NCBI GenBank assembly: GCA_031292305.1
Contig: JARLHJ010000008.1
Coordinates: 1,846 to 65,845, forward strand
DNA: 64,000 nt
Direction: 5' to 3'
From: Candidatus Babeliales bacterium
GTDB lineage: Bacteria > Babelota > Babeliae > Babelales > JABDEC01
Position 1 is the first letter of the stretch. Each line of letters starts with the position of its first letter. Below, in pieces: positions 1 through 64,000 of this stretch. A program made the translations under genes and the position numbers. Below the pieces are notes generated by a model that saw only the letters and a list, made by a program, of their open reading frames with translations, had not been told where the DNA came from and did no database searches.

Positions 1-1
1 T

Positions 2-463
2 GCAACTGAGCATATTGAAGAATATAAACAAAAGGGTGTTAAAATAAAATTTATTGGCGAACGCTCTTTATATCCGGAAGCTGTTCTATCTGCTTGTAAT
101 TTGATAGAAGCGCAAACCAAAGATTGTGACAAACTACAGGTAAATTTACTCTTTTGCTATGGTGCAAGACAAGAAATTGTTGCAAGTGTAAAAGATATTG
201 TAAAACGCGTAATTTCAGGTGAAATTTCACAAGATAGTATTAATGAAGAATTGGTTACCAAATCGTTATGGACAAATGGCACACCGGAACCTGAACTAAT
301 TATTCGCACCGGTTCTGTGCAACGCTTGAGTAATTTTTTACTTTATCAATCTGCTTATAGCGAACTATATTTTTTAGATTGCATGTGGCCAGAAATTGAA
401 GCACATCATCTTACTCAGGCATTAGATAGATTTAAAGTGTGCCAAAGAAACTTTGGCGTTTAG
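2..463 (+). CDS. uppS: Undecaprenyl-diphosphate synthase, C-terminal part (5' end lies upstream of the window)
   Basis: Frame 2 is open from nt 2. The translation IIRTGSVQRLSNFLLYQSAYSELYF..WPE matches the conserved cis-prenyltransferase C-terminal block (E. coli [23 protein letters not shown]). Ends at TAG 461-463. Confidence 0.85.
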   Translation, partial: ATEHIEEYKQKGVKIKFIGERSLYPEAVLSACNLIEAQTKDCDKLQVNLLFCYGARQEIVASVKDIVKRVISGEISQDSINEELVTKSLWTNGTPEPELIIRTGSVQRLSNFLLYQSAYSELYFLDCMWPEIEAHHLTQALDRFKVCQRNFGV

Positions 464-1104
464 TTATTTCTTTTCTGCCAAATTTTTAATAAATTAATAA
501 TTGGGCTCAAATAAATTTCATCTTTTAATTTTAATTTTGCAGCTTCAATATCTTGGTTATTTATGCGTGCCCCAAAATTAAGTACTGCCACATAAGTAGC
601 AATATCATTAAAATATTTAGATTCAATTAAATATTGTATAACCTTTTTTCCATTATGGTCTTGCGCATTTATTAATTGTTTTGCTCGCCCTTTATTAAGA
701 GCATATACAATAGGCGCAATACGTAAATCTAGCATTAAAGGCGTTTGTCCTTGCTCATTTCTGATATTTAAAGGTGTGAATAATAGATCTTTTCTAATTT
801 TTTTAACTTCAGGAATTAATTGATTAAATTTTTCTTGATTTTCTCGTCTGACTTCCGGCAATTTTGCAATTTTATCTTCAGGTATATTTAGATTTTTCGG
901 AAATTCAAAATCCTTGCCTATACGCGCAGTCTGATATTCTTTTAAAGTATTACCATAACTTACAAGCTTGGTTGATAGTTTGTTAAATTCTTGGGCACTT
1001 ACATATCGTTTTTTGTTTAGATAATATGTATAACCCATTGCAGCAGCTATAAACACTATACATATAGCTATTATACTTGCTAATATTATTAATAATTTTT
1101 TCAT
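460..1104 (-). CDS. Membrane-anchored hypothetical protein, possibly with degenerate ankyrin-like repeats
   Basis: 214-aa ORF with an N-terminal hydrophobic anchor (LLIILASIIAICIVFIAAAMGY). The segment NEQGQTPLMLDL..ALNKGRAKQLINAQDHNGKKVIQYL loosely fits the ANK pattern (G-TPL...; ..D..G.T). No family recognised with certainty. Confidence 0.5.
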   Translation of the reverse strand: MKKLLIILASIIAICIVFIAAAMGYTYYLNKKRYVSAQEFNKLSTKLVSYGNTLKEYQTARIGKDFEFPKNLNIPEDKIAKLPEVRRENQEKFNQLIPEVKKIRKDLLFTPLNIRNEQGQTPLMLDLRIAPIVYALNKGRAKQLINAQDHNGKKVIQYLIESKYFNDIATYVAVLNFGARINNQDIEAAKLKLKDEIYLSPIINLLKIWQKRNN

Positions 1105-1221
1105 TTCTAATTCCTTAAAGGTTAATATGATTACATATTAACAAAAAAAGATTTTCAAAAACAATAAAGGATAAGGTGTAAAGAAATTAATTTGCTTCAG
1201 GATTATTAAATTTATTATTTT

Positions 1222-1575
1222 CTATTGTAATAATCTTTTTCCTATATTGTAAGGAGAGTAAAATGCATAATAATCTCCAGGGATGTGAACTCCCCACTGA
1301 TCTCTAATATGTTCTGGTTGACTAATTTCTCCAGAAGTTGTTCCATACACTCATTTATAGCCACCATTGATAAATTTCTTTACAATTACTAATTCATTGG
1401 GTTCATTAAAAATATTATTTCGATTAATACTCCAACCATCAGCTTCAGCTTCTTCTTGTGTATTAAATGCTATAGAACCTAATTGTGATTCATTCATTTC
1501 TACTGAAGCTTGTAAATTTGCGTGTGCTGTGATAATTACTAGAAACAATAATACAAAAGTAAGTGTTTTTTTCAT
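1222..1575 (-). pseudogene. Short paralogue of the C-terminal domain of the 1879-2529 protein, interrupted by an in-frame TGA (1351-1353)
   Basis: The 74-aa ORF (signal peptide + SIAFNTQEEAEADGWSINRNNIFNEPNELVIVKKFINGGYK) matches SLAFNTQEEAEAAGWNINHQNKFNELDELVIVKMPVNDGYKWLYGK of the neighbour. The same frame continues after the TGA as VYGTTSGEISQPEHIRDQWGVHIPGDYY... to TAG at 1222-1224, so the TGA sits where the paralogue has Trp (YK-W-LYG). Confidence 0.55.
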
Positions 1576-1594
1576 TTTATCCTATATCTACCTA

Positions 1595-1764
1595 TACGTG
1601 TAGCAAAAAGTCCAATATTTTAATCGCCCTATTAGAGGTCTTACATTAATAAAAGAACCCCTATTTCTTTTAATTCATTTTTCTCATTACAAACTTATTT
1701 TTTTCTTTAGTAATGACATAAATTGCACTGTCTTCAATTGGTAGCCAGTTTGACCAATAAATAT
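1595..1764. repeat. 170-bp near-identical copy of 2744-2913 (intergenic sequence plus the 3' end of the 2819-3280 gene)
   Basis: Manual alignment at a constant offset of 1149 nt found one mismatch (ttacatt vs ttatatt). The copy includes a 3' gene fragment encoding ..YIYWSNWLPIEDSAIYVITKEKNKFVMRKMN* on the minus strand (about 1672-1764). Confidence 0.9.
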
Positions 1765-1878
1765 TCTGCTTACAGTGAACTTTATTTCTTAGATTGTATG
1801 TGACCAGAAATTGAAGTACATCATCTTACTCAGGCATTAGATAGATTTAAAGTATGCCAAAGAAACTTCGGCGTTTAA
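1765..1878 (+). pseudogene. Duplicated 3' fragment of uppS (copy of 350-463) with TGG->TGA
   Basis: 114 nt aligns without gaps to 350-463 with roughly ten mismatches by eye. The original tgc atg tgg cca gaa (CMWPE) is tgt atg tga cca gaa here. It has no upstream coding part and is fused directly to the 170-bp repeat. Confidence 0.85.
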
Positions 1879-2529
1879 CTATTCTACTTCTGGGCCCTGA
1901 TTTTCTTCTGATATTTGGTGCCTGCCTATATTAATTGCCCTAGTGCTTAATGTATCCTGACCTGGTACATAAATTTTCCATAACAATAATTGAGGGTGGT
2001 CTAGATTTCGGCCTCTGGTTTTACCATATAACCATTTATATCCATCGTTTACCGGCATTTTAACAATTACTAACTCATCCAATTCATTAAATTTATTCTG
2101 ATGATTAATATTCCAACCGGCTGCTTCAGCTTCTTCTTGTGTATTGAATGCTAAAGAATCTAAATTTATCAAATTAGAATCATCATTGCCAAATTCATCT
2201 TTGCCTCTTTTTGTCAATTCAGGCTTAATTTTCCCATTTTGATCAAACACAACCATATCACCTTTTTCTTTATCTGAAACAAAAATGCTTCCTGTATTTG
2301 GATTATAACGTAATTCAAGATTTTTAGGGTTAGATATTGTAGGAATTTCTGCCTGACCATTATTGCCAAAACTTAGGTCGAATGTTCTCTTATCTGATTG
2401 ATATTTTACTAATACAGGCGAAAAATTAGACAATGCAATCCTTTTTTCATCAGGTAAATCAATTGATTGGGCTGCTTCAATACCAAAATTTATTATTAAT
2501 AAAAAAATCATAAATTTATTTAATTTCAT
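1879..2529 (-). CDS. Secreted hypothetical protein (216 aa)
   Basis: Long ORF with an N-terminal signal-like segment (FMIFLLIINFGIEAAQS). Its C-terminal domain is shared with the 1222-1575 relic. SD-like aggag lies upstream of the ATG (rc of ctcct at about 2537-2541). Confidence 0.6.
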   Translation of the reverse strand: MKLNKFMIFLLIINFGIEAAQSIDLPDEKRIALSNFSPVLVKYQSDKRTFDLSFGNNGQAEIPTISNPKNLELRYNPNTGSIFVSDKEKGDMVVFDQNGKIKPELTKRGKDEFGNDDSNLINLDSLAFNTQEEAEAAGWNINHQNKFNELDELVIVKMPVNDGYKWLYGKTRGRNLDHPQLLLWKIYVPGQDTLSTRAINIGRHQISEENQGPEVE

Positions 2530-2818
2530 ATTTTTTCTCCTAAAAATTAATTTCTATTATCTTTTTATAGTTTATCACAAGAGAAATGCAAAAAGCAAGA
2601 AATTATCAAATAGAAATAGTCTGTGGTGTTTTCCAGGTTCAAAAGAGTAAAAAAACAAATGTTACAAATTATTGTAAATTTGGTATTGTCTATTGTAATA
2701 ATATAGCTTTTATTTTGATGCGGATTTATCACAAGTTATGCATTACGTGTAGCAAAAAGTCCAATATTTTAATCGCCCTATTAGAGGTCTTATATTAATA
2801 AAAGAACCCCTATTTCTT

Positions 2819-3280
2819 TTAATTCATTTTTCTCATTACAAACTTATTTTTTTCTTTAGTAATGACATAAATTGCACTGTCTTCAATTGGTAGCCAGTTT
2901 GACCAATAAATATAATGCTCACTTCTAGAAGTCTGACCTAATAAATTAACTCGAAATTTAGTTGCAGCATTATAATAAACAAAATTATTAATTATCTGAG
3001 GTTGGCGAGAAAGATTATTTATATCTATCTTTTTAAAAACAATATTTTTCATAGATAGTGCGGGAACTTTTATAAAGTTATTTTTAATTATAAGATAATA
3101 GCCCTCAATATCACGTTTGATTGTTTGGTTTGGTAATACCATTTCTTGATACAGTGGAGCTGCTTGAATGCATAAAGAGTATTTAGTGTGATTAGCAATA
3201 GTAATTTTTTTAACAGATAGATTTTCTTGCATTGCACTAATTAATACTGGCAATAACACTAAAAATATTAATCTTTTCAT
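2819..3280 (-). CDS. Secreted hypothetical protein (153 aa)
   Basis: ORF with a signal peptide (MKRLIFLVLLPVLISAMQ). Its 3' end is duplicated at 1672-1764. Confidence 0.55.
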   Translation of the reverse strand: MKRLIFLVLLPVLISAMQENLSVKKITIANHTKYSLCIQAAPLYQEMVLPNQTIKRDIEGYYLIIKNNFIKVPALSMKNIVFKKIDINNLSRQPQIINNFVYYNAATKFRVNLLGQTSRSEHYIYWSNWLPIEDSAIYVITKEKNKFVMRKMN

Positions 3281-3376
3281 TTTGCATCCTAAATTTGTTT
3301 TTAACCTTAACTTTTACTATATTTTTATAGCTTATCAAAAAAATGAATGATATCTACTTTCTAAAAAGGAAAATGC

Positions 3377-4438
3377 GTGTTTAAATTCAAGCTGATTTTC
3401 TCAGTGGTTTTTATTGGACTTCTATTATTTTTAGCTTCCAAAAAATTTGATAGTTGTGACTATGTAGCACAAGGTTACAAAGTTGGGTTAAAAGAAATAA
3501 CTTTCAATGATGCTAATAGAAATCGTGAAATAAAAACAGCTATTTGGTATCCCGCAGAAAATAGTGCTAATACTGAATGTATTAGTCATTCGATTTGGAA
3601 GATTGGTAACGTAGCTAAAAATGCTAAAATCTTATCAGGGGAAATAAAATACCCGCTAATTATGTTCTCGCATGGATATGGTCTAGACAAATGGGCAAGT
3701 TCTTGGTTTGTGCATTTGTTAGCCTCGCAAGGTTACATAGTTGTAACAATGGACCATTATGGCAATACGCAAGATAATATGTCCCCGTATTGGTCAATCA
3801 GGCCATTCGAGCGTGCGCGTGATATAAGCTTTGTCTTAAACAAATTACTAGAAGATAAATACTGGTCTCAAAAAATAGATAAAAATAGAATTGGTATGGC
3901 AGGGTATTCACAAGGTGGTGCTGCAAGTTTATGGATAGCCGGTGCTCAAACGAATTATGTAAATATAGTTGAAGATCACCACAAAACAACGCAAGCAGAA
4001 AAAGAAGCAATGTATAAATTATTTAAAGACCAAGAATCGTATGAACAAGAATTAAACAATTTTGAGTATGATCTTGCAAATTCGTCTTTTAAAGATACAC
4101 GCATAAAAGCTGTGTTTGCAATGGCGCCGGGTATAGATGAACAATTTGTATATTTTAATAAATTTAGTGATATAAATATTCCTGTCTTTATTATTGCAGG
4201 TGATAATGATGAAATAATAAACGCAGATAAGAATGCTAAATTTTATGCAGCACAAATTAAAAATGCACATATTAAAATAATTCCTGAAGCTACCCATTGG
4301 ACATTCTTAAATGAAGAAACATTTTTGGGTCGCATAGTAGAACCTAAATTAATTCATGACAAAGCGATGTCTGCACGAATTAAAGATCATGAAATTGTTG
4401 GTGATATAGCATTAGATTTTTTTGAGAAGAACTTATGA
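3377..4438 (+). CDS. Alpha/beta hydrolase, dienelactone-hydrolase / PAF-acetylhydrolase-like (COG4188-like)
   Basis: N-terminal anchor. YPLIMFSHGYGLDKWASSWFVHLLASQGYIVVTMDHYGN matches the COG4188/PAF-AH oxyanion block, and the nucleophile elbow is GYSQGG. GTG start, with the TGA stop overlapping the gpsA ATG (ATGA). Confidence 0.7.
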   Translation: MFKFKLIFSVVFIGLLLFLASKKFDSCDYVAQGYKVGLKEITFNDANRNREIKTAIWYPAENSANTECISHSIWKIGNVAKNAKILSGEIKYPLIMFSHGYGLDKWASSWFVHLLASQGYIVVTMDHYGNTQDNMSPYWSIRPFERARDISFVLNKLLEDKYWSQKIDKNRIGMAGYSQGGAASLWIAGAQTNYVNIVEDHHKTTQAEKEAMYKLFKDQESYEQELNNFEYDLANSSFKDTRIKAVFAMAPGIDEQFVYFNKFSDINIPVFIIAGDNDEIINADKNAKFYAAQIKNAHIKIIPEATHWTFLNEETFLGRIVEPKLIHDKAMSARIKDHEIVGDIALDFFEKNL

Positions 4439-5397
4439 AAAAAATAGTAGTTATTGGTGAAGGGCATTTTGGTACTGCAATTGCAACAGTATTGGCACAT
4501 AATGGTTATGAAGTAACTTTGTGGTGTTATGAAGCTGAAATTGCAAACATGATTAACCAAGGGCATAGTAACTCAAAATATTTCCCTGATATAAAATTAA
4601 ATAAAAATATTAAAGCAACTAATAATTTATTAGATGCAATTAAAGATTCAGAATATATTTTTGTAGCAATCCCAGTAAAATTCTTGCGTTTAGTGATAGA
4701 AAAACTAAAACCTGATATTAAAAGTACACAAGTTATAGTTTGTTTAAGCAAAGGTATAGAACAAGATACTTTGTTGTTTCCAACTCAAATAGTTCAAGAA
4801 ATATTACCTAATACACAAATTGCAGTTATTTCTGGTCCAAGTTTTGCAAAAGAATTGGTTGAACAAAAACTGACTGGTGTTAATTTAGCAACGCAAGTTG
4901 AAGGGCATTACAGTAACTTGCAAGCAACCTTGAAAAATGATTACGTAAAAATAAAGAAGACAAAAGATCTTCTAGGATTAGAAATTTGTGGAGCATTAAA
5001 GAACGTGTTAACAATCGGTATTGGTATTGCGCAAGGCGCCCATTTTGCAGATAATACAATTGCATATTTATTTACCAAATGTTTAGCTGAAATGGGACTG
5101 CTATTACATGCATTAGGCGGCCAAAAAGAAACTGCGTATGACCTTGCAGGTGTTGGTGATTTAGTTTTATGTGCATTTGGCAAATCTAGTAGAAACTTAT
5201 GGTTCGGCCAGGAGATTGGCAAAGGTAAGAAGCTTGATGATATTTTAAAAAATAATGTGACAGTTGAAGGTTTAAATACTTTGCAATCTGTAAAGCAATT
5301 ATCTACAAAGTTAAATATTAATTTGCCATTTTGTAATGCGGTTTATAATATAGTTTTTGAAGATGGAAATATTGATTCTATTTTGAAAGGCTTATAG
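4435..5397 (+). CDS. gpsA: NAD(P)H-dependent glycerol-3-phosphate dehydrogenase
   Basis: Rossmann motif IGEGHFGTAIATVLAHNG, the GALKN motif (CGALKNVLTIGIGI) and typical length (320 aa). Confidence 0.92.
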   Translation: MKKIVVIGEGHFGTAIATVLAHNGYEVTLWCYEAEIANMINQGHSNSKYFPDIKLNKNIKATNNLLDAIKDSEYIFVAIPVKFLRLVIEKLKPDIKSTQVIVCLSKGIEQDTLLFPTQIVQEILPNTQIAVISGPSFAKELVEQKLTGVNLATQVEGHYSNLQATLKNDYVKIKKTKDLLGLEICGALKNVLTIGIGIAQGAHFADNTIAYLFTKCLAEMGLLLHALGGQKETAYDLAGVGDLVLCAFGKSSRNLWFGQEIGKGKKLDDILKNNVTVEGLNTLQSVKQLSTKLNINLPFCNAVYNIVFEDGNIDSILKGL

Positions 5398-5747
5398 TGA
5401 AAAAATTAGTTTTAAGTTTAGTATGTTGCTTATTTGTTGCGCAGCTTTCAGCACAATCATTTTTTGAAAAACATCACAAACCGATTTTGTGTACAACTAT
5501 AGGTGTTTCTGTGTTTATTATTGGATATTTATTAAGAACTAAAAAAGATTTAAAAAATAAAAATTTTGATTTAAAAAGAGAAATTTGGAGAAAAAAAGAA
5601 TCTTCAATGAAAGATATAGGAATAAACACTGATAATTCTGACTCTTCAAAAAATGTATCAAAAGAAGAAAAATATATTTATCCAAAAGCTTTAAAAACTA
5701 GCAAAATGAAAGATACTAAGGCAGAAGAATTCGAATTTTATTCTTAA
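5397..5747 (+). CDS. Hypothetical signal-peptide protein (116 aa)
   Basis: GTG start overlapping the gpsA stop. Signal-like N-terminus (LVLSLVCCLFVAQLSAQS) plus one further hydrophobic segment. Lys-rich and low-complexity. Confidence 0.45.
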   Translation: MKKLVLSLVCCLFVAQLSAQSFFEKHHKPILCTTIGVSVFIIGYLLRTKKDLKNKNFDLKREIWRKKESSMKDIGINTDNSDSSKNVSKEEKYIYPKALKTSKMKDTKAEEFEFYS

Positions 5748-5838
5748 ACAAGCTGATATTTTTTTTCAATTTACAAAATATATTGTTATGATAATTTTTC
5801 TAAAAAGAGTTTAATATTTTAATTAGTTAAGGGTAAGA

Positions 5839-6135
5839 ATGAAGCAAGCGCGATTATTATTAATGTTGTTCTGTATTTCTTTTTCTATAAATATAAAATC
5901 TAACGAATTTATGATAAATGGGCTTAGAAGTATTTATAAATTATTAGACACAAAAACTCAAACTGTAGTAGCTTCAGGAACGTTACTTGCAATTGTTAAA
6001 TTTTTACGAAAAACTAAAGTATCTAAAGTTACTTTTGATTTCCCAACTTGCAAGGGTAATTTAAGAAGAAGTTCAGCATCATTAAATCTTGTTAATTTGC
6101 CAAGAACACGAATGTCAAGAAGTAAATCTATGTAG
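5839..6135 (+). CDS. Hypothetical signal-peptide protein (98 aa)
   Basis: ORF with a signal-like N-terminus (LLLMLFCISFSINIKS). No recognisable family. Confidence 0.4.
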   Translation: MKQARLLLMLFCISFSINIKSNEFMINGLRSIYKLLDTKTQTVVASGTLLAIVKFLRKTKVSKVTFDFPTCKGNLRRSSASLNLVNLPRTRMSRSKSM

Positions 6136-6137
6136 TT

Positions 6138-6836
6138 TTATTGAATAATTAATTGAACATTTAAATTTGGATTTAATTTGATCAAAGATCCAGCAAAAGG
6201 TCTTTGATCAATAATAATATAATCTTTACTTGAATTATATTCTTCATTAGGGTTTTTCATCACTAATTTAATTTGTAAATTATTTAACTTCAATAAATTA
6301 ATTACACTCTTTAGTTCTTTGCCTTTAAAATTAGGAAAAACTATTTCTTTGTTATTTCCTGAGCTTATATAAAGCAAGATCTTTTTTTCTTCAAGATTAG
6401 TATTCGGGGCCGGAAACTGTGTAATGCAGTAATTTTCTGGCAATATACTTTGTTCATAATAAATTTTTAATTTAATATTTTCTTTTGCAACAATAGGTTG
6501 AATGTCATCCAGTTTTTTGCCCATGAAATTTGGTACTTTATAAAAGTCAGGTTTTTTTGCAACGACCAAATAAATAGTTTGATTTTGTTTAACTTTTTGA
6601 TTGACTGGATTTTGAGATATAATTGTTCCTGGTATTAAATCAGGTTCTTCTTTTTGTGATAATATTCGAATATTCAGATGTGCGTCAGATAATATTTTTG
6701 TAGCTTCTATTATTGATGTTCCAACTAAATTAGGTACTTCTATTTCTTTTTTTGTATTAAAAAGTTGGTTAATTAAAAAATAACCTAAAAGAAAACTTAT
6801 AAATGGCAGGGTCCAGAGAAATTTGTTTAGTGTCAT
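6138..6836 (-). CDS. Membrane-anchored PASTA-domain protein (three PASTA-like repeats)
   Basis: N-terminal TM segment, then three repeats opening with (E/K/V)(V/F)PN(L/F)(V/M/K)G (EVPNLVGTSIIEATKIL; KVPNFMGKKLDDIQPIV; VFPNFKGKELKSVINLL), the typical PASTA start. Confidence 0.7.
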   Translation of the reverse strand: MTLNKFLWTLPFISFLLGYFLINQLFNTKKEIEVPNLVGTSIIEATKILSDAHLNIRILSQKEEPDLIPGTIISQNPVNQKVKQNQTIYLVVAKKPDFYKVPNFMGKKLDDIQPIVAKENIKLKIYYEQSILPENYCITQFPAPNTNLEEKKILLYISSGNNKEIVFPNFKGKELKSVINLLKLNNLQIKLVMKNPNEEYNSSKDYIIIDQRPFAGSLIKLNPNLNVQLIIQ

Positions 6837-6885
6837 AAAATCCCGATCATACTGAGCGAGTGAAACGAGTCGAACGTATCGATTT

Positions 6886-7268
6886 CCAAGGTAGACCTAT
6901 AAGCCGGATTCTGTTCTTTCTGTACACTGCAGTTAAGAAAGTAGCAACCATTAATCTAAGCGACATACCCGCACACTAGCTGGAATGAATTACCTAATGT
7001 GTGCCTATTTTGTCTTGCTCCAGACAGGGTTTACCCAAATATTTCATTGCTGAAATAGATCGTGCGCTCTTACCACACGTTTTCACCCTTACTTATTAAG
7101 CTCTTGCGAGCTTAATTTAGCGGTTTTTTTCTGTGGCACTTTCCATGAGTTTTCACCCTCCTTGATTGAATACCATAACAGATATTCTCCCAAGGTGCCT
7201 TCTTCATTTGGAGTCCGGACTTTCCTCTTGTAAGTTTACCTTGCAAGCGATTGCCCAGTCTACCTTTG
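6886..7268 (-). ncRNA. rnpB: RNase P RNA, bacterial type A
   Basis: The reverse complement contains GAGGAAAGTCCGGAC (P4 5' strand), GTGCCACAGAAA, AGTAAGGGTGAAAACGTGTGGTAAGAGCGCAC (compare E. coli GGUAAGGGUGAAAGGGUGCGGUAAGAGCGCAC) and ACAGAATCCGGCTTAT (P4 3' strand). The P1 stem is AAGGTAGAC / GTCTACCTT. It is a GC-richer island in a 470-nt gap with no ORF. Confidence 0.9.
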
Positions 7269-7306
7269 GATTTCAATATTAATTTTACTTAATTTATTTC
7301 ACTTTG

Positions 7307-7780
7307 TCAATTTTTAATTTTTGGATTCTTGCTCCTATAGAAGAATAACAAAATTGAAGAAATAAAGAAATTTAAAATAATTGATAAAAATATTAATTTA
7401 AAATTTAAATTTTGACCAAGAATAAAATAGTCTAAAGTTAAAAACTTAAATAAAAAATATCCAGATATTAGCAAGAATAATAATAAATAATGATATATTA
7501 CAATTTTTTTTGTTTTATTTATAATAATAAGTAACACAAAAAGAAGACCTAAATCGAGCCCAAATATTCCATAATGTAAAAACGAATTAATTAGCAGAAG
7601 AAATACAGCGCAAAGATTCTGATTTAAAGAGATTGTATTTGTTAAATTTTTCACAATTAAATAGCACAGCAAAGAGTTTATAAGATATTGATTAAATAAA
7701 CTGTAAATGCAAATATCTAGCATAAAAAAAAATAAAATTCCGACGTATGTTTTTACCTGAATTATCAATTGTTTATTCAT
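7307..7780 (-). CDS. Polytopic inner-membrane protein (157 aa, about 5 TM), function unknown
   Basis: Almost entirely hydrophobic ORF. Size and topology resemble MreD-like proteins, but no diagnostic motif was recognised. Confidence 0.5.
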   Translation of the reverse strand: MNKQLIIQVKTYVGILFFFMLDICIYSLFNQYLINSLLCYLIVKNLTNTISLNQNLCAVFLLLINSFLHYGIFGLDLGLLFVLLIIINKTKKIVIYHYLLLFLLISGYFLFKFLTLDYFILGQNLNFKLIFLSIILNFFISSILLFFYRSKNPKIKN

Positions 7781-7845
7781 ATATATTTTAAAGTTAAAAG
7801 TTTGTGTATTAATAAAACATTATTAAATTTCTAATTTATTCTAGG

Positions 7846-7873
7846 TTGACAATTAAACTATTTCAAGTAAATT
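7846..7873 (+). promoter_or_regulatory. Candidate sigma-70 promoter for the 7920 gene
   Basis: TTGACA (7846-7851), 16-nt spacer, TAAATT (7868-7873). An SD-like aaagggg lies before the ATG at 7920. Confidence 0.35.
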
Positions 7874-7919
7874 TAATCGCAGGTGTATTAAACAACTAAA
7901 AATTTTTCAAAGGGGTCTT

Positions 7920-8429
7920 ATGAAAATGCAAGTTTTATCATTATTGTTATTAGTTTCTGTCGTTTCAGTAAATGCTTCAGAAAGCGCTTTACAAGCAGCA
8001 GTTAATTCACAAAACGCAGCAAATTTTTCAGCAGCAGCATCATCTTCAGCAGCAACAGCTTCACAAGCTTCACTTGCTTTAGCAACTGAAAAGCTAGTTC
8101 TTGAAAATGTAAAAGCACAAGTAGCTTCTACAGAAGCGATGGCAAATCAAGCAGAAAAAGAAGCTGTAAAAGATGCAGCTAAATCTTTAGTTGAACAACT
8201 AAAAGCATTTACAAATTTTGATTCAAAATTAGAAAAAGCTGAATCAGCTTGGGAATTTGTATCTGTAACACATAAAAAGAAATCTTTAGCATTTGCAGCT
8301 TTAGTAGCAGCAGGTTTACTTTATAGATATAATGCAACTGTAAACGCTAATGTTAAAAAAGGGTTCAGAAAAACTAAAAGTGCTTTAGGTTTTAAATCAG
8401 AAGACACAAGATCTCAAAGAAGACAATAA
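7920..8429 (+). CDS. Ala/Ser-rich secreted protein with a C-terminal hydrophobic anchor (169 aa)
   Basis: Signal peptide (VLSLLLLVSVVSVNASE), a low-complexity A/S/Q-rich helical region, and a C-terminal segment LAFAALVAAGLLY followed by a basic tail. Flanked by a good promoter candidate and a strong terminator. Confidence 0.6.
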   Translation: MKMQVLSLLLLVSVVSVNASESALQAAVNSQNAANFSAAASSSAATASQASLALATEKLVLENVKAQVASTEAMANQAEKEAVKDAAKSLVEQLKAFTNFDSKLEKAESAWEFVSVTHKKKSLAFAALVAAGLLYRYNATVNANVKKGFRKTKSALGFKSEDTRSQRRQ

Positions 8430-8450
8430 GAATTAATTTAGATTAATTGA

Positions 8451-8484
8451 GAGCCACCAAATTATTTGGTGGCTCTTTTTTTTT
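8451..8484 (+). terminator. Rho-independent terminator
   Basis: gagccaccaa-attatt-tggtggctc hairpin followed by a run of nine T. Confidence 0.75.
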
Positions 8485-8497
8485 GTGTTAAACTTAT

Positions 8498-10393
8498 GTG
8501 ATGTTAAAAACAAAAATTTCTCATCTTATTACTTTTACAATTATATTTATCGCATTTTGCTTAGGTATATTAATTGCATTGCTCAATAATAATCTAGTAG
8601 ATTTTTCAGTATTAGAAAATTATAACCCGGGCAAGCCATCTATTATATTAGATGAAGAAGGCAATGAGTGGGCAAGGTTTGAATTAGATAAACGTGATCC
8701 TGTAAAATATAATCATATTCCGCAACATTTAATCAACGCATTCGTAGCATCAGAAGATAGAGAGTTTTTTAATCATTCAGGTATTTCATTTAAAGGTATA
8801 ATCAGATCTATCGTAATAAATATTTCTAATTTGCGCATAGTCCAAGGTGCAAGTACAATTACTCAACAATTGGTTAAATTATTATTTTTTGATTCAAAAA
8901 AAACATTTCAACGTAAAGTTAAAGAACAATTTTTTGCTTTATTAGTAGAACGCCAATTTTCTAAAGAGCAAATTTTAGAAACGTATTTAAATCATGTTTA
9001 TTTTGGTTGTGGAATATATGGAATTCAAGCAGCGGCACAAAGATTTTTTTCAAAATCAGTTGATAATATAACTATTTCTGAAGCAGCTGTTTTGGCAGGT
9101 ATTGTAAGATCACCTGCCAATTATTGCCCGCTATTGTCACCAACTTCAGCACAAAAAAGAAGAGACCTTATTCTTTATCTTATGAGAGAACTAAATTTTA
9201 TAACAGTAGAAGAATATGAACAAAATAAACAGATTAAATTGTTAGTGTCACAAAATAAAAATCAAAATTTTGCGCCGCATTTAAAAGAAACGATTCGCAT
9301 TTCTTTAGAAGATAAGTTTGGCAAGCAAAGAGTTTATTGTGGTGGATTAATTATACAAACTACAATAAATAGAAAAATTCAAGAAAATGCACAACGCGAA
9401 TTTATAAATCAATTAACTAGATTAAAAAGGGATGTGAACAGCAATATTGATGGTGCATTAATTTCAATGGATGTAAAAACTGGGGAAATAAAAGCGCTTA
9501 TAGGTGGATCAGATTTTTCATGTTCTAAATTTAATAGGGCGTTACAAGCAAAGCGTCAAATGGGATCAATTTTTAAACCAATTGTTTATGCAGCAGCAGT
9601 AGAAAATAATATTAATTTTACTCATACTGAAATAGATGAACCAATGGAATTTATAACAAATAGAACCATATGGAAGCCCAAAAATAATACAGGTAACTTT
9701 GAAGGAAAAATGACATTAGCACGCGCATTATCTTATTCTAATAATATTATAGCAATTAAAACTTTATTAAAAATTGGTAGCAAGAAAGTTGCAGATTTAG
9801 CACATAAGTTTAAATTTACATCACGTATCGATCCTTACCCTGCATTGGCATTAGGTTGTTTAGATGTAACATTAAAAGAAGCTATTGCAGCATTTAATGT
9901 TTTTGCAAACAATGGTTTATATATTGAACCTCATTATATTAAATGGATTAAAAATGAATGGGGAAAGAAAATTTTTAAATCGACACCTGTTCAAGGACAA
10001 ATAATTGATCCTTTGGTAAGCGGACAAGTTGCAAAGGTTTTATCAATAGGTATCAAACGTTATTTGGGCCGTTTAAAAAATCCACCATTAAAATGTGAAG
10101 CAATTGGTAAAACTGGTACAACAAATGATTGTAGAACAAGCTGGTTTTCTGGTTCTACGCCAGAATTAACTACAACAATTTATGTTGGTTGTGATGATAA
10201 CAAGCCTATGGGAGAAAATATTTTCGGGGTGAGGACTGCGTTTCCAATTTGGTTAAATTTAAACCAGAATATACCATTCACACAAAATAAATTTGCATTT
10301 GATTTACGATTAAAAGAAATTACTATGAATTGGGTTACTGGCGAATTGTGTAATTCTTATGATCCTGAAGCTGTAAATATATTTCTAAATTAA
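8498..10393 (+). CDS. mrcA: Bifunctional class A penicillin-binding protein (glycosyltransferase + transpeptidase)
   Basis: GT51 motifs EDREFFNHSGI, GASTITQQLVK, RKVKE and KEQILETYLN. Transpeptidase motifs SIFK (SxxK), SYSN (SxN) and KTGTT. N-terminal TM anchor. The start is GTG 8498 or ATG 8501. Confidence 0.92.
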   Translation: MMLKTKISHLITFTIIFIAFCLGILIALLNNNLVDFSVLENYNPGKPSIILDEEGNEWARFELDKRDPVKYNHIPQHLINAFVASEDREFFNHSGISFKGIIRSIVINISNLRIVQGASTITQQLVKLLFFDSKKTFQRKVKEQFFALLVERQFSKEQILETYLNHVYFGCGIYGIQAAAQRFFSKSVDNITISEAAVLAGIVRSPANYCPLLSPTSAQKRRDLILYLMRELNFITVEEYEQNKQIKLLVSQNKNQNFAPHLKETIRISLEDKFGKQRVYCGGLIIQTTINRKIQENAQREFINQLTRLKRDVNSNIDGALISMDVKTGEIKALIGGSDFSCSKFNRALQAKRQMGSIFKPIVYAAAVENNINFTHTEIDEPMEFITNRTIWKPKNNTGNFEGKMTLARALSYSNNIIAIKTLLKIGSKKVADLAHKFKFTSRIDPYPALALGCLDVTLKEAIAAFNVFANNGLYIEPHYIKWIKNEWGKKIFKSTPVQGQIIDPLVSGQVAKVLSIGIKRYLGRLKNPPLKCEAIGKTGTTNDCRTSWFSGSTPELTTTIYVGCDDNKPMGENIFGVRTAFPIWLNLNQNIPFTQNKFAFDLRLKEITMNWVTGELCNSYDPEAVNIFLN

Positions 10394-11377
10394 TTTTTTA
10401 ATATCTAAATTATTAACCTTATTCTGTTCAATTACATGAATTAAATCAGGATATAATTTTTCAAGTTCTAAAGCATTATACTTTTGGTGATTGGTATAAC
10501 TTGTCTGCAAAGGTATTGTTAAACATTTTTTTTGAAAAAATAAAATTTCTGCCAAAGTGCCTGCTCCAGAACGGCAAATTATTATATCGCAAGCAATATA
10601 ATAGTATTCAGGTTCATGGTGATAATCAAATGTAATTGCTGGTATATTTAATTCTTTGTAAAAGCTTTGCCAATCAAAATTATCTAATTGACCCGTTTGG
10701 TGAATAATCTGAAGCTTTAAATTACTATTTTCTTTAACAAACTGTTTAATTAAATTATTTAAAAATAAAGATCCTTGCGAGCCACCTAACACTAATATAG
10801 TTTTAAATTCTGCGTTTAAATTTATTTTCTGTAACGCAGCTTCTTGTGTAATATTTTTAATATCATTATTAAATCTTACAGGGTAAGAAACTAAATTACA
10901 TTTAGTTTTTGGAAAATATTTTTGTGTAACTGGAAAGCAAATATTAACATCCGTAGTTAATTTACTTAATAAATTAATAGCTTTGCCGGGTTCAACATTT
11001 AATTCATAAAGCTGTATTGATATACCTAATATTTTACCTGCAAAACAAACAGGTAGTGATACTAAACCGCCCATACTTATAATATTTTTAATATTATGCT
11101 TTTTAAGCAAGTATAAGCTTTTTACAAATGATACTAATAGATTTATGCAAAATTTAGGCAATAATAATTTATTTTTTGGGATATTAGTGATCGGTAAATA
11201 AACTGTATTTAAAAATTCATGTTTTTCTAATATTTTTTTATCTAACTCGGCATTAGTACAAAAGAATAATATTTTTGTATTTGAGTTATGTTCTAATTCT
11301 TTTTTAGCATGCGTAATGCTTGGGATAATATGCCCACCTGAATGTCCAGCTACATAGCATATGCTTTTATCTTTCAC
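10385..11377 (-). CDS. murG: UDP-GlcNAc:lipid I N-acetylglucosaminyltransferase
   Basis: N-terminal GHSGGHIIPS (MurG G-loop), LGGSQGS, RSGAGTLAEI, 330 aa. Its 3' end overlaps the PBP1A 3' end by 9 nt (convergent). Confidence 0.88.
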   Translation of the reverse strand: MKDKSICYVAGHSGGHIIPSITHAKKELEHNSNTKILFFCTNAELDKKILEKHEFLNTVYLPITNIPKNKLLLPKFCINLLVSFVKSLYLLKKHNIKNIISMGGLVSLPVCFAGKILGISIQLYELNVEPGKAINLLSKLTTDVNICFPVTQKYFPKTKCNLVSYPVRFNNDIKNITQEAALQKINLNAEFKTILVLGGSQGSLFLNNLIKQFVKENSNLKLQIIHQTGQLDNFDWQSFYKELNIPAITFDYHHEPEYYYIACDIIICRSGAGTLAEILFFQKKCLTIPLQTSYTNHQKYNALELEKLYPDLIHVIEQNKVNNLDIKKLI

Positions 11378-11801
11378 GATGACACCTAATTAAAAAATTT
11401 TTTAAGCCTTCATTCAATTCAGGATCAGTTATTTTACTTAAAGCTGTAAGTTCTTGTGAATTTAAATATATTTTTTTTTCAGGTTCTATATTTTTTACAA
11501 TTACTTTCTTTACTTTTGCACGCTCAGCGATTTTAAAACGTAAGTGTTTGATGCGAGGTGCATCCAATTTTGAATTTATTTTAATTATGAGCATGTTAGA
11601 CATTAAGAATAATTCCTGCATCCAGCTTGAATCGTATACGGCTAGAACAAGTGTGTCTTCATAGATTTTTTCAAGCTTAACTTTTGATTGTAAATTACCA
11701 ATAATAGAGTTCCAATTGGTCAAAAGATAAACTTGCCAAGCATCATTGTTTTTGATGTCTTTAAAAATAGTATGTAGAAGGTCTTTTATTTGTGTGCTCA
11801 T
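11367..11801 (-). CDS. DUF721 / DciA-like protein
   Basis: W..NWNSIIGNLQSKVKLEKIYEDTLVLAVYDSSWMQELFLMSNMLIIKIN fits the DUF721 pattern (W..IVG......t.p..l..g.L.v.v.ss.w.qEL). 144 aa. Confidence 0.65.
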   Translation of the reverse strand: MSTQIKDLLHTIFKDIKNNDAWQVYLLTNWNSIIGNLQSKVKLEKIYEDTLVLAVYDSSWMQELFLMSNMLIIKINSKLDAPRIKHLRFKIAERAKVKKVIVKNIEPEKKIYLNSQELTALSKITDPELNEGLKNFLIRCHRER

Positions 11802-11843
11802 TTTTTTAGTGTAGAATAACTGTAATCTATTTCAACAAAAAAA

Positions 11844-12578
11844 TTAATTTTGAATTTTTAAATACAAGTTTTTCCAAAAAGTTTTGCTGCTTCCAGGCAT
11901 TGGCGGTTTACTGAAGCCAGATTCTAAAATATCAATTACATGAGATGCGTGCATATAACTATCATTATCATTATTTAATAACGCTTGTTTTGCGTTGGTT
12001 GACCAATGTTTGATCAATCCATCAAGAAGTTCAATACTATCTTGTTCACTAATGTTTATTTTATCTAAAGTTTTTAAAAATATTAGTGGGCTGGAATTTG
12101 GATTTATAAAAAAATTAAAAAGTTCTGAGTTCTGCGAACCTTCATTTTCATTATAAAAATAAGTTGTTATGCAACGAGAACGTATTGTTGGTAGTATTTG
12201 TTCTTTGCGTTGTGAAAGAAATAAAAAATAGTAACCTGGTTTTGGTTCTTCTATAGATTTTAAAAGTTTATTAGAACAAGCTTGGTTTAATAAATCTGCT
12301 GATTCAAAAATTATAAAAAATTTCTCATCTTCATCTAGTGTAAACGTAATTTTTTCAAATATTATTTCTAGCTGATCTAAAGTGTACTGCTTTTCTGGTT
12401 TTAACCAAAATATGCTTGGGTGTTCATTTTGTCTTATTTGCGAGCAGCGTACGCAAGTTTTGCAGCCATTATTTTTACAAAAGACGTTCTGTAAGGCATT
12501 GTGTACAAACTCTATTGTTTCGTTTGTTGGTCCTATAAAAAGCTGTGTTTGTGCGTTTATATTAAATTCTGTGTTCAT
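11844..12578 (-). CDS. holB: DNA polymerase III delta' subunit (short form)
   Basis: Zn-module-like CKTCVRCSQIRQNEHPSIFWL, the clamp-loader box ADLLNQACSNKLLKSIEEP and sensor PTIRSRC. Classical tmk-holB adjacency with an ATGA overlap. Confidence 0.8.
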   Translation of the reverse strand: MNTEFNINAQTQLFIGPTNETIEFVHNALQNVFCKNNGCKTCVRCSQIRQNEHPSIFWLKPEKQYTLDQLEIIFEKITFTLDEDEKFFIIFESADLLNQACSNKLLKSIEEPKPGYYFLFLSQRKEQILPTIRSRCITTYFYNENEGSQNSELFNFFINPNSSPLIFLKTLDKINISEQDSIELLDGLIKHWSTNAKQALLNNDNDSYMHASHVIDILESGFSKPPMPGSSKTFWKNLYLKIQN

Positions 12579-13201
12579 TGTAAATGTTTCTTAATTGTAT
12601 TAACTGCATCGGCAAGAAGTTCTTCTTGAGTTTTATTGCCATCTAATGTTACAACATCTGTTCTGTTTTGATACATTTCTTGAAACCCGAAAGCGACTTT
12701 ATTCATAAAAGATTGTTCTTTTTCAAAATCTGTTAACTCTTCTTTTCTTGCTTTAATACGTTTAAATGCAATATTAGTATCAACACGCACAAAAATAGTT
12801 AAATTTGGCTTAATATCACCCATGGCCCAATTATTAATATGTTTTAAAGTTTCAATATCCAAACTTCTACCATAACCTTGATAAGCAATAGATGAATCAT
12901 TTAATCTGTCAGAAATTATAATTTTATTATTATTTAAAGCAGGCATAATTACATTGCTAAAATGTTGGGCTCTGTCAGCTGCAAAAAGTAAGAACTCAGC
13001 TTTTGTATTTACGGGTGTATTTTTGGTTTGCAAAATAGTTCTTAATTGTAATCCTAACGGTGTCCCACCCGGTTCTTTTGTCAAAATTGTTTCATATCCA
13101 AGCTCATTCAAATAATTATAAATGTTTTTGGCTAAAGTCGATTTGCCTGAGCCATCAATGCCTTCAATGGCAATAAAAAACCCATATTCCAATTTTTTCA
13201 T
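12575..13201 (-). CDS. tmk: Thymidylate kinase
   Basis: P-loop IAIEGIDGSGKST, the DR motif (SDRLNDSSIAYQGYGR), 208 aa. Confidence 0.93.
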   Translation of the reverse strand: MKKLEYGFFIAIEGIDGSGKSTLAKNIYNYLNELGYETILTKEPGGTPLGLQLRTILQTKNTPVNTKAEFLLFAADRAQHFSNVIMPALNNNKIIISDRLNDSSIAYQGYGRSLDIETLKHINNWAMGDIKPNLTIFVRVDTNIAFKRIKARKEELTDFEKEQSFMNKVAFGFQEMYQNRTDVVTLDGNKTQEELLADAVNTIKKHLQ

Positions 13202-13247
13202 AATATTACCTATAATAATTTTATTTTTATTATATCATAATAATACT

Positions 13248-14348
13248 ATGAAACCAAAAATTATTCACTTAACAACCAGCCTAAAAGTAGGTGGTGCAGA
13301 ATCATTAATTTGTGATATTTTAAGACATTTAAAAAATGATTATGAACATCATGTAATATATTTTCATGATGGGCCAAACGTAGCACGCATAAAAGAATTG
13401 GGTATAAAGACTTATCAAATTAAAGGATTAGTTTGTAAATATGATCCAATTTTTTGTATTAGTTTATTTAAATTAATATATAAATTAAGCCCGAATTACA
13501 TTTTATCTCATTTATGGTCAGCAAATTTATTAGGATCTATTATTGCAAAAATTATTAGAGTACCAATAGTTTGTGTAATGCATTTAGCTTCTAATGTAGA
13601 AACTCAAAGCAAAAACAATTTTCTTCGTGATTCTTTAGATAAAATTACTTTTGCATGTTCAAAAAGATTAGTAGCAGTTTCAGATGGAGTTTATAAAGAT
13701 TTATTAAGTTTATCACCTGCAATAAAAGAAAAATTAACAGTTATTAATAATGGCATAGATTATAATAATGTTGTTGCTTTGGGCACCAGGCAAGCAAAAC
13801 AAAGAGAAGATTTTGGTTTAAACTCGCAGCATTTTGTAATAGGTTGCGTGGGCAGATTTATTCCCCGCAAACGACATGAATTATTAATTATTAGCTTTGC
13901 AGATTGTGTAAAAGATAATCCAAATATACGATTGTTTTTACTAGGCAGTGGCCCATTAGAAATTAGCTTAAAAAATAAAGCAAAAGAGCTGGGTATTGAA
14001 GATAAAGTTATTTTTGCAAGTACTGATAACGCTTATGGCTTTTATCCATTATTTGATATTTATGTGTCAACATCAAAAGAAGAAGGTTTGTCTATTGCAT
14101 TGTTAGAAGCAATGTCGTTTGCGTTACCTTGTATTGTTACTAATAAGACTAAAGAACATGAAGTTATTACTAATAATTTTGATGGTTTTGTGATTGAAGA
14201 GGATCAAGAAAATAAACTGCAAAAAGTATTTATTAAGTTACAAAATTTAGAGTTAAGAACAAAAATGGGGGAGTCTGCCAAAGAGACAGTAAAAACCAGA
14301 TTTTGCTTTAACAAGATGATTAATCAATACAAACAAGTTTTAGAGTAG
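13248..14348 (+). CDS. Glycosyltransferase, GT4 family (GT-B fold)
   Basis: N-terminal KIIHLTTSLKVGGAE and the C-terminal EX7E block SKEEGLSIALLEAMSFALPCIV. I moved the start to ATG 13248, because the track start at 13122 would overlap tmk by 80 nt on the opposite strand. Confidence 0.8.
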   Translation: MKPKIIHLTTSLKVGGAESLICDILRHLKNDYEHHVIYFHDGPNVARIKELGIKTYQIKGLVCKYDPIFCISLFKLIYKLSPNYILSHLWSANLLGSIIAKIIRVPIVCVMHLASNVETQSKNNFLRDSLDKITFACSKRLVAVSDGVYKDLLSLSPAIKEKLTVINNGIDYNNVVALGTRQAKQREDFGLNSQHFVIGCVGRFIPRKRHELLIISFADCVKDNPNIRLFLLGSGPLEISLKNKAKELGIEDKVIFASTDNAYGFYPLFDIYVSTSKEEGLSIALLEAMSFALPCIVTNKTKEHEVITNNFDGFVIEEDQENKLQKVFIKLQNLELRTKMGESAKETVKTRFCFNKMINQYKQVLE

Positions 14349-14388
14349 TCTCTAGGTAGGAAGGTTCACATTATTCAATTGGGAGTTT

Positions 14389-14790
14389 ATGAAAAAATTA
14401 ATTTTTGTAGCTGTTTTGGGATTTATTACTTTAAGTGTTTATGCAGCTGAACCATATGAATCTAGTACGCAACCTGGTTACATAAGTGAAAGTAGTGTGT
14501 CTCAGCCTGGTGTTTATGATTCTGATAAGGATAATGAAGAGAATGAGGATTCAAAAGTAAAATTGTTAGATAAATATAAATTGTTGGTAAAAAAATATAA
14601 ATCATTACAATCTCAAAATCAAAATGATCTAAAGATTGACAGCATACTTATAAAAATAAAAGAATTGCGTAATGACCCAGATATGACAAATACTTTGTTG
14701 CAAGTTATTTTAGCCTTTCTAAGATCGGAAGAACAGTTGAAATATTTGCCAGAAATACCACTTCGTAAAAGAATGGAAAAAATAAATTAA
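14389..14790 (+). CDS. Secreted hypothetical protein (133 aa)
   Basis: Signal peptide (LIFVAVLGFITLSVYAAE). SD-like gggag upstream. Confidence 0.5.
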   Translation: MKKLIFVAVLGFITLSVYAAEPYESSTQPGYISESSVSQPGVYDSDKDNEENEDSKVKLLDKYKLLVKKYKSLQSQNQNDLKIDSILIKIKELRNDPDMTNTLLQVILAFLRSEEQLKYLPEIPLRKRMEKIN

Positions 14791-14812
14791 CTTCTGTTAA
14801 ATAAAAAATAAC

Positions 14813-14851
14813 CAATCACTGCAAAAAATCAAAATTTTCTTGCAGTGATTG
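14813..14851. terminator. Hairpin between convergent genes (possible bidirectional terminator)
   Basis: caatcactgca / tgcagtgattg 11-bp stem with an A/T-rich 17-nt loop, lying between the 14389-14790 (+) and 14863-15030 (-) ORFs. Confidence 0.4.
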
Positions 14852-14862
14852 ATACAAATTAA

Positions 14863-15030
14863 TTATTGTCTGGCTACAGCTTTAGCTGATTGGCATGCGC
14901 CGCTAACGCAATAACCCTGAACACCATTAACTAGGCATTGAGAATTAGTTGTGCAATAAGTTTGTTTTGTTAGTGGTTTAATAGATGTATGCCCTAAAAC
15001 GATTAAAGCAATAAATAATAATTTTTTCAT
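14863..15030 (-). CDS. Small secreted 4-Cys peptide (55 aa), below the ORF-track length cutoff
   Basis: My manual translation: MKKLLFIALIVLGHTSIKPLTKQTYCTTNSQCLVNGVQGYCVSGACQSAKAVARQ*. SD aggag (rc of ctcct, 15036-15040) lies 5 nt upstream of the ATG. Signal-like N-terminus, with Cys spacing C-x6-C-x9-C-x5-C. Confidence 0.5.
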   Translation of the reverse strand: MKKLLFIALIVLGHTSIKPLTKQTYCTTNSQCLVNGVQGYCVSGACQSAKAVARQ

Positions 15031-15213
15031 AATACTCCTTATTAAGTTATTGAATATAAACCATATATATCCTAATTGAAATTATATCAATATATATAGC
15101 TTAAAATCAATGGTTTTAATAATTTAAAATTTGTCACTGGGGTTTCTTGGTAATTGTAGGGTAGTATTAACCTGAAAAAGGTGTTTTAATCTGAAAATTT
15201 ATATTAATTGAAT

Positions 15214-15996
15214 CTAGTTTTTAAATGGCTTACAGTCTCTTAAAAGTCCTAATTCTTGCATTTTTTTGATAGTAGATTTCCAGTCTGTGTGATGTATAGT
15301 ATTCATTCCTATTTCCATAGGAACTTCTAAATTTTTTTCTGTATCATCAATAAAATAGTAATCTTTTGGATTATTATTTTTAATTAAGCATTTATATATA
15401 TTTTTATAAGGTTTGCAATGATTAAGATCGCCAGAAATATAAATATTATCAGGTGGGAACAGGTCAAATATTCTCGAACATTTCTTTCTAACAAGTGGGA
15501 AAGATTCAGGATCCCAATTTGATAAAACAAATATCTCATGACCTTCAAGTAAGCATTGTTTAATTACCGTATAACTTTTAAATGTGATATTGATGACGTT
15601 GCATAATTTTTGAGGTAAAAGAAATTTAAAGGATGCTCTTAAAAAATTTCGTTCAGATTCATTTCTAAAGAATGAAGAATATTTTGGATCATTGCTTGCA
15701 GCTATTAATTTTGCATAAAATTCTTCACTTGTTATTTGCCCTTTTAACCATAAACTCTCTGCATCTTTTTTGTTATAAACTAAGTCTTCAAATGCAAAAA
15801 TTCTTTCTTCAGGGTGGTTGAATGGATTATGAATAGAATAATTAAAAATATTATACATACCTAAATTGTAAACTATTGAAGGCATTGCTGCTAAACTTGT
15901 AGTGTTTAATATTACGCCTCCGAGATCAAATACTATTTTTGCACCGAAAATATTTGTGCAAAAAATTAATGATAAAGACAATATTATTTTTTTCAT
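15214..15996 (-). CDS. Signal-peptide HAD-superfamily hydrolase-like protein
   Basis: Motif I variant FDLGGVILNT directly after the signal peptide, plus motif IV-like YFIDDTEKNLE. 260 aa. Confidence 0.6.
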   Translation of the reverse strand: MKKIILSLSLIFCTNIFGAKIVFDLGGVILNTTSLAAMPSIVYNLGMYNIFNYSIHNPFNHPEERIFAFEDLVYNKKDAESLWLKGQITSEEFYAKLIAASNDPKYSSFFRNESERNFLRASFKFLLPQKLCNVINITFKSYTVIKQCLLEGHEIFVLSNWDPESFPLVRKKCSRIFDLFPPDNIYISGDLNHCKPYKNIYKCLIKNNNPKDYYFIDDTEKNLEVPMEIGMNTIHHTDWKSTIKKMQELGLLRDCKPFKN

Positions 15997-16037
15997 TTTA
16001 TAAGTTTATAAAATAATTTTTTTGATAAGCAATAGTT

Positions 16038-16982
16038 TTATTTTTTAGGTAAATTTAAATAGTTTCTGCCTATAAAATAAGCCAAAAGTAATATAATTAT
16101 TATTTGTATAATAACAGGTATATATTCTTTAAATGTTTCAGTATCTTGCTTTATTCTTTTATCTACTTCTGCAATATCAGGCTGATATTTCGAAATATCA
16201 ATTAAGGGGATATCTTTATTATATGGCAAATTAAATTGGTGATAAAAACTATTTAAAGCTTTTGGAAAAATTTTACTTTGGTCTGTGTGAATAATGCCTG
16301 CATGGTGGCCTATGTCAGTTTCTATTAAATATACATTCGTAAAGCCGTTTTTAAGAAATTTATTATATAATCTGCGTGAGTGGTTAATTGGTATTAATTT
16401 ATCCTGCTTTGAGTGTATTAAGAATATCGGTAAATTTTTATTTGTTATTTTGCTTATAGAATAAATAGGTTGTATACCATATGGGTCGTAATGGCATAAA
16501 ATTTTTTGTGCCCCTTTTTTAGCTATAAATTGCCCGCAGGGAATATAATTTAAATAATCAATAAATTTAAATTTATGAATTATTTCATTTACATTAGCAA
16601 AGGGTGATTCTAAAACAAGCGCTGCAAGACTATTTATATTTTCTTTCTTTGCTGCAGTATTTATCCAACATGCTGCGCCTTTAGAAACTCCGATACCAAC
16701 AATAGGCACATTAATATCTTGTATTGCATTGGTAAGTACTTGGATATCTAGTTCTTGTCCAAATGCGGTAGGGCGTATTTTAATAATAGAAGGATAAAGT
16801 GGTTTGTTATTTGCATCTACGCAATCAAAAGCTAAGCCTTTATCTGCTAAAGGTATTAATTCTTTATAATATTTAAATTGTTTTTTTCCTGCTGCGTGGC
16901 CATGCGCGAACAGATATTCTATATCTTGGGTCATGCTATAGGGAACCATTAAAATAAAAGCTAAGCTATAAATTAGTTTCAT
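16038..16982 (-). CDS. Alpha/beta-hydrolase-fold protein, tandem family member 1 (signal peptide + C-terminal TM anchor)
   Basis: YLFAHGH (oxyanion region), GIGVSKGA (GxSxG elbow), LESPF, IHSKQDKLI (Asp) and IGHHAG (His). C-terminal IPVIIQIIIILLLAYFIG. Confidence 0.7.
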   Translation of the reverse strand: MKLIYSLAFILMVPYSMTQDIEYLFAHGHAAGKKQFKYYKELIPLADKGLAFDCVDANNKPLYPSIIKIRPTAFGQELDIQVLTNAIQDINVPIVGIGVSKGAACWINTAAKKENINSLAALVLESPFANVNEIIHKFKFIDYLNYIPCGQFIAKKGAQKILCHYDPYGIQPIYSISKITNKNLPIFLIHSKQDKLIPINHSRRLYNKFLKNGFTNVYLIETDIGHHAGIIHTDQSKIFPKALNSFYHQFNLPYNKDIPLIDISKYQPDIAEVDKRIKQDTETFKEYIPVIIQIIIILLLAYFIGRNYLNLPKK

Positions 16983-18052
16983 CTTTTAATTTTACCAGAT
17001 TTTGCAAATAAACGTAAAAAAAACATCATACAACTTTGTATTTTTGCTGAGGTGTTCGGGAAATTCCGATGGCAAGCATATGCGACAAATAATAAAATTA
17101 CAGTCTTAGATATTGTTTTTTGATATTCTTCTTGTTCATCTTGTTCCATTCTTTCCATAACTACTTGGGCACTAGGTTTAAAATTTTTAATTTTAATATC
17201 TTCGGCAAAAAGTTCTTTTTTATGAGGTAAACCCCACCTTCTAAAAAACTTATGTAAAGTTTGTTGATACAGTCTATAGCCTTTGTTATTTAAAGATATT
17301 TCATCTTCTTCATGTCTTTCCACTAGGTATACATTTTTGAATTTATATTCCAGAAATTTTAAATATAATTTTCTTGCTTGATTTATAGAAATTCGGTCAT
17401 TTTCTTTTGCATGAATTATATAAATCGGCAAATTTTTATTTTGAATATTTTTAATTGCATCAATAGGTTGCATACCATCTGGATCATAATACTCGAAAAT
17501 AAATTTAGCTACTTGTTTGATTATAAATTCCCCACCTGGAATATAATCAAAATATGTCATACGGCATAAAACTTCATTTACATCAGCACAAGCTGTATCT
17601 AAAACAAGTGCAGATATTCTATTTAGATTATGAGAAAGTGTAGCAGCGTTAATCCAAGCATTTGCGCCTTTTTCCACGCCTACTGCTACTGCCTTTGCAT
17701 TTTTAGGTAACTTAGATAATGTATCACTAATAACTTTAACGTCAGCTTCTTGTCCTAGTGCACTTGGTGGTAATTCATCAAATGGAACTGTATTTATTTC
17801 TGGAGGAGTATCAGGTAAAATGATTGTGTCTTTGGGTAGTATGTGGTGGTCAATATAAATTTGTTCTCCACCAAACATAAACTTATAGCAGGGTGAAAAT
17901 AAGAACTGAGGACCTTCTTCTGGCAAACGTTTTTTAGCAAGTGTTTCATAATTTTGCTTTGATAGTTCTACTAATTGTTCTGATTTTGATTTTTTTTCTA
18001 ATGAGTTTATTGTTCCTGAAAATAAAAGAATAATTAATATATAAATTTTCAT
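16979..18052 (-). CDS. Alpha/beta-hydrolase-fold family member 2, predicted catalytically inactive
   Basis: Collinear with its neighbours (WINAA, ALVLD, NKNLPIYIIHAKEND, NVYLVE), but the elbow is GVEKGA (Ser->Glu), the FAHG box is FMFGGE, and no His aligns with the GHH/GAH/GQH position. Its stop overlaps the member-1 start (ATGA). Confidence 0.65.
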   Translation of the reverse strand: MKIYILIILLFSGTINSLEKKSKSEQLVELSKQNYETLAKKRLPEEGPQFLFSPCYKFMFGGEQIYIDHHILPKDTIILPDTPPEINTVPFDELPPSALGQEADVKVISDTLSKLPKNAKAVAVGVEKGANAWINAATLSHNLNRISALVLDTACADVNEVLCRMTYFDYIPGGEFIIKQVAKFIFEYYDPDGMQPIDAIKNIQNKNLPIYIIHAKENDRISINQARKLYLKFLEYKFKNVYLVERHEEDEISLNNKGYRLYQQTLHKFFRRWGLPHKKELFAEDIKIKNFKPSAQVVMERMEQDEQEEYQKTISKTVILLFVAYACHRNFPNTSAKIQSCMMFFLRLFAKSGKIKR

Positions 18053-18102
18053 GAATTTTACCCCATTTAAAATTTATATAATAATACAAAATATTTTAGA
18101 TA

Positions 18103-18939
18103 CTATTCAACAGTTTGGAAATTATAAATATGTGTATTAGCAGTTAATAATGGATCGTGATGCAGATTATATCTTTTATAAAAAGCGTTTACAGCTTTTT
18201 GCACTTGTAGTTTAAATGGCAAATTTGCATGTGCGCCTGTTTTTGTTTCAAGAAGATGTACATGTACAAATCCTTCTTGAAGTAAGCTTTCATATAATTT
18301 TCTTGAATGGTCTACACCGACAATAGAATCTTCTTGAGAATGAATTAATAAAATTGGTAACTTTTTATTAGTTATTTTTTTAATAGATTGAATAGGTTGT
18401 GGGCCTGTAGGTTTGTAATATCCTAAAAAACCTTGGGTGAGTTTACTGGTCATATAATGTCCACCAGGAACATAATTTAAAAAAAAGAATTTATGCAGAA
18501 CATCAGTGGCATCAAAAAAGGGTGATTCTAAAACCAATGCATGAATTTTATTAATATTTTCTGGTTGTGCAGCTGCATTTATCCAAGTTGAAGCCCCTTT
18601 AGATACCCCAATTCCTACTACGGGTTTAGTGATGTTTTTTAACGCATTTGTTAAAACTTCTACGTCGCGTTCTTGTGCCATAGCAGTTTTGCTAAGAGTT
18701 GGATATTTATTGCCTGGCGTTACTTCCGGTCCATTGAAGGCTAATCCTTGATGTGGCTTGGGAATAAAATTACAATCGCAGTAATATTTTAAGTTTTCTT
18801 TGTTACCACCAAAACCATGTGCAAATAAATATTCTATTTCTTTAATTTTTTTCTTTTTTGGCTTATTAACATTAGAGTTAAGAATGCATATACCAAATAA
18901 TGTAATAGCTAAAAAGAATTTAGAATTATAATTTGTCAT
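18103..18939 (-). CDS. Alpha/beta-hydrolase-fold family member 3 (signal peptide, no C-terminal anchor)
   Basis: YLFAHGFGG, GIGVSKGASTWINAAA, LESPF, IHSQEDSIV, TGAHAN. 278 aa. Confidence 0.7.
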   Translation of the reverse strand: MTNYNSKFFLAITLFGICILNSNVNKPKKKKIKEIEYLFAHGFGGNKENLKYYCDCNFIPKPHQGLAFNGPEVTPGNKYPTLSKTAMAQERDVEVLTNALKNITKPVVGIGVSKGASTWINAAAQPENINKIHALVLESPFFDATDVLHKFFFLNYVPGGHYMTSKLTQGFLGYYKPTGPQPIQSIKKITNKKLPILLIHSQEDSIVGVDHSRKLYESLLQEGFVHVHLLETKTGAHANLPFKLQVQKAVNAFYKRYNLHHDPLLTANTHIYNFQTVE

Positions 18940-19060
18940 GTTCTGGCCTCATATTAAAAATTATTAATACATTTTTAATATTGCATGGTTTGTTTAAATT
19001 TTCAAAACAAAATAATTTAAAACTAAGTTTTCCTATCTAGTTCTAAGTTATTTAAATTTT

Positions 19061-20134
19061 TTAGTGTCCTGTCTGGATCTTTAATAATTGCATTAATTTA
19101 AACATGTAATTATTTAATTGCTTTCCTACACCAGGGAAATACTTAAAAGTTTTATAGACTATATAACAACTTAATAATGTTTTAATTATAAATCTGCTTA
19201 TTGCAGGTTTGTTATCATGATCTTTAATTATTCTATTATTTACTTCCATAAAAGAAGGTTGATTTTTAGATAAATCATTATCTGAATATCCTAATAATTT
19301 GATTTTAAGATCATTATAAAAGCATTTTACCTTTGATTCAAAAGTTGAACTCCATCCATTTGCTTGATCTGTAAATAGATTTGAATGCTGACCAGTTTCA
19401 GTTTCAATTAAGTAAACATGTTTAAAGCCGCATTTTAAGAATTCTAAATATAATCTTCTTGAATGATTTATAGAAATTAATGTATCCTGTTTTGAATGAA
19501 TTATGAAAATTGGCAAATTTTTATTGGCAATATTTTTAATTGAATCTATAGGTTGCATTCCATCAAAGTCATAACTTGGTAAAAACCATTTGCCTATAAT
19601 TTTTGCAATATATTCATGTCCTGGAATGTATTCTAAATATGTTACTTTATAAATCATTTCATTTGCAGATGCAAAAGGTGATTCTAAAACAAGAGCTTTA
19701 ATTTTATTTATATTATGTGCTTGTGCAGCGGCATTTATCCAAGTTGAGGCACCCTTAGAAACACCAGCACCAACAACATTATTATTACATTGTTCACCTG
19801 CATGTTGTAGGCTGTCTGTAAGAACTTGTACATCAGCTTCTTGCCCGAGGCATGTTTTATTTAGATTTGGGATTGTTACTTTTCTGTATCCAGGATCGTT
19901 TGGAAAAGGATGATAAACCTCAGGCCCGTCAAAAGCCTGAGCATTTTTATCGACTATATTATAATGTTTATAATGTTCAACTTGATTCTTATCGCCATCA
20001 AATCCATGAGCAAATAAATATTCATAATTAGCAGAATTTGCATTAGAACTGGAACTAGAGCTTGAACTATCTGCGCAGTATGTAATTCCACCAAAAACTA
20101 GGGAAAAAGTTAGTATTAATCTATTAAATTTCAT
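19061..20134 (-). CDS. Alpha/beta-hydrolase-fold family member 4 (signal peptide, poly-Ser linker, C-terminal hydrophobic tail)
   Basis: YLFAHGFDG, GAGVSKGASTWINAAA, LESPF, IHSKQDTLI, TGQHSN. The start is placed at MKFNRLILTF (20134). The track start at 20203 and the ATG at 20146 are alternatives, so the start is uncertain. Confidence 0.65.
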   Translation of the reverse strand: MKFNRLILTFSLVFGGITYCADSSSSSSSSNANSANYEYLFAHGFDGDKNQVEHYKHYNIVDKNAQAFDGPEVYHPFPNDPGYRKVTIPNLNKTCLGQEADVQVLTDSLQHAGEQCNNNVVGAGVSKGASTWINAAAQAHNINKIKALVLESPFASANEMIYKVTYLEYIPGHEYIAKIIGKWFLPSYDFDGMQPIDSIKNIANKNLPIFIIHSKQDTLISINHSRRLYLEFLKCGFKHVYLIETETGQHSNLFTDQANGWSSTFESKVKCFYNDLKIKLLGYSDNDLSKNQPSFMEVNNRIIKDHDNKPAISRFIIKTLLSCYIVYKTFKYFPGVGKQLNNYMFKLMQLLKIQTGH

Positions 20135-20240
20135 AATTTGTCCCATATTTAAATTTTTTCTAATTATTAGGTTTATTATTACAAAATACTTTAATTTATT
20201 CAATTTGTCAATTGGGTAGGGGGTGTGATATTGCAGGTTT

Positions 20241-20280
20241 AAAAGAAAAGGGCATATAATCGAATTTGATTATATGCCCT
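20241..20280 (-). terminator. Rho-independent terminator of gyrB
   Basis: gggcatataatc-gaattt-gattatatgccc 12-bp stem, followed on the minus strand by a T-rich run (plus-strand aaaagaaaa, 20241-20249). Confidence 0.6.
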
Positions 20281-20301
20281 CAGGTGTGCTTATAAATAGG
20301 T

Positions 20302-22755
20302 TTAGACGTCTAAATTCTGTACAAATTGGCCGTTTTCTTCAATAAATGATCGTCTGCCTTCAATATCATCGCCCATTAATGTAGAGAACCATAAGTCAGC
20401 TTCAAGAATATCTTCTACTTTAACTAATAAAAGACTTCTGCTTTTAATGTCCATAGCAGTTTCCCAAAGTTGATCCGGGTTCATTTCTCCAAGACCTTTA
20501 TAGCGTTGGATATACATATAAGGTTTACTAATGGCATCTATAGCATTAAATACGCTAAGTGCGCCTTTAGTTTCTATTTTTTTATCTTTATCTTTGATTT
20601 TAATTATTCCAGGATTGTCTTCTATTAAGGCTAGCTTTTCTAATTTTTTCATTAGTAAGGCTGCTTCATCAGCACTAAAGAATGATAAAGCAAAATGCCA
20701 TTCTTTTGTTAATACTTGGAAAGTAATAACGCCTGCTTCTTTTGGTGCAGATATTGGAGCAATATTTGCATTATCAATATCATTTTCGACAATAACTACT
20801 GGATTTGGCTTAAAGCTAATATTATATTTTTTAAAATTAGCACTTAAGCTTTCAATTAATTTCTCAACACCATCTTCAGGCTTCCATGGATTCTTTCTTA
20901 AGAACGAAAGTAAAGCATGACCTAATTCAGGTGCAATTTTAAAATTCTTCCATATAAGTTCTTTTAAGCTTTCTTCATAAGCTAATAATTCATTAAGTAA
21001 ATTGGTCCATTGAGACTCTTCAAGAGGCTTATCATTTATTATAAGTTCTATGTTTTCTCTTGCCCAATCAAATGTGAACATTTTTAAAGCTTTTTCATCT
21101 TTTAAATATTGTTCTTTTCTGCCAATTTTAGCTTTATATAATGGTGGTTGTGCAATATATAAATATCCATTATCAACTATAGGCTTCATGTATCTAAAGA
21201 AGAAAGTTAATAATAATGTTTGTATATGTGATCCATCAACGTCAGCATCTGACATTAAAATAATCTTATGATAACGCGCTTTTGCAGCATCGCATTCTTC
21301 GCCAATTCCGCAGCCAACAGCTGCAATCATGGCCTTAATTTCTTCATTGCCAAGCATTTTATCAAGACGTGCTTTTTCAACGTTTAAGATTTTACCTTTT
21401 AACGGTAATATTGCTTGCGTGTCTCTATCGCGTGCTTGTTTTGCTGAACCACCTGCAGATTCACCCTCAACTATGAATAACTCAGTGTCTGCTGGAATTT
21501 CACTAGAACAGTCCGCTAATTTACCAGGAAGAACTGTTGATTCTAAAACTGTTTTTCTGCGGGAAATGTCTCTAGCTTTTTTAGCAGCTTCTCTGGCCTG
21601 TTTTGCAATTTCAGCTTTTTGTAAAACTTTTTTTGCAATTGCAGGGTTTTCTTCAAAGAATGTATCTAAGTATCCAAAAGTCCAAGAGTCAACTATCCCT
21701 TTTACTTCACTGTTGCCTAATTTGCCTTTGGTCTGACCTTCAAATTGAGGTTCCGGAACTTTTATATTTATAACAGCAACAAGGCCTTCTCTTACATCTT
21801 CAGATGAAAAGCCTTCTTGATCTTCTTTAATGAATTTCATTGCAAGAGCACGTTTATTACATGCTTTTGTTAGCGCAGATTTAAAACCTGCAACATGTGT
21901 TCCGCCCTCAGCAGTATTTATATTGTTTACAAAGGAATATAATTGTTCTCCATAGCCATCATTATATTGTAACGCTATTTCTAGCATGTACTTTTCATCT
22001 TCTTTTTCAAAATAGATTACTTCTGGGAAGATAGCAGTTTTTTTAGAGTTTATATATTCAACGAAAGATTTTATTCCACCTTCAAAGAAGAATTCATGAT
22101 GCTTGCCTGTGCCTTCTTCTGTAATAGATATAGAAAGACCTTTATTTAGAAAGGCAAGTTCACGTAAGCGCGCTGAAAGTGTTTCAAAACTTAGTTTAGT
22201 GGTTTCAGTAAAAATTTCAGGATCTGGTTTAAATCTAACAAAGGTACCGCGTTTATTAGCTTCGCCAACAATTTTTAAGCGACCTTGAGCAAAGCCTTTT
22301 TTATAATACTGTTGGTGAATTTTACCATCACGATAGATTTCTAATTTTAAATCTTCTGATAAAGCGTTTACAACAGAAATACCAACACCATGAAGTCCGC
22401 CTGAGTATTTGTAAGAGTCTTTATCGAATTTACCACCTGCGTGAAGTTTTGTTAAAACAACTTCAGCTGCAGAAATTCCTTCTTGTGGATGAATTTCTGT
22501 TGGTATACCACGTCCGTTATCTTCAACAGAACATGAACCATCTTCATAAAGTTTAACATCTACTTTATCACAATAACCCGCTAAAGCTTCATCTACAGAG
22601 TTATCCACAACTTCATAAACTAAATGATGAAGTCCCTGGGCACCAGTGGAGCCAATATACATGGCAGGGCGTTTTCTAACCGCTTCAAGACCTTCTAGGA
22701 TCTTAATAGATTCAGCACCGTATTGACTTGAATTTTTTTTATCTTTGTCCGACAT
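20302..22755 (-). CDS. gyrB: DNA gyrase subunit B
   Basis: YGAESIKILEGLEAVRKRPAMYIG, GLHHLVYEVVDNSVDE, the Toprim motif EGDSAGG-like (VEGESAGGSAKQ) and PLKGKILNVEKA. The 817-aa long form has an insertion before the C-terminal QRYKGLGEMNP. Confidence 0.97.
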   Translation of the reverse strand: MSDKDKKNSSQYGAESIKILEGLEAVRKRPAMYIGSTGAQGLHHLVYEVVDNSVDEALAGYCDKVDVKLYEDGSCSVEDNGRGIPTEIHPQEGISAAEVVLTKLHAGGKFDKDSYKYSGGLHGVGISVVNALSEDLKLEIYRDGKIHQQYYKKGFAQGRLKIVGEANKRGTFVRFKPDPEIFTETTKLSFETLSARLRELAFLNKGLSISITEEGTGKHHEFFFEGGIKSFVEYINSKKTAIFPEVIYFEKEDEKYMLEIALQYNDGYGEQLYSFVNNINTAEGGTHVAGFKSALTKACNKRALAMKFIKEDQEGFSSEDVREGLVAVINIKVPEPQFEGQTKGKLGNSEVKGIVDSWTFGYLDTFFEENPAIAKKVLQKAEIAKQAREAAKKARDISRRKTVLESTVLPGKLADCSSEIPADTELFIVEGESAGGSAKQARDRDTQAILPLKGKILNVEKARLDKMLGNEEIKAMIAAVGCGIGEECDAAKARYHKIILMSDADVDGSHIQTLLLTFFFRYMKPIVDNGYLYIAQPPLYKAKIGRKEQYLKDEKALKMFTFDWARENIELIINDKPLEESQWTNLLNELLAYEESLKELIWKNFKIAPELGHALLSFLRKNPWKPEDGVEKLIESLSANFKKYNISFKPNPVVIVENDIDNANIAPISAPKEAGVITFQVLTKEWHFALSFFSADEAALLMKKLEKLALIEDNPGIIKIKDKDKKIETKGALSVFNAIDAISKPYMYIQRYKGLGEMNPDQLWETAMDIKSRSLLLVKVEDILEADLWFSTLMGDDIEGRRSFIEENGQFVQNLDV

Positions 22756-22890
22756 GATTCCTCATCCAAAACTTAATTTTTTACCTATTGCTTGTAATTA
22801 TTTAAATTTTATTTAATCTTATTAAAATTATAAAGATTGTTTCATATAATTATATATCACATTAAAATTTTAGCTAATATTTAGTATTCT

Positions 22891-23394
22891 ATGTCATCTT
22901 CAGCAAGTGCAAAAAGCAATGATCTTATTTTTATGCAAAAAGCATTACTTCAGGCGCAAAAAGCGTTTGATAAGAATGAGGTGCCAGTAGGCGCTATTAT
23001 AGTGGCTCCAGACGGTAAAACAATAATTTCTCAAGCATATAACATGGTGGAAACAAAAAACAGCCAGACAGCTCATGCAGAAATTTTGGCTATTGCACGC
23101 GCAAATAAAAAATTAAATAGTTGGCGTCTTGAGGATTGTGTATTATATGTTACCCTAGAACCTTGTTCTATGTGTATGGGATTAATTTTATTAAGTAGAA
23201 TTAAAACTATATTTTTTGCAACAAAGTCTAATATTTATGGTTTTAAAGTTGACAACTGTTTTACCTTTGAGTTATATAAATGTCCTATAATAATTAAAGA
23301 AGGCCTATGTCAATTTGAATCATCTGAGCTGTTACGAACATTTTTTAAAACTAAAAGGAATAAACATGAGCAACGAAAGAAAAGATTATCTTAA
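22891..23394 (+). CDS. tadA: tRNA-specific adenosine deaminase
   Basis: CDA-fold zinc motifs HAEILAI and PCSMCMGL. 167 aa. Confidence 0.88.
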   Translation: MSSSASAKSNDLIFMQKALLQAQKAFDKNEVPVGAIIVAPDGKTIISQAYNMVETKNSQTAHAEILAIARANKKLNSWRLEDCVLYVTLEPCSMCMGLILLSRIKTIFFATKSNIYGFKVDNCFTFELYKCPIIIKEGLCQFESSELLRTFFKTKRNKHEQRKKRLS

Positions 23395-23719
23395 GGATGT
23401 TAAAGAAAAACTACTTGCAAGAAAAATGGAAATTGAAGAAATTTTAATTACACTATCCCAAGAAAAAGAAGATAATGAAGTTAGAGACTTGGGCGACCAG
23501 GCACTTTCTGCTATTACAGAAGCTATAAACTCTTCTTATCAGAATACTGAAAGCGAAGAATATAATAATATTCTTAAAGCTTTAAGGGCTATTGAAGAAG
23601 GTACTTATGGCGTTTGTATAGAATGTGGTCAACCTATATCTGAAAAAAGATTAAAGTATTACCCAAATGCTTCTAGATGCTTGGCTTGCCAGGAAATTTT
23701 TGAAGGTTCACCTATGTAG
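23366..23719 (+). CDS. DksA/TraR-family C4 zinc-finger protein
   Basis: C-terminal CIECGQPISEKRLKYYPNASRCLACQ (CxxC-x17-CxxC) after a coiled-coil region. The start is moved to ATG 23366 (MSNERKD), preceded by aaaggaa. It overlaps the tadA 3' end by 29 nt. Confidence 0.75.
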   Translation: MSNERKDYLKDVKEKLLARKMEIEEILITLSQEKEDNEVRDLGDQALSAITEAINSSYQNTESEEYNNILKALRAIEEGTYGVCIECGQPISEKRLKYYPNASRCLACQEIFEGSPM

Positions 23720-23772
23720 CCCCAGGCTACTTTGATATAAACAGGGTTAATGTAGGCAAAAATATAATCTTT

Positions 23773-23801
23773 TTGACAGATTTGGTTTAATAAAGTAAAA
23801 T
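23773..23801 (+). promoter_or_regulatory. Candidate sigma-70 promoter for rpsI-glmS
   Basis: TTGACA (23773-23778), 17-nt spacer, TAAAAT (23796-23801), about 50 nt upstream of the rpsI ATG. Confidence 0.5.
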
Positions 23802-23850
23802 TTTAATAGTTTAAACTTATAAATAGGTAAATTTAAGGACTTGTTATCTT

Positions 23851-24288
23851 ATGAAAGCTAACGAAACAGTAACAACTAAAAAGAAAACAACCTCTTCTTC
23901 AGTTCCTGCATCTCATGGTGTTGGACGTCGTAAAAGTTCAGTAGCTAGAGTATGGCTACGTAAAGGCACTGGAAAGATGATCATTAATGGTAGAAATTTC
24001 AGTGAATATTTTGATACTGATATAGCTCGTGCAGAAGCTACAACTCCATTCAAAGTTTCACAAGAAGCTATGAAGTTTGATGTTGAAGTTAATGTTGGTG
24101 GCGGTGGAAAACAATCTCAAGCGGGTGCTATTAAGTTAGGATTTGCTCGTGCATTAGTTTCTATTTTTGAAAGTTTACGCCCAGTATTAAGAGATTTTGA
24201 TTTATTAACTGTAGATTCTAGAGTTAAAGAACGTAAAAAATACGGTCAAAAAGCTGCAAGACGTAAATTCCAATTCGTAAAACGTTAA
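23851..24288 (+). CDS. rpsI: 30S ribosomal protein S9
   Basis: GVGRRKSSVARVWL, GGGKQSQAGAIKLGFARAL and the C-terminal KKYGQKAARRKFQFVKR. Confidence 0.95.
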   Translation: MKANETVTTKKKTTSSSVPASHGVGRRKSSVARVWLRKGTGKMIINGRNFSEYFDTDIARAEATTPFKVSQEAMKFDVEVNVGGGGKQSQAGAIKLGFARALVSIFESLRPVLRDFDLLTVDSRVKERKKYGQKAARRKFQFVKR

Positions 24289-24308
24289 TTTTAACGACAA
24301 ATTAATAG

Positions 24309-26147
24309 ATGTGTGGTGTTGTTGGATATATTGGAAAATCATATTGTCGTGATTATATAATTCAAGGTTTGTCCAGATTAGAATATCGCGGTTATGATTC
24401 ATCTGGTATTGCTTGTATTGAACCTAAAGATAAGAAATTAGTTTTTCTTAAGTCTGAAGGCAGATTGCAAAATTTAATTGAAAAATTTAATGATTTTCCA
24501 ATTAACGGTTTTGCAGGAATTGGTCATACACGATGGTCTACGCATGGTATCGTATCACAGCAAAACGCACATCCTCAATTTGATTGTCAAAAAACTATAT
24601 CTATTGTTCATAATGGTATTATTGAAAACCACAATGATTTAAGATTAAAGCTTGAATCAGCTGGTCATATATTTAATTCAACTACGGATACAGAAGTTAT
24701 AGCCCATTTTCTCGAAGACTTACTTGTCCTGCATAAAGCTCTTATGCCAGCTTTAATTTCATTAATTAAGTGCCTAGAAGGTGCGTATGCATTTGCTTGT
24801 TTATTGCAAGATTTTTCAGATCAAATAATAGTGGTCAGAAAACGCTCGCCATTATGCATTGGTGTTGGCCAAGATGAAATGTTCATTGCCTCTGATCTAT
24901 TGGCCTTTTCTGGTCGAACAAATAAAGTTCTATTTTTGCCTGATGAAAGCTTTGCAATAATAACTAAAGATTTAATTCAGCTTTTTGATTTTAATGGAAA
25001 TGCATTGCCTATAGATATTAAAGAAGTAATCACTGATTCTACTTTGAGTCAAATGGGTGCTTATGAATCTTATATGCTCAAAGAAATATATGAGCAAAAG
25101 AGCGTAATTAATAAATGCGTTACTTCTTTTAAAGCTAGTAATATTTGGGATAACCTTGGTGTTACTCCAGAATTTATAAAAAATTTAGATACTATTAATT
25201 TAATCGCATGTGGAACCTCCTGGCATGCAGCAAAAATAGCTCAATTTTTCTTTGAAAAAATTTGTTTAATTCCTACCCGAGTGTTTCTAGCCTCTGAATT
25301 TAGATACATGCCTTTTTTTCCAGAAACAAAATCTTTATATTTAGCTATTTCTCAGTCAGGTGAGACAGCTGATACCCTAGAGGCTCTTGCATTAGTTAAA
25401 TCGATGGGTTGTGCTTCTGCAGTTATTACAAACGTGGCTTCAAGCTCAATGGTAAGGCAGGCAGATGGATTTTTATTAACCCATGCAGGTCCTGAAATTG
25501 CAGTTGCTTCAACAAAGTCTTTTACTGCACAACTGACTGCTTTATATTGGCTATGTAATAAAATGGCTTTAGAAAAATCTATCATTACGCAAAAAGAAAT
25601 GATTGCTAGCGAGGAAGATTTAAGATTAGCAGCTGAGATATTAGAAAATTGTATAGAAAATTATAAAATTAAAATCATTACAGATTTAGCTATAAAATAT
25701 GCTAGTTATAAACATTTTATTTTTTTAGGCAGGCATATTAGTTACCCATTTGCTTTAGAAGCTGCGCTTAAATTAAAAGAAATTTCTTATATATTTTCAC
25801 AATGTTATGCAGCCGGTGAATTAAAGCACGGTCCTATCGCTTTGATTGATTCGCAAACTCCGGTTATTTTATTTTCATGTTTTGATTCTGTAATTTATCA
25901 AAAATTGGTTTCTAATGCACAAGAAGTTAAATCCAGAAATGGACATTTAATAGTTTTTGCGTTTGAGGGTCAAACAGAGTTAATTAAACTTGCAGACACT
26001 GTCTTTGTTATTCCACAAATTAATCCTTTATTAGCTCCAATAGCTATGACAGGTTTAATGCAATTTTTTGTTTATCAAATTGCTAAAGTTTTGGGTCGTC
26101 CAATTGATAGACCTAGGAATTTGGCCAAATCTGTTACTGTAGAATAA
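24309..26147 (+). CDS. glmS: Glutamine--fructose-6-phosphate aminotransferase (isomerising)
   Basis: N-terminal MCGVVGY (Ntn Cys), two SIS domains (ISQSGETADT) and the C-terminal KSVTVE. Confidence 0.96.
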   Translation: MCGVVGYIGKSYCRDYIIQGLSRLEYRGYDSSGIACIEPKDKKLVFLKSEGRLQNLIEKFNDFPINGFAGIGHTRWSTHGIVSQQNAHPQFDCQKTISIVHNGIIENHNDLRLKLESAGHIFNSTTDTEVIAHFLEDLLVLHKALMPALISLIKCLEGAYAFACLLQDFSDQIIVVRKRSPLCIGVGQDEMFIASDLLAFSGRTNKVLFLPDESFAIITKDLIQLFDFNGNALPIDIKEVITDSTLSQMGAYESYMLKEIYEQKSVINKCVTSFKASNIWDNLGVTPEFIKNLDTINLIACGTSWHAAKIAQFFFEKICLIPTRVFLASEFRYMPFFPETKSLYLAISQSGETADTLEALALVKSMGCASAVITNVASSSMVRQADGFLLTHAGPEIAVASTKSFTAQLTALYWLCNKMALEKSIITQKEMIASEEDLRLAAEILENCIENYKIKIITDLAIKYASYKHFIFLGRHISYPFALEAALKLKEISYIFSQCYAAGELKHGPIALIDSQTPVILFSCFDSVIYQKLVSNAQEVKSRNGHLIVFAFEGQTELIKLADTVFVIPQINPLLAPIAMTGLMQFFVYQIAKVLGRPIDRPRNLAKSVTVE

Positions 26148-26149
26148 AA

Positions 26150-29146
26150 TTATTGTATAAATATTTTTATAGTTATTATAAATAATAATGTTAAAAATGC
26201 TGGCCAGAATAAGAATACCATTAATTTATCATTTTCTTTTTCTTTAGGTAAAAATACATCCACGTATGCTAAAGCAATAAATAGATAATCTAAGAATATG
26301 AAGTATTCTAAGAAAGAAATTGTAGTTGGAGTAATAGCTGATCTAAAGCTTTGATGTATTAAAATTAATCCAAATAATAATCCTGAATATGCTCCAATTA
26401 ATCCCATTTCATCAGTTTCTCTAATATATTTAAGTGTGAAAATACAGAATAGCGTTAATAATATTATGATCAAAGGTATGAAATAAGTTATAAATATAGG
26501 TACAAAATCGCGCTTAAGAAGAATATTTAAAGATAAATTTTTAGGTTTAACAATTTCAGTTTGTTGATTGCCATATTCGTTATCGTATGAAAAGTAGCTT
26601 TTTAATATATCAAATTCGACAATTCTTATATCTTCTCCAAATCCTGGTTTAGATTCAGGGTCTAAGCCTGGATAATCTTTAATATCCGGGATCAATAATA
26701 TTTTTTTGGTATTATCTACAGGTGATAATACAAATTTAAACAATTTAATATCAAAAGGGTATGTAGATTGCAAAGGAGTTTTTTGATAAGCACTTGATTG
26801 GCACAACCAACGTGTTGTTTGTATGTTATTAACAGTGTTTTTTATTCCTTCATCTAAGTAATAGTATAAACCATCATAAGGCGCAAGGTTAACTACTTCT
26901 ATGCCAGGATTTACATCTTTTTGAGTGTCTGTGTTTAATTTTTGCCATAAATATGCTAAAAATGTTCCTCCATCATTAACATTAAGCGATTTAAGATTTA
27001 TTCCGGCTTTTGTAGTAATAAAATTTTCTCCGGAAAAGCGTTGCATCTCTTTTTCTATTAATTGATCTAGCTCTAATCGATTAGTAATTATATTGTTATT
27101 TAGTTCTGATCTTGGATAATTATAATAAATAAATAATATGCTAATAATGCCAACTAATATAACTAGAGAATAGTAGATAACAAAGTGTTTTATATCATTT
27201 CTGTTTAGTAAATAGATCTTTGTTAAAAACATATATATAAGAATTAAAATTAAACTTAAAATTATTATAAAATAAATGAAGTAAATATATTGCTGGTTAT
27301 TAAAAATATTAAATTCATCATTTGGATAAAATACTGCTAAAGTCCAATTTGTAGTGGGTATTGATTCATAAAAAGCCCATTTTTTTTCTTGCGTTTTATT
27401 ATCTGTGAATTCCATATATCCTGAATATCCTTGTATGCCTTTATCTTGAATGATTTCTAGCTTTGGACTTATGTCATCAATTATTGCTTTAAACGTAATA
27501 TCTTGGGATATTAACTCTTTATTTGGATGGAAAATTAGATTTCCATTATTAGAAAAGATTAATGAGTTTTTTAACTTGTTTTGGCCCAGTAAAGAAATAA
27601 TATCTGAAATTGTTGAGTATGAATAAAGAATAGAAACAACGCCTTTAATTTTTTGTTTATCTTTGCCATAAAAAGGCATTGTATTCATTATAGTTATTTC
27701 ATTAGTTATGCCTTTTTCTAAAGTAGGTTCAAACCACAGATTTTTATCTGTTTCTTTAATAGTTTTGTTAAACCAGTTACTAGCGCTGTAATCATAAACT
27801 GTATCAAGCTGGCCTTTATTTACAGTACCTTCTTTGTTAATATAATATTGCCCAAATAATTTTATATCAGGTTTGTATTCATTTGGTAGGTAAGATATGT
27901 ATATACCGGCAATATATGGATATTTATCAAATTTATTTTGTAAGAATTCGGTTATATTAGATTCGGTTAATTTTTCTGTGGTTAAATCTAAAGCAATTGA
28001 AGTGTTTAGCGCTTTGATATCGTTTAAATTTTGTTGCAATAATGAACTAACATGCTCAACTTGAAGTTTGCTTTGAATAAAACTTTGCCCGGTTAATTTA
28101 ATTTTATTTTCATTGTATTTTTTTAAATAAAATCCAAATAAAATAAATAGATAACCTAATAAAATTATGATGGCAAGAAACGCAATATTGGTTTTATATT
28201 TATATAGTAAATTTAAAATTATATTAAAAGCTAAATATATAAAAAAGAACAGTGCCATTAACGTAAATATAAAAATTATAAATAATATATTTTTTAATAT
28301 TTTATATTTACCTAGTATATCTGCTTTATTTTCCTCAACAGAAATACCCCATGGAACAATAGTAAGTATGTTTCTACTATTTATAATATCAGTGTCATAA
28401 ACTTTTATTATATCAGTAGATTCCAAACCCAATAAGGCGTGGTTAATTGGATTTTTTTCATGTAAATTAAAACTTTCTGTAAAAGCTGAATCTGGATTAT
28501 ATTTTGAAGGGAAAATCACTAAGGAATTTTTACCAGATTTTTTTGCAACTAGTAGATCACCATTTTTAGTTAATTTATTAAAGTAAGTTTTTATAATTTC
28601 TGCAATTTCATTAGTATTAACTTTAACTAAAATATTACCTACATATTTATTATCTTTATATAAAGGCACCCCAATAAAAAGACTAGGCTGTTTAAAATTG
28701 GGCAAATAATCAAAATCAGAGATAGCCAATTGCGCGGAATTTTTTAATTGATCATTAACCGTAGTCAATAGTGTATTTTTGTAATTTTCATAAATATTAA
28801 TATCTACAGCTATTTCTTTTTTTAAACTAAATTTAACTTTTCCATCAGGTAATATAAATAAAACATCAGCGTAATTTGCAAGATGAGTATTTGCAATTGC
28901 ATTTGGTTCTATAATAAGATTTTGGTTTTTTGAAATAATATCCACAATATTAGAAATATTATTGGCTAAATAGTTAGTAATATCTTTGGACAAGTTTTGT
29001 TGAATATGTTCAAGCTTTTTAAATTCTGTATTTAATTCTTTATTTTTAAAATAAAGGTACGAAGAACTACCCAGACCTAAAATTATTGCTGCAGTAGTAG
29101 TTATATATAACCAAGCTAATTGTTTTCTATTTAAAGATTGAATCAT
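26150..29146 (-). CDS. Multidomain membrane receptor: two dCache-like periplasmic modules plus a C-terminal pentameric ligand-gated ion-channel (pLGIC)-like module
   Basis: 998 aa. Hydrophobic segments are placed so that three soluble blocks face the same side. The second block shows dCache-like strings (NLWFEPTLEKGITNEITIMNTMPFYGKDKQKIKGVVSILYSY; NSLIFSNNGNLIFHPNKE; NWTLAVFYPNDEF). The last ~310 aa carry pLGIC hallmarks: STYPFDIKLFKFVLS (YPFD at aa 796-799, nt 26750-26761), pre-M1 LNILLKRDFVPIFITYFIPLII, and 4 TM segments with ITPTTISFLEYFIFLDYLFIALAYVDV (M2-M3/M3-like). Confidence 0.7.
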   Translation of the reverse strand: MIQSLNRKQLAWLYITTTAAIILGLGSSSYLYFKNKELNTEFKKLEHIQQNLSKDITNYLANNISNIVDIISKNQNLIIEPNAIANTHLANYADVLFILPDGKVKFSLKKEIAVDINIYENYKNTLLTTVNDQLKNSAQLAISDFDYLPNFKQPSLFIGVPLYKDNKYVGNILVKVNTNEIAEIIKTYFNKLTKNGDLLVAKKSGKNSLVIFPSKYNPDSAFTESFNLHEKNPINHALLGLESTDIIKVYDTDIINSRNILTIVPWGISVEENKADILGKYKILKNILFIIFIFTLMALFFFIYLAFNIILNLLYKYKTNIAFLAIIILLGYLFILFGFYLKKYNENKIKLTGQSFIQSKLQVEHVSSLLQQNLNDIKALNTSIALDLTTEKLTESNITEFLQNKFDKYPYIAGIYISYLPNEYKPDIKLFGQYYINKEGTVNKGQLDTVYDYSASNWFNKTIKETDKNLWFEPTLEKGITNEITIMNTMPFYGKDKQKIKGVVSILYSYSTISDIISLLGQNKLKNSLIFSNNGNLIFHPNKELISQDITFKAIIDDISPKLEIIQDKGIQGYSGYMEFTDNKTQEKKWAFYESIPTTNWTLAVFYPNDEFNIFNNQQYIYFIYFIIILSLILILIYMFLTKIYLLNRNDIKHFVIYYSLVILVGIISILFIYYNYPRSELNNNIITNRLELDQLIEKEMQRFSGENFITTKAGINLKSLNVNDGGTFLAYLWQKLNTDTQKDVNPGIEVVNLAPYDGLYYYLDEGIKNTVNNIQTTRWLCQSSAYQKTPLQSTYPFDIKLFKFVLSPVDNTKKILLIPDIKDYPGLDPESKPGFGEDIRIVEFDILKSYFSYDNEYGNQQTEIVKPKNLSLNILLKRDFVPIFITYFIPLIIILLTLFCIFTLKYIRETDEMGLIGAYSGLLFGLILIHQSFRSAITPTTISFLEYFIFLDYLFIALAYVDVFLPKEKENDKLMVFLFWPAFLTLLFIITIKIFIQ

Positions 29147-30402
29147 TTTGTCCCCTGATTATATAACTCTTCACTTATTTTATTCCATTCCTGTTTTGTT
29201 TTTTGTAATGGATTAAATTTTTCAATAATTAACTCTTCAGGATATATAATAGGTTTTAATGGGCTATTGCTTTGCCAAATAATTTCTGGGTTTGGTGATG
29301 TTAATTTTAATATTCTTGGTGTTTTATAAGTATAATGATTAGTATCGATTGTAATTAACCCTGCAGCTAATTCTAATTTAGAATTAATAAGTGTGGTTGT
29401 TATTTTTTTGACATTAGTACTATTTGCTTTTTTAACTGCTTGTTTCCAGAATTGTACACCATTGTAAGCAGACTCTATGAAATCATTAACTTCTTGGTCC
29501 TTTCCGTATTTGTCCTTAATGCGCTTTTTAAAATTATCACTTTCTTTGGTGTCAATGGACTCAAAATAATTACCTGCTAAATAAGTGTTATCTATATCAG
29601 AGGCAAAAGATAGCTCATTTTGTGTTAATCCAATTGAAATTATGGCCAATTTTTTTTGTTCTTTTAAATTTTTAATATCTTTAAATAGAATAAGCGAACT
29701 ATCTAAATTAAGAATATTTAAAACTATTTGAGCATTTGATTTTTCAATATTAGTTATAATTGGACTAAAGTCTTTTTGATAAGATTCAACAGTTTCTTGG
29801 CCTACAATTTCACATCCCATATTGGGTAATATAGTTTTTAAAAATTCTATAGTAATTTTTGAAAAATAATTATTTGATCCCAGTAAATAAAATTTATTGC
29901 CAATATTGTTTTCAGCCCAACTAATTGCAGGAATTAAGTATTGGTTTGGTGCAGCACCGGTGTAAAATATATTAGGTGATTCTTCTAATCCCTCATTAAA
30001 ACCAGGAAAAAATAATAACTTATCATATTTTTCAACTACCGCTTTTAAAGACTTTCTTGAACTTGGAGTCAGACCGCCGAAAATTATATCTACTTTCTCA
30101 TTTTTTATTAGATATTCAGCTTGTTTTGCGAATGTTTTATTGTCAGATTTTCCATCTAATGTAATAGGTTCAATTATTCTATTTAAAAGCCCGCCCGATT
30201 TATTAATTTCATCAATTGCAAGTAAAGTAGCTTCCATTATTGCTTCTTCAGTAGATGCCATTTCACCGCTTAAAGAATGAATGATTCCTACTTTAATAGG
30301 TCTTTCTATGCTATTTATGGAATAGTAATATATTCCCACAAAAGCCGCTAATAAAAATATTGCAAAAAAAATTACTTTAATAAGAATCTTATTTAAATTC
30401 AT
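29143..30402 (-). CDS. Membrane-anchored type-1 periplasmic binding protein, UrtA/FmdD/AmiC (urea/short-chain-amide) family-like
   Basis: After an N-terminal TM: IKVGIIHSLSGEMASTEEAIMEATLLAIDEINKSGGLLNRIIEPITLDGKSD and FFPGFNEGLEESPNIFYTGAAPNQYLIPAISW. These resemble the UrtA/AmiC blocks as I recall them (vGiLhSlsGtma.sE; YEGlE.SpNvfYtGAaPNQq). Its stop overlaps the start of the 998-aa gene (ATGA). No ABC permease or ATPase gene lies nearby. Confidence 0.72.
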   Translation of the reverse strand: MNLNKILIKVIFFAIFLLAAFVGIYYYSINSIERPIKVGIIHSLSGEMASTEEAIMEATLLAIDEINKSGGLLNRIIEPITLDGKSDNKTFAKQAEYLIKNEKVDIIFGGLTPSSRKSLKAVVEKYDKLLFFPGFNEGLEESPNIFYTGAAPNQYLIPAISWAENNIGNKFYLLGSNNYFSKITIEFLKTILPNMGCEIVGQETVESYQKDFSPIITNIEKSNAQIVLNILNLDSSLILFKDIKNLKEQKKLAIISIGLTQNELSFASDIDNTYLAGNYFESIDTKESDNFKKRIKDKYGKDQEVNDFIESAYNGVQFWKQAVKKANSTNVKKITTTLINSKLELAAGLITIDTNHYTYKTPRILKLTSPNPEIIWQSNSPLKPIIYPEELIIEKFNPLQKTKQEWNKISEELYNQGTK

Positions 30403-30408
30403 TTTTTA

Positions 30409-30594
30409 TTACTTTTTACATTCACATTTATCAGAGGTATATTTTCCTACTTCCCAATTATCTTTACCGCAAACTGTAGGACAGATTTTTTTAGCTTCAT
30501 TTTCACTATTTATTTTTTTTGGTGCAGGCTTTTGAACTTTTGCAAAAATATTCATGGTTAAAGATAATAATAAGCAAATAATTAAATTTTTCAC
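30409..30594 (-). CDS. Small secreted 4-Cys peptide (61-aa precursor)
   Basis: GTG start preceded by aaaggagaag. Signal peptide MKNLIICLLLSLTMNIFA, then a mature Lys-rich peptide with ICPTVCGKDNWEVGKYTSDKCECKK. It ends 6 nt before the binding-protein gene start. Confidence 0.55.
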   Translation of the reverse strand: MKNLIICLLLSLTMNIFAKVQKPAPKKINSENEAKKICPTVCGKDNWEVGKYTSDKCECKK

Positions 30595-30716
30595 AGCTTC
30601 TCCTTTTTTTCAGTTTGTACTTAATCAGATCTTAAAATATTTGTTTAATTAAAGTCAATAATAATTTTACATAGATTTAGCTTTTTTCTTGTAAATAATA
30701 AAATTATTTTTGTACA

Positions 30717-31013
30717 ATGGTTTTTATGAATAAAAAAAATATTAAAAAGTTGTTTTTACGAGCAATATTGTTTGTTGAGATATTAATTTTTGGATTTACA
30801 TATCTATTTGGGTCCAATGGTTTATATTATTTAAAAGATTTAGATAAAGAAAATCATCAACTAAACAATGAGGTTTTGAACTTAAAATCCGAAATTTCAT
30901 CAATTGAGAGCCAAATAAATGAATGGTCCACTGATCCTTTTTATAAAGAACAATTAGCTCGTGAAAAACTACAGTTAGCTCGTGAAAATGAAAAAATCTT
31001 TTATATACAATAA
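30717..31013 (+). CDS. ftsB: Septum formation initiator, FtsB/DivIC family
   Basis: Short bitopic protein with a TM segment (AILFVEILIFGFTYLFG), a coiled coil and the C-terminal DPFYKEQLAREKLQLARENEKIF, typical of FtsB. The start could be ATG 30726 (MNKKN). Confidence 0.7.
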   Translation: MVFMNKKNIKKLFLRAILFVEILIFGFTYLFGSNGLYYLKDLDKENHQLNNEVLNLKSEISSIESQINEWSTDPFYKEQLAREKLQLARENEKIFYIQ

Positions 31014-31024
31014 TCAAGGAAAAC

Positions 31025-31642
31025 ATGACAAAGTTTATTTTACCACCGTTACCATATTCTTTTGGTGCGTTAGAACCTTATATAGATGCACAAACAATGG
31101 AAATACATCATGATAGACATCATGCTACTTATGTAGAAAAATTAAACCATGCATTAGAAAAACACACTGAATTACAATCAAAAACTGTTCAAGAATTATT
31201 ATTAAGCCTAGATAAACTACCTGCAGAAATAAAAACAGAGGTTAGAAATAATGGCGGTGGTCATCTTAATCATTCAATGTTTTGGCTTATGCTTAAACAA
31301 AATGGTGGTAAAATGCCACAAGGTAAAGTGTATGATGCAATAAAAAAAGATTTTAATAATTTTGAAGCTTTTAAAGTAGAGTTTAACGCAAAAGCTAAAT
31401 CTGTTTTTGGCAGCGGATGGGCATGGTTAGTAATTAATAAAGATGGCAAATTAGAAATTACTGCAACCCATAACCAAGATAATCCTATAGAAAAGAATAT
31501 GCAGCCAATTTTAGGTTTAGATGTTTGGGAACATGCTTATTATTTAAAGTATCAAAATAAACGCCCTGATTACATTAACGCTTGGTGGAATGTTATAAAC
31601 TGGGAACAAGTTGAAGAGAATTACGATAATATCCTAGGATAA
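31025..31642 (+). CDS. sodA: Superoxide dismutase, Fe/Mn family (Mn-type signature)
   Basis: LPYSFGALEPYID..MEIHHDRHH, NNGGGHLNHSMFW (GGGH is typical of the Mn type, versus AAQ in the Fe type) and DVWEHAYYL. Confidence 0.9.
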   Translation: MTKFILPPLPYSFGALEPYIDAQTMEIHHDRHHATYVEKLNHALEKHTELQSKTVQELLLSLDKLPAEIKTEVRNNGGGHLNHSMFWLMLKQNGGKMPQGKVYDAIKKDFNNFEAFKVEFNAKAKSVFGSGWAWLVINKDGKLEITATHNQDNPIEKNMQPILGLDVWEHAYYLKYQNKRPDYINAWWNVINWEQVEENYDNILG

Positions 31643-31655
31643 ATATTTATAAAAT

Positions 31656-31688
31656 AAAAAGAGCCACTCATAACGAGTGGCTCTTTTT
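31656..31688. terminator. Bidirectional rho-independent terminator (sodA / G1 peptidase convergent pair)
   Basis: aaaaagagccactc-ataac-gagtggctcttttt: a perfect GC-containing stem flanked by an A-run and a T-run. Confidence 0.75.
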
Positions 31689-31708
31689 ATTTTATAGACT
31701 AGATAATT

Positions 31709-32545
31709 TTACTCACCGCGCCAAGTCACTTCAAAGCTTTGGCCATTTTTTAATAATGAAGAAGTGATTGCTTTTAAACCAGTATTACTAATCATATTTA
31801 AAGCAGTATTTTGAGTATTAGCTACTTTATTAATTGCATTAGAAACACCATTAATTTTTGCAGTACACTTAGTAAAAGTAATAGGTGAGAAATGTGCCAA
31901 TGGCAATATTGAATTCATATAAGGTGCTTCAACAACCCATTCAGCACAAACGCGTTGAGCGGTTGTAGAAGTTGTGTATTTAGTAGGAATTACACTTCTT
32001 ACTTTTTTTGTATTATTTGCAATTGATAAAACGAATACATTGTTGCCTTTGTAAACTACAGAAGCAGTAATTGAATCTCCAGCTTTCACAGGAAAATTTG
32101 TGATAGAATATGAATAATCAGGATACATTTCATACCATGCATAATTAACTTGTTTGCCATTTACCCAATCACACTCTGTACCTAATTGTTCTACTGAACT
32201 ACTTGCAAATCCATCAATTCCTACCCAAACTGAGCAATATGAATGATCAGGTGTAGGTGAAAGTGTAGGCACGTTCCATGTTCCATAAATTTCAGAAACT
32301 GAGTTTTTAGCAGGGTTTTTTAAGTTAGTAGCAGTAACGTATCCACTCCAATTGGTACTCGATTCAGTAATCTCTTTTATACCCAAATGAGGGTGTGAAC
32401 CATGACGTCTAGAATCTTTTCTTTGTGAATTTCTTACAATAGGCATTAATTTACATTCTAATAGTTCATAACCATCAGAATCTTTTACTGCAAATATTTG
32501 AAAGTTTGCTGAGATTAATAACGCTAATACTAGTACCTTTTTCAT
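31709..32545 (-). CDS. Secreted glutamic peptidase, MEROPS G1 (eqolisin / Peptidase_A4) family, copy 1
   Basis: Signal peptide plus propeptide-like region. Then TNWSGYV, VWVGIDG...VEQLGT (catalytic Gln context), YAWYEMYP, AGDSITASV, AEWVVEAP (catalytic Glu context) and LPLAHFSPITFTKC. These are collinear with scytalidoglutamic peptidase blocks (SNWGGA, WVGIDGD..ILQTG, DAWYEWYP, EGDSI, AEFIIEDF, FASFSPAVEFTDC, from memory). Confidence 0.8.
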   Translation of the reverse strand: MKKVLVLALLISANFQIFAVKDSDGYELLECKLMPIVRNSQRKDSRRHGSHPHLGIKEITESSTNWSGYVTATNLKNPAKNSVSEIYGTWNVPTLSPTPDHSYCSVWVGIDGFASSSVEQLGTECDWVNGKQVNYAWYEMYPDYSYSITNFPVKAGDSITASVVYKGNNVFVLSIANNTKKVRSVIPTKYTTSTTAQRVCAEWVVEAPYMNSILPLAHFSPITFTKCTAKINGVSNAINKVANTQNTALNMISNTGLKAITSSLLKNGQSFEVTWRGE

Positions 32546-32574
32546 ATCTTCTCCTTTTAAATGAAGTTAAAAAA

Positions 32575-33423
32575 TTACTCGTGTTTCCATACTACGTTAA
32601 AGCCTTGTCCACCATTTGTTAATGTAGAGGTTAATGCTTTAAATCCACCATTATAAATCATATTTATTGCCGCATTTTGAAAAAATGTGCTATTAATTTG
32701 TTTATATAAACCATTAATTACAGTAGTACATCCTATAAAGTTCACCTGAGAAAAATTTGCAAGAGGTAATATGCTATTATATTCAGGTGCTTCTGCAATC
32801 CATTCAGCTGAAGATCTTAAAGCTGTGGTAGAAGTGGTATATTGTGTAGGAATCGAAGTATGAACTTTTTTTGTGTTATTAGCGATTGATAATAAAAATA
32901 TTCCATCACCTTGATAAACAACTGAAGCACTAATTGAATCCCCAACCTTTAGTGGGAAATTTGAAATGACAGATGCACCTTGTGGGTACATTTCAAACCA
33001 AGCATAATCATATTGAGAATTGTTTACCCATTCATGTCCTGTTCCTAATTGTTCTACAGTAGGGCTTTTGTATCCATCAATTCCAACCCACAATGAGCAA
33101 TATGAAGTGTCAGGAGTAGGACTTAATTTTGGGACATTCCATGAGCCAGAAACTGCAGTTACTGAATTAACAGCTGGAGTTTGTAAATTTGTAACTTCTA
33201 CATAGCCACTCCAATTTTGACTATTTAAAGTAGTGTTTTCAACAAACGTTTTTATAGCAGGAATGTGAGGTTGCGAAGGGTGTTTTTTGTTTTTTATTTT
33301 TAACTTTTTTTTATCAAAAGGTTGTAATTTACATTCAATAAATTTATACCCAGTGGTATCAATTGTCGAATACAATTGAATATTAACTGAAAGTAGTAAA
33401 AAAATTACTAATAATTTTTTCAT
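32575..33423 (-). CDS. Secreted glutamic peptidase, G1 (eqolisin) family, copy 2
   Basis: Same blocks as copy 1: QNWSGYV, LWVGIDG..VEQLGT, YAWFEMYP, VGDSISASV, AEWIAEAP, LPLANFSQVNFIGC. Tandem paralogue of 31709-32545. Confidence 0.8.
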   Translation of the reverse strand: MKKLLVIFLLLSVNIQLYSTIDTTGYKFIECKLQPFDKKKLKIKNKKHPSQPHIPAIKTFVENTTLNSQNWSGYVEVTNLQTPAVNSVTAVSGSWNVPKLSPTPDTSYCSLWVGIDGYKSPTVEQLGTGHEWVNNSQYDYAWFEMYPQGASVISNFPLKVGDSISASVVYQGDGIFLLSIANNTKKVHTSIPTQYTTSTTALRSSAEWIAEAPEYNSILPLANFSQVNFIGCTTVINGLYKQINSTFFQNAAINMIYNGGFKALTSTLTNGGQGFNVVWKHE

Positions 33424-33546
33424 ATTTACTCCTTTTTTTGAATTAAAATATATTATTTGCTAACTACACTATTACAAAAATTATTTAAATCAATTTTTTT
33501 AGTTTATAATATAATAATAAAAAATCACAAAGATAAAGGTTATATA

Positions 33547-35040
33547 ATGCATTTAAAAGAAAAAGAAAACACACAGTTACAAGATACATCAGAAGAACAC
33601 AAAGTACGTGTTCAAAAAATTCAAGAGATGCGTGCGCAGGGTATTGAACCGTGGCCAGCAGTAAAGCCAGTAAACTCAAATACGGAAAAAATTTTACAAG
33701 AATTTGCTCAAAACCCGCAAGAAAAAGAATACCAAATATCTGGTAGGGTAATGAGTTTACGTGGTCATGGCAAATCGGTTTTTGCGCATATACAAGATGT
33801 TGCAGGCAAAATACAAATTTATTTAAAAGAAGATGTTGTTGGGACAGAAAAGTTTGCAATGTTTTCAAAATTTATAGATATTGGCGACATTCTTTGGATC
33901 GATGGAACCTCTTTTGTAACAAAAGCAGGTGAAACATCTTTACGAGTTAAAGACTTTACATTAATGTCAAAATCTCTACATCCACTGCCTGATAAATTTC
34001 ACGGTCTTGAAGATGTTGAAGTTCGTTATAGGCAACGTTATCTTGATTTGATTACTAACGATGAGAATAGAATTAAATTTATTAAACGTTCAAAAATTGT
34101 TTCAGCAATTAGAAGATTTTTAGAAGATAATAATTATTTAGAAGTTGAAACACCAATGTTGCACCCAATACCAGGTGGTGCTGCAGCAAAGCCTTTTATT
34201 ACACACCATAATGCATTGGGAACTGATTTTTATTTACGTATTGCGCCTGAGTTATATTTAAAACGTTTAGTAGTAGGTGGTTTTGAACGTGTATTTGAGA
34301 TAAATAGGAATTTCAGAAATGAAGGGGTTTCAACAAGACATAACCCTGAATTTACAATGATAGAATTTTATACAGCAAATGTAGATTATATTTGGGCTAT
34401 GGATTTTGTTGAACAGATATTTAAATATGCTATACAAGAAATTGGTTCTGGCAATAAAATACCTTATGGCAATCATGAGTTAGATTTTTCTAAACCATTT
34501 GAAAAAATTAGTATTAGAAACTCTGTTTTAAAATATGGTAATTTAACTGAAGATGATATTTCTTCAGAAAATATAGATAAAACTATTAAAGCAAAGAATG
34601 TTAAAATAGTTAAAACTAATATGTCCATAAACGAAAAAATTTATGCATTATTTGAGCATTTAGTAGAAGGTCAATTAATACAGCCAACATTTGTTACAGA
34701 TTTTCCTATAGAAGTTTCACCATTATCAAAACGTGATTCAAATAACCCAGAAATAGCTGCACGTTTTGAATTATTTATTGGTGGAATAGAAATAAGTAAT
34801 GGCTTTAATGAATTAAATGATCCATTTGATCAAGCGGAACGTTTTAAACAACAAGCTGTTTCGCATGCAGCAGGTGATGAAGAAGCGCATCATTATGATG
34901 CTGATTATATTACATCATTAGAATATGCTTTACCACCAACTGCTGGTGTTGGTATTGGCATTGACAGAATGGTAATGCTGCTTACAAGTACAACATCTAT
35001 TAAAGATATTATCTTGTTTCCGACTTTGAAAAAAAAGTAA
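33547..35040 (+). CDS. lysS: Lysyl-tRNA synthetase, class II
   Basis: OB-fold N-domain, class II motifs (RYRQRYLDL; FRNEGVSTRHNPEFTMIEFY; GIGIDRMVMLLT). The start is moved to ATG 33547 (MHLKEKEN); the track start adds 30 poorly plausible residues. Confidence 0.95.
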   Translation: MHLKEKENTQLQDTSEEHKVRVQKIQEMRAQGIEPWPAVKPVNSNTEKILQEFAQNPQEKEYQISGRVMSLRGHGKSVFAHIQDVAGKIQIYLKEDVVGTEKFAMFSKFIDIGDILWIDGTSFVTKAGETSLRVKDFTLMSKSLHPLPDKFHGLEDVEVRYRQRYLDLITNDENRIKFIKRSKIVSAIRRFLEDNNYLEVETPMLHPIPGGAAAKPFITHHNALGTDFYLRIAPELYLKRLVVGGFERVFEINRNFRNEGVSTRHNPEFTMIEFYTANVDYIWAMDFVEQIFKYAIQEIGSGNKIPYGNHELDFSKPFEKISIRNSVLKYGNLTEDDISSENIDKTIKAKNVKIVKTNMSINEKIYALFEHLVEGQLIQPTFVTDFPIEVSPLSKRDSNNPEIAARFELFIGGIEISNGFNELNDPFDQAERFKQQAVSHAAGDEEAHHYDADYITSLEYALPPTAGVGIGIDRMVMLLTSTTSIKDIILFPTLKKK

Positions 35041-35066
35041 CTTGTTTTATTAAAAAGGAGTGTAGA

Positions 35067-35696
35067 ATGAAAAAAATTTTATTAGTTATAGCAAGCAAAG
35101 GTTTTCAGCCAATTGAATATGGCGTTACAAGAGAAATTTTAGAAGCCGAAGATATTAAAGTAGAAACTGCAAGTAATGCTAAAGATTCTTTGGGCAATGC
35201 AATATCGTCTGATAATAAACCAGCTCACGTTGATTATTTACTGCAAGATGTAAACGTAGACCATTATGATGGGTTATTTATTATTGGTGGCCAAGATGCA
35301 ATGGAACATTTAGATAATGATAATATGTATCGCCTAATTCATGAAGTTGATAGACGCTTTAATAAAATTTATGGAGCAATTTGTATATCTACTAGAATTT
35401 TAGCAAATGCCGGTGTATTAGAAGATAGAAATGTTACAGGCTGGGATAATGATAAAAAATTAGCACTGATATTAAAAGATGTTGGCGCTAATTATGTTAA
35501 AGCAGGTGTTGTAGTTGATGATAATATTATAACTGCAACTGGCCCTGATGAAGTGCAAGATTTTGGGCAAGCAATTTTAAAAGCACTTTATACTCGTCAA
35601 CCTGAAACAGCAGAAGACGCTGAGCATAAAGAAGCTATTGGCGAAACTGATGAATTGATTAAAAGAAATTTTCCTCGTGAAGATATAGAAGATTAA
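35067..35696 (+). CDS. DJ-1/PfpI-family protein
   Basis: ILLVIASKGFQPIEY..., the nucleophile-elbow context YGAICISTRILANAG, and a C-terminal acidic extension. Confidence 0.8.
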   Translation: MKKILLVIASKGFQPIEYGVTREILEAEDIKVETASNAKDSLGNAISSDNKPAHVDYLLQDVNVDHYDGLFIIGGQDAMEHLDNDNMYRLIHEVDRRFNKIYGAICISTRILANAGVLEDRNVTGWDNDKKLALILKDVGANYVKAGVVVDDNIITATGPDEVQDFGQAILKALYTRQPETAEDAEHKEAIGETDELIKRNFPREDIED

Positions 35697-35721
35697 TTTA
35701 AATATTTAATTATACAATCAT

Positions 35722-35757
35722 ATAGTTGAGAGTAAATTATTGTTTACTCTCAACTAT
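35722..35757. terminator. Hairpin terminator between convergent genes
   Basis: atagttgagagtaaa-ttattg-tttactctcaactat: a perfect 15-bp stem. Confidence 0.7.
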
Positions 35758-35763
35758 TATTAT

Positions 35764-35979
35764 TTATCTGACAGTTTTAGGTGCTGGTCTAGGAGCTATT
35801 GATTCATCATGAGCGGTAATGCAAGAACTATAAACTAAACCCGAATTTTTCGCTTGAAGTTTAGCAGCATCAACACCTTTGGTATTAAGTGTGCTTTTTA
35901 ATGAGTTACATTGGCTTGTAGTCATTGCGTTCATTCCACTAATTGACAACAATACAGTAAAAATTAATAATTTTTTCAT
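35764..35979 (-). CDS. Small secreted protein (71 aa, 2 Cys)
   Basis: The start is placed at MKKLLIFTVLLSISGMNA (ATG at 35977-35979) because aggaga (rc of tctcct, 35985-35990) lies 5 nt upstream. The track start at 36009 adds 10 residues. Confidence 0.5.
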   Translation of the reverse strand: MKKLLIFTVLLSISGMNAMTTSQCNSLKSTLNTKGVDAAKLQAKNSGLVYSSCITAHDESIAPRPAPKTVR

Positions 35980-36211
35980 TTTAATCTCCTTTTTTATATT
36001 AGAATTCAAACCTCAAATTTAAGTATACTGTAAAAGTTGTATAAAAAACAACAGATAGAAATAAAAAAACAAAGAAGATTGTAGATTTGGGTAGTTTTCA
36101 GGTTTAAACAAGGGTTGTCTTTATTTTCTATGTGAAACATTTTGGGTATGCTATTTAAGCGTTTTTTACTACACAATCTAATCGTTGCGCAAAATAACTA
36201 CAAATTTTTAA

Positions 36212-36250
36212 AAGAAGCTATACAAAGAAATTTGTGTAGCTTCTTTTTAT
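36212..36250 (+). terminator. Orphan terminator-like hairpin in the recJ upstream region
   Basis: aagaagctataca-aagaaatt-tgtgtagcttctt stem (13 bp with one G-U) followed by tttta ttt. There is no annotated plus-strand gene upstream within the 328-nt gap. Confidence 0.35.
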
Positions 36251-36337
36251 TTAAATAATTTTAAAAGTGACTCTTTTTTGTTTTTAATTTAAAATTAAAA
36301 TATAATTTTTCATAAGAAACATAATCGAAACATACAA

Positions 36338-38074
36338 ATGCATAATCGCCAAACACGTCAAGGTCAAAAATATCTTTGGTTGCTTCCAGAAGAAAATAAT
36401 CGAGCAGTTTTAGAATTTGCAAAAACATTTAGTTTATCACCAGCAATTTGCCAAACTTTGGTGTCGCGTGGTTTAGATACAAAAGAATTAATTGATGCTT
36501 TTTTATTTACCAATTATGAAACCAATGTTGCACATACTTCTTTAATGAAAGACGCGGATAAAGCAATTGATAGAATTCTAGAAGCTATTGAACGCAAAGA
36601 AAAAATTTTAATTTTTGGTGATTATGACGTAGATGGAATAACTTCTTCAGCAATGATGATGCTTTGTTTGCCCCCACTAGGCGCGCTTGTAAATTTCTTT
36701 TTACCAAATCGTGTTAAAGATGGTTATGGCCTTTCTGTGAAAGCAGTTCAACGTGCTGCTCAGAATGGTTATAAAGTTATAATAACTGTTGATAACGGTA
36801 TAACAGCTTTTGAGCCTGCGCTTGAGGCAAAAAAATTAGGAATAGATTTAATTATTACAGATCACCATAGACCACATGATCACTTACCAGAGGCGTTTGC
36901 AGTAATTGACCCAAATCAATTAGATTGCGCATATCCATTTAAATATTTGGCTGGTGTTGGAGTTACTTTTAAACTTCTTTCTTTATTATATGAAAAAAAA
37001 GGAATGCAACTTCCTGTTAAAGTATATGAGCTATTATTATTGGGTACTGTTGCAGATGTTGTGCCATTGCAAGGTGAAAATAGATATTGGGTACGGTACG
37101 GTTTAAATTCAGTAAATAAATATGAAAGTTTATCGTTACGAACATTAAAAACTAATGGTAAATTTGAAAAGCCTAAATTAACTTCAACTGATATTGGTTT
37201 TTTTATAGCCCCGCAAATAAATGCATTAGGCCGTTTAGAAGATGCACGCCAAGGTGTGCAATTTTTAATAGATTCTAATGAAAAAGAAGTATCACAAATT
37301 GGAACCATATTACTTGAATTGAATCAAGCGCGCAAAGGAATTGAAAAGAGTATTTTTGCAGACATTGATAGACAAATACAATCAGGTGCAATTGATGTCA
37401 GCAAAGAAAATATTATTCTTGCTGCAAGTAATAATTGGCCAGCAGGTGTGATTGGTCTTGTGGCTTCTCGTTTTGTTGGGCAATATGGTAAACCAACAAT
37501 ATTATTCCATTTAACAAAAGATGGTTATGCAAAAGGTTCTTGTAGATCAATTCCTGAATTTAATATGTTTGATGCATTGGCGGCAAATGTACATTTACTA
37601 GAAAAATTTGGTGGCCATTCACAAGCTGCAGGTTTATCTTTAAAGGTAGAAAATTTAGCTGAGTTAAAAGCAAATTTAGAACATTTAATTGCTACTACAT
37701 TAACGGAATTAGATTTAAAGCAAAAAATTAGATTAGATGCAAAAATTAGTTTAGAAGATTTAAATAAAAAGTTTCTTACTGATCTTGAATATTTAGAGCC
37801 ATTTGGGCACCAAAATCACAAGCCGTATTTTTATATAGAAAACGTTACTTTGGTACAAAAGCCACAATTATTAAAAGAAGCACATGTTAAATGTCAGATT
37901 TTTGCTGACGGCGTTATAAAGCCTGTTATGTTTTTTAACCGACCTGATTTATTTGAGAAATTTACTAATCAAAATGATGAGCCATTTGCATTAGTCGCTC
38001 AAGTTGTTGAAAACCATTGGAATGGTAGAGTTAATGTTGAGTTGCAAGGTTTAGATATTGCAGGATTAAAATGA
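36338..38074 (+). CDS. recJ: Single-stranded-DNA-specific exonuclease RecJ
   Basis: DHH-family motifs GDYDVDGITS, TVDNGI and ITDHHRP, plus the DHHA1 motif GGHSQAAG. Confidence 0.93.
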   Translation: MHNRQTRQGQKYLWLLPEENNRAVLEFAKTFSLSPAICQTLVSRGLDTKELIDAFLFTNYETNVAHTSLMKDADKAIDRILEAIERKEKILIFGDYDVDGITSSAMMMLCLPPLGALVNFFLPNRVKDGYGLSVKAVQRAAQNGYKVIITVDNGITAFEPALEAKKLGIDLIITDHHRPHDHLPEAFAVIDPNQLDCAYPFKYLAGVGVTFKLLSLLYEKKGMQLPVKVYELLLLGTVADVVPLQGENRYWVRYGLNSVNKYESLSLRTLKTNGKFEKPKLTSTDIGFFIAPQINALGRLEDARQGVQFLIDSNEKEVSQIGTILLELNQARKGIEKSIFADIDRQIQSGAIDVSKENIILAASNNWPAGVIGLVASRFVGQYGKPTILFHLTKDGYAKGSCRSIPEFNMFDALAANVHLLEKFGGHSQAAGLSLKVENLAELKANLEHLIATTLTELDLKQKIRLDAKISLEDLNKKFLTDLEYLEPFGHQNHKPYFYIENVTLVQKPQLLKEAHVKCQIFADGVIKPVMFFNRPDLFEKFTNQNDEPFALVAQVVENHWNGRVNVELQGLDIAGLK

Positions 38075-38712
38075 TTATTACAATTGATGGTCCGGTAGCT
38101 AGTGGTAAATCTTTTCTGGCTCGTGAACTCGCCAATAAATTAGGATTTTATTATCTTAATTCAGGTTTATTGTATCGTGGACTTGCATTTGTTATTTTAA
38201 ATAATCCAAGTTTGGATATTAAGACAATTATCTCACATTTAAAATATTTTTATGATGGTCATAAAGAATCAATAAAATATGATGATAAAGATATAACACC
38301 ATTTTTAAAAACCCCTCAAATTGATCAAGCTTCTTCTATAATGAGTGCTGATCCTCACGTACGTGAAATTTTGTTAGATTTTCAACGTAATTTTGCCAAG
38401 CAAAATGATTTAGTAACAGATGGACGTGATTGCGGTTCTGTTGTATTTGAAAATGCAGATGTAAAGATATTCTTAACTGCTTCAATCAAAGTGCGTGCAA
38501 AACGTTGGCAGCATGATCAAGAGTTAAAAGGAAATATTTATTCACAAGAAGAATGTGAAGCTATAATTACTGATCGTGATAAGCGTGATCAAGAAAGGGA
38601 AATAGCACCTTTAGTTGTTCCTAAAGATGCTATTATTTTAGATAATTCTGAATTAGATGAAGAAGAGACTTTTTCAAAAGCTCGAGAAATTATTAAGAAT
38701 ATTATTTCATAA
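38071..38712 (+). CDS. cmk: Cytidylate kinase
   Basis: ITIDGPVASGKS P-loop, GLLYRG, DGRDCGSVVF. ATGA overlap with recJ. Confidence 0.92.
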   Translation: MIITIDGPVASGKSFLARELANKLGFYYLNSGLLYRGLAFVILNNPSLDIKTIISHLKYFYDGHKESIKYDDKDITPFLKTPQIDQASSIMSADPHVREILLDFQRNFAKQNDLVTDGRDCGSVVFENADVKIFLTASIKVRAKRWQHDQELKGNIYSQEECEAIITDRDKRDQEREIAPLVVPKDAIILDNSELDEEETFSKAREIIKNIIS

Positions 38713-38714
38713 CC

Positions 38715-39107
38715 TTATGAACCTGGTTGATCTTCATCAACTTGTTTTAATTTCTGTAATTTTGTTCTAAGCATTAAGTTTGCTTTTGTTATTCTTTCTA
38801 ACAAGCATTCCAGTTCCATACTTTCATTACTTTGCATGAATAACTTTCCTGTATCTATCTTATAAGCTATTGTTTTAGCATATAATTCGTCTGAAATATT
38901 ATTTAAATATTCTCTTACTTCACTGCTTATATTTTCAACATCAACTTCCTTTACATAATTTTCAATATCATTAGTTTCGTTAAGTAATTGTTCTCTGGGT
39001 GCAGATTTTGCATTGCGAATTTTTTGATCGAAACTAATAGCGCCCTCGGCTGCTTTATTTGATTGAATAAGCATAATAGAGGATAAAACTAATAATAAAT
39101 ATTTCAT
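38715..39107 (-). CDS. Secreted hypothetical protein (130 aa)
   Basis: Signal peptide (YLLLVLSSIMLIQSNKAAE), followed by acidic and coiled-coil-like sequence. Confidence 0.5.
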   Translation of the reverse strand: MKYLLLVLSSIMLIQSNKAAEGAISFDQKIRNAKSAPREQLLNETNDIENYVKEVDVENISSEVREYLNNISDELYAKTIAYKIDTGKLFMQSNESMELECLLERITKANLMLRTKLQKLKQVDEDQPGS

Positions 39108-39281
39108 AAAATTGCCTATCTATTTAAAATGTTAAAGGATTATCGACAATTGATTATAATCACTATGGAGCTAAATGTCCAAAGGGTAGTATTTTCAATG
39201 ATTTATTACTTGTAAAATTAATGATTTATTATAGCTATTTCACTTAAAAGCAGGCTTATTGATCATTATGAATTATTCTAC

Positions 39282-39311
39282 TTGTAATTATATAGATATA
39301 TGTAGTATAAT
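39282..39311 (+). promoter_or_regulatory. Candidate sigma-70 promoter for the 39369/39815 gene pair
   Basis: TTGTAA (39282-39287), 18-nt spacer, consensus TATAAT (39306-39311). A direct repeat aatgatttatta x2 lies about 60-90 nt upstream. Confidence 0.4.
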
Positions 39312-39368
39312 ATCAGTATAGACTTAGTTTTTGTATGATTATTATAATAGAATAAAAAAGGTAGAAAA

Positions 39369-39800
39369 GTGAATAAGATAATATTAATAATGTTTTTAAT
39401 TTTTTCAGTTAATTTTATTAATGGTGGCAATTGTTTTTCTACAAAAGTACAAACTTTTGTGTCAGATGAATTAACTATTTTAGACAAATATAAGACTAGT
39501 GATGATCCAACAATAAAACTAATTTATGAATTAGCCAAAAAAATAGAACATATATTAGTAAGACAAAAATTTTATAAAGAGAATGGTGAATTGCCATATA
39601 AGTTAGATGATACATCATCAAAAACAAGTTTGATAAAATCGTTAATTGCAAAATCAAAACAATTTACAAAGATATTTAAAAGCAATAGAGAACAAGTTGT
39701 TTCAAATATATTAAACGGTCAATTGTATTTATATCATGAATATGATAATCGATTATTGAATATAATTTATTTTATTCAACAGAATTTAAAAATTACATAA
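39369..39800 (+). CDS. Small secreted protein, GGNC-motif family member 1
   Basis: GTG start with aaaaggtag upstream. Signal peptide ending ..FINGGNCFSTKVQ. Paralogue of the next gene. Confidence 0.5.
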   Translation: MNKIILIMFLIFSVNFINGGNCFSTKVQTFVSDELTILDKYKTSDDPTIKLIYELAKKIEHILVRQKFYKENGELPYKLDDTSSKTSLIKSLIAKSKQFTKIFKSNREQVVSNILNGQLYLYHEYDNRLLNIIYFIQQNLKIT

Positions 39801-39814
39801 TGAAAGGTGAAAGA

Positions 39815-40291
39815 ATGAATATAAAATTTTTAATTATATTTTTTATCTTAATATTAATAGAACCCATATATGGTGGCAATTGCATGTCAACTAAAGTGAA
39901 AGAAGTAACACCTATAGATCTAGTAAATGTTTATAAAGATTCGATAAGTGCCAGAGAAAGAACATTTTATAAGTTAGCCCTAGATATAGAAAAAATTCTT
40001 ATAAAATATAATTTCTATAGTAACACCAATATGATTAAAGAAGATGAAGATACCCAGAATGTATTTTTTTCTATCTATATTAAGCCAATTGTTAAGTTAC
40101 CAGATTATAAAGAACTATTTCATGATTCCAGTGGTGCTCGTAAAATTTTAGAAGAACGTTTAAAAACTAAAAAATTAAGCATGATTGGCAATATATTTTT
40201 ATTAATTGCAAATATTGAAAAAGAATTTAAAAAACAACCTTTAAAGTTAATTAAAGAAGAGAAAGAAGAATTTAGCGAAATAAGGTTTTAA
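39815..40291 (+). CDS. Small secreted protein, GGNC-motif family member 2
   Basis: The start is placed at MNIKFLIIFF (ATG 39815), preceded by aaaggtgaaaga. ..PIYGGNCMSTKVKE and ..FYKLALDIEKILIKYNFY parallel ..IYELAKKIEHILVRQKFY in member 1. Confidence 0.5.
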   Translation: MNIKFLIIFFILILIEPIYGGNCMSTKVKEVTPIDLVNVYKDSISARERTFYKLALDIEKILIKYNFYSNTNMIKEDEDTQNVFFSIYIKPIVKLPDYKELFHDSSGARKILEERLKTKKLSMIGNIFLLIANIEKEFKKQPLKLIKEEKEEFSEIRF

Positions 40292-40306
40292 TAAATTCAT
40301 TGTAAT

Positions 40307-41470
40307 TTAAAAGTTGTCTAGCGTTGGGTTTTTTACCAAACTAAATAATAGTATTGTACCTAATAAACAAAAGACAGCGCTATATCCAAATCCATACATA
40401 GGTGAGAATTTAGACCACAAAAAACCAACAATAAAATTTGCAATCATAAAAGCAAAGCCAGATATTGTTGCATGTAATCCAAATCCTGTACCATGATTTT
40501 TGCCGTCAATTAAATTAGCAGTTAAACTTTTAGACATAGAATTTGTAATTGCTGCCGCAATTCCCGACAATATAAATAATATTGTTATAACAGTTAAATT
40601 AATATTAAACATAAAACCTACAGATACCAAAGCAGTGATAAAATAACCAAATGTTAAGATGTTTTTTGTACCAAATTTATCTGCTAAATGACCTGCAGGG
40701 TATGAAAACAATGTATAACAAATGTTGTATAAAGTATAAAGAAGTATTGCAGTTTTTTGTGATGAAAATAATTCAATTGTTCTAAATATTAATAAGGAAT
40801 TAGCAAAATTACCCAAAGAAAAAACTCCTGACGCAATTAAAAATAAATTAAATTGTTTTGGTAGCTCTCTAATTTTAACTAGAGATATCGGCTCTGATAT
40901 TTTTATATCTGTTTTTGCTTGGGTAACAAATAAAATTAAAATTAATACAGCCATTGCACTAGCTAAAAAACTAATCAAAAATATATAATTAAACGTTAAA
41001 AAACTAATTAAAAATAACGCGCTTGCGGGTCCAAGAATTGCACCTATAGAATCTATAGTGCGGTGAAAACCAAAAACGCGTCCATAGTATTTGGGAGTTG
41101 TAGATTCAATTAATAATGCATTGCGTGCAGGTTCGCGAATTGATTTGCCGATTCCTGCAAATATCCAAGATGTAAAAACTATTATCCAATTAGTAGCAAA
41201 GGGCAATATGCATAAATTAATTGAACTTATAACATAACCAACTACAGCAAATTGTTTTTTAGTATTTAACTTATCACTTAATCTGCCTGAAATTATTTTT
41301 AAAAAACTGAATAAATTTGCTATACCTACAATTAAACCAAAAGTTGCGGCTGAGCTGTTTATAGATATTAAAAATGCAGGCAAAATTGCTATTGTTAATT
41401 CATATGCAAAATCATCAAATAAGCTTACTAAGCTTAATGCTATTATATTTTTGTTTAACCAGTTGCGCAT
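40307..41470 (-). CDS. Major-facilitator-superfamily transporter
   Basis: About 12 TM segments. MFS loop 2-3 motif GRLSDKLNTKK, repeated as GHLADKFGTKN in the second half. Confidence 0.8.
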   Translation of the reverse strand: MRNWLNKNIIALSLVSLFDDFAYELTIAILPAFLISINSSAATFGLIVGIANLFSFLKIISGRLSDKLNTKKQFAVVGYVISSINLCILPFATNWIIVFTSWIFAGIGKSIREPARNALLIESTTPKYYGRVFGFHRTIDSIGAILGPASALFLISFLTFNYIFLISFLASAMAVLILILFVTQAKTDIKISEPISLVKIRELPKQFNLFLIASGVFSLGNFANSLLIFRTIELFSSQKTAILLYTLYNICYTLFSYPAGHLADKFGTKNILTFGYFITALVSVGFMFNINLTVITILFILSGIAAAITNSMSKSLTANLIDGKNHGTGFGLHATISGFAFMIANFIVGFLWSKFSPMYGFGYSAVFCLLGTILLFSLVKNPTLDNF

Positions 41471-41484
41471 ATGCTGTCCTATAT

Positions 41485-43068
41485 TTATTGTATTTCACAG
41501 CCTTCTGGACAAATACTTTGCTTTTTTGCAGGTTTAATTATTGGCTTAGGCACAAAAGATATTGGTTTTAGAGCCTTCAATTTTAATTGTTTTTTTTGAG
41601 CTATTAACAAATCAAGTTTTTCTTGTCTCTCTTCGTCTTGTCTACGTTCCTCATCTCTAATTATGCTTTGATTTAGTAATTCTTCTACTTCGCTTTTTAA
41701 TGTTGCTGGTAACGTTTCATAAGTTAATGCTTCTTGTAGCCAATGAGTTGTATTTTCATCATTAATAACATCATTGTTGCTGTAAAAACCAATTTTGCCT
41801 ATAAATGCACAAGCTATTGCTTTAGTTTGTGTATTAGAATCTTCAGAATAAGTATACTGAAAGTATTCAAAAGATTTTTTGAACATCTCTTTTTTATAAT
41901 TTATTGTGCCTAAATAAATTGCTGCCAATGTTTTTACTTCTGAATTAAGTTCATCAAATTGAGTATATATTTGTTTAAAAAGTTTTTCTGACAATTCTAA
42001 GTTTTTTTCAACAATTTCACCATCAAAGTATATTTGCGCATAATAAAATTTTGCAGTTAATAAATCATCATGATTTAATTTATCGATATCAACTATTGGT
42101 TCTGCATCAAAAATAGGGTTTAAGAATTTTAAATAAGCTGTCGAATACATTTGTAATTTGCAATATAAAATTGAAATACGTAATGCATAATTAGTTTTAT
42201 TTATTAGATCATCTGTTTCTTCATAGATCTCTGTTAAATAATTAATTTTTAATTGGATGTTCTTAGGTGAATTATCTAAAACTAAATAAAGTAAATTTGC
42301 GAAATCTTTTGTCACTTCTCTTTTTATATTAGGGAATTCTTCCTGATCATAACAAAATTTTAATCGCGCTAATTTTTTTTGAGTATCTTGTTTGTCATAA
42401 TTTGTTGTTATATAAAAATAATTAACTTTAATTTTTGCTTCTTTGCTCAAAAGATCTATATCAGTTGTTTGTAATATTTGAGTAATAGGATTGCTATTAT
42501 TAGAACTAAGCGTAATTAGCATTACTAATGCTTTTGATTTTGAATCATAATCAGAATTTTGTTGTGCCGCTAGTAAACAGAATTGGTATCGAGAACTATC
42601 CGGTCCAAATCCGTAATGAGGTGATGATCCTAAAGTGTAATGTAATTTGGGATCAGTACAATTGATATAATATTCTTCACTTGAACAATTATTGAATTGT
42701 TTAAATTTTTTAAAACCGTCTTTTAGTTTATGGCATATATAATAATTTATTTCTGTTATTTGCTTACCTGTTTGTCTATCAATTAAATCATGTTTAGATA
42801 TTGGGTAACCATAATGATATTTGTTAAATTCATGTGCATCATAATAATATTTTTTTTTATTTACGTGAGCTTCTACTAATATGTAAGGTTTGCCAATCAC
42901 TTTTTGTTCTTGAATTAATACATTAAAAGTTTTATTGGTAAAATATTCAATGCCAGCTAGATCAACATTTACTTGTGTCTTATGCTTGGCTACATTTTTA
43001 TGCATTGGATATACATAAGAGCTTGTTAATATTGAAAATATGGCAATAGATAATTTGAATATTTTCAT
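41485..43068 (-). CDS. Secreted Sel1-like/TPR-like repeat protein
   Basis: The start is placed at MKIFKLSIAIFSILTSSYVYP (ATG at 43066-43068, aaggaagtga upstream). The track extension would span the upstream gene's terminator. Sel1-like strings include AKFYYAQIYFDGEIVEKNLELSEKLFKQ and AAIYLGTINYKKEMFKKSFEYFQ. C-terminal charged coiled coil (RDEERRQDEERQEKL). Confidence 0.55.
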   Translation of the reverse strand: MKIFKLSIAIFSILTSSYVYPMHKNVAKHKTQVNVDLAGIEYFTNKTFNVLIQEQKVIGKPYILVEAHVNKKKYYYDAHEFNKYHYGYPISKHDLIDRQTGKQITEINYYICHKLKDGFKKFKQFNNCSSEEYYINCTDPKLHYTLGSSPHYGFGPDSSRYQFCLLAAQQNSDYDSKSKALVMLITLSSNNSNPITQILQTTDIDLLSKEAKIKVNYFYITTNYDKQDTQKKLARLKFCYDQEEFPNIKREVTKDFANLLYLVLDNSPKNIQLKINYLTEIYEETDDLINKTNYALRISILYCKLQMYSTAYLKFLNPIFDAEPIVDIDKLNHDDLLTAKFYYAQIYFDGEIVEKNLELSEKLFKQIYTQFDELNSEVKTLAAIYLGTINYKKEMFKKSFEYFQYTYSEDSNTQTKAIACAFIGKIGFYSNNDVINDENTTHWLQEALTYETLPATLKSEVEELLNQSIIRDEERRQDEERQEKLDLLIAQKKQLKLKALKPISFVPKPIIKPAKKQSICPEGCEIQ

Positions 43069-43123
43069 GTTCACTTCCTTTAAATTAAATGAGTATGCAT
43101 TAGATACTAATCTAATTTTGTAC

Positions 43124-43162
43124 AAAAAAAAAGATCTCATGTTTTTTACACATGAGATCTTT
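43124..43162 (-). terminator. Rho-independent terminator after the 43186-43404 gene
   Basis: aaagatctcatg-ttttttaca-catgagatcttt 12-bp stem. On the minus strand it is followed by a run of T (plus-strand A-run, 43124-43130). Confidence 0.7.
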
Positions 43163-43185
43163 AAAATTGCTATATAAGTAAATAA

Positions 43186-43404
43186 TTACTCAGCCATTCT
43201 TTCATTGTCGTAGCCATCAGCTTCATCATAACCAGCTTCTTCAGCAGTTGCTAATTCTTTAGGCATATCAGCAAATTCAACAACTGGCATTTCAGTTCTA
43301 ACTTCGGTATAAGTAGTAGTTACTACTTCTTCTTTTTTTCCCCATTTGCAACTAGGTAAAGCAATCACAGTTAAAAGTACAACCGCTAAGGCGACTTTTT
43401 TCAT
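43186..43404 (-). CDS. Small putative lipoprotein with an acidic C-terminus (72 aa)
   Basis: Signal peptide ending in the lipobox-like IALPSC. The C-terminal half is rich in E/D/Y. Confidence 0.5.
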   Translation of the reverse strand: MKKVALAVVLLTVIALPSCKWGKKEEVVTTTYTEVRTEMPVVEFADMPKELATAEEAGYDEADGYDNERMAE

Positions 43405-43421
43405 AAGGGCTCCTTGAATTA

Positions 43422-45851
43422 TTATTTTGATTTGGTCGTTTTACTAATTTTTTTCTTATTGTTTTTTTCTTCTGCAACTATTGCTTGTGAAAATTTATGA
43501 TTTGAAAAAGTATGTTTTATAACTTCATCCATAGTTTCAACATAGATAATTTCTAATTCATTACCAAGGTCTTTAATGAATTCTTGTATATCATCATAAT
43601 TTTCTTTAGGCACAAGAACAGTACTAATTTTATATTGCTTTGCAGCTAATAATTTTTCTTTAAGTCCACCAACTGCCAGAACTCTTCCGCGTAATGTTAT
43701 TTCGCCAGTCATTGCAAGGTTGGGTTTAAGAGGTACTTTCGTTAATGAAGAAATCAACGCCCCGCACATAGTAATACCAGCTGAAGGACCATCTTTTGGA
43801 GTTGCGCCTTCAGGGATATGAATATGTATATCTTTATTTGAAGAAAAAGAATTTTTTAGGCCTAATTCTTTCGCGCGTGATCTTATATATGTCAAAGCAG
43901 CTTGTGCTGATTCTTGCATAATTTCACCAAGTTGTCCAGTGAGAGTTACGCTGCCTTTACCAGGAACAACAGTTGTTTCAATTTCTAGCATATCTCCACC
44001 AAACTCTGTCCATGCTAGTCCAGTTGCAAGACCTATATTATTTAGTTTATTGGTGTCTAATGAAGTTTTTTTAAATTTAGCTTGGCCTAGCCATTCTTTT
44101 ACAAGTGCTTGTGTTACAACCAAACTTTTAGGAGCTTTTTCTTTGAGAATCTGTTGAATTGTTTTTCTCATAAACTTTGCAATTAATCGTTCAAGCTGGC
44201 GAACACCTGATTCTTTTGTATATTCACATATTAAAGTACTAAATATTTCATCTGATATTTTAATTTGTGAATTTTTTAAATTATATTCTTTAAGTTTTTT
44301 TGGAATTAAAAATTGACGAGCGATTTCTATTTTTTCAATTTCTGTATAACCAGATAAAGATATAATTTCCATTCTATCTAGTAATGCATAAGGAATTCCT
44401 TCCATATGATTAGCAGTTGCTATAAACATTACATTAGAAAGGTCATATTCTGAATCAAGAAAATGATCTACAAAACCTTTATTTTGTTCTGGATCTAGAA
44501 CTTCTAATAATGCAGCTGAAGGATCACCATGAGAATCTCTAGACATCTTATCAATTTCATCTAAAAGAATTACAGGGTTGGTCACTTTTACTTTGCGCAT
44601 TGCTTGGATTATTTTTCCAGGTAGTGCTCCAATATAAGTTCTTCTATGGCCTCTGATTTCTGCTTCATCTCTTATTCCACCTAGAGATATTCTTACAAAT
44701 TCCCTTTCAAGGCTTTTTGAGATAGCTTGTGCCAATGAAGTTTTACCCACACCAGGAGGTCCTACTAAGCATATGATAGTTGCCTTTTCAGAATGAGCGG
44801 AATGCTTTTTTGCAGCTAAGAATTCAATAATTCTTTCTTTTGCTTTTGTTAATTTAGCATGACTTTTTTCAAGAATTTTTTCTGCTTGAGCTAAACTGAT
44901 TGAATCCTCACTTTTTTTATTCCAAGGCAATGAGATAATCCAATCAAGATAATGCCTGCTTATTACAGCTTCTGATGATAAGTTTGGCATTTGTTCAAGG
45001 CGCATAAGTTCTTTATCAGCTTTTTCTTGAACTTCTTTAGGCAAGCCTAATGTTTTTACTTTTTCTTTTAATTGTGTAACTTCAGCAAATTGGTCTTCTC
45101 GGCCTAATTCTTTTTGAATTGCTTTAATTTGCTCAGTTAAATAATATTCTTTTTGGTTTTTTTCTACTTGATTTTGAATATAACCTTTAATTCTTTGTTC
45201 AGTCTTTATAATCTCGATTTCTTTTTTTAATAAAGAAGCTACACGTAGCATTCTTGTTTCAAGATCAGCGAGCTCTAAAACTTCTTGACGTTCATTTAAA
45301 CTCAAATTCGCAAGATGAACAGCAATAGTATCTGTAAGGCAGTCTATATCTTCAATATTTTTTGCAACAGATAATAAATCAGCTGGAACTTTTTCATTTA
45401 ATTTAGCATATGAAGCATAAAATGTTTGTATTTGTCGCCAGATTGCTTCAATTTCAATGGTTTTTTCAATGTTTGGAGTAGGCAAATCTTGGTAATCAAC
45501 AAGTATAAAGCCTTCATCAGATGTAGTCATTTTAGTAGCGCGTGCTCTACAAATGCCTTCAGCTAGTATTTTTAAGGCATTGTTAGGCATTCTCATCACT
45601 TGAATGATAGTAGCGCGAGTACCTATTTGAAATAGATCGTTTTCAGTAGGTTGTTCGACAGTAGAAACTTTTTGAGCAGTTATAAAGATGGTTTTAGCAT
45701 GTTTTACTGCATATTCAACAGCTTTAATAGACTGTTCTCTACCTACTATTATGGGAATAATGCTTTTAGGCAAAATAACTACGTTTTTTAATGGTAGTAA
45801 AGCTAAGCACTCATTTTGGTACGTGGTTTCTTTTTCTTCTATAATATTCAT
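43422..45851 (-). CDS. lon: ATP-dependent protease Lon (LonA)
   Basis: LON N-domain, AAA+ Walker A GPPGVGKTS, Walker B ILLDEIDK, and protease active-site PKDGPSAG. Confidence 0.97.
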   Translation of the reverse strand: MNIIEEKETTYQNECLALLPLKNVVILPKSIIPIIVGREQSIKAVEYAVKHAKTIFITAQKVSTVEQPTENDLFQIGTRATIIQVMRMPNNALKILAEGICRARATKMTTSDEGFILVDYQDLPTPNIEKTIEIEAIWRQIQTFYASYAKLNEKVPADLLSVAKNIEDIDCLTDTIAVHLANLSLNERQEVLELADLETRMLRVASLLKKEIEIIKTEQRIKGYIQNQVEKNQKEYYLTEQIKAIQKELGREDQFAEVTQLKEKVKTLGLPKEVQEKADKELMRLEQMPNLSSEAVISRHYLDWIISLPWNKKSEDSISLAQAEKILEKSHAKLTKAKERIIEFLAAKKHSAHSEKATIICLVGPPGVGKTSLAQAISKSLEREFVRISLGGIRDEAEIRGHRRTYIGALPGKIIQAMRKVKVTNPVILLDEIDKMSRDSHGDPSAALLEVLDPEQNKGFVDHFLDSEYDLSNVMFIATANHMEGIPYALLDRMEIISLSGYTEIEKIEIARQFLIPKKLKEYNLKNSQIKISDEIFSTLICEYTKESGVRQLERLIAKFMRKTIQQILKEKAPKSLVVTQALVKEWLGQAKFKKTSLDTNKLNNIGLATGLAWTEFGGDMLEIETTVVPGKGSVTLTGQLGEIMQESAQAALTYIRSRAKELGLKNSFSSNKDIHIHIPEGATPKDGPSAGITMCGALISSLTKVPLKPNLAMTGEITLRGRVLAVGGLKEKLLAAKQYKISTVLVPKENYDDIQEFIKDLGNELEIIYVETMDEVIKHTFSNHKFSQAIVAEEKNNKKKISKTTKSK

Positions 45852-45934
45852 AGCACCCCCATCTTTTAGAAAATTGATATAAAATTAGTTTACCAAAGAC
45901 CTTTTGCTTAGTAAACTTAAAAAAATTAATATTT

Positions 45935-45962
45935 TTGCAACTTGTTTATTATTTGCTATAAT
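45935..45962 (+). promoter_or_regulatory. Candidate strong promoter for the first nucleotide-transporter gene
   Basis: TTGCAA (45935-45940), 16-nt spacer, then TGcTATAAT (extended -10, with TATAAT at 45957-45962). Confidence 0.5.
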
Positions 45963-46042
45963 CATAGGGTATTTAAGGTTATAAGTGGTAATTAATAGGT
46001 TTTTTTAGTTAAATTTTCATAAATTCTAAAGGGTTAAAGTAT

Positions 46043-47524
46043 ATGTTTATGTCAATTGTTGCACTTTTTTCACAGATTGCTCCGTATTTATTTCCTGCGG
46101 CAATCGCTCTCTTAGCAATAGGGTTAATATTTTTTAGGCCTTTTGTGATAGGATTGGCTATAAAGCTATATGGCAGGTTCACCAAAGAAGAACTTAAGAA
46201 ATTCGTTACTCTAGCTATAATTTTCTGCCTAACTATAGGTGTTTACTGGTTATTAAGACCTACAAAAGATGGTTTCTTCTGTAAAATGTCTGGCGCTAGC
46301 AATATTCCAGTCGCAAAATGGGTATCTTTATTATTCATCTTCCCATTAGTAATTGCTTATTCAAAATTAGTTGATCAATTTCCAAAGCACAAGGTTTTCT
46401 ATGCTCTTTGCGGAATTTATGGAACAATAGCATTGATTTTTGCTTACTTTATGTTTAGCCCTGTTTATGGTGTTGAAAACATAGGTAAAGTAGCATTAGC
46501 AAATGGCGCTCTAGAATCTCGTCACAACTTAGCTATCGGTAGATATTTAGGTTGGGCTTGGTATATCTTTATTGAAAGTTTTGGATCATTAATCGTTGCG
46601 CTTTTCTGGTCTTTCACAGCCGATACTACTACACCTGAATCTGCAAAAAAAGGTTTTGGCCTTATTGCATTAGGTGGACAATTAGGTGGTATTTTTGGCC
46701 CATATTTTGTATTTAAATATGCAGAAAATTGGGGATTAGGCTGGATGGCTCTTGTTGCCGGTCTTGGTATTTTTTCAATAGCAGCTTCTATTAAGTTGTT
46801 TATGACAATTATTCCTCAAGATGAATTAACAGGTTATCAAGCTAAAGATGAAACTAAAGAACAAAAGAAGCATGAAAAGCCAAAAACTGGTTTCTTTGAA
46901 GGTCTTAAGCTATTAGTTTCTGAACCTTATTTGTTATGTATTTTTGCTTCAATTTCATTATATGAAATTATCGTAACTATTTTTGACTTCCAAATGAAAG
47001 CTATGGCGAGTTCAAACTTAGAAAGTGCTGGAGCTTTAACTGCTTACCTAGGTGAGTTTGGCTTCTGGACTAACTTAATGTCATTTGCTTGTTTATTACT
47101 TGGTATTAACAGTATTGGTAGAAAATTAGGCTTAACTGTAGCATTAGTATTGTTACCGGTGTTAATTGCTGGTGCAGTTGGTGTATTATGGATTAGTCCT
47201 ACACTTTCAGTTGTATTCTGGGTAATGGTATTCTCTAAGGGTATTAACTATGCTCTTTATCAACCATCAAAAGAACAATTATATATTCCTACAACTAAAG
47301 ATACTAAATATAAAGCTAAGGCATGGACAGAAATGTTCGGTTCACGTTCATCTAAAGCAGGTGGTTCAGCTGTGAATTTATTAAATAAATTTATGGAACC
47401 TTCTATGTTTATAATAATCAGCTCAGTTTTATCTTTAGGTTTAATTGGTATTTGGATCTGTTGTGCATTATACCTTGGTAGAACACACAAAAAAGCAGTT
47501 TCAGAAAATAAAGTTGTTTGTTAA
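46043..47524 (+). CDS. Nucleotide transporter, ATP/ADP-translocase (NTT/TLC) family, copy 1
   Basis: About 12 TM segments. FWSFTADTTTPESAKKGFGLIALGGQLGG resembles the NTT block FWgFAN.it..eEAKR.Y, and LYIPTTKDTKYKAKAWTEMFGSRSSKAGGS is also present. 493 aa. Confidence 0.85.
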   Translation: MFMSIVALFSQIAPYLFPAAIALLAIGLIFFRPFVIGLAIKLYGRFTKEELKKFVTLAIIFCLTIGVYWLLRPTKDGFFCKMSGASNIPVAKWVSLLFIFPLVIAYSKLVDQFPKHKVFYALCGIYGTIALIFAYFMFSPVYGVENIGKVALANGALESRHNLAIGRYLGWAWYIFIESFGSLIVALFWSFTADTTTPESAKKGFGLIALGGQLGGIFGPYFVFKYAENWGLGWMALVAGLGIFSIAASIKLFMTIIPQDELTGYQAKDETKEQKKHEKPKTGFFEGLKLLVSEPYLLCIFASISLYEIIVTIFDFQMKAMASSNLESAGALTAYLGEFGFWTNLMSFACLLLGINSIGRKLGLTVALVLLPVLIAGAVGVLWISPTLSVVFWVMVFSKGINYALYQPSKEQLYIPTTKDTKYKAKAWTEMFGSRSSKAGGSAVNLLNKFMEPSMFIIISSVLSLGLIGIWICCALYLGRTHKKAVSENKVVC

Positions 47525-47542
47525 TTAAGGATCTATGAAATT

Positions 47543-47588
47543 AAGGGCCTTCCAAATTTTTTAATAAATTTAGAAGGCCCTTTTGTGT
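47543..47588 (+). terminator. Hairpin terminator after NTT copy 1
   Basis: aagggccttccaaattt / aaatttagaaggccctt long stem followed by ttgtgttt. Confidence 0.6.
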
Positions 47589-47619
47589 TTTAAATAAAAG
47601 TGGTCAAATAGAGGGGTTT

Positions 47620-49026
47620 ATGAGTTCTATATTACTTAAAGCATTTCACTTTCTTTTCAGAGTAGATAAACAAGAGCGTCTTAAATTATTTTTTTTAACT
47701 GCCTCATATTTCTTTTTAATTGGTAGTTATACAGTTATTAAAGAAATAAAAGATTCTATATTTATTACAGTAGTGGGGGAAGATTATCTTCCGTGGGCAA
47801 AAATTGCTGCAATATTCGTTCTAATTCCTGCCATAATTTTTTATTCATATTTAGTAGATAAAATGCGTAGATATTATTTATTATATGTTTATGCATCATT
47901 CTTCGGAGTTATTGGATTAGTTTTTGCTTATTTCCTGAGTGATCCGGTTATAGGTATTTCAAACACAATGTCCGACCCATTTAGACTTTTTGGTTGGTTG
48001 TTTTACTTCTTTGTGGAAGGTTATTCTCCATTTTTAATAAGCGTATTTTGGGCATTTGCAAACTCTGTAACAAGTCCAGAGGCTGCTAAAAATAATTATG
48101 GATTAATGGTTTCGGGTTCAAAACTAGGTGGTATGATTACAGCCGCTCTTGCTTGGTATATATTTGATTGTAAACAATTAGTTAATATGTCAGGTGTAAT
48201 TAAGCATCAAATTTTATTAGCCGTTGCTTCTGCAATCTTATTATTTATTCCTTTATTTATTTATCTTCTTATGAAAAAAGTTCCGGGTAAGTTTTTGCAC
48301 GGATATGAAGCTGTTTATAAAGTAGAAAAAGAACAATCAAAAGAAAAAGAAAAAGAACCGGAAAAAGAAAAAGTTAGTTTATTTTCTGGACTTACTTTGA
48401 TTCTAAAGCAGCCATATGTTCTTGGTATTTTTAGTATGATATTTTTCTACGAAGTAATAAACGTAATTTTAAGTTATCAAAGATTGCTTTTAGCAAAAGG
48501 AACAAGCTCTGATATTTCAGATCTTAGTTGTTCTTTATTCAAACAAATTTTTATGGTGCATTTAATTGGTTGTTTAATTTCACTACTTGGTACCAATGCA
48601 TTATTGCGTATACTTGGTGAAAGAAGATGCTTGATTCTAGTGCCTACTGTTGTTGGAATTTTATTATTTGTATTTATGTTAAATAATACATTTGGTGTTG
48701 TTGGTATGGTTTATATTGTACTTCGTGCATTAAACTATGCAATAAGCTATCCTGTTCGTGAAAGTTTATATATTCCGACTATTAAAGAAATTAAATTTAA
48801 ATCAAAATCATGGATCGATTCATTCGGTTCAAAACTTGCTAAAGGTTTTGGTTCAGGATTTAATATTTTTGCAAAGACTGTATTTAATGAACATGGTTTA
48901 TCTGCATTTATGGGTATTCATTATATATTTTTTGCAGTAACAGTTAGTCTTTGGTTTATAGCTTCCGTGTTATTGGGAAATAGATTTCAAAAAGCTGTAT
49001 CAAGAAATGAAGTTATTGGAGCTTAA
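47620..49026 (+). CDS. Nucleotide transporter, ATP/ADP-translocase (NTT/TLC) family, copy 2
   Basis: Collinear with copy 1: FWAFANSVTSPEAAKNNYGLMVSGSKLGG and LYIPTIKEIKFKSKSWIDSFGSKLAKGFGS. 468 aa. Confidence 0.85.
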   Translation: MSSILLKAFHFLFRVDKQERLKLFFLTASYFFLIGSYTVIKEIKDSIFITVVGEDYLPWAKIAAIFVLIPAIIFYSYLVDKMRRYYLLYVYASFFGVIGLVFAYFLSDPVIGISNTMSDPFRLFGWLFYFFVEGYSPFLISVFWAFANSVTSPEAAKNNYGLMVSGSKLGGMITAALAWYIFDCKQLVNMSGVIKHQILLAVASAILLFIPLFIYLLMKKVPGKFLHGYEAVYKVEKEQSKEKEKEPEKEKVSLFSGLTLILKQPYVLGIFSMIFFYEVINVILSYQRLLLAKGTSSDISDLSCSLFKQIFMVHLIGCLISLLGTNALLRILGERRCLILVPTVVGILLFVFMLNNTFGVVGMVYIVLRALNYAISYPVRESLYIPTIKEIKFKSKSWIDSFGSKLAKGFGSGFNIFAKTVFNEHGLSAFMGIHYIFFAVTVSLWFIASVLLGNRFQKAVSRNEVIGA

Positions 49027-49092
49027 TTTTAAGCTTTTAATTGAATAGTTTGGATATTTTGTTATTATAGAATAGTAAATATTGTTTTTAAT

Positions 49093-49162
49093 TTGCTTCT
49101 TTAAAATTTGGGGTGGCTTCTGGTTATTATATACCAGGCCCAAGAAGCAATTTTGTAACCCC
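49093..49162 (+). promoter_or_regulatory. Possible structured rpsB 5' leader (pseudoknot candidate)
   Basis: Stem 1: ttgcttct (49093-49100) with agaagcaa (49143-49150). Inner hairpin 49115-49140 (ggc..ctggt / accag.gcc). ggggt (49110-49114) is complementary to acccc (49158-49162), which lies just upstream of the SD agaagga. These G/C-rich complements stand out in AT-rich surroundings. Confidence 0.3.
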
Positions 49163-49179
49163 TAGAAGGATACGCTCAG

Positions 49180-50025
49180 ATGATAGATTTTAGAGAATTG
49201 GTAAAAGCTGGTGTTCATTTTGGACATAAAACTACTAAATGGTGCCCTAAAATGGCTCCTTATATTTGGGGACATAGAGGCGGAATACATTTAATAGATG
49301 TATCAAAAACTGCATATGCTTTAGAAAAAGCAGGTAAGTTTCTTGAAGACATGGCATCAAAAAAACAACCTATTTTGTGGATTGGTTCAAAGCCAGCTGC
49401 AAAAGAAATAGTATTTGAAGCTGCAAAAAGAGTTGACATGCCTTTTATCAATCATAGATGGGTTGGCGGACTTATAACTAATTATTCTCAAGTAAAAAAA
49501 ACAATTACAAAATTGTTACATTATGAAGATGTTTTAGCTAAATCAGCAGACTTTAATTATACAAAAAAAGAATTAAACTTACTTCAAAAGAATTTAGATA
49601 AATTAAATAGAAGTGTTGGCGGAATTAGAAGATTAGCGTGGCCTATTGGCGCATTAATAGTAATCGACGTTAAAAAAGAAGAAACAGCAATTAGAGAAGC
49701 TGCGCAATTGGGTATTCCAGTTGTAGCTATTTGTGATACTAACTCAGATCCTTCATTCGTTGATTATGTAATTCCTGCTAACGATGATTCTCCTAAGAGT
49801 ATTAAAATATTAGTAGATTATCTTGCTGATGCTATTCAACGTGGCAAAGATAAAATTGGTGCAACAAAAGAAAAAGAACAAGCGGCTCCAGTTGAAGCTG
49901 TAGTTTTTGAACAAGAACTTGAAGTTCCTGAAATTAATTTAGAAGATGAAGAAGAAACAGAAGCAGGCGCAGTAGAAGCTAACAAAAAGCCAAAACGCGC
50001 TCCTGTTAAAAAAACTGTAGCTTAA
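49180..50025 (+). CDS. rpsB: 30S ribosomal protein S2
   Basis: LVKAGVHFGHKTTKWCPKMAPYIWG..GIHLIDVSKT, plus a C-terminal acidic/basic extension. Confidence 0.96.
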   Translation: MIDFRELVKAGVHFGHKTTKWCPKMAPYIWGHRGGIHLIDVSKTAYALEKAGKFLEDMASKKQPILWIGSKPAAKEIVFEAAKRVDMPFINHRWVGGLITNYSQVKKTITKLLHYEDVLAKSADFNYTKKELNLLQKNLDKLNRSVGGIRRLAWPIGALIVIDVKKEETAIREAAQLGIPVVAICDTNSDPSFVDYVIPANDDSPKSIKILVDYLADAIQRGKDKIGATKEKEQAAPVEAVVFEQELEVPEINLEDEEETEAGAVEANKKPKRAPVKKTVA

Positions 50026-50034
50026 ATAATACTC

Positions 50035-50126
50035 GGAGAGATGTCCGAGTGGCCGAAGGAGCACGATTGGAAATCGTGTATGTCTTGAAAGAGGCATCGA
50101 GGGTTCGAATCCCTCTCTCTCCACCA
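50035..50126 (+). tRNA. tRNA-Ser (anticodon GGA), CCA encoded
   Basis: Acceptor ggagaga/tctctcc, 3-bp D stem (tcc/gga) with gagtggccgaa, anticodon arm cacga-ttGGAaa-tcgtg, a long variable arm, T arm gaggg-ttcgaat-ccctc, discriminator a, then cca. Confidence 0.92.
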
Positions 50127-50214
50127 TACATCGCTAAAGCTTCGTATGGCAGGCCAGCTTCTTAAGTGAATTTAAGAATTTTTTTCTAGTCTAATTAACT
50201 AGAATTATAAGTAT

Positions 50215-50297
50215 GGGAAAGTATAAGGGTTAGTTTGCAGAATCTGTCAGATCCGAAAGGAAGCAGCAGGGGTAAATTTAATCTTGTATACTTTCCC
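50215..50297 (+). ncRNA. ffs: Small (4.5S-type) signal recognition particle RNA
   Basis: ctGTCAGATCC-GAAA-GGAAGCAGCAgggg matches the conserved helix-8 core (E. coli GGUCAGGUCC-GGAA-GGAAGCAGCC) with a GNRA loop. The closing stem is gggaaagtataag / cttgtatactttccc, followed by tgttttt. Confidence 0.82.
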
Positions 50298-50316
50298 TGT
50301 TTTTATTTGGATTAAA

Positions 50317-50676
50317 ATGAAAAAGATTATTTCTTTGTTTTTTGTAGTGTTGATATTTTTTAATATTTCTAGTTCTGAGAGCATGCTGGTAATTCATTCT
50401 AGAGATTATCCTAACATAATTAGATTATTGGATCATGATCCTGATATTACATTTGTAGAGAAAGATGGTCGTATTGAATTGAATAAATTCGCAGGTATTT
50501 TGTATGAGCTATTTTACCACGCGAAAAATATAAAATATCCTAAAGATTTTGACCATGATAAATACTATTCAGAGTTATCTAAGATAGCTAAAGTAATAAT
50601 AAAAAGTCCAATTAGATCTGATGCTAGACAAAAATTGGAAGCATTATGTATGGCGTCGCTCTTAACATCGCAATAG
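50317..50676 (+). CDS. Secreted hypothetical protein (119 aa)
   Basis: The start is moved to ATG 50317 (MKKIISLFFVVLIFFNISSSE). The track's TTG start at 50284 lies inside the SRP RNA. Confidence 0.5.
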   Translation: MKKIISLFFVVLIFFNISSSESMLVIHSRDYPNIIRLLDHDPDITFVEKDGRIELNKFAGILYELFYHAKNIKYPKDFDHDKYYSELSKIAKVIIKSPIRSDARQKLEALCMASLLTSQ

Positions 50677-50682
50677 GATATT

Positions 50683-51135
50683 ATGAAAAGAATTCTAACT
50701 TTGTTGTTTTTAGTTTTGCAAATTAATGCAGCTGAAAATAGTTCTCTTTCTAGTTTTTATAATAAATTAGAGTCTCATTATGGTGAGGATGATACAATAA
50801 CTATTGAAAATGCTACCAATAGAGACATATCAGTTTTTAATGAACATTATTTTATGACTACTGAAGGTAAAAAGTTTTATCATGTTGGTATTGTTATTTC
50901 TTCTGGAGTCTCTGTAAAAATCAAATTAAATAGAATTTTAAGTCTTAAAAAAATTAAATATTTAACAATTTATAGAAATTTGGAATTTTTAATGTATTTA
51001 AAAGATCCTAATGCTGATGTTGATAACTGTAAGACAGTTAAAATAGAAGTAGGAAGTAAATATACAGTCAGAAGAAGAGAAAGTGGTAAATTGTCTATTA
51101 CTGTTCACAATAAAGATGAGCATACTTATTGGTAG
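50683..51135 (+). CDS. Secreted hypothetical protein (150 aa)
   Basis: Signal peptide MKRILTLLFLVLQINAAE. No family recognised. Confidence 0.5.
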   Translation: MKRILTLLFLVLQINAAENSSLSSFYNKLESHYGEDDTITIENATNRDISVFNEHYFMTTEGKKFYHVGIVISSGVSVKIKLNRILSLKKIKYLTIYRNLEFLMYLKDPNADVDNCKTVKIEVGSKYTVRRRESGKLSITVHNKDEHTYW

Positions 51136-51168
51136 TTATATTCTTAAAAGCTGCTAAAATTAAATATT

Positions 51169-59129: not shown

Positions 59130-60897
59130 TTGTTATTATTTCTAATTCTTCAATAAATTCTTCAGGAGTTATGTTATATAGTTCTCCGCCCCATTTTTTA
59201 ATTAATGCCTTACTACTTGGGTCAATTACTAAAATAGTTGGTACACCGATAATATCATAACTAGTTTTTAAATTATGATACGGATAAGAAGCTTCATCTG
59301 TCGCATCTACTTTTACAGTTACAAAATCAGAAAGTTTTTCTTTTACTGCAGCGTTATTGAATAATTGTGAATCTATAGCTTTGCACAATGAACAAAAATC
59401 TGCACCAATATCAATAAACAATTTTTTAGATTGAGACAATGCCTTTTGATTTGCTTCATCATAATTTGCCATCCATAATTCTGAATGCGCAATTACGGTT
59501 GATTGAGGATAAAAAGTTTGTTGATAAGCTTTAAAAAATAAAACTATTGAAAATGCGCATAAGCCAATACCAATAATATTTTTTATAACGCGCCATAACT
59601 TAGAATCATAAACAGAAATATTTTTTAAATAATAAATTCCTGAAGCTAATATGAAAGCAGCAATTAACCAAATTAATTTGTTATAAGCAATAATATTACT
59701 CAAAAAGTAAAAACACATTCCAAAAAGCATAAAAGCAAATAATTTTTTTATTTCTACCATCCAAAAACCAGATCTAGGTAATACATTTAATGAGCTTGAA
59801 AATGTACCAATAATTAAAAGAGGTATTCCTAATCCCATTCCAAAAGTAAATAAAAGCATAAAGCCTAAAAATTTGCTACCTAAAGTGGCCACTATTGAAA
59901 GGAGTAATGCAAGTCCAGGAGATAAGCAAGGTGATGCTACACTTCCACTAATTGCACCAAAAATAAATGCAGAAATATAAGATCCATTTACATTAGCCGA
60001 TGCACCGGTTTGCATTGAATTTGGTATGTATAATTCATAAAAGCCAAGCATTGCAAATGCAAAGTATGCAAGTACTGCGACAATAAATAATATAAAAACT
60101 GGATGCATTAATATTTTGCCAAATAAATTTCCTGTCAGTGCTGCTGACAAACCAAATACTGCAAATGTTGTAGCTATTCCAAAAGTATAAGAAAGAGATA
60201 ATAATAAATTTTTAAATACTGATTTGCTACCTTGTGCTTGTAAGATACCTGCTGTGATAGGTATCATAGGGTAAATGCACGGGGTAAGGCTCATTAATAA
60301 GCCTAATAAAAATACTAGAAAAAAGCGTAAGGTCATTGAATTATTTGTTTTTATTGTATCTTGTACATAGGTAGATAATTTATTTATATTATTCCAAAAA
60401 CCTGTTTTTTCAGAATTATGTTTTGCAATTTTTTTTGTACTTTGCACATTTGGTGAACTTGGTTCATCTGTTTGTGGCTTTGCTGGAACTTCTATTTTTT
60501 TGAATAATTCTATTTCTAAAGAATGTTCTTCTATTGCATCTTGATTATTTCTATAATAGCTTAAAAATAAATTACTTGCTCCTGATATTTCATTTTTCTT
60601 TTTGGCATTTAATAAGATATTAAAATCTTTATTAAAAACTAAAATTTGTTTATCAACTGCTGGAACATATTGCATTACAGGTTCTGGTTTGAATTGAATA
60701 TTAGATAATTCTATGTTTGGGTTGTTACTAGAAATATTTAAAAATTCTTTAAATATTATATCTTTGTTTTTCACAGGAACTGAAATATTTATTTTTGCAT
60801 TTTCGAGATCAATAGTTTCTGTTTTAATTTCAATATTATTAGCTGAGATACAAACAATAAAAAAGTTAAGTAAAAATAGAGCTGTAAATTTTTTCAT
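59122..60897 (-). CDS. dsbD: Thiol:disulfide interchange protein DsbD-like (CcdA-type TM core + C-terminal thioredoxin domain)
   Basis: TM core with LTPCIYPMIP and ASPCLSPGL. C-terminal Trx fold with DFCSLCK (CxxC) and GVPTILV. The N-terminal periplasmic domain (aa ~20-190) contains no Cys. Confidence 0.82.
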   Translation of the reverse strand: MKKFTALFLLNFFIVCISANNIEIKTETIDLENAKINISVPVKNKDIIFKEFLNISSNNPNIELSNIQFKPEPVMQYVPAVDKQILVFNKDFNILLNAKKKNEISGASNLFLSYYRNNQDAIEEHSLEIELFKKIEVPAKPQTDEPSSPNVQSTKKIAKHNSEKTGFWNNINKLSTYVQDTIKTNNSMTLRFFLVFLLGLLMSLTPCIYPMIPITAGILQAQGSKSVFKNLLLSLSYTFGIATTFAVFGLSAALTGNLFGKILMHPVFILFIVAVLAYFAFAMLGFYELYIPNSMQTGASANVNGSYISAFIFGAISGSVASPCLSPGLALLLSIVATLGSKFLGFMLLFTFGMGLGIPLLIIGTFSSSLNVLPRSGFWMVEIKKLFAFMLFGMCFYFLSNIIAYNKLIWLIAAFILASGIYYLKNISVYDSKLWRVIKNIIGIGLCAFSIVLFFKAYQQTFYPQSTVIAHSELWMANYDEANQKALSQSKKLFIDIGADFCSLCKAIDSQLFNNAAVKEKLSDFVTVKVDATDEASYPYHNLKTSYDIIGVPTILVIDPSSKALIKKWGGELYNITPEEFIEELEIITND

Positions 60898-61082
60898 ACG
60901 TGCCTTTAAAGGTTTAATTTTTATGAGTTTTAAAATTATACTCGTTTAATGAATTTTTAAAATGATTTTATTAATAATTATAGCATTGTTTCTATTAGAA
61001 AATAGCCTTGACTTTATTAGATTGCTTTTGATATGCTATAAATCAATGATATATGAATCTTTGAAGTGAGAAAGGTGGTTTT

Positions 61083-61445
61083 ATGAAAAAAATTTTATTT
61101 ATCTTGTTATTAATGCCTTATGGTTATATTTTGCCGGCTATGACTGAATTATTTCGGGATACTAGCAATATGTCTGATACTGAACAAGCTGGTATAGATT
61201 TTGGAGAATCATATAATAGGTTTATTATACAATTTAATAATTACAATGATTATGAAAAATTTATAAATATCCAAGATCAAGTTTATCCATCAGGTCATAT
61301 AACACAGTATGATGCGCAAAATTATAAAATTGATTTTGAAATGGATAATCCAATTTCTCTTAATCAAATACAAGATTTTAATATTTATAATTTATTGGCA
61401 CAACAAGGAATAAATCTAACAACTGGTCTTATTTGGTCAATTTAA
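61083..61445 (+). CDS. Secreted hypothetical protein (120 aa)
   Basis: Signal-like N-terminus (ILFILLLMPYGYILPAMT). SD gaaaggtgg upstream. Confidence 0.45.
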   Translation: MKKILFILLLMPYGYILPAMTELFRDTSNMSDTEQAGIDFGESYNRFIIQFNNYNDYEKFINIQDQVYPSGHITQYDAQNYKIDFEMDNPISLNQIQDFNIYNLLAQQGINLTTGLIWSI

Positions 61446-61530
61446 AACTTGTACTAATCTTGCTTTTCATTTTAAACTAATGGTTCGATACATTTTTACT
61501 TCGTAAAAACATTCACCATGAACGGGCGAT

Positions 61531-62940
61531 ATGAATAAACTATCCCAAAAACTATCCCAAAAAATTGATCTAATTTTAGATAAAAATAAATTGCTCAAAA
61601 CTATAATACAGAAGATTGCAGAGCATAATGGTAAAGCAATTTTAGTAGGCGGTGCAGTACGCGATTTGTTATTAGATATACACATAAAAGATTTAGATAT
61701 AGAAGTGCATGGTTTAATGGCAGAAGTATTAGAAAAAATTTTAAAATCTTTTGGACAAGTAAGCTTAGTAGGTAAATCTTTTGGTGTATTTAAATTGCAT
61801 GGATTAGATATAGATTGGTCATTGCCAAGAACAGATAGTGCAGGTCGCAAGCCAAATGTTGAAGTTGATCCTTTTATGTCAGTACAAGAAGCTTTTAGAC
61901 GTAGAGATATAACTATAAATGCAATTGGGATTGATTTAGTTTCGCATGAATTACTTGATCCATTTAATGGGCAAGCTGATTTGCAAAAAGGTATTTTGCG
62001 TGCAACAGATAAAGAATTATTTCTGCAAGATCCACTTAGGTTTTATAGGGTAATGCAATTTATAGGTCGCTTTGAAATGCAACCAGATGAAGAATTGAAT
62101 AATATTTGCGCAAATATGAATATTGCAAATATTTCTAGAGAACGTATTGAAGAAGAATTCGAAAAATTATTTTTAAAATCTAAAAGACCTTCGCTTGGTA
62201 TAAAATGGTTAGATCAAATTAATAGATTAAAAGAAGTTTTGCCAGAAGTTTATAATTTAAAAAATGTACCGCAAGAACCATCTTGGCACCCAGAAGGTGA
62301 TGTTTTTGAGCATGCTATGCAAGCTGTAGATGCTGCTGCTACTTTCGAGTATGAAAACAAGTATGACAAATTAATCTTAGTTATTGCTGCATTATGCCAC
62401 GATCTTGGTAAAGCTACTTGTACGCAATTAATTGATGGCAAATATAGAAGCTTTGGTCATGAAGTTGAAAGTGAAAAAATTGCAAAAACTTTATTGGCAA
62501 GAATTACTAATAATATAGATCTTAAGCGCACTGTTTTAAAATTGGTTAGATATCATATGCAGCCAGGTGCTTTGATCAAAAACAAAGCAGGTAGTGCTGC
62601 ATATAAAAGATTAGCAGGGCATCTTGTGCCTTATGCAAATATGAAAATGTTGTCACAATTGTTTTTGGCCGATCGATTAGGGCGTAATATAATCAAGGGC
62701 CTGCCTTTACCGGGGCCTGATTTAGTTGTTGAAGAATTTGTAAATAAAGTTAAAAATTTAAATATTTTCGATAAGCCAGAAGATGCTTTATTGCAGGGAA
62801 AAGATTTAATAGAATATATTAAACCTGGCCCACAATTGGGTGAGATTTTGCAAGAAGCTTATAAATTACAGATTGATGATGATATACATGATAAAGAAGA
62901 GTTGAAGAATATTGTATTAAAAAAATATTTAAAAAAATAA
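61531..62940 (+). CDS. cca: CCA-adding tRNA nucleotidyltransferase with HD domain
   Basis: Pol-beta NTase head LVGGAVRDLLL..DLDIEV, the RRDITINA motif, and the HD domain HDLGK. Confidence 0.88.
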   Translation: MNKLSQKLSQKIDLILDKNKLLKTIIQKIAEHNGKAILVGGAVRDLLLDIHIKDLDIEVHGLMAEVLEKILKSFGQVSLVGKSFGVFKLHGLDIDWSLPRTDSAGRKPNVEVDPFMSVQEAFRRRDITINAIGIDLVSHELLDPFNGQADLQKGILRATDKELFLQDPLRFYRVMQFIGRFEMQPDEELNNICANMNIANISRERIEEEFEKLFLKSKRPSLGIKWLDQINRLKEVLPEVYNLKNVPQEPSWHPEGDVFEHAMQAVDAAATFEYENKYDKLILVIAALCHDLGKATCTQLIDGKYRSFGHEVESEKIAKTLLARITNNIDLKRTVLKLVRYHMQPGALIKNKAGSAAYKRLAGHLVPYANMKMLSQLFLADRLGRNIIKGLPLPGPDLVVEEFVNKVKNLNIFDKPEDALLQGKDLIEYIKPGPQLGEILQEAYKLQIDDDIHDKEELKNIVLKKYLKK

Positions 62941-62992
62941 AATTAGCTATAATTTAGTATGGTTTTAAAAAATTAGAATTTAAGGAAATAAT

Positions 62993-63682
62993 ATGAAGGT
63001 ACTTGGAAACTCAATGTGGCAATTAATAATGTATTCAGATTATATGACCTGGATAGTTTTATTAATTTTATTTGTATTATCAGTTATATGTTGGGCAATA
63101 TTGTTTTATAAGGTTATTATTTGGAGAATGAAAATTCAACAACTAAAAAATACTATATTGCATATGAATGAAGCAAAAGATATAGAAGATGTAATCAAAA
63201 TTGCTTCACACAATAAAAATAATATTTCTGGATATTTTTTGACACAAGAATTAAATAGTTTAAAAAATTTATTAAAAACAAATATGCAAAAATCAGAACT
63301 TACAGAAAAGCAATGGGAATTTTTGCAATATAAAACAGACAGTTTAATAGACGAGATGGTTTATCACGAAGAATCATATTTATCTATTGCATTTATTACT
63401 GCATCAGTTTCAACTTTATTAGGGTTGTATGGTACAATCTGGGGTCTTATCCAAGCATTTATGGAAATCAGTAAAAAACAATCTGCAGATATTACTACAG
63501 TAGCACCTGGTATAGCAGAAGCTTTAATTACAACCTTAGCTGGTCTTATGGTAGCAATACCAGCATTAGCTATTTATTATTATTTAAAACATAGAGTAGT
63601 ATCAATTGAGCAATTGCTTTTGCAACTTTCAACTAAATTTTTTGATACAGTTCAAAGATTTTTTACCCAAGAAGTGGAGTAA
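62993..63682 (+). CDS. tolQ: MotA/TolQ/ExbB-family proton channel
   Basis: Three TM segments. Conserved LGLYGTIWGLIQAF and VAPGIAEALITTLAGLMVAIPA. Followed by a TolR/ExbD gene. Confidence 0.85.
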   Translation: MKVLGNSMWQLIMYSDYMTWIVLLILFVLSVICWAILFYKVIIWRMKIQQLKNTILHMNEAKDIEDVIKIASHNKNNISGYFLTQELNSLKNLLKTNMQKSELTEKQWEFLQYKTDSLIDEMVYHEESYLSIAFITASVSTLLGLYGTIWGLIQAFMEISKKQSADITTVAPGIAEALITTLAGLMVAIPALAIYYYLKHRVVSIEQLLLQLSTKFFDTVQRFFTQEVE

Positions 63683-63685
63683 AGC

Positions 63686-64000
63686 ATGCGTTTTAAAAGA
63701 AGAAGAAGATTAGTTGCTCTGCCTGAAGTTTCATTAACCCCATTAATTGATACAGCATTAAATTTATTAGTTATCTTTATGGTTGCTACTCCCATGTTGC
63801 AAAATTCATTAAAAATTAATTTGCCTGAAGCAAAAAATAAAAAAGATTATATTAATGCAAAGCAGCAAAACATAGAAATTAACATAGATGATAAGGGTAA
63901 AGTTTATTTAAATGAAAAAGAAGTTGAGTTAAAAAATATAATTGAACAAGTAAAAATTGCCTTAGCAAACTCAAAAGATAAAATTGTTATTTTAAAAGCT
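63686..64000 (+). CDS. tolR: TolR/ExbD-family protein, N-terminal part (runs off the window)
   Basis: MRFKRRRRLVALPEVSLTPLIDTALNLLVIFMVATPM is the canonical ExbD/TolR N-terminus. The ORF is open to nt 64000. Confidence 0.8.
   Translation, partial: MRFKRRRRLVALPEVSLTPLIDTALNLLVIFMVATPMLQNSLKINLPEAKNKKDYINAKQQNIEINIDDKGKVYLNEKEVELKNIIEQVKIALANSKDKIVILKA

Follow-up and report, generated by a model that had tools for sequence, protein, structure and literature searches.

What is a relative of the urea-binding protein UrtA doing directly 5' of the gene for a putative ligand-gated channel in a Dependentiae (TM6) bacterium? In the window, by which is meant the whole 64-kb stretch of DNA analysed, three tightly packed minus-strand ORFs encode, 5' to 3', a 61-aa peptide, a 419-aa periplasmic binding protein (PBP) and a 998-aa receptor (Table 1). 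A preliminary description had pointed to near-zero spacing of the three genes, a GTG start with a strong Shine-Dalgarno sequence for the peptide, an interval of 6 nt between its stop and the PBP ATG, and an ATGA (29143-29146) in which the PBP stop overlaps the receptor start; ORF coordinates and the sequence itself confirm all four, AGGAG standing 5 nt upstream of the GTG. Separate terminators, which would have spoken for independent expression, were looked for on the coding strand from 25800 to 31200 with no terminator-like site found, and therefore there is none between the three genes. The promoter entered in Table 1 is a mere candidate, since promoter-like matches in the AT-rich region around the operon occur at chance density.

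Table 1. Features of the three-gene locus, in window coordinates and in the order of the coding strand
Feature	Position	Strand	Basis
Candidate operon promoter, TTGACT-18-TAAGAT, 5' of peptide gene	30629..30658	-	consensus scan
Shine-Dalgarno AGGAG of the peptide gene	30600..30604	-	sequence
61-aa secreted peptide precursor, GTG start	30409..30594	-	ORF
419-aa membrane-anchored type-I PBP (Peripla_BP_5, UrtA-like)	29143..30402	-	Pfam, NCBIfam, PDB
PBP N-terminal TM anchor, residues 6-24, ILIKVIFFAIFLLAAFVGI	30331..30387	-	hydropathy analysis
998-aa receptor: TM0, dCache D1, TM hairpin, dCache D2, TM hairpin, predicted pLGIC extracellular domain, M1-M4	26150..29146	-	
D1 sensor, residues 36-284, double-Cache fold	28295..29041	-	AF2, Foldseek, HMM
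First TM hairpin, D1 to D2 linker, residues 287-339	28130..28288	-	hydropathy analysis
D2 sensor, residues 345-620, dCache_1	27287..28114	-	Pfam 7.2e-16
Second TM hairpin, residues 623-673	27128..27280	-	hydropathy analysis
Predicted pLGIC extracellular beta-sandwich, residues ~674-883, Pro-loop YPFD at residues 796-799	26498..27127	-	alignment, GLIC profile match, AF2, Foldseek
Predicted pLGIC M1-M4, residues 884-993	26168..26497	-	alignment, profile, AF2, Foldseek, hydropathy

The label 'Cache-pLGIC' initially given to the receptor is borne out, its first half by Pfam and its second by a GLIC profile match together with AF2 and Foldseek. Pfam applied to the 998 aa reports dCache_1 only, and neither Neur_chan_LBD nor Neur_chan_memb matches the C-terminal 350 aa of the receptor or of 10 relatives; this is a limit of sensitivity with a subfamily too divergent for the Pfam models, and does not contradict the fold evidence. 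In an alignment of 20 sequences the Pro-loop Pro and Asp never vary, the pre-M1 Arg and M1 Pro (within RDFVPIFITYFIP, residues 879-891) hardly ever, and the family profile matches GLIC at E 3.6e-8 with the Pro-loop motif, the Arg and the M1 Pro aligned. The AF2 model of residues 650-998 (349 aa, pLDDT 82) has about 10 strands and then four long helices, and the top PDB matches that Foldseek returns for it are all pLGICs (GLIC and GABA-A receptors at E ~1e-12, with TM 0.61-0.68 against GLIC). With its modelled beta-sandwich followed by M1-M4, the C-terminus is a predicted pLGIC subunit. As for the sensors, the D2 HMM matches nearly all of the ~700-aa Cache-pLGIC receptors, so that D2 is common to that family; D1 gives an AF2 model of pLDDT 76, for which the best Foldseek matches are the dCache domains of Mlp24, KinD, PctA and Tlp3 (TM 0.65-0.70).

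Pfam and hydropathy likewise uphold the initial view of the 419-aa protein as a type-1 PBP with an N-terminal TM anchor. It matches Peripla_BP_5 (PF13433) over its full length (E 2.4e-94, profile positions 1-359 of 363), and its N-terminus, where no lipobox is present, holds a single 19-residue hydrophobic segment with about 10 residues intervening before the first beta-strand. PDB matches are to 8tg1 (6.9e-80), UrtA 7s6f (1.8e-59) and AmiC (4e-28). The closest curated family is UrtA (TIGR03407), yet the score against it, 307.6 bits versus a cut-off of 492.75, is the lowest of the clade, sensor-linked relatives scoring 411-517 and a genuine UrtA (P0028) 618. Sensor-linked PBPs all have a TM anchor and, at the C-terminus, a W..LY..WG..W tail, which is truncated in the PBPs of the window and of its closest relative, the 78%-identical L001; anchor and tail are both absent from transporter UrtAs, that of Paenibacillus having a lipoprotein signal instead.

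How often such a protein accompanies such a receptor was assessed in a census that took in 80 Cache-pLGIC loci from metagenomes together with earlier loci. A UrtA-like PBP is encoded directly 5' of all seven informative receptors that contain D1 (strong matches, 570-700 bits) versus one of 52 that lack it, a pairing for which Fisher p = 2e-8, uncorrected for phylogeny: the loci are not phylogenetically independent and the seven D1 loci amount to about six lineages. The D1 receptors are mutually only 19-33% identical, bar one close pair, and their loci range from 27 to 43% GC. The PBP and receptor genes overlap, or nearly so, in L001, L002, L008, L009, L010, L011 and L015. Beyond the PBP-linked receptors the D1 HMM matches just two proteins, the L003 kinase (3.8e-45) and a kinase of Anabaena azotica, L091 (7.5e-56); each is a dCache-HAMP histidine kinase with a D1-matching sensor and a member of the same PBP clade encoded beside it. 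The earlier proposal of the PBP as a co-receptor gains support here of a comparative kind, from overlapping genes in 7/7 informative D1 loci.

Might the PBP nevertheless be the ordinary solute-binding protein (SBP) of an ABC transporter for urea or amides whose genes lie elsewhere in the genome, the place of the PBP beside the receptor being due to co-regulation or chance? UrtA is after all its nearest curated family, clade members carry the NCBI name 'urea ABC transporter substrate-binding protein', and with 64 kb of the genome in view a distant urtBCDE is possible. Against this, a Walker A motif and an ABC signature (LSGGQ-type) motif occur together in no ORF of the 64-kb window, and tblastn with genuine UrtB/C/D/E queries draws a blank there and in 9 related loci alike, so the initial statement that the window has no ABC permease or ATPase genes holds, and the check for urtBCDE partners comes out negative for every receptor-linked locus as well; the genuine UrtA of Paenibacillus (L092) sits in urtABCDE beside urease genes. 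Nor would a transporter component be expected to keep overlapping adjacency across receptors as divergent as those above, to possess the anchor and tail that transporter UrtAs lack, or to fall so far under the UrtA cut-off with two of eight pocket residues left, and in a completed Anabaena genome the gene that comes after that of the clade member encodes a histidine kinase, not a permease. We regard the transporter explanation as very unlikely; on the comparative sequence evidence it is very probable that the tethered PBP works as dedicated partner to the Cache-pLGIC, with no part in transport.

Where on the receptor would such a partner dock? D1 could not be the sole docking surface, because the UrtA-like PBP of L009 is paired with a receptor of D2 and pLGIC only and the sensors of L005 and L006 give a weak D1 match or none. 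One could go further and have the PBP dock on D2 or on the pLGIC extracellular domain, with D1 an independent extra sensor whose co-occurrence is a lineage effect; L009 would suit this, as would four D1-less receptors with another type-I PBP (Peripla_BP_6) tightly upstream. However, D1 and PBP also travel together in the histidine kinases, which have neither D2 nor pLGIC, an association difficult to account for if D1 were not the element that faces the PBP. Docking on D2 or the pLGIC extracellular domain is an unlikely alternative to docking on D1.

The peptide had been offered as a ligand, a modulator or an unrelated passenger, and the whole as a three-gene sensory module. Its precursor consists of a signal peptide, which ends ...NIFA|K, and a mature part that is lysine-rich, ~43 aa long and contains 4 Cys; no match turns up in Pfam, NCBIfam or the PDB even at E 10. 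Were the module truly one of three genes, with the secreted peptide acting on the PBP or receptor, the position of its gene 6 nt 5' of the PBP, with a strong Shine-Dalgarno of its own and on a strand where no terminator-like site was found, would be as expected, as would its retention in L001 at the same position with 76% identity and 4/4 Cys. But the peptide is absent 5' of the PBP in L002, L003, L005, L006, L009, L011 and L015 (in L008 and L010 the upstream sequence is too short to judge), and tblastn against 92 loci gives no homolog beyond the window and L001; furthermore those UrtA and AmiC members whose ligand is known bind small amides and not peptides, with the proviso that a remodelled pocket might take something larger. 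The module is one of two genes and not three, because the peptide is conserved in the closest relative only. So the neighbourhood comparison does not bear out the three-gene module, a peptide ligand or modulator within it being highly improbable, and of the roles first listed that of passenger stands: by sequence comparison the 4-Cys peptide is a lineage-specific passenger outside the conserved module, its gene presumably co-transcribed with those for PBP and receptor as baggage of this lineage.

Then there is the matter of what the PBP binds. AmiC binds acetamide. UrtA binds urea, with eight pocket residues, W120, S122, Y141, Q144, E146, Y190, N246 and S274, reported to be strictly conserved across its homologs (PMC10392092). 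At these positions the window PBP reads L, P, F, F, E, N, N and G, keeping two and losing six, and its L001 counterpart has five of the eight replaced. The sequence blocks earlier taken as typical of the UrtA/FmdD/AmiC clade are real family motifs, though of the framework only, the actual urea-contact residues being mostly replaced, and the urea or short-amide specificity they implied for the window PBP is not supported. Urea is unlikely as its ligand, judging from the six lost contact residues and the failed UrtA cut-off. Several relatives linked to pLGICs or kinases retain all eight residues, and their ligand, going by the pocket sequence, is probably urea.

The same losses mean that the window PBP may bind no small ligand at all. 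Its role in the channel would then be that of a subunit that works without ligand, for structure, assembly or constitutive modulation, with sensing left to D2 and/or the pLGIC extracellular domain, and the replaced contacts in both window and L001, the truncation of the tail in both, and the lowest TIGR03407 score of the clade could all be seen as marks of such a fate. Decay, however, would hardly leave the two PBPs the same at 7/8 pocket positions when they are 82% identical overall, which suggests constrained retargeting (with two sequences, a weak point); the remaining fold is intact over the full Peripla_BP_5 model, and the pockets of the L008 and L015 PBPs are also altered in a non-random pattern that fits ligand switching. 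Loss of ligand binding seems to us an improbable outcome.

The pairing of PBP and receptor suggests a two-part chemical sensor, and that the two genes encode an SBP-dependent ionotropic sensor in this Dependentiae bacterium is the reading we favour as reasonably probable. The PBP, descended from urea-binding UrtA proteins and recruited to signalling instead of transport, would be tethered to the inner membrane, on the outer side, by its uncleaved N-terminal anchor, and its Venus-flytrap cleft would take up a small ligand, in the Dependentiae lineage probably not urea, given a pocket remodelled to L/P/F/F/N/G. Most likely when closed and liganded, it would dock on the periplasmic part of the receptor, the extra N-terminal dCache D1 being the most likely site, and so allosterically bias opening of the C-terminal channel, with changes in ion flux and membrane potential as the outcome; D2 and the pLGIC extracellular domain may supply further direct inputs. 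A chemotaxis role, as proposed in 2005, is not obviously applicable because Dependentiae are non-motile; they live inside protists as obligate parasites and few of their signalling systems are known, and a predicted sensory ion channel is now indicated for them.

A bolder generalisation, to which we would give slightly less than an even chance, is that of a portable 'plug-in' sensor: a tethered UrtA-derived PBP with its dedicated docking dCache D1 would have been grafted, via a TM hairpin, onto a pre-existing Cache-pLGIC, and the same cassette would drive cyanobacterial kinases. If true, this would be the first class of ion channel gated in trans by a solute-binding protein, members with an intact pocket would be urea-gated channels or kinases, and the Dependentiae version would be retargeted to another ligand, possibly host-derived. 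Bacterial pLGICs serve as structural models of human neurotransmitter receptors, and to our knowledge hardly any of them has an established physiological ligand or role. The pairing offers a tangible and testable way to ask whether an SBP gates a pentameric channel in trans, the predicted agonist in intact-pocket relatives being urea. A further gain is the definition of a signalling subclade among 'UrtA' proteins that are at present auto-annotated as transporter parts, including that of cultured Anabaena, in which genetics is feasible.

How does the locus stand beside systems already known? With UrtA (PDB 8HIC, 7S6E, 7S6F; PMC10392092) the window PBP shares fold and family (E ~1e-59), but it is without urtBCDE partner genes in the 64-kb window, and sensor-linked PBPs differ in having a TM anchor where UrtA has a cleaved or lipoprotein signal, plus the C-terminal extension. 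With AmiC it shares type-I PBP structure and Pfam family, at much weaker similarity than with UrtA. AmiC is a sensor, not a transport protein; it is cytosolic and partnered by the ANTAR protein AmiR of an antitermination switch, whereas the window PBP is anchored, extracytoplasmic and neighbour to a channel, and has beside it the peptide and receptor genes and no ANTAR gene.

DeCLIC is the sole pLGIC with an N-terminal accessory domain characterised structurally. That domain has two lobes, NTD1 and NTD2, homologous in structure to regulatory domains that bind calcium and joined to the ECD without a TM segment in between; the description of DeCLIC includes no separate binding protein (PMC12664993). 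Like DeCLIC, whose accessory domains modulate gating, the window receptor is a predicted prokaryotic pLGIC with large periplasmic additions; unlike it, there are two dCache domains, TM hairpins between modules and a separate PBP, so it does not belong with DeCLIC as a type. By functional analogy one may also think of eukaryotic ionotropic glutamate receptors, where PBP-fold clamshells control an ion channel. There the tetrameric P-loop channel has its PBP domains in cis, as fusions, while here the PBP is a separate polypeptide proposed to act in trans, and the channel is of the pentameric Pro-loop type; the two kinds of channel are not homologous. Gating of a pentameric channel by an SBP in trans would, if true, be a bacterial counterpart of that arrangement.

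Closest in concept are the predictions of Tasneem, Iyer, Jakobsson and Aravind (2005), who reported MCP-N/Cache-pLGIC and PBP-I-pLGIC fusions as well as operons in which pLGIC genes are accompanied by stand-alone PBP-II or Cache genes, and who proposed that the products cooperate (PMC549065). Those systems and the present one have in common a Cache-type sensor N-terminal to the pLGIC core, a PBP genetically linked to the channel and prediction from genes alone; distinctive here are a PBP-I from the UrtA/Peripla_BP_5 clade that stands alone and is TM-anchored, an extra dCache D1 that tracks with it, and TM hairpins parting the sensors from the channel. The docking of SBPs on dCache-type receptors, with a type-I or type-II SBP as primary ligand sensor, is well established for LuxP-LuxQ, BasB-BasT (Peripla_BP_6) and HptA-HptS, ChvE-VirA being also among SBP-dependent receptors (PMC8050422). 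As in these, a stand-alone SBP gene adjoins that for a dCache receptor (7/7 D1 receptors and the kinase versions), and the kinase-output cassettes of L003 and Anabaena fit the class directly. The window locus departs from it in that the SBP is membrane-tethered and the output is a predicted ion channel, where the class otherwise has a chemoreceptor, a kinase or a c-di-GMP enzyme; neither 'ion channel' nor 'Peripla_BP_5' came up when the text of that review was searched for these terms. The word 'undescribed', used at the outset, is then too strong for the PBP/Cache-pLGIC concept, predicted in 2005, and for SBP-dCache docking, and is apt for the specific combination: the cassette of UrtA-like PBP and D1 dCache, used with channel or kinase outputs, appears to be new.

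The gene for each of the closest relatives of the window's UrtA-like periplasmic binding protein (PBP) is followed by one for a membrane sensor. In L001, the locus nearest to the window, the peptide gene, the PBP gene (82% identity for the protein) and the gene for a 1004-aa receptor are syntenic counterparts of those in the window, and in L002 a PBP of 42% identity precedes a 1029-aa receptor homologous to that of the window across almost its full length (E 3e-62); in L003 the PBP is followed by a dCache-HAMP histidine kinase, and in L005 and L006 by Cache-like HAMP sensors. A search starting from the channel gave L008, L009 and L010, in each of which a Peripla_BP_5 gene overlaps the beginning of the receptor gene. 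These pairings were set in a census of 80 further Cache-pLGIC loci, drawn from a metagenome scan with a tight alignment (A3) and scored with local HMM profiles for the PBP, the pLGIC module, the N-terminal dCache domain (D1) and the second dCache domain (D2). An UrtA-like PBP (570-700 bit) lies directly upstream, on the same strand and overlapping, in all seven informative receptors with D1 (the window, L001, L002, L008, L010, L011 and L015; an eighth, L012, is at a contig edge and outside the count) and in one of the 52 informative receptors that lack D1, an association with a Fisher p of 2e-8 without phylogenetic correction. PBP and D1 are co-inherited over deep divergence: apart from the window/L001 pair the seven receptors have mutual identities of 19-33%, and the GC contents of their loci lie between 27 and 43%.

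The single D1-less case is L009, where a strong UrtA-like PBP with seven of the eight urea-pocket residues considered below has a gene that runs into that of a 703-aa receptor consisting of D2 and pLGIC only; D1 is thus not a prerequisite for pairing with a PBP of this clade. An absolute restriction of the PBP to the ~1000-aa architecture was accordingly dropped; after the 80-locus census the restriction stands as a strong rule that allows exceptions. Four D1-less Cache-pLGICs of ~700 aa (L035, L055, L084 and L086) have another type-I PBP, of the Peripla_BP_6 family and 380-420 aa long, tightly upstream (gap -34 to +2 nt), and Cache-pLGICs appear to have recruited PBP partners on more than one occasion. 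Other D1-less receptors have neighbours of unrelated kinds: a CDF transporter, TPR proteins, a secretin and glycosyltransferases. The CDF-family cation-efflux gene (Cation_efflux plus ZT_dimer), in L037, abuts the gene for a 711-aa Cache-pLGIC with stop/start overlap, which hints at a link of some Cache-pLGICs to metal-ion homeostasis. Additional pLGIC-type or duplicated genes occur in L023, L028, L031 and L046, in L056 and L067, and in L020, L034, L039-L043 and L079: several Cache-pLGIC loci have, a few kb further downstream, a second stand-alone pLGIC (~381-390 aa), or have the Cache-pLGIC gene duplicated in tandem, and in some an ORF directly downstream, ~366 aa long (L039: 212 aa), gives a weak pLGIC-profile match (26-34 bits).

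Is the receptor rightly termed a Cache-pLGIC? Pfam assigns to its 998 residues dCache_1 alone (residues 363-605) and has no model covering the C-terminal 349-residue region. Hydropathy gives nine TM segments and periplasmic modules at residues ~34-286 (D1), ~340-622 (D2) and ~674-883, with four TM helices after the third. HMMER, queried with the C-terminal 349 residues, found 1082 relatives among 1.84 billion cluster representatives, and in these the pLGIC-like region is nearly always C-terminal in proteins of ~700 or ~1000 aa. A 20-sequence alignment of the region has an invariant YPFD-type Pro-loop, with the pre-M1 Arg and the M1 Pro present and a variable M1-M2 loop of mixed charges across the family; the profile derived from it matches GLIC (E 3.6e-8). 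An AlphaFold model of the region (pLDDT 82) matches exclusively pLGICs in the PDB, with TM scores of 0.61-0.68 to GLIC and E ~1e-12 to GABA-A, glycine and nicotinic receptors. The model of D1, built from 7 sequences (pLDDT 76), is a double-Cache domain with Mlp24, KinD, PctA/B, Tlp3 and DctB as best matches. On this combination of Pfam, hydropathy, alignment and profile, and structure-model evidence the receptor is dCache-TM hairpin-dCache-TM hairpin-pLGIC, and the label first put on it was right. At rank 40 the D1 model also matches part of PDB 5ere, a 540-aa 'Extracellular ligand binding receptor' of Desulfohalobium retbaense, which might be a solved PBP-plus-Cache-like fusion of relevance to the packing of the two folds. 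A scan of the contig collection with the full receptor, made by way of peptide patterns, returned solely an unrelated Clostridium dCache match.

D1 is not confined to channels. An earlier BLASTP match outside them (1e-12) is extended by matches of the D1 profile to the sensor domains of two histidine kinases encoded after PBPs of the clade, that of L003 (3.8e-45) and that of L091 in the complete Anabaena azotica genome (7.5e-56), and the PBP and D1 are thus portable between channel and kinase. The sensors of L005 and L006 are of a different Cache-like type (D1 HMM 1.5e-6 or no match), and by BLASTP the L005 sensor is without significant similarity to the receptor. Because of these two sensors and of L009, D1 is not the sole partner surface of the PBP clade. 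As a transporter control, L092 has a genuine Paenibacillus UrtA inside urtABCDE beside urease genes; with its UrtB-E as queries, neither the window nor any of nine sensor-linked loci gave a match, and these are without local transporter partners.

The window PBP is of type I and matches the Peripla_BP_5 family over the full length (E 2.4e-94). Its solved relatives are, best first, 8tg1 (6.9e-80) and cyanobacterial UrtA urea-binding proteins (~1e-59), with AmiC much further (4e-28). It has one N-terminal hydrophobic segment (residues 6-24), without a lipobox, and with only ~10 residues between it and the strand that opens the fold. All the sensor-linked PBPs have such a TM anchor as well as a W..LY..WG..W tail at the C-terminus, and transporter UrtAs have neither. 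Eight urea-pocket residues (W120, S122, Y141, Q144, E146, Y190, N246 and S274) are reported to be strictly conserved among UrtAs, and urea binding is weakened or lost when S122, Q144, Y190 or N246 is mutated (PMC10392092). All eight are found in the channel-linked PBPs of L002, L010 and L011 and in the kinase- or sensor-linked PBPs of L003, L005, L006 and Anabaena; retention is 7/8 in L009, 5/8 in L008, 4/8 in L015 and 3/8 in L001. Scores against the nearest curated family, UrtA (TIGR03407), form a gradient that parallels pocket retention, from 618 bits for a transporter UrtA through 411-517 for the other sensor-linked PBPs to 307-308 for the window and L001. On the pocket counts and this gradient, urea can reasonably be predicted as the ligand of part of the clade. 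The prediction does not extend to the window PBP, for which a urea-type specificity had been implied: with 307.6 bits against a cut-off of 492.75 and two of the eight residues kept (its own being L, P, F, F, E, N, N and G), its predicted pocket is remodelled toward more hydrophobic side chains.

Several sensor-linked PBPs, at 498-517 bits, pass the cut-off of the NCBI UrtA model (L091 8001-11385 in Anabaena azotica CP178454.1, the protein P0007, L010 and L011) and are therefore automatically named 'urea ABC transporter substrate-binding protein'. The next gene to these is for a dCache histidine kinase or a pLGIC, with no urtBCDE nearby, and a signalling subclade is probably being mis-annotated here in a systematic way.

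Features in the window and comparison loci
Locus	Feature	Coordinates	Strand	Length (aa)	Remark
Window	Peptide ORF	30594-30409	-	61	GTG start
Window	PBP ORF	30402-29143	-	419	
Window	Receptor ORF	29146-26150	-	998	
Window	ATGA overlap	29143-29146	-		PBP stop, receptor start
Window	Secreted protein	31709-32545	-	278	tandem paralogue
Window	Secreted protein	32575-33423	-	282	tandem paralogue
Window	Small secreted-protein candidate	35764-36009	-	81	two Cys
L002	Protein at peptide position	4501-4818		105	two TM
L003	Protein at peptide position	8603-9994		463	no Pfam match
L009	PBP and D1-less receptor	4706-8112			receptor of 703 aa
L037	CDF-family cation-efflux gene	1414-2739			
L037	Cache-pLGIC gene	2739-4871		711	

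The preliminary description of three tightly packed genes on one strand is accurate, since ORF calls and direct reading of the sequence (AGGAG 5 nt ahead of the peptide GTG, a 6-nt gap from the peptide stop to the PBP ATG, and the PBP stop overlapping the receptor start in ATGA) agree with consensus scans, in which no terminator-like site was found on the coding strand across 25800-31200 and one promoter-like site lies upstream of the peptide gene, such matches being at chance density in DNA of 25-30% GC. The host assignment has its counterpart in GyrB, encoded in the window, whose named relatives are only Candidatus Dependentiae/Babeliales (65-66% identity).

The peptide begins with a plausible signal peptide (…NIFA|K); its mature part, ~43 aa long, is rich in lysine and contains four Cys. 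The peptide gave no match in Pfam or NCBIfam (E <= 10) or, by phmmer, to all PDB sequences (E <= 10), and with these searches empty a supposed resemblance to small lectins of MVL/'mannan-binding' type was dropped. Its one homologue is in L001 (76% identity, all Cys kept); a peptide gene upstream of the PBP is absent in L002, L003, L005, L006, L009, L011 and L015. The peptide had been counted a member of the module, and as its gene occurs in the window and L001 only, the putative conserved module is one of two genes, not three. Its position is occupied in L002 by an unrelated two-TM protein with a weak DUF3185 match and in L003 by another unrelated protein. Nearby in the window are the tandem paralogous secreted proteins, whose syntenic counterparts in L001 carry Pfam Peptidase_A4, a scytalidoglutamic-type acid peptidase family best known from fungi, and, within a few kb of the module, an ORF of 81 aa whose N-terminus resembles a signal peptide.

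An SBP-dependent ionotropic sensor is the best-supported reading. The tethered PBP would sense a small ligand and dock on the periplasmic part of the receptor, with D1 the most probable site, and docking would modulate the pentameric channel. The suggestion that the PBP may serve as a co-receptor is strongly backed by comparative genomics, through its co-inheritance and portability.

The claim that such a module is entirely undescribed did not survive the literature. Tasneem et al. reported in 2005 MCP-N/Cache-pLGIC and PBP-I-pLGIC fusions, and operons in which pLGIC genes are accompanied by stand-alone genes for PBP-II or Cache, and proposed functional cooperation of such partners (PMC549065). 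SBP docking on dCache-type receptors is documented in a review of SBP signalling, in whose text a term search found neither 'ion channel' nor 'Peripla_BP_5' (PMC8050422), and DeCLIC is the sole NTD-bearing pLGIC characterised to date (PMC12664993). The amide-SBP system of a bioRxiv paper, SBP_bac_5 with a cytosolic AmiC-like protein, is different from the UrtA-like PBP clade. Literature searches on urea-sensing kinases, Peripla_BP_5 signalling and pLGICs in Dependentiae gave nothing relevant, and in the literature searched there was no description of the cassette of UrtA-like PBP and D1. Given the precedents, the pairing is therefore not a categorically new system but would be a variant of a predicted kind; it is of value because it offers a testable way towards a first SBP-gated pLGIC and a basis for re-annotating a signalling subclade of 'UrtA' proteins.
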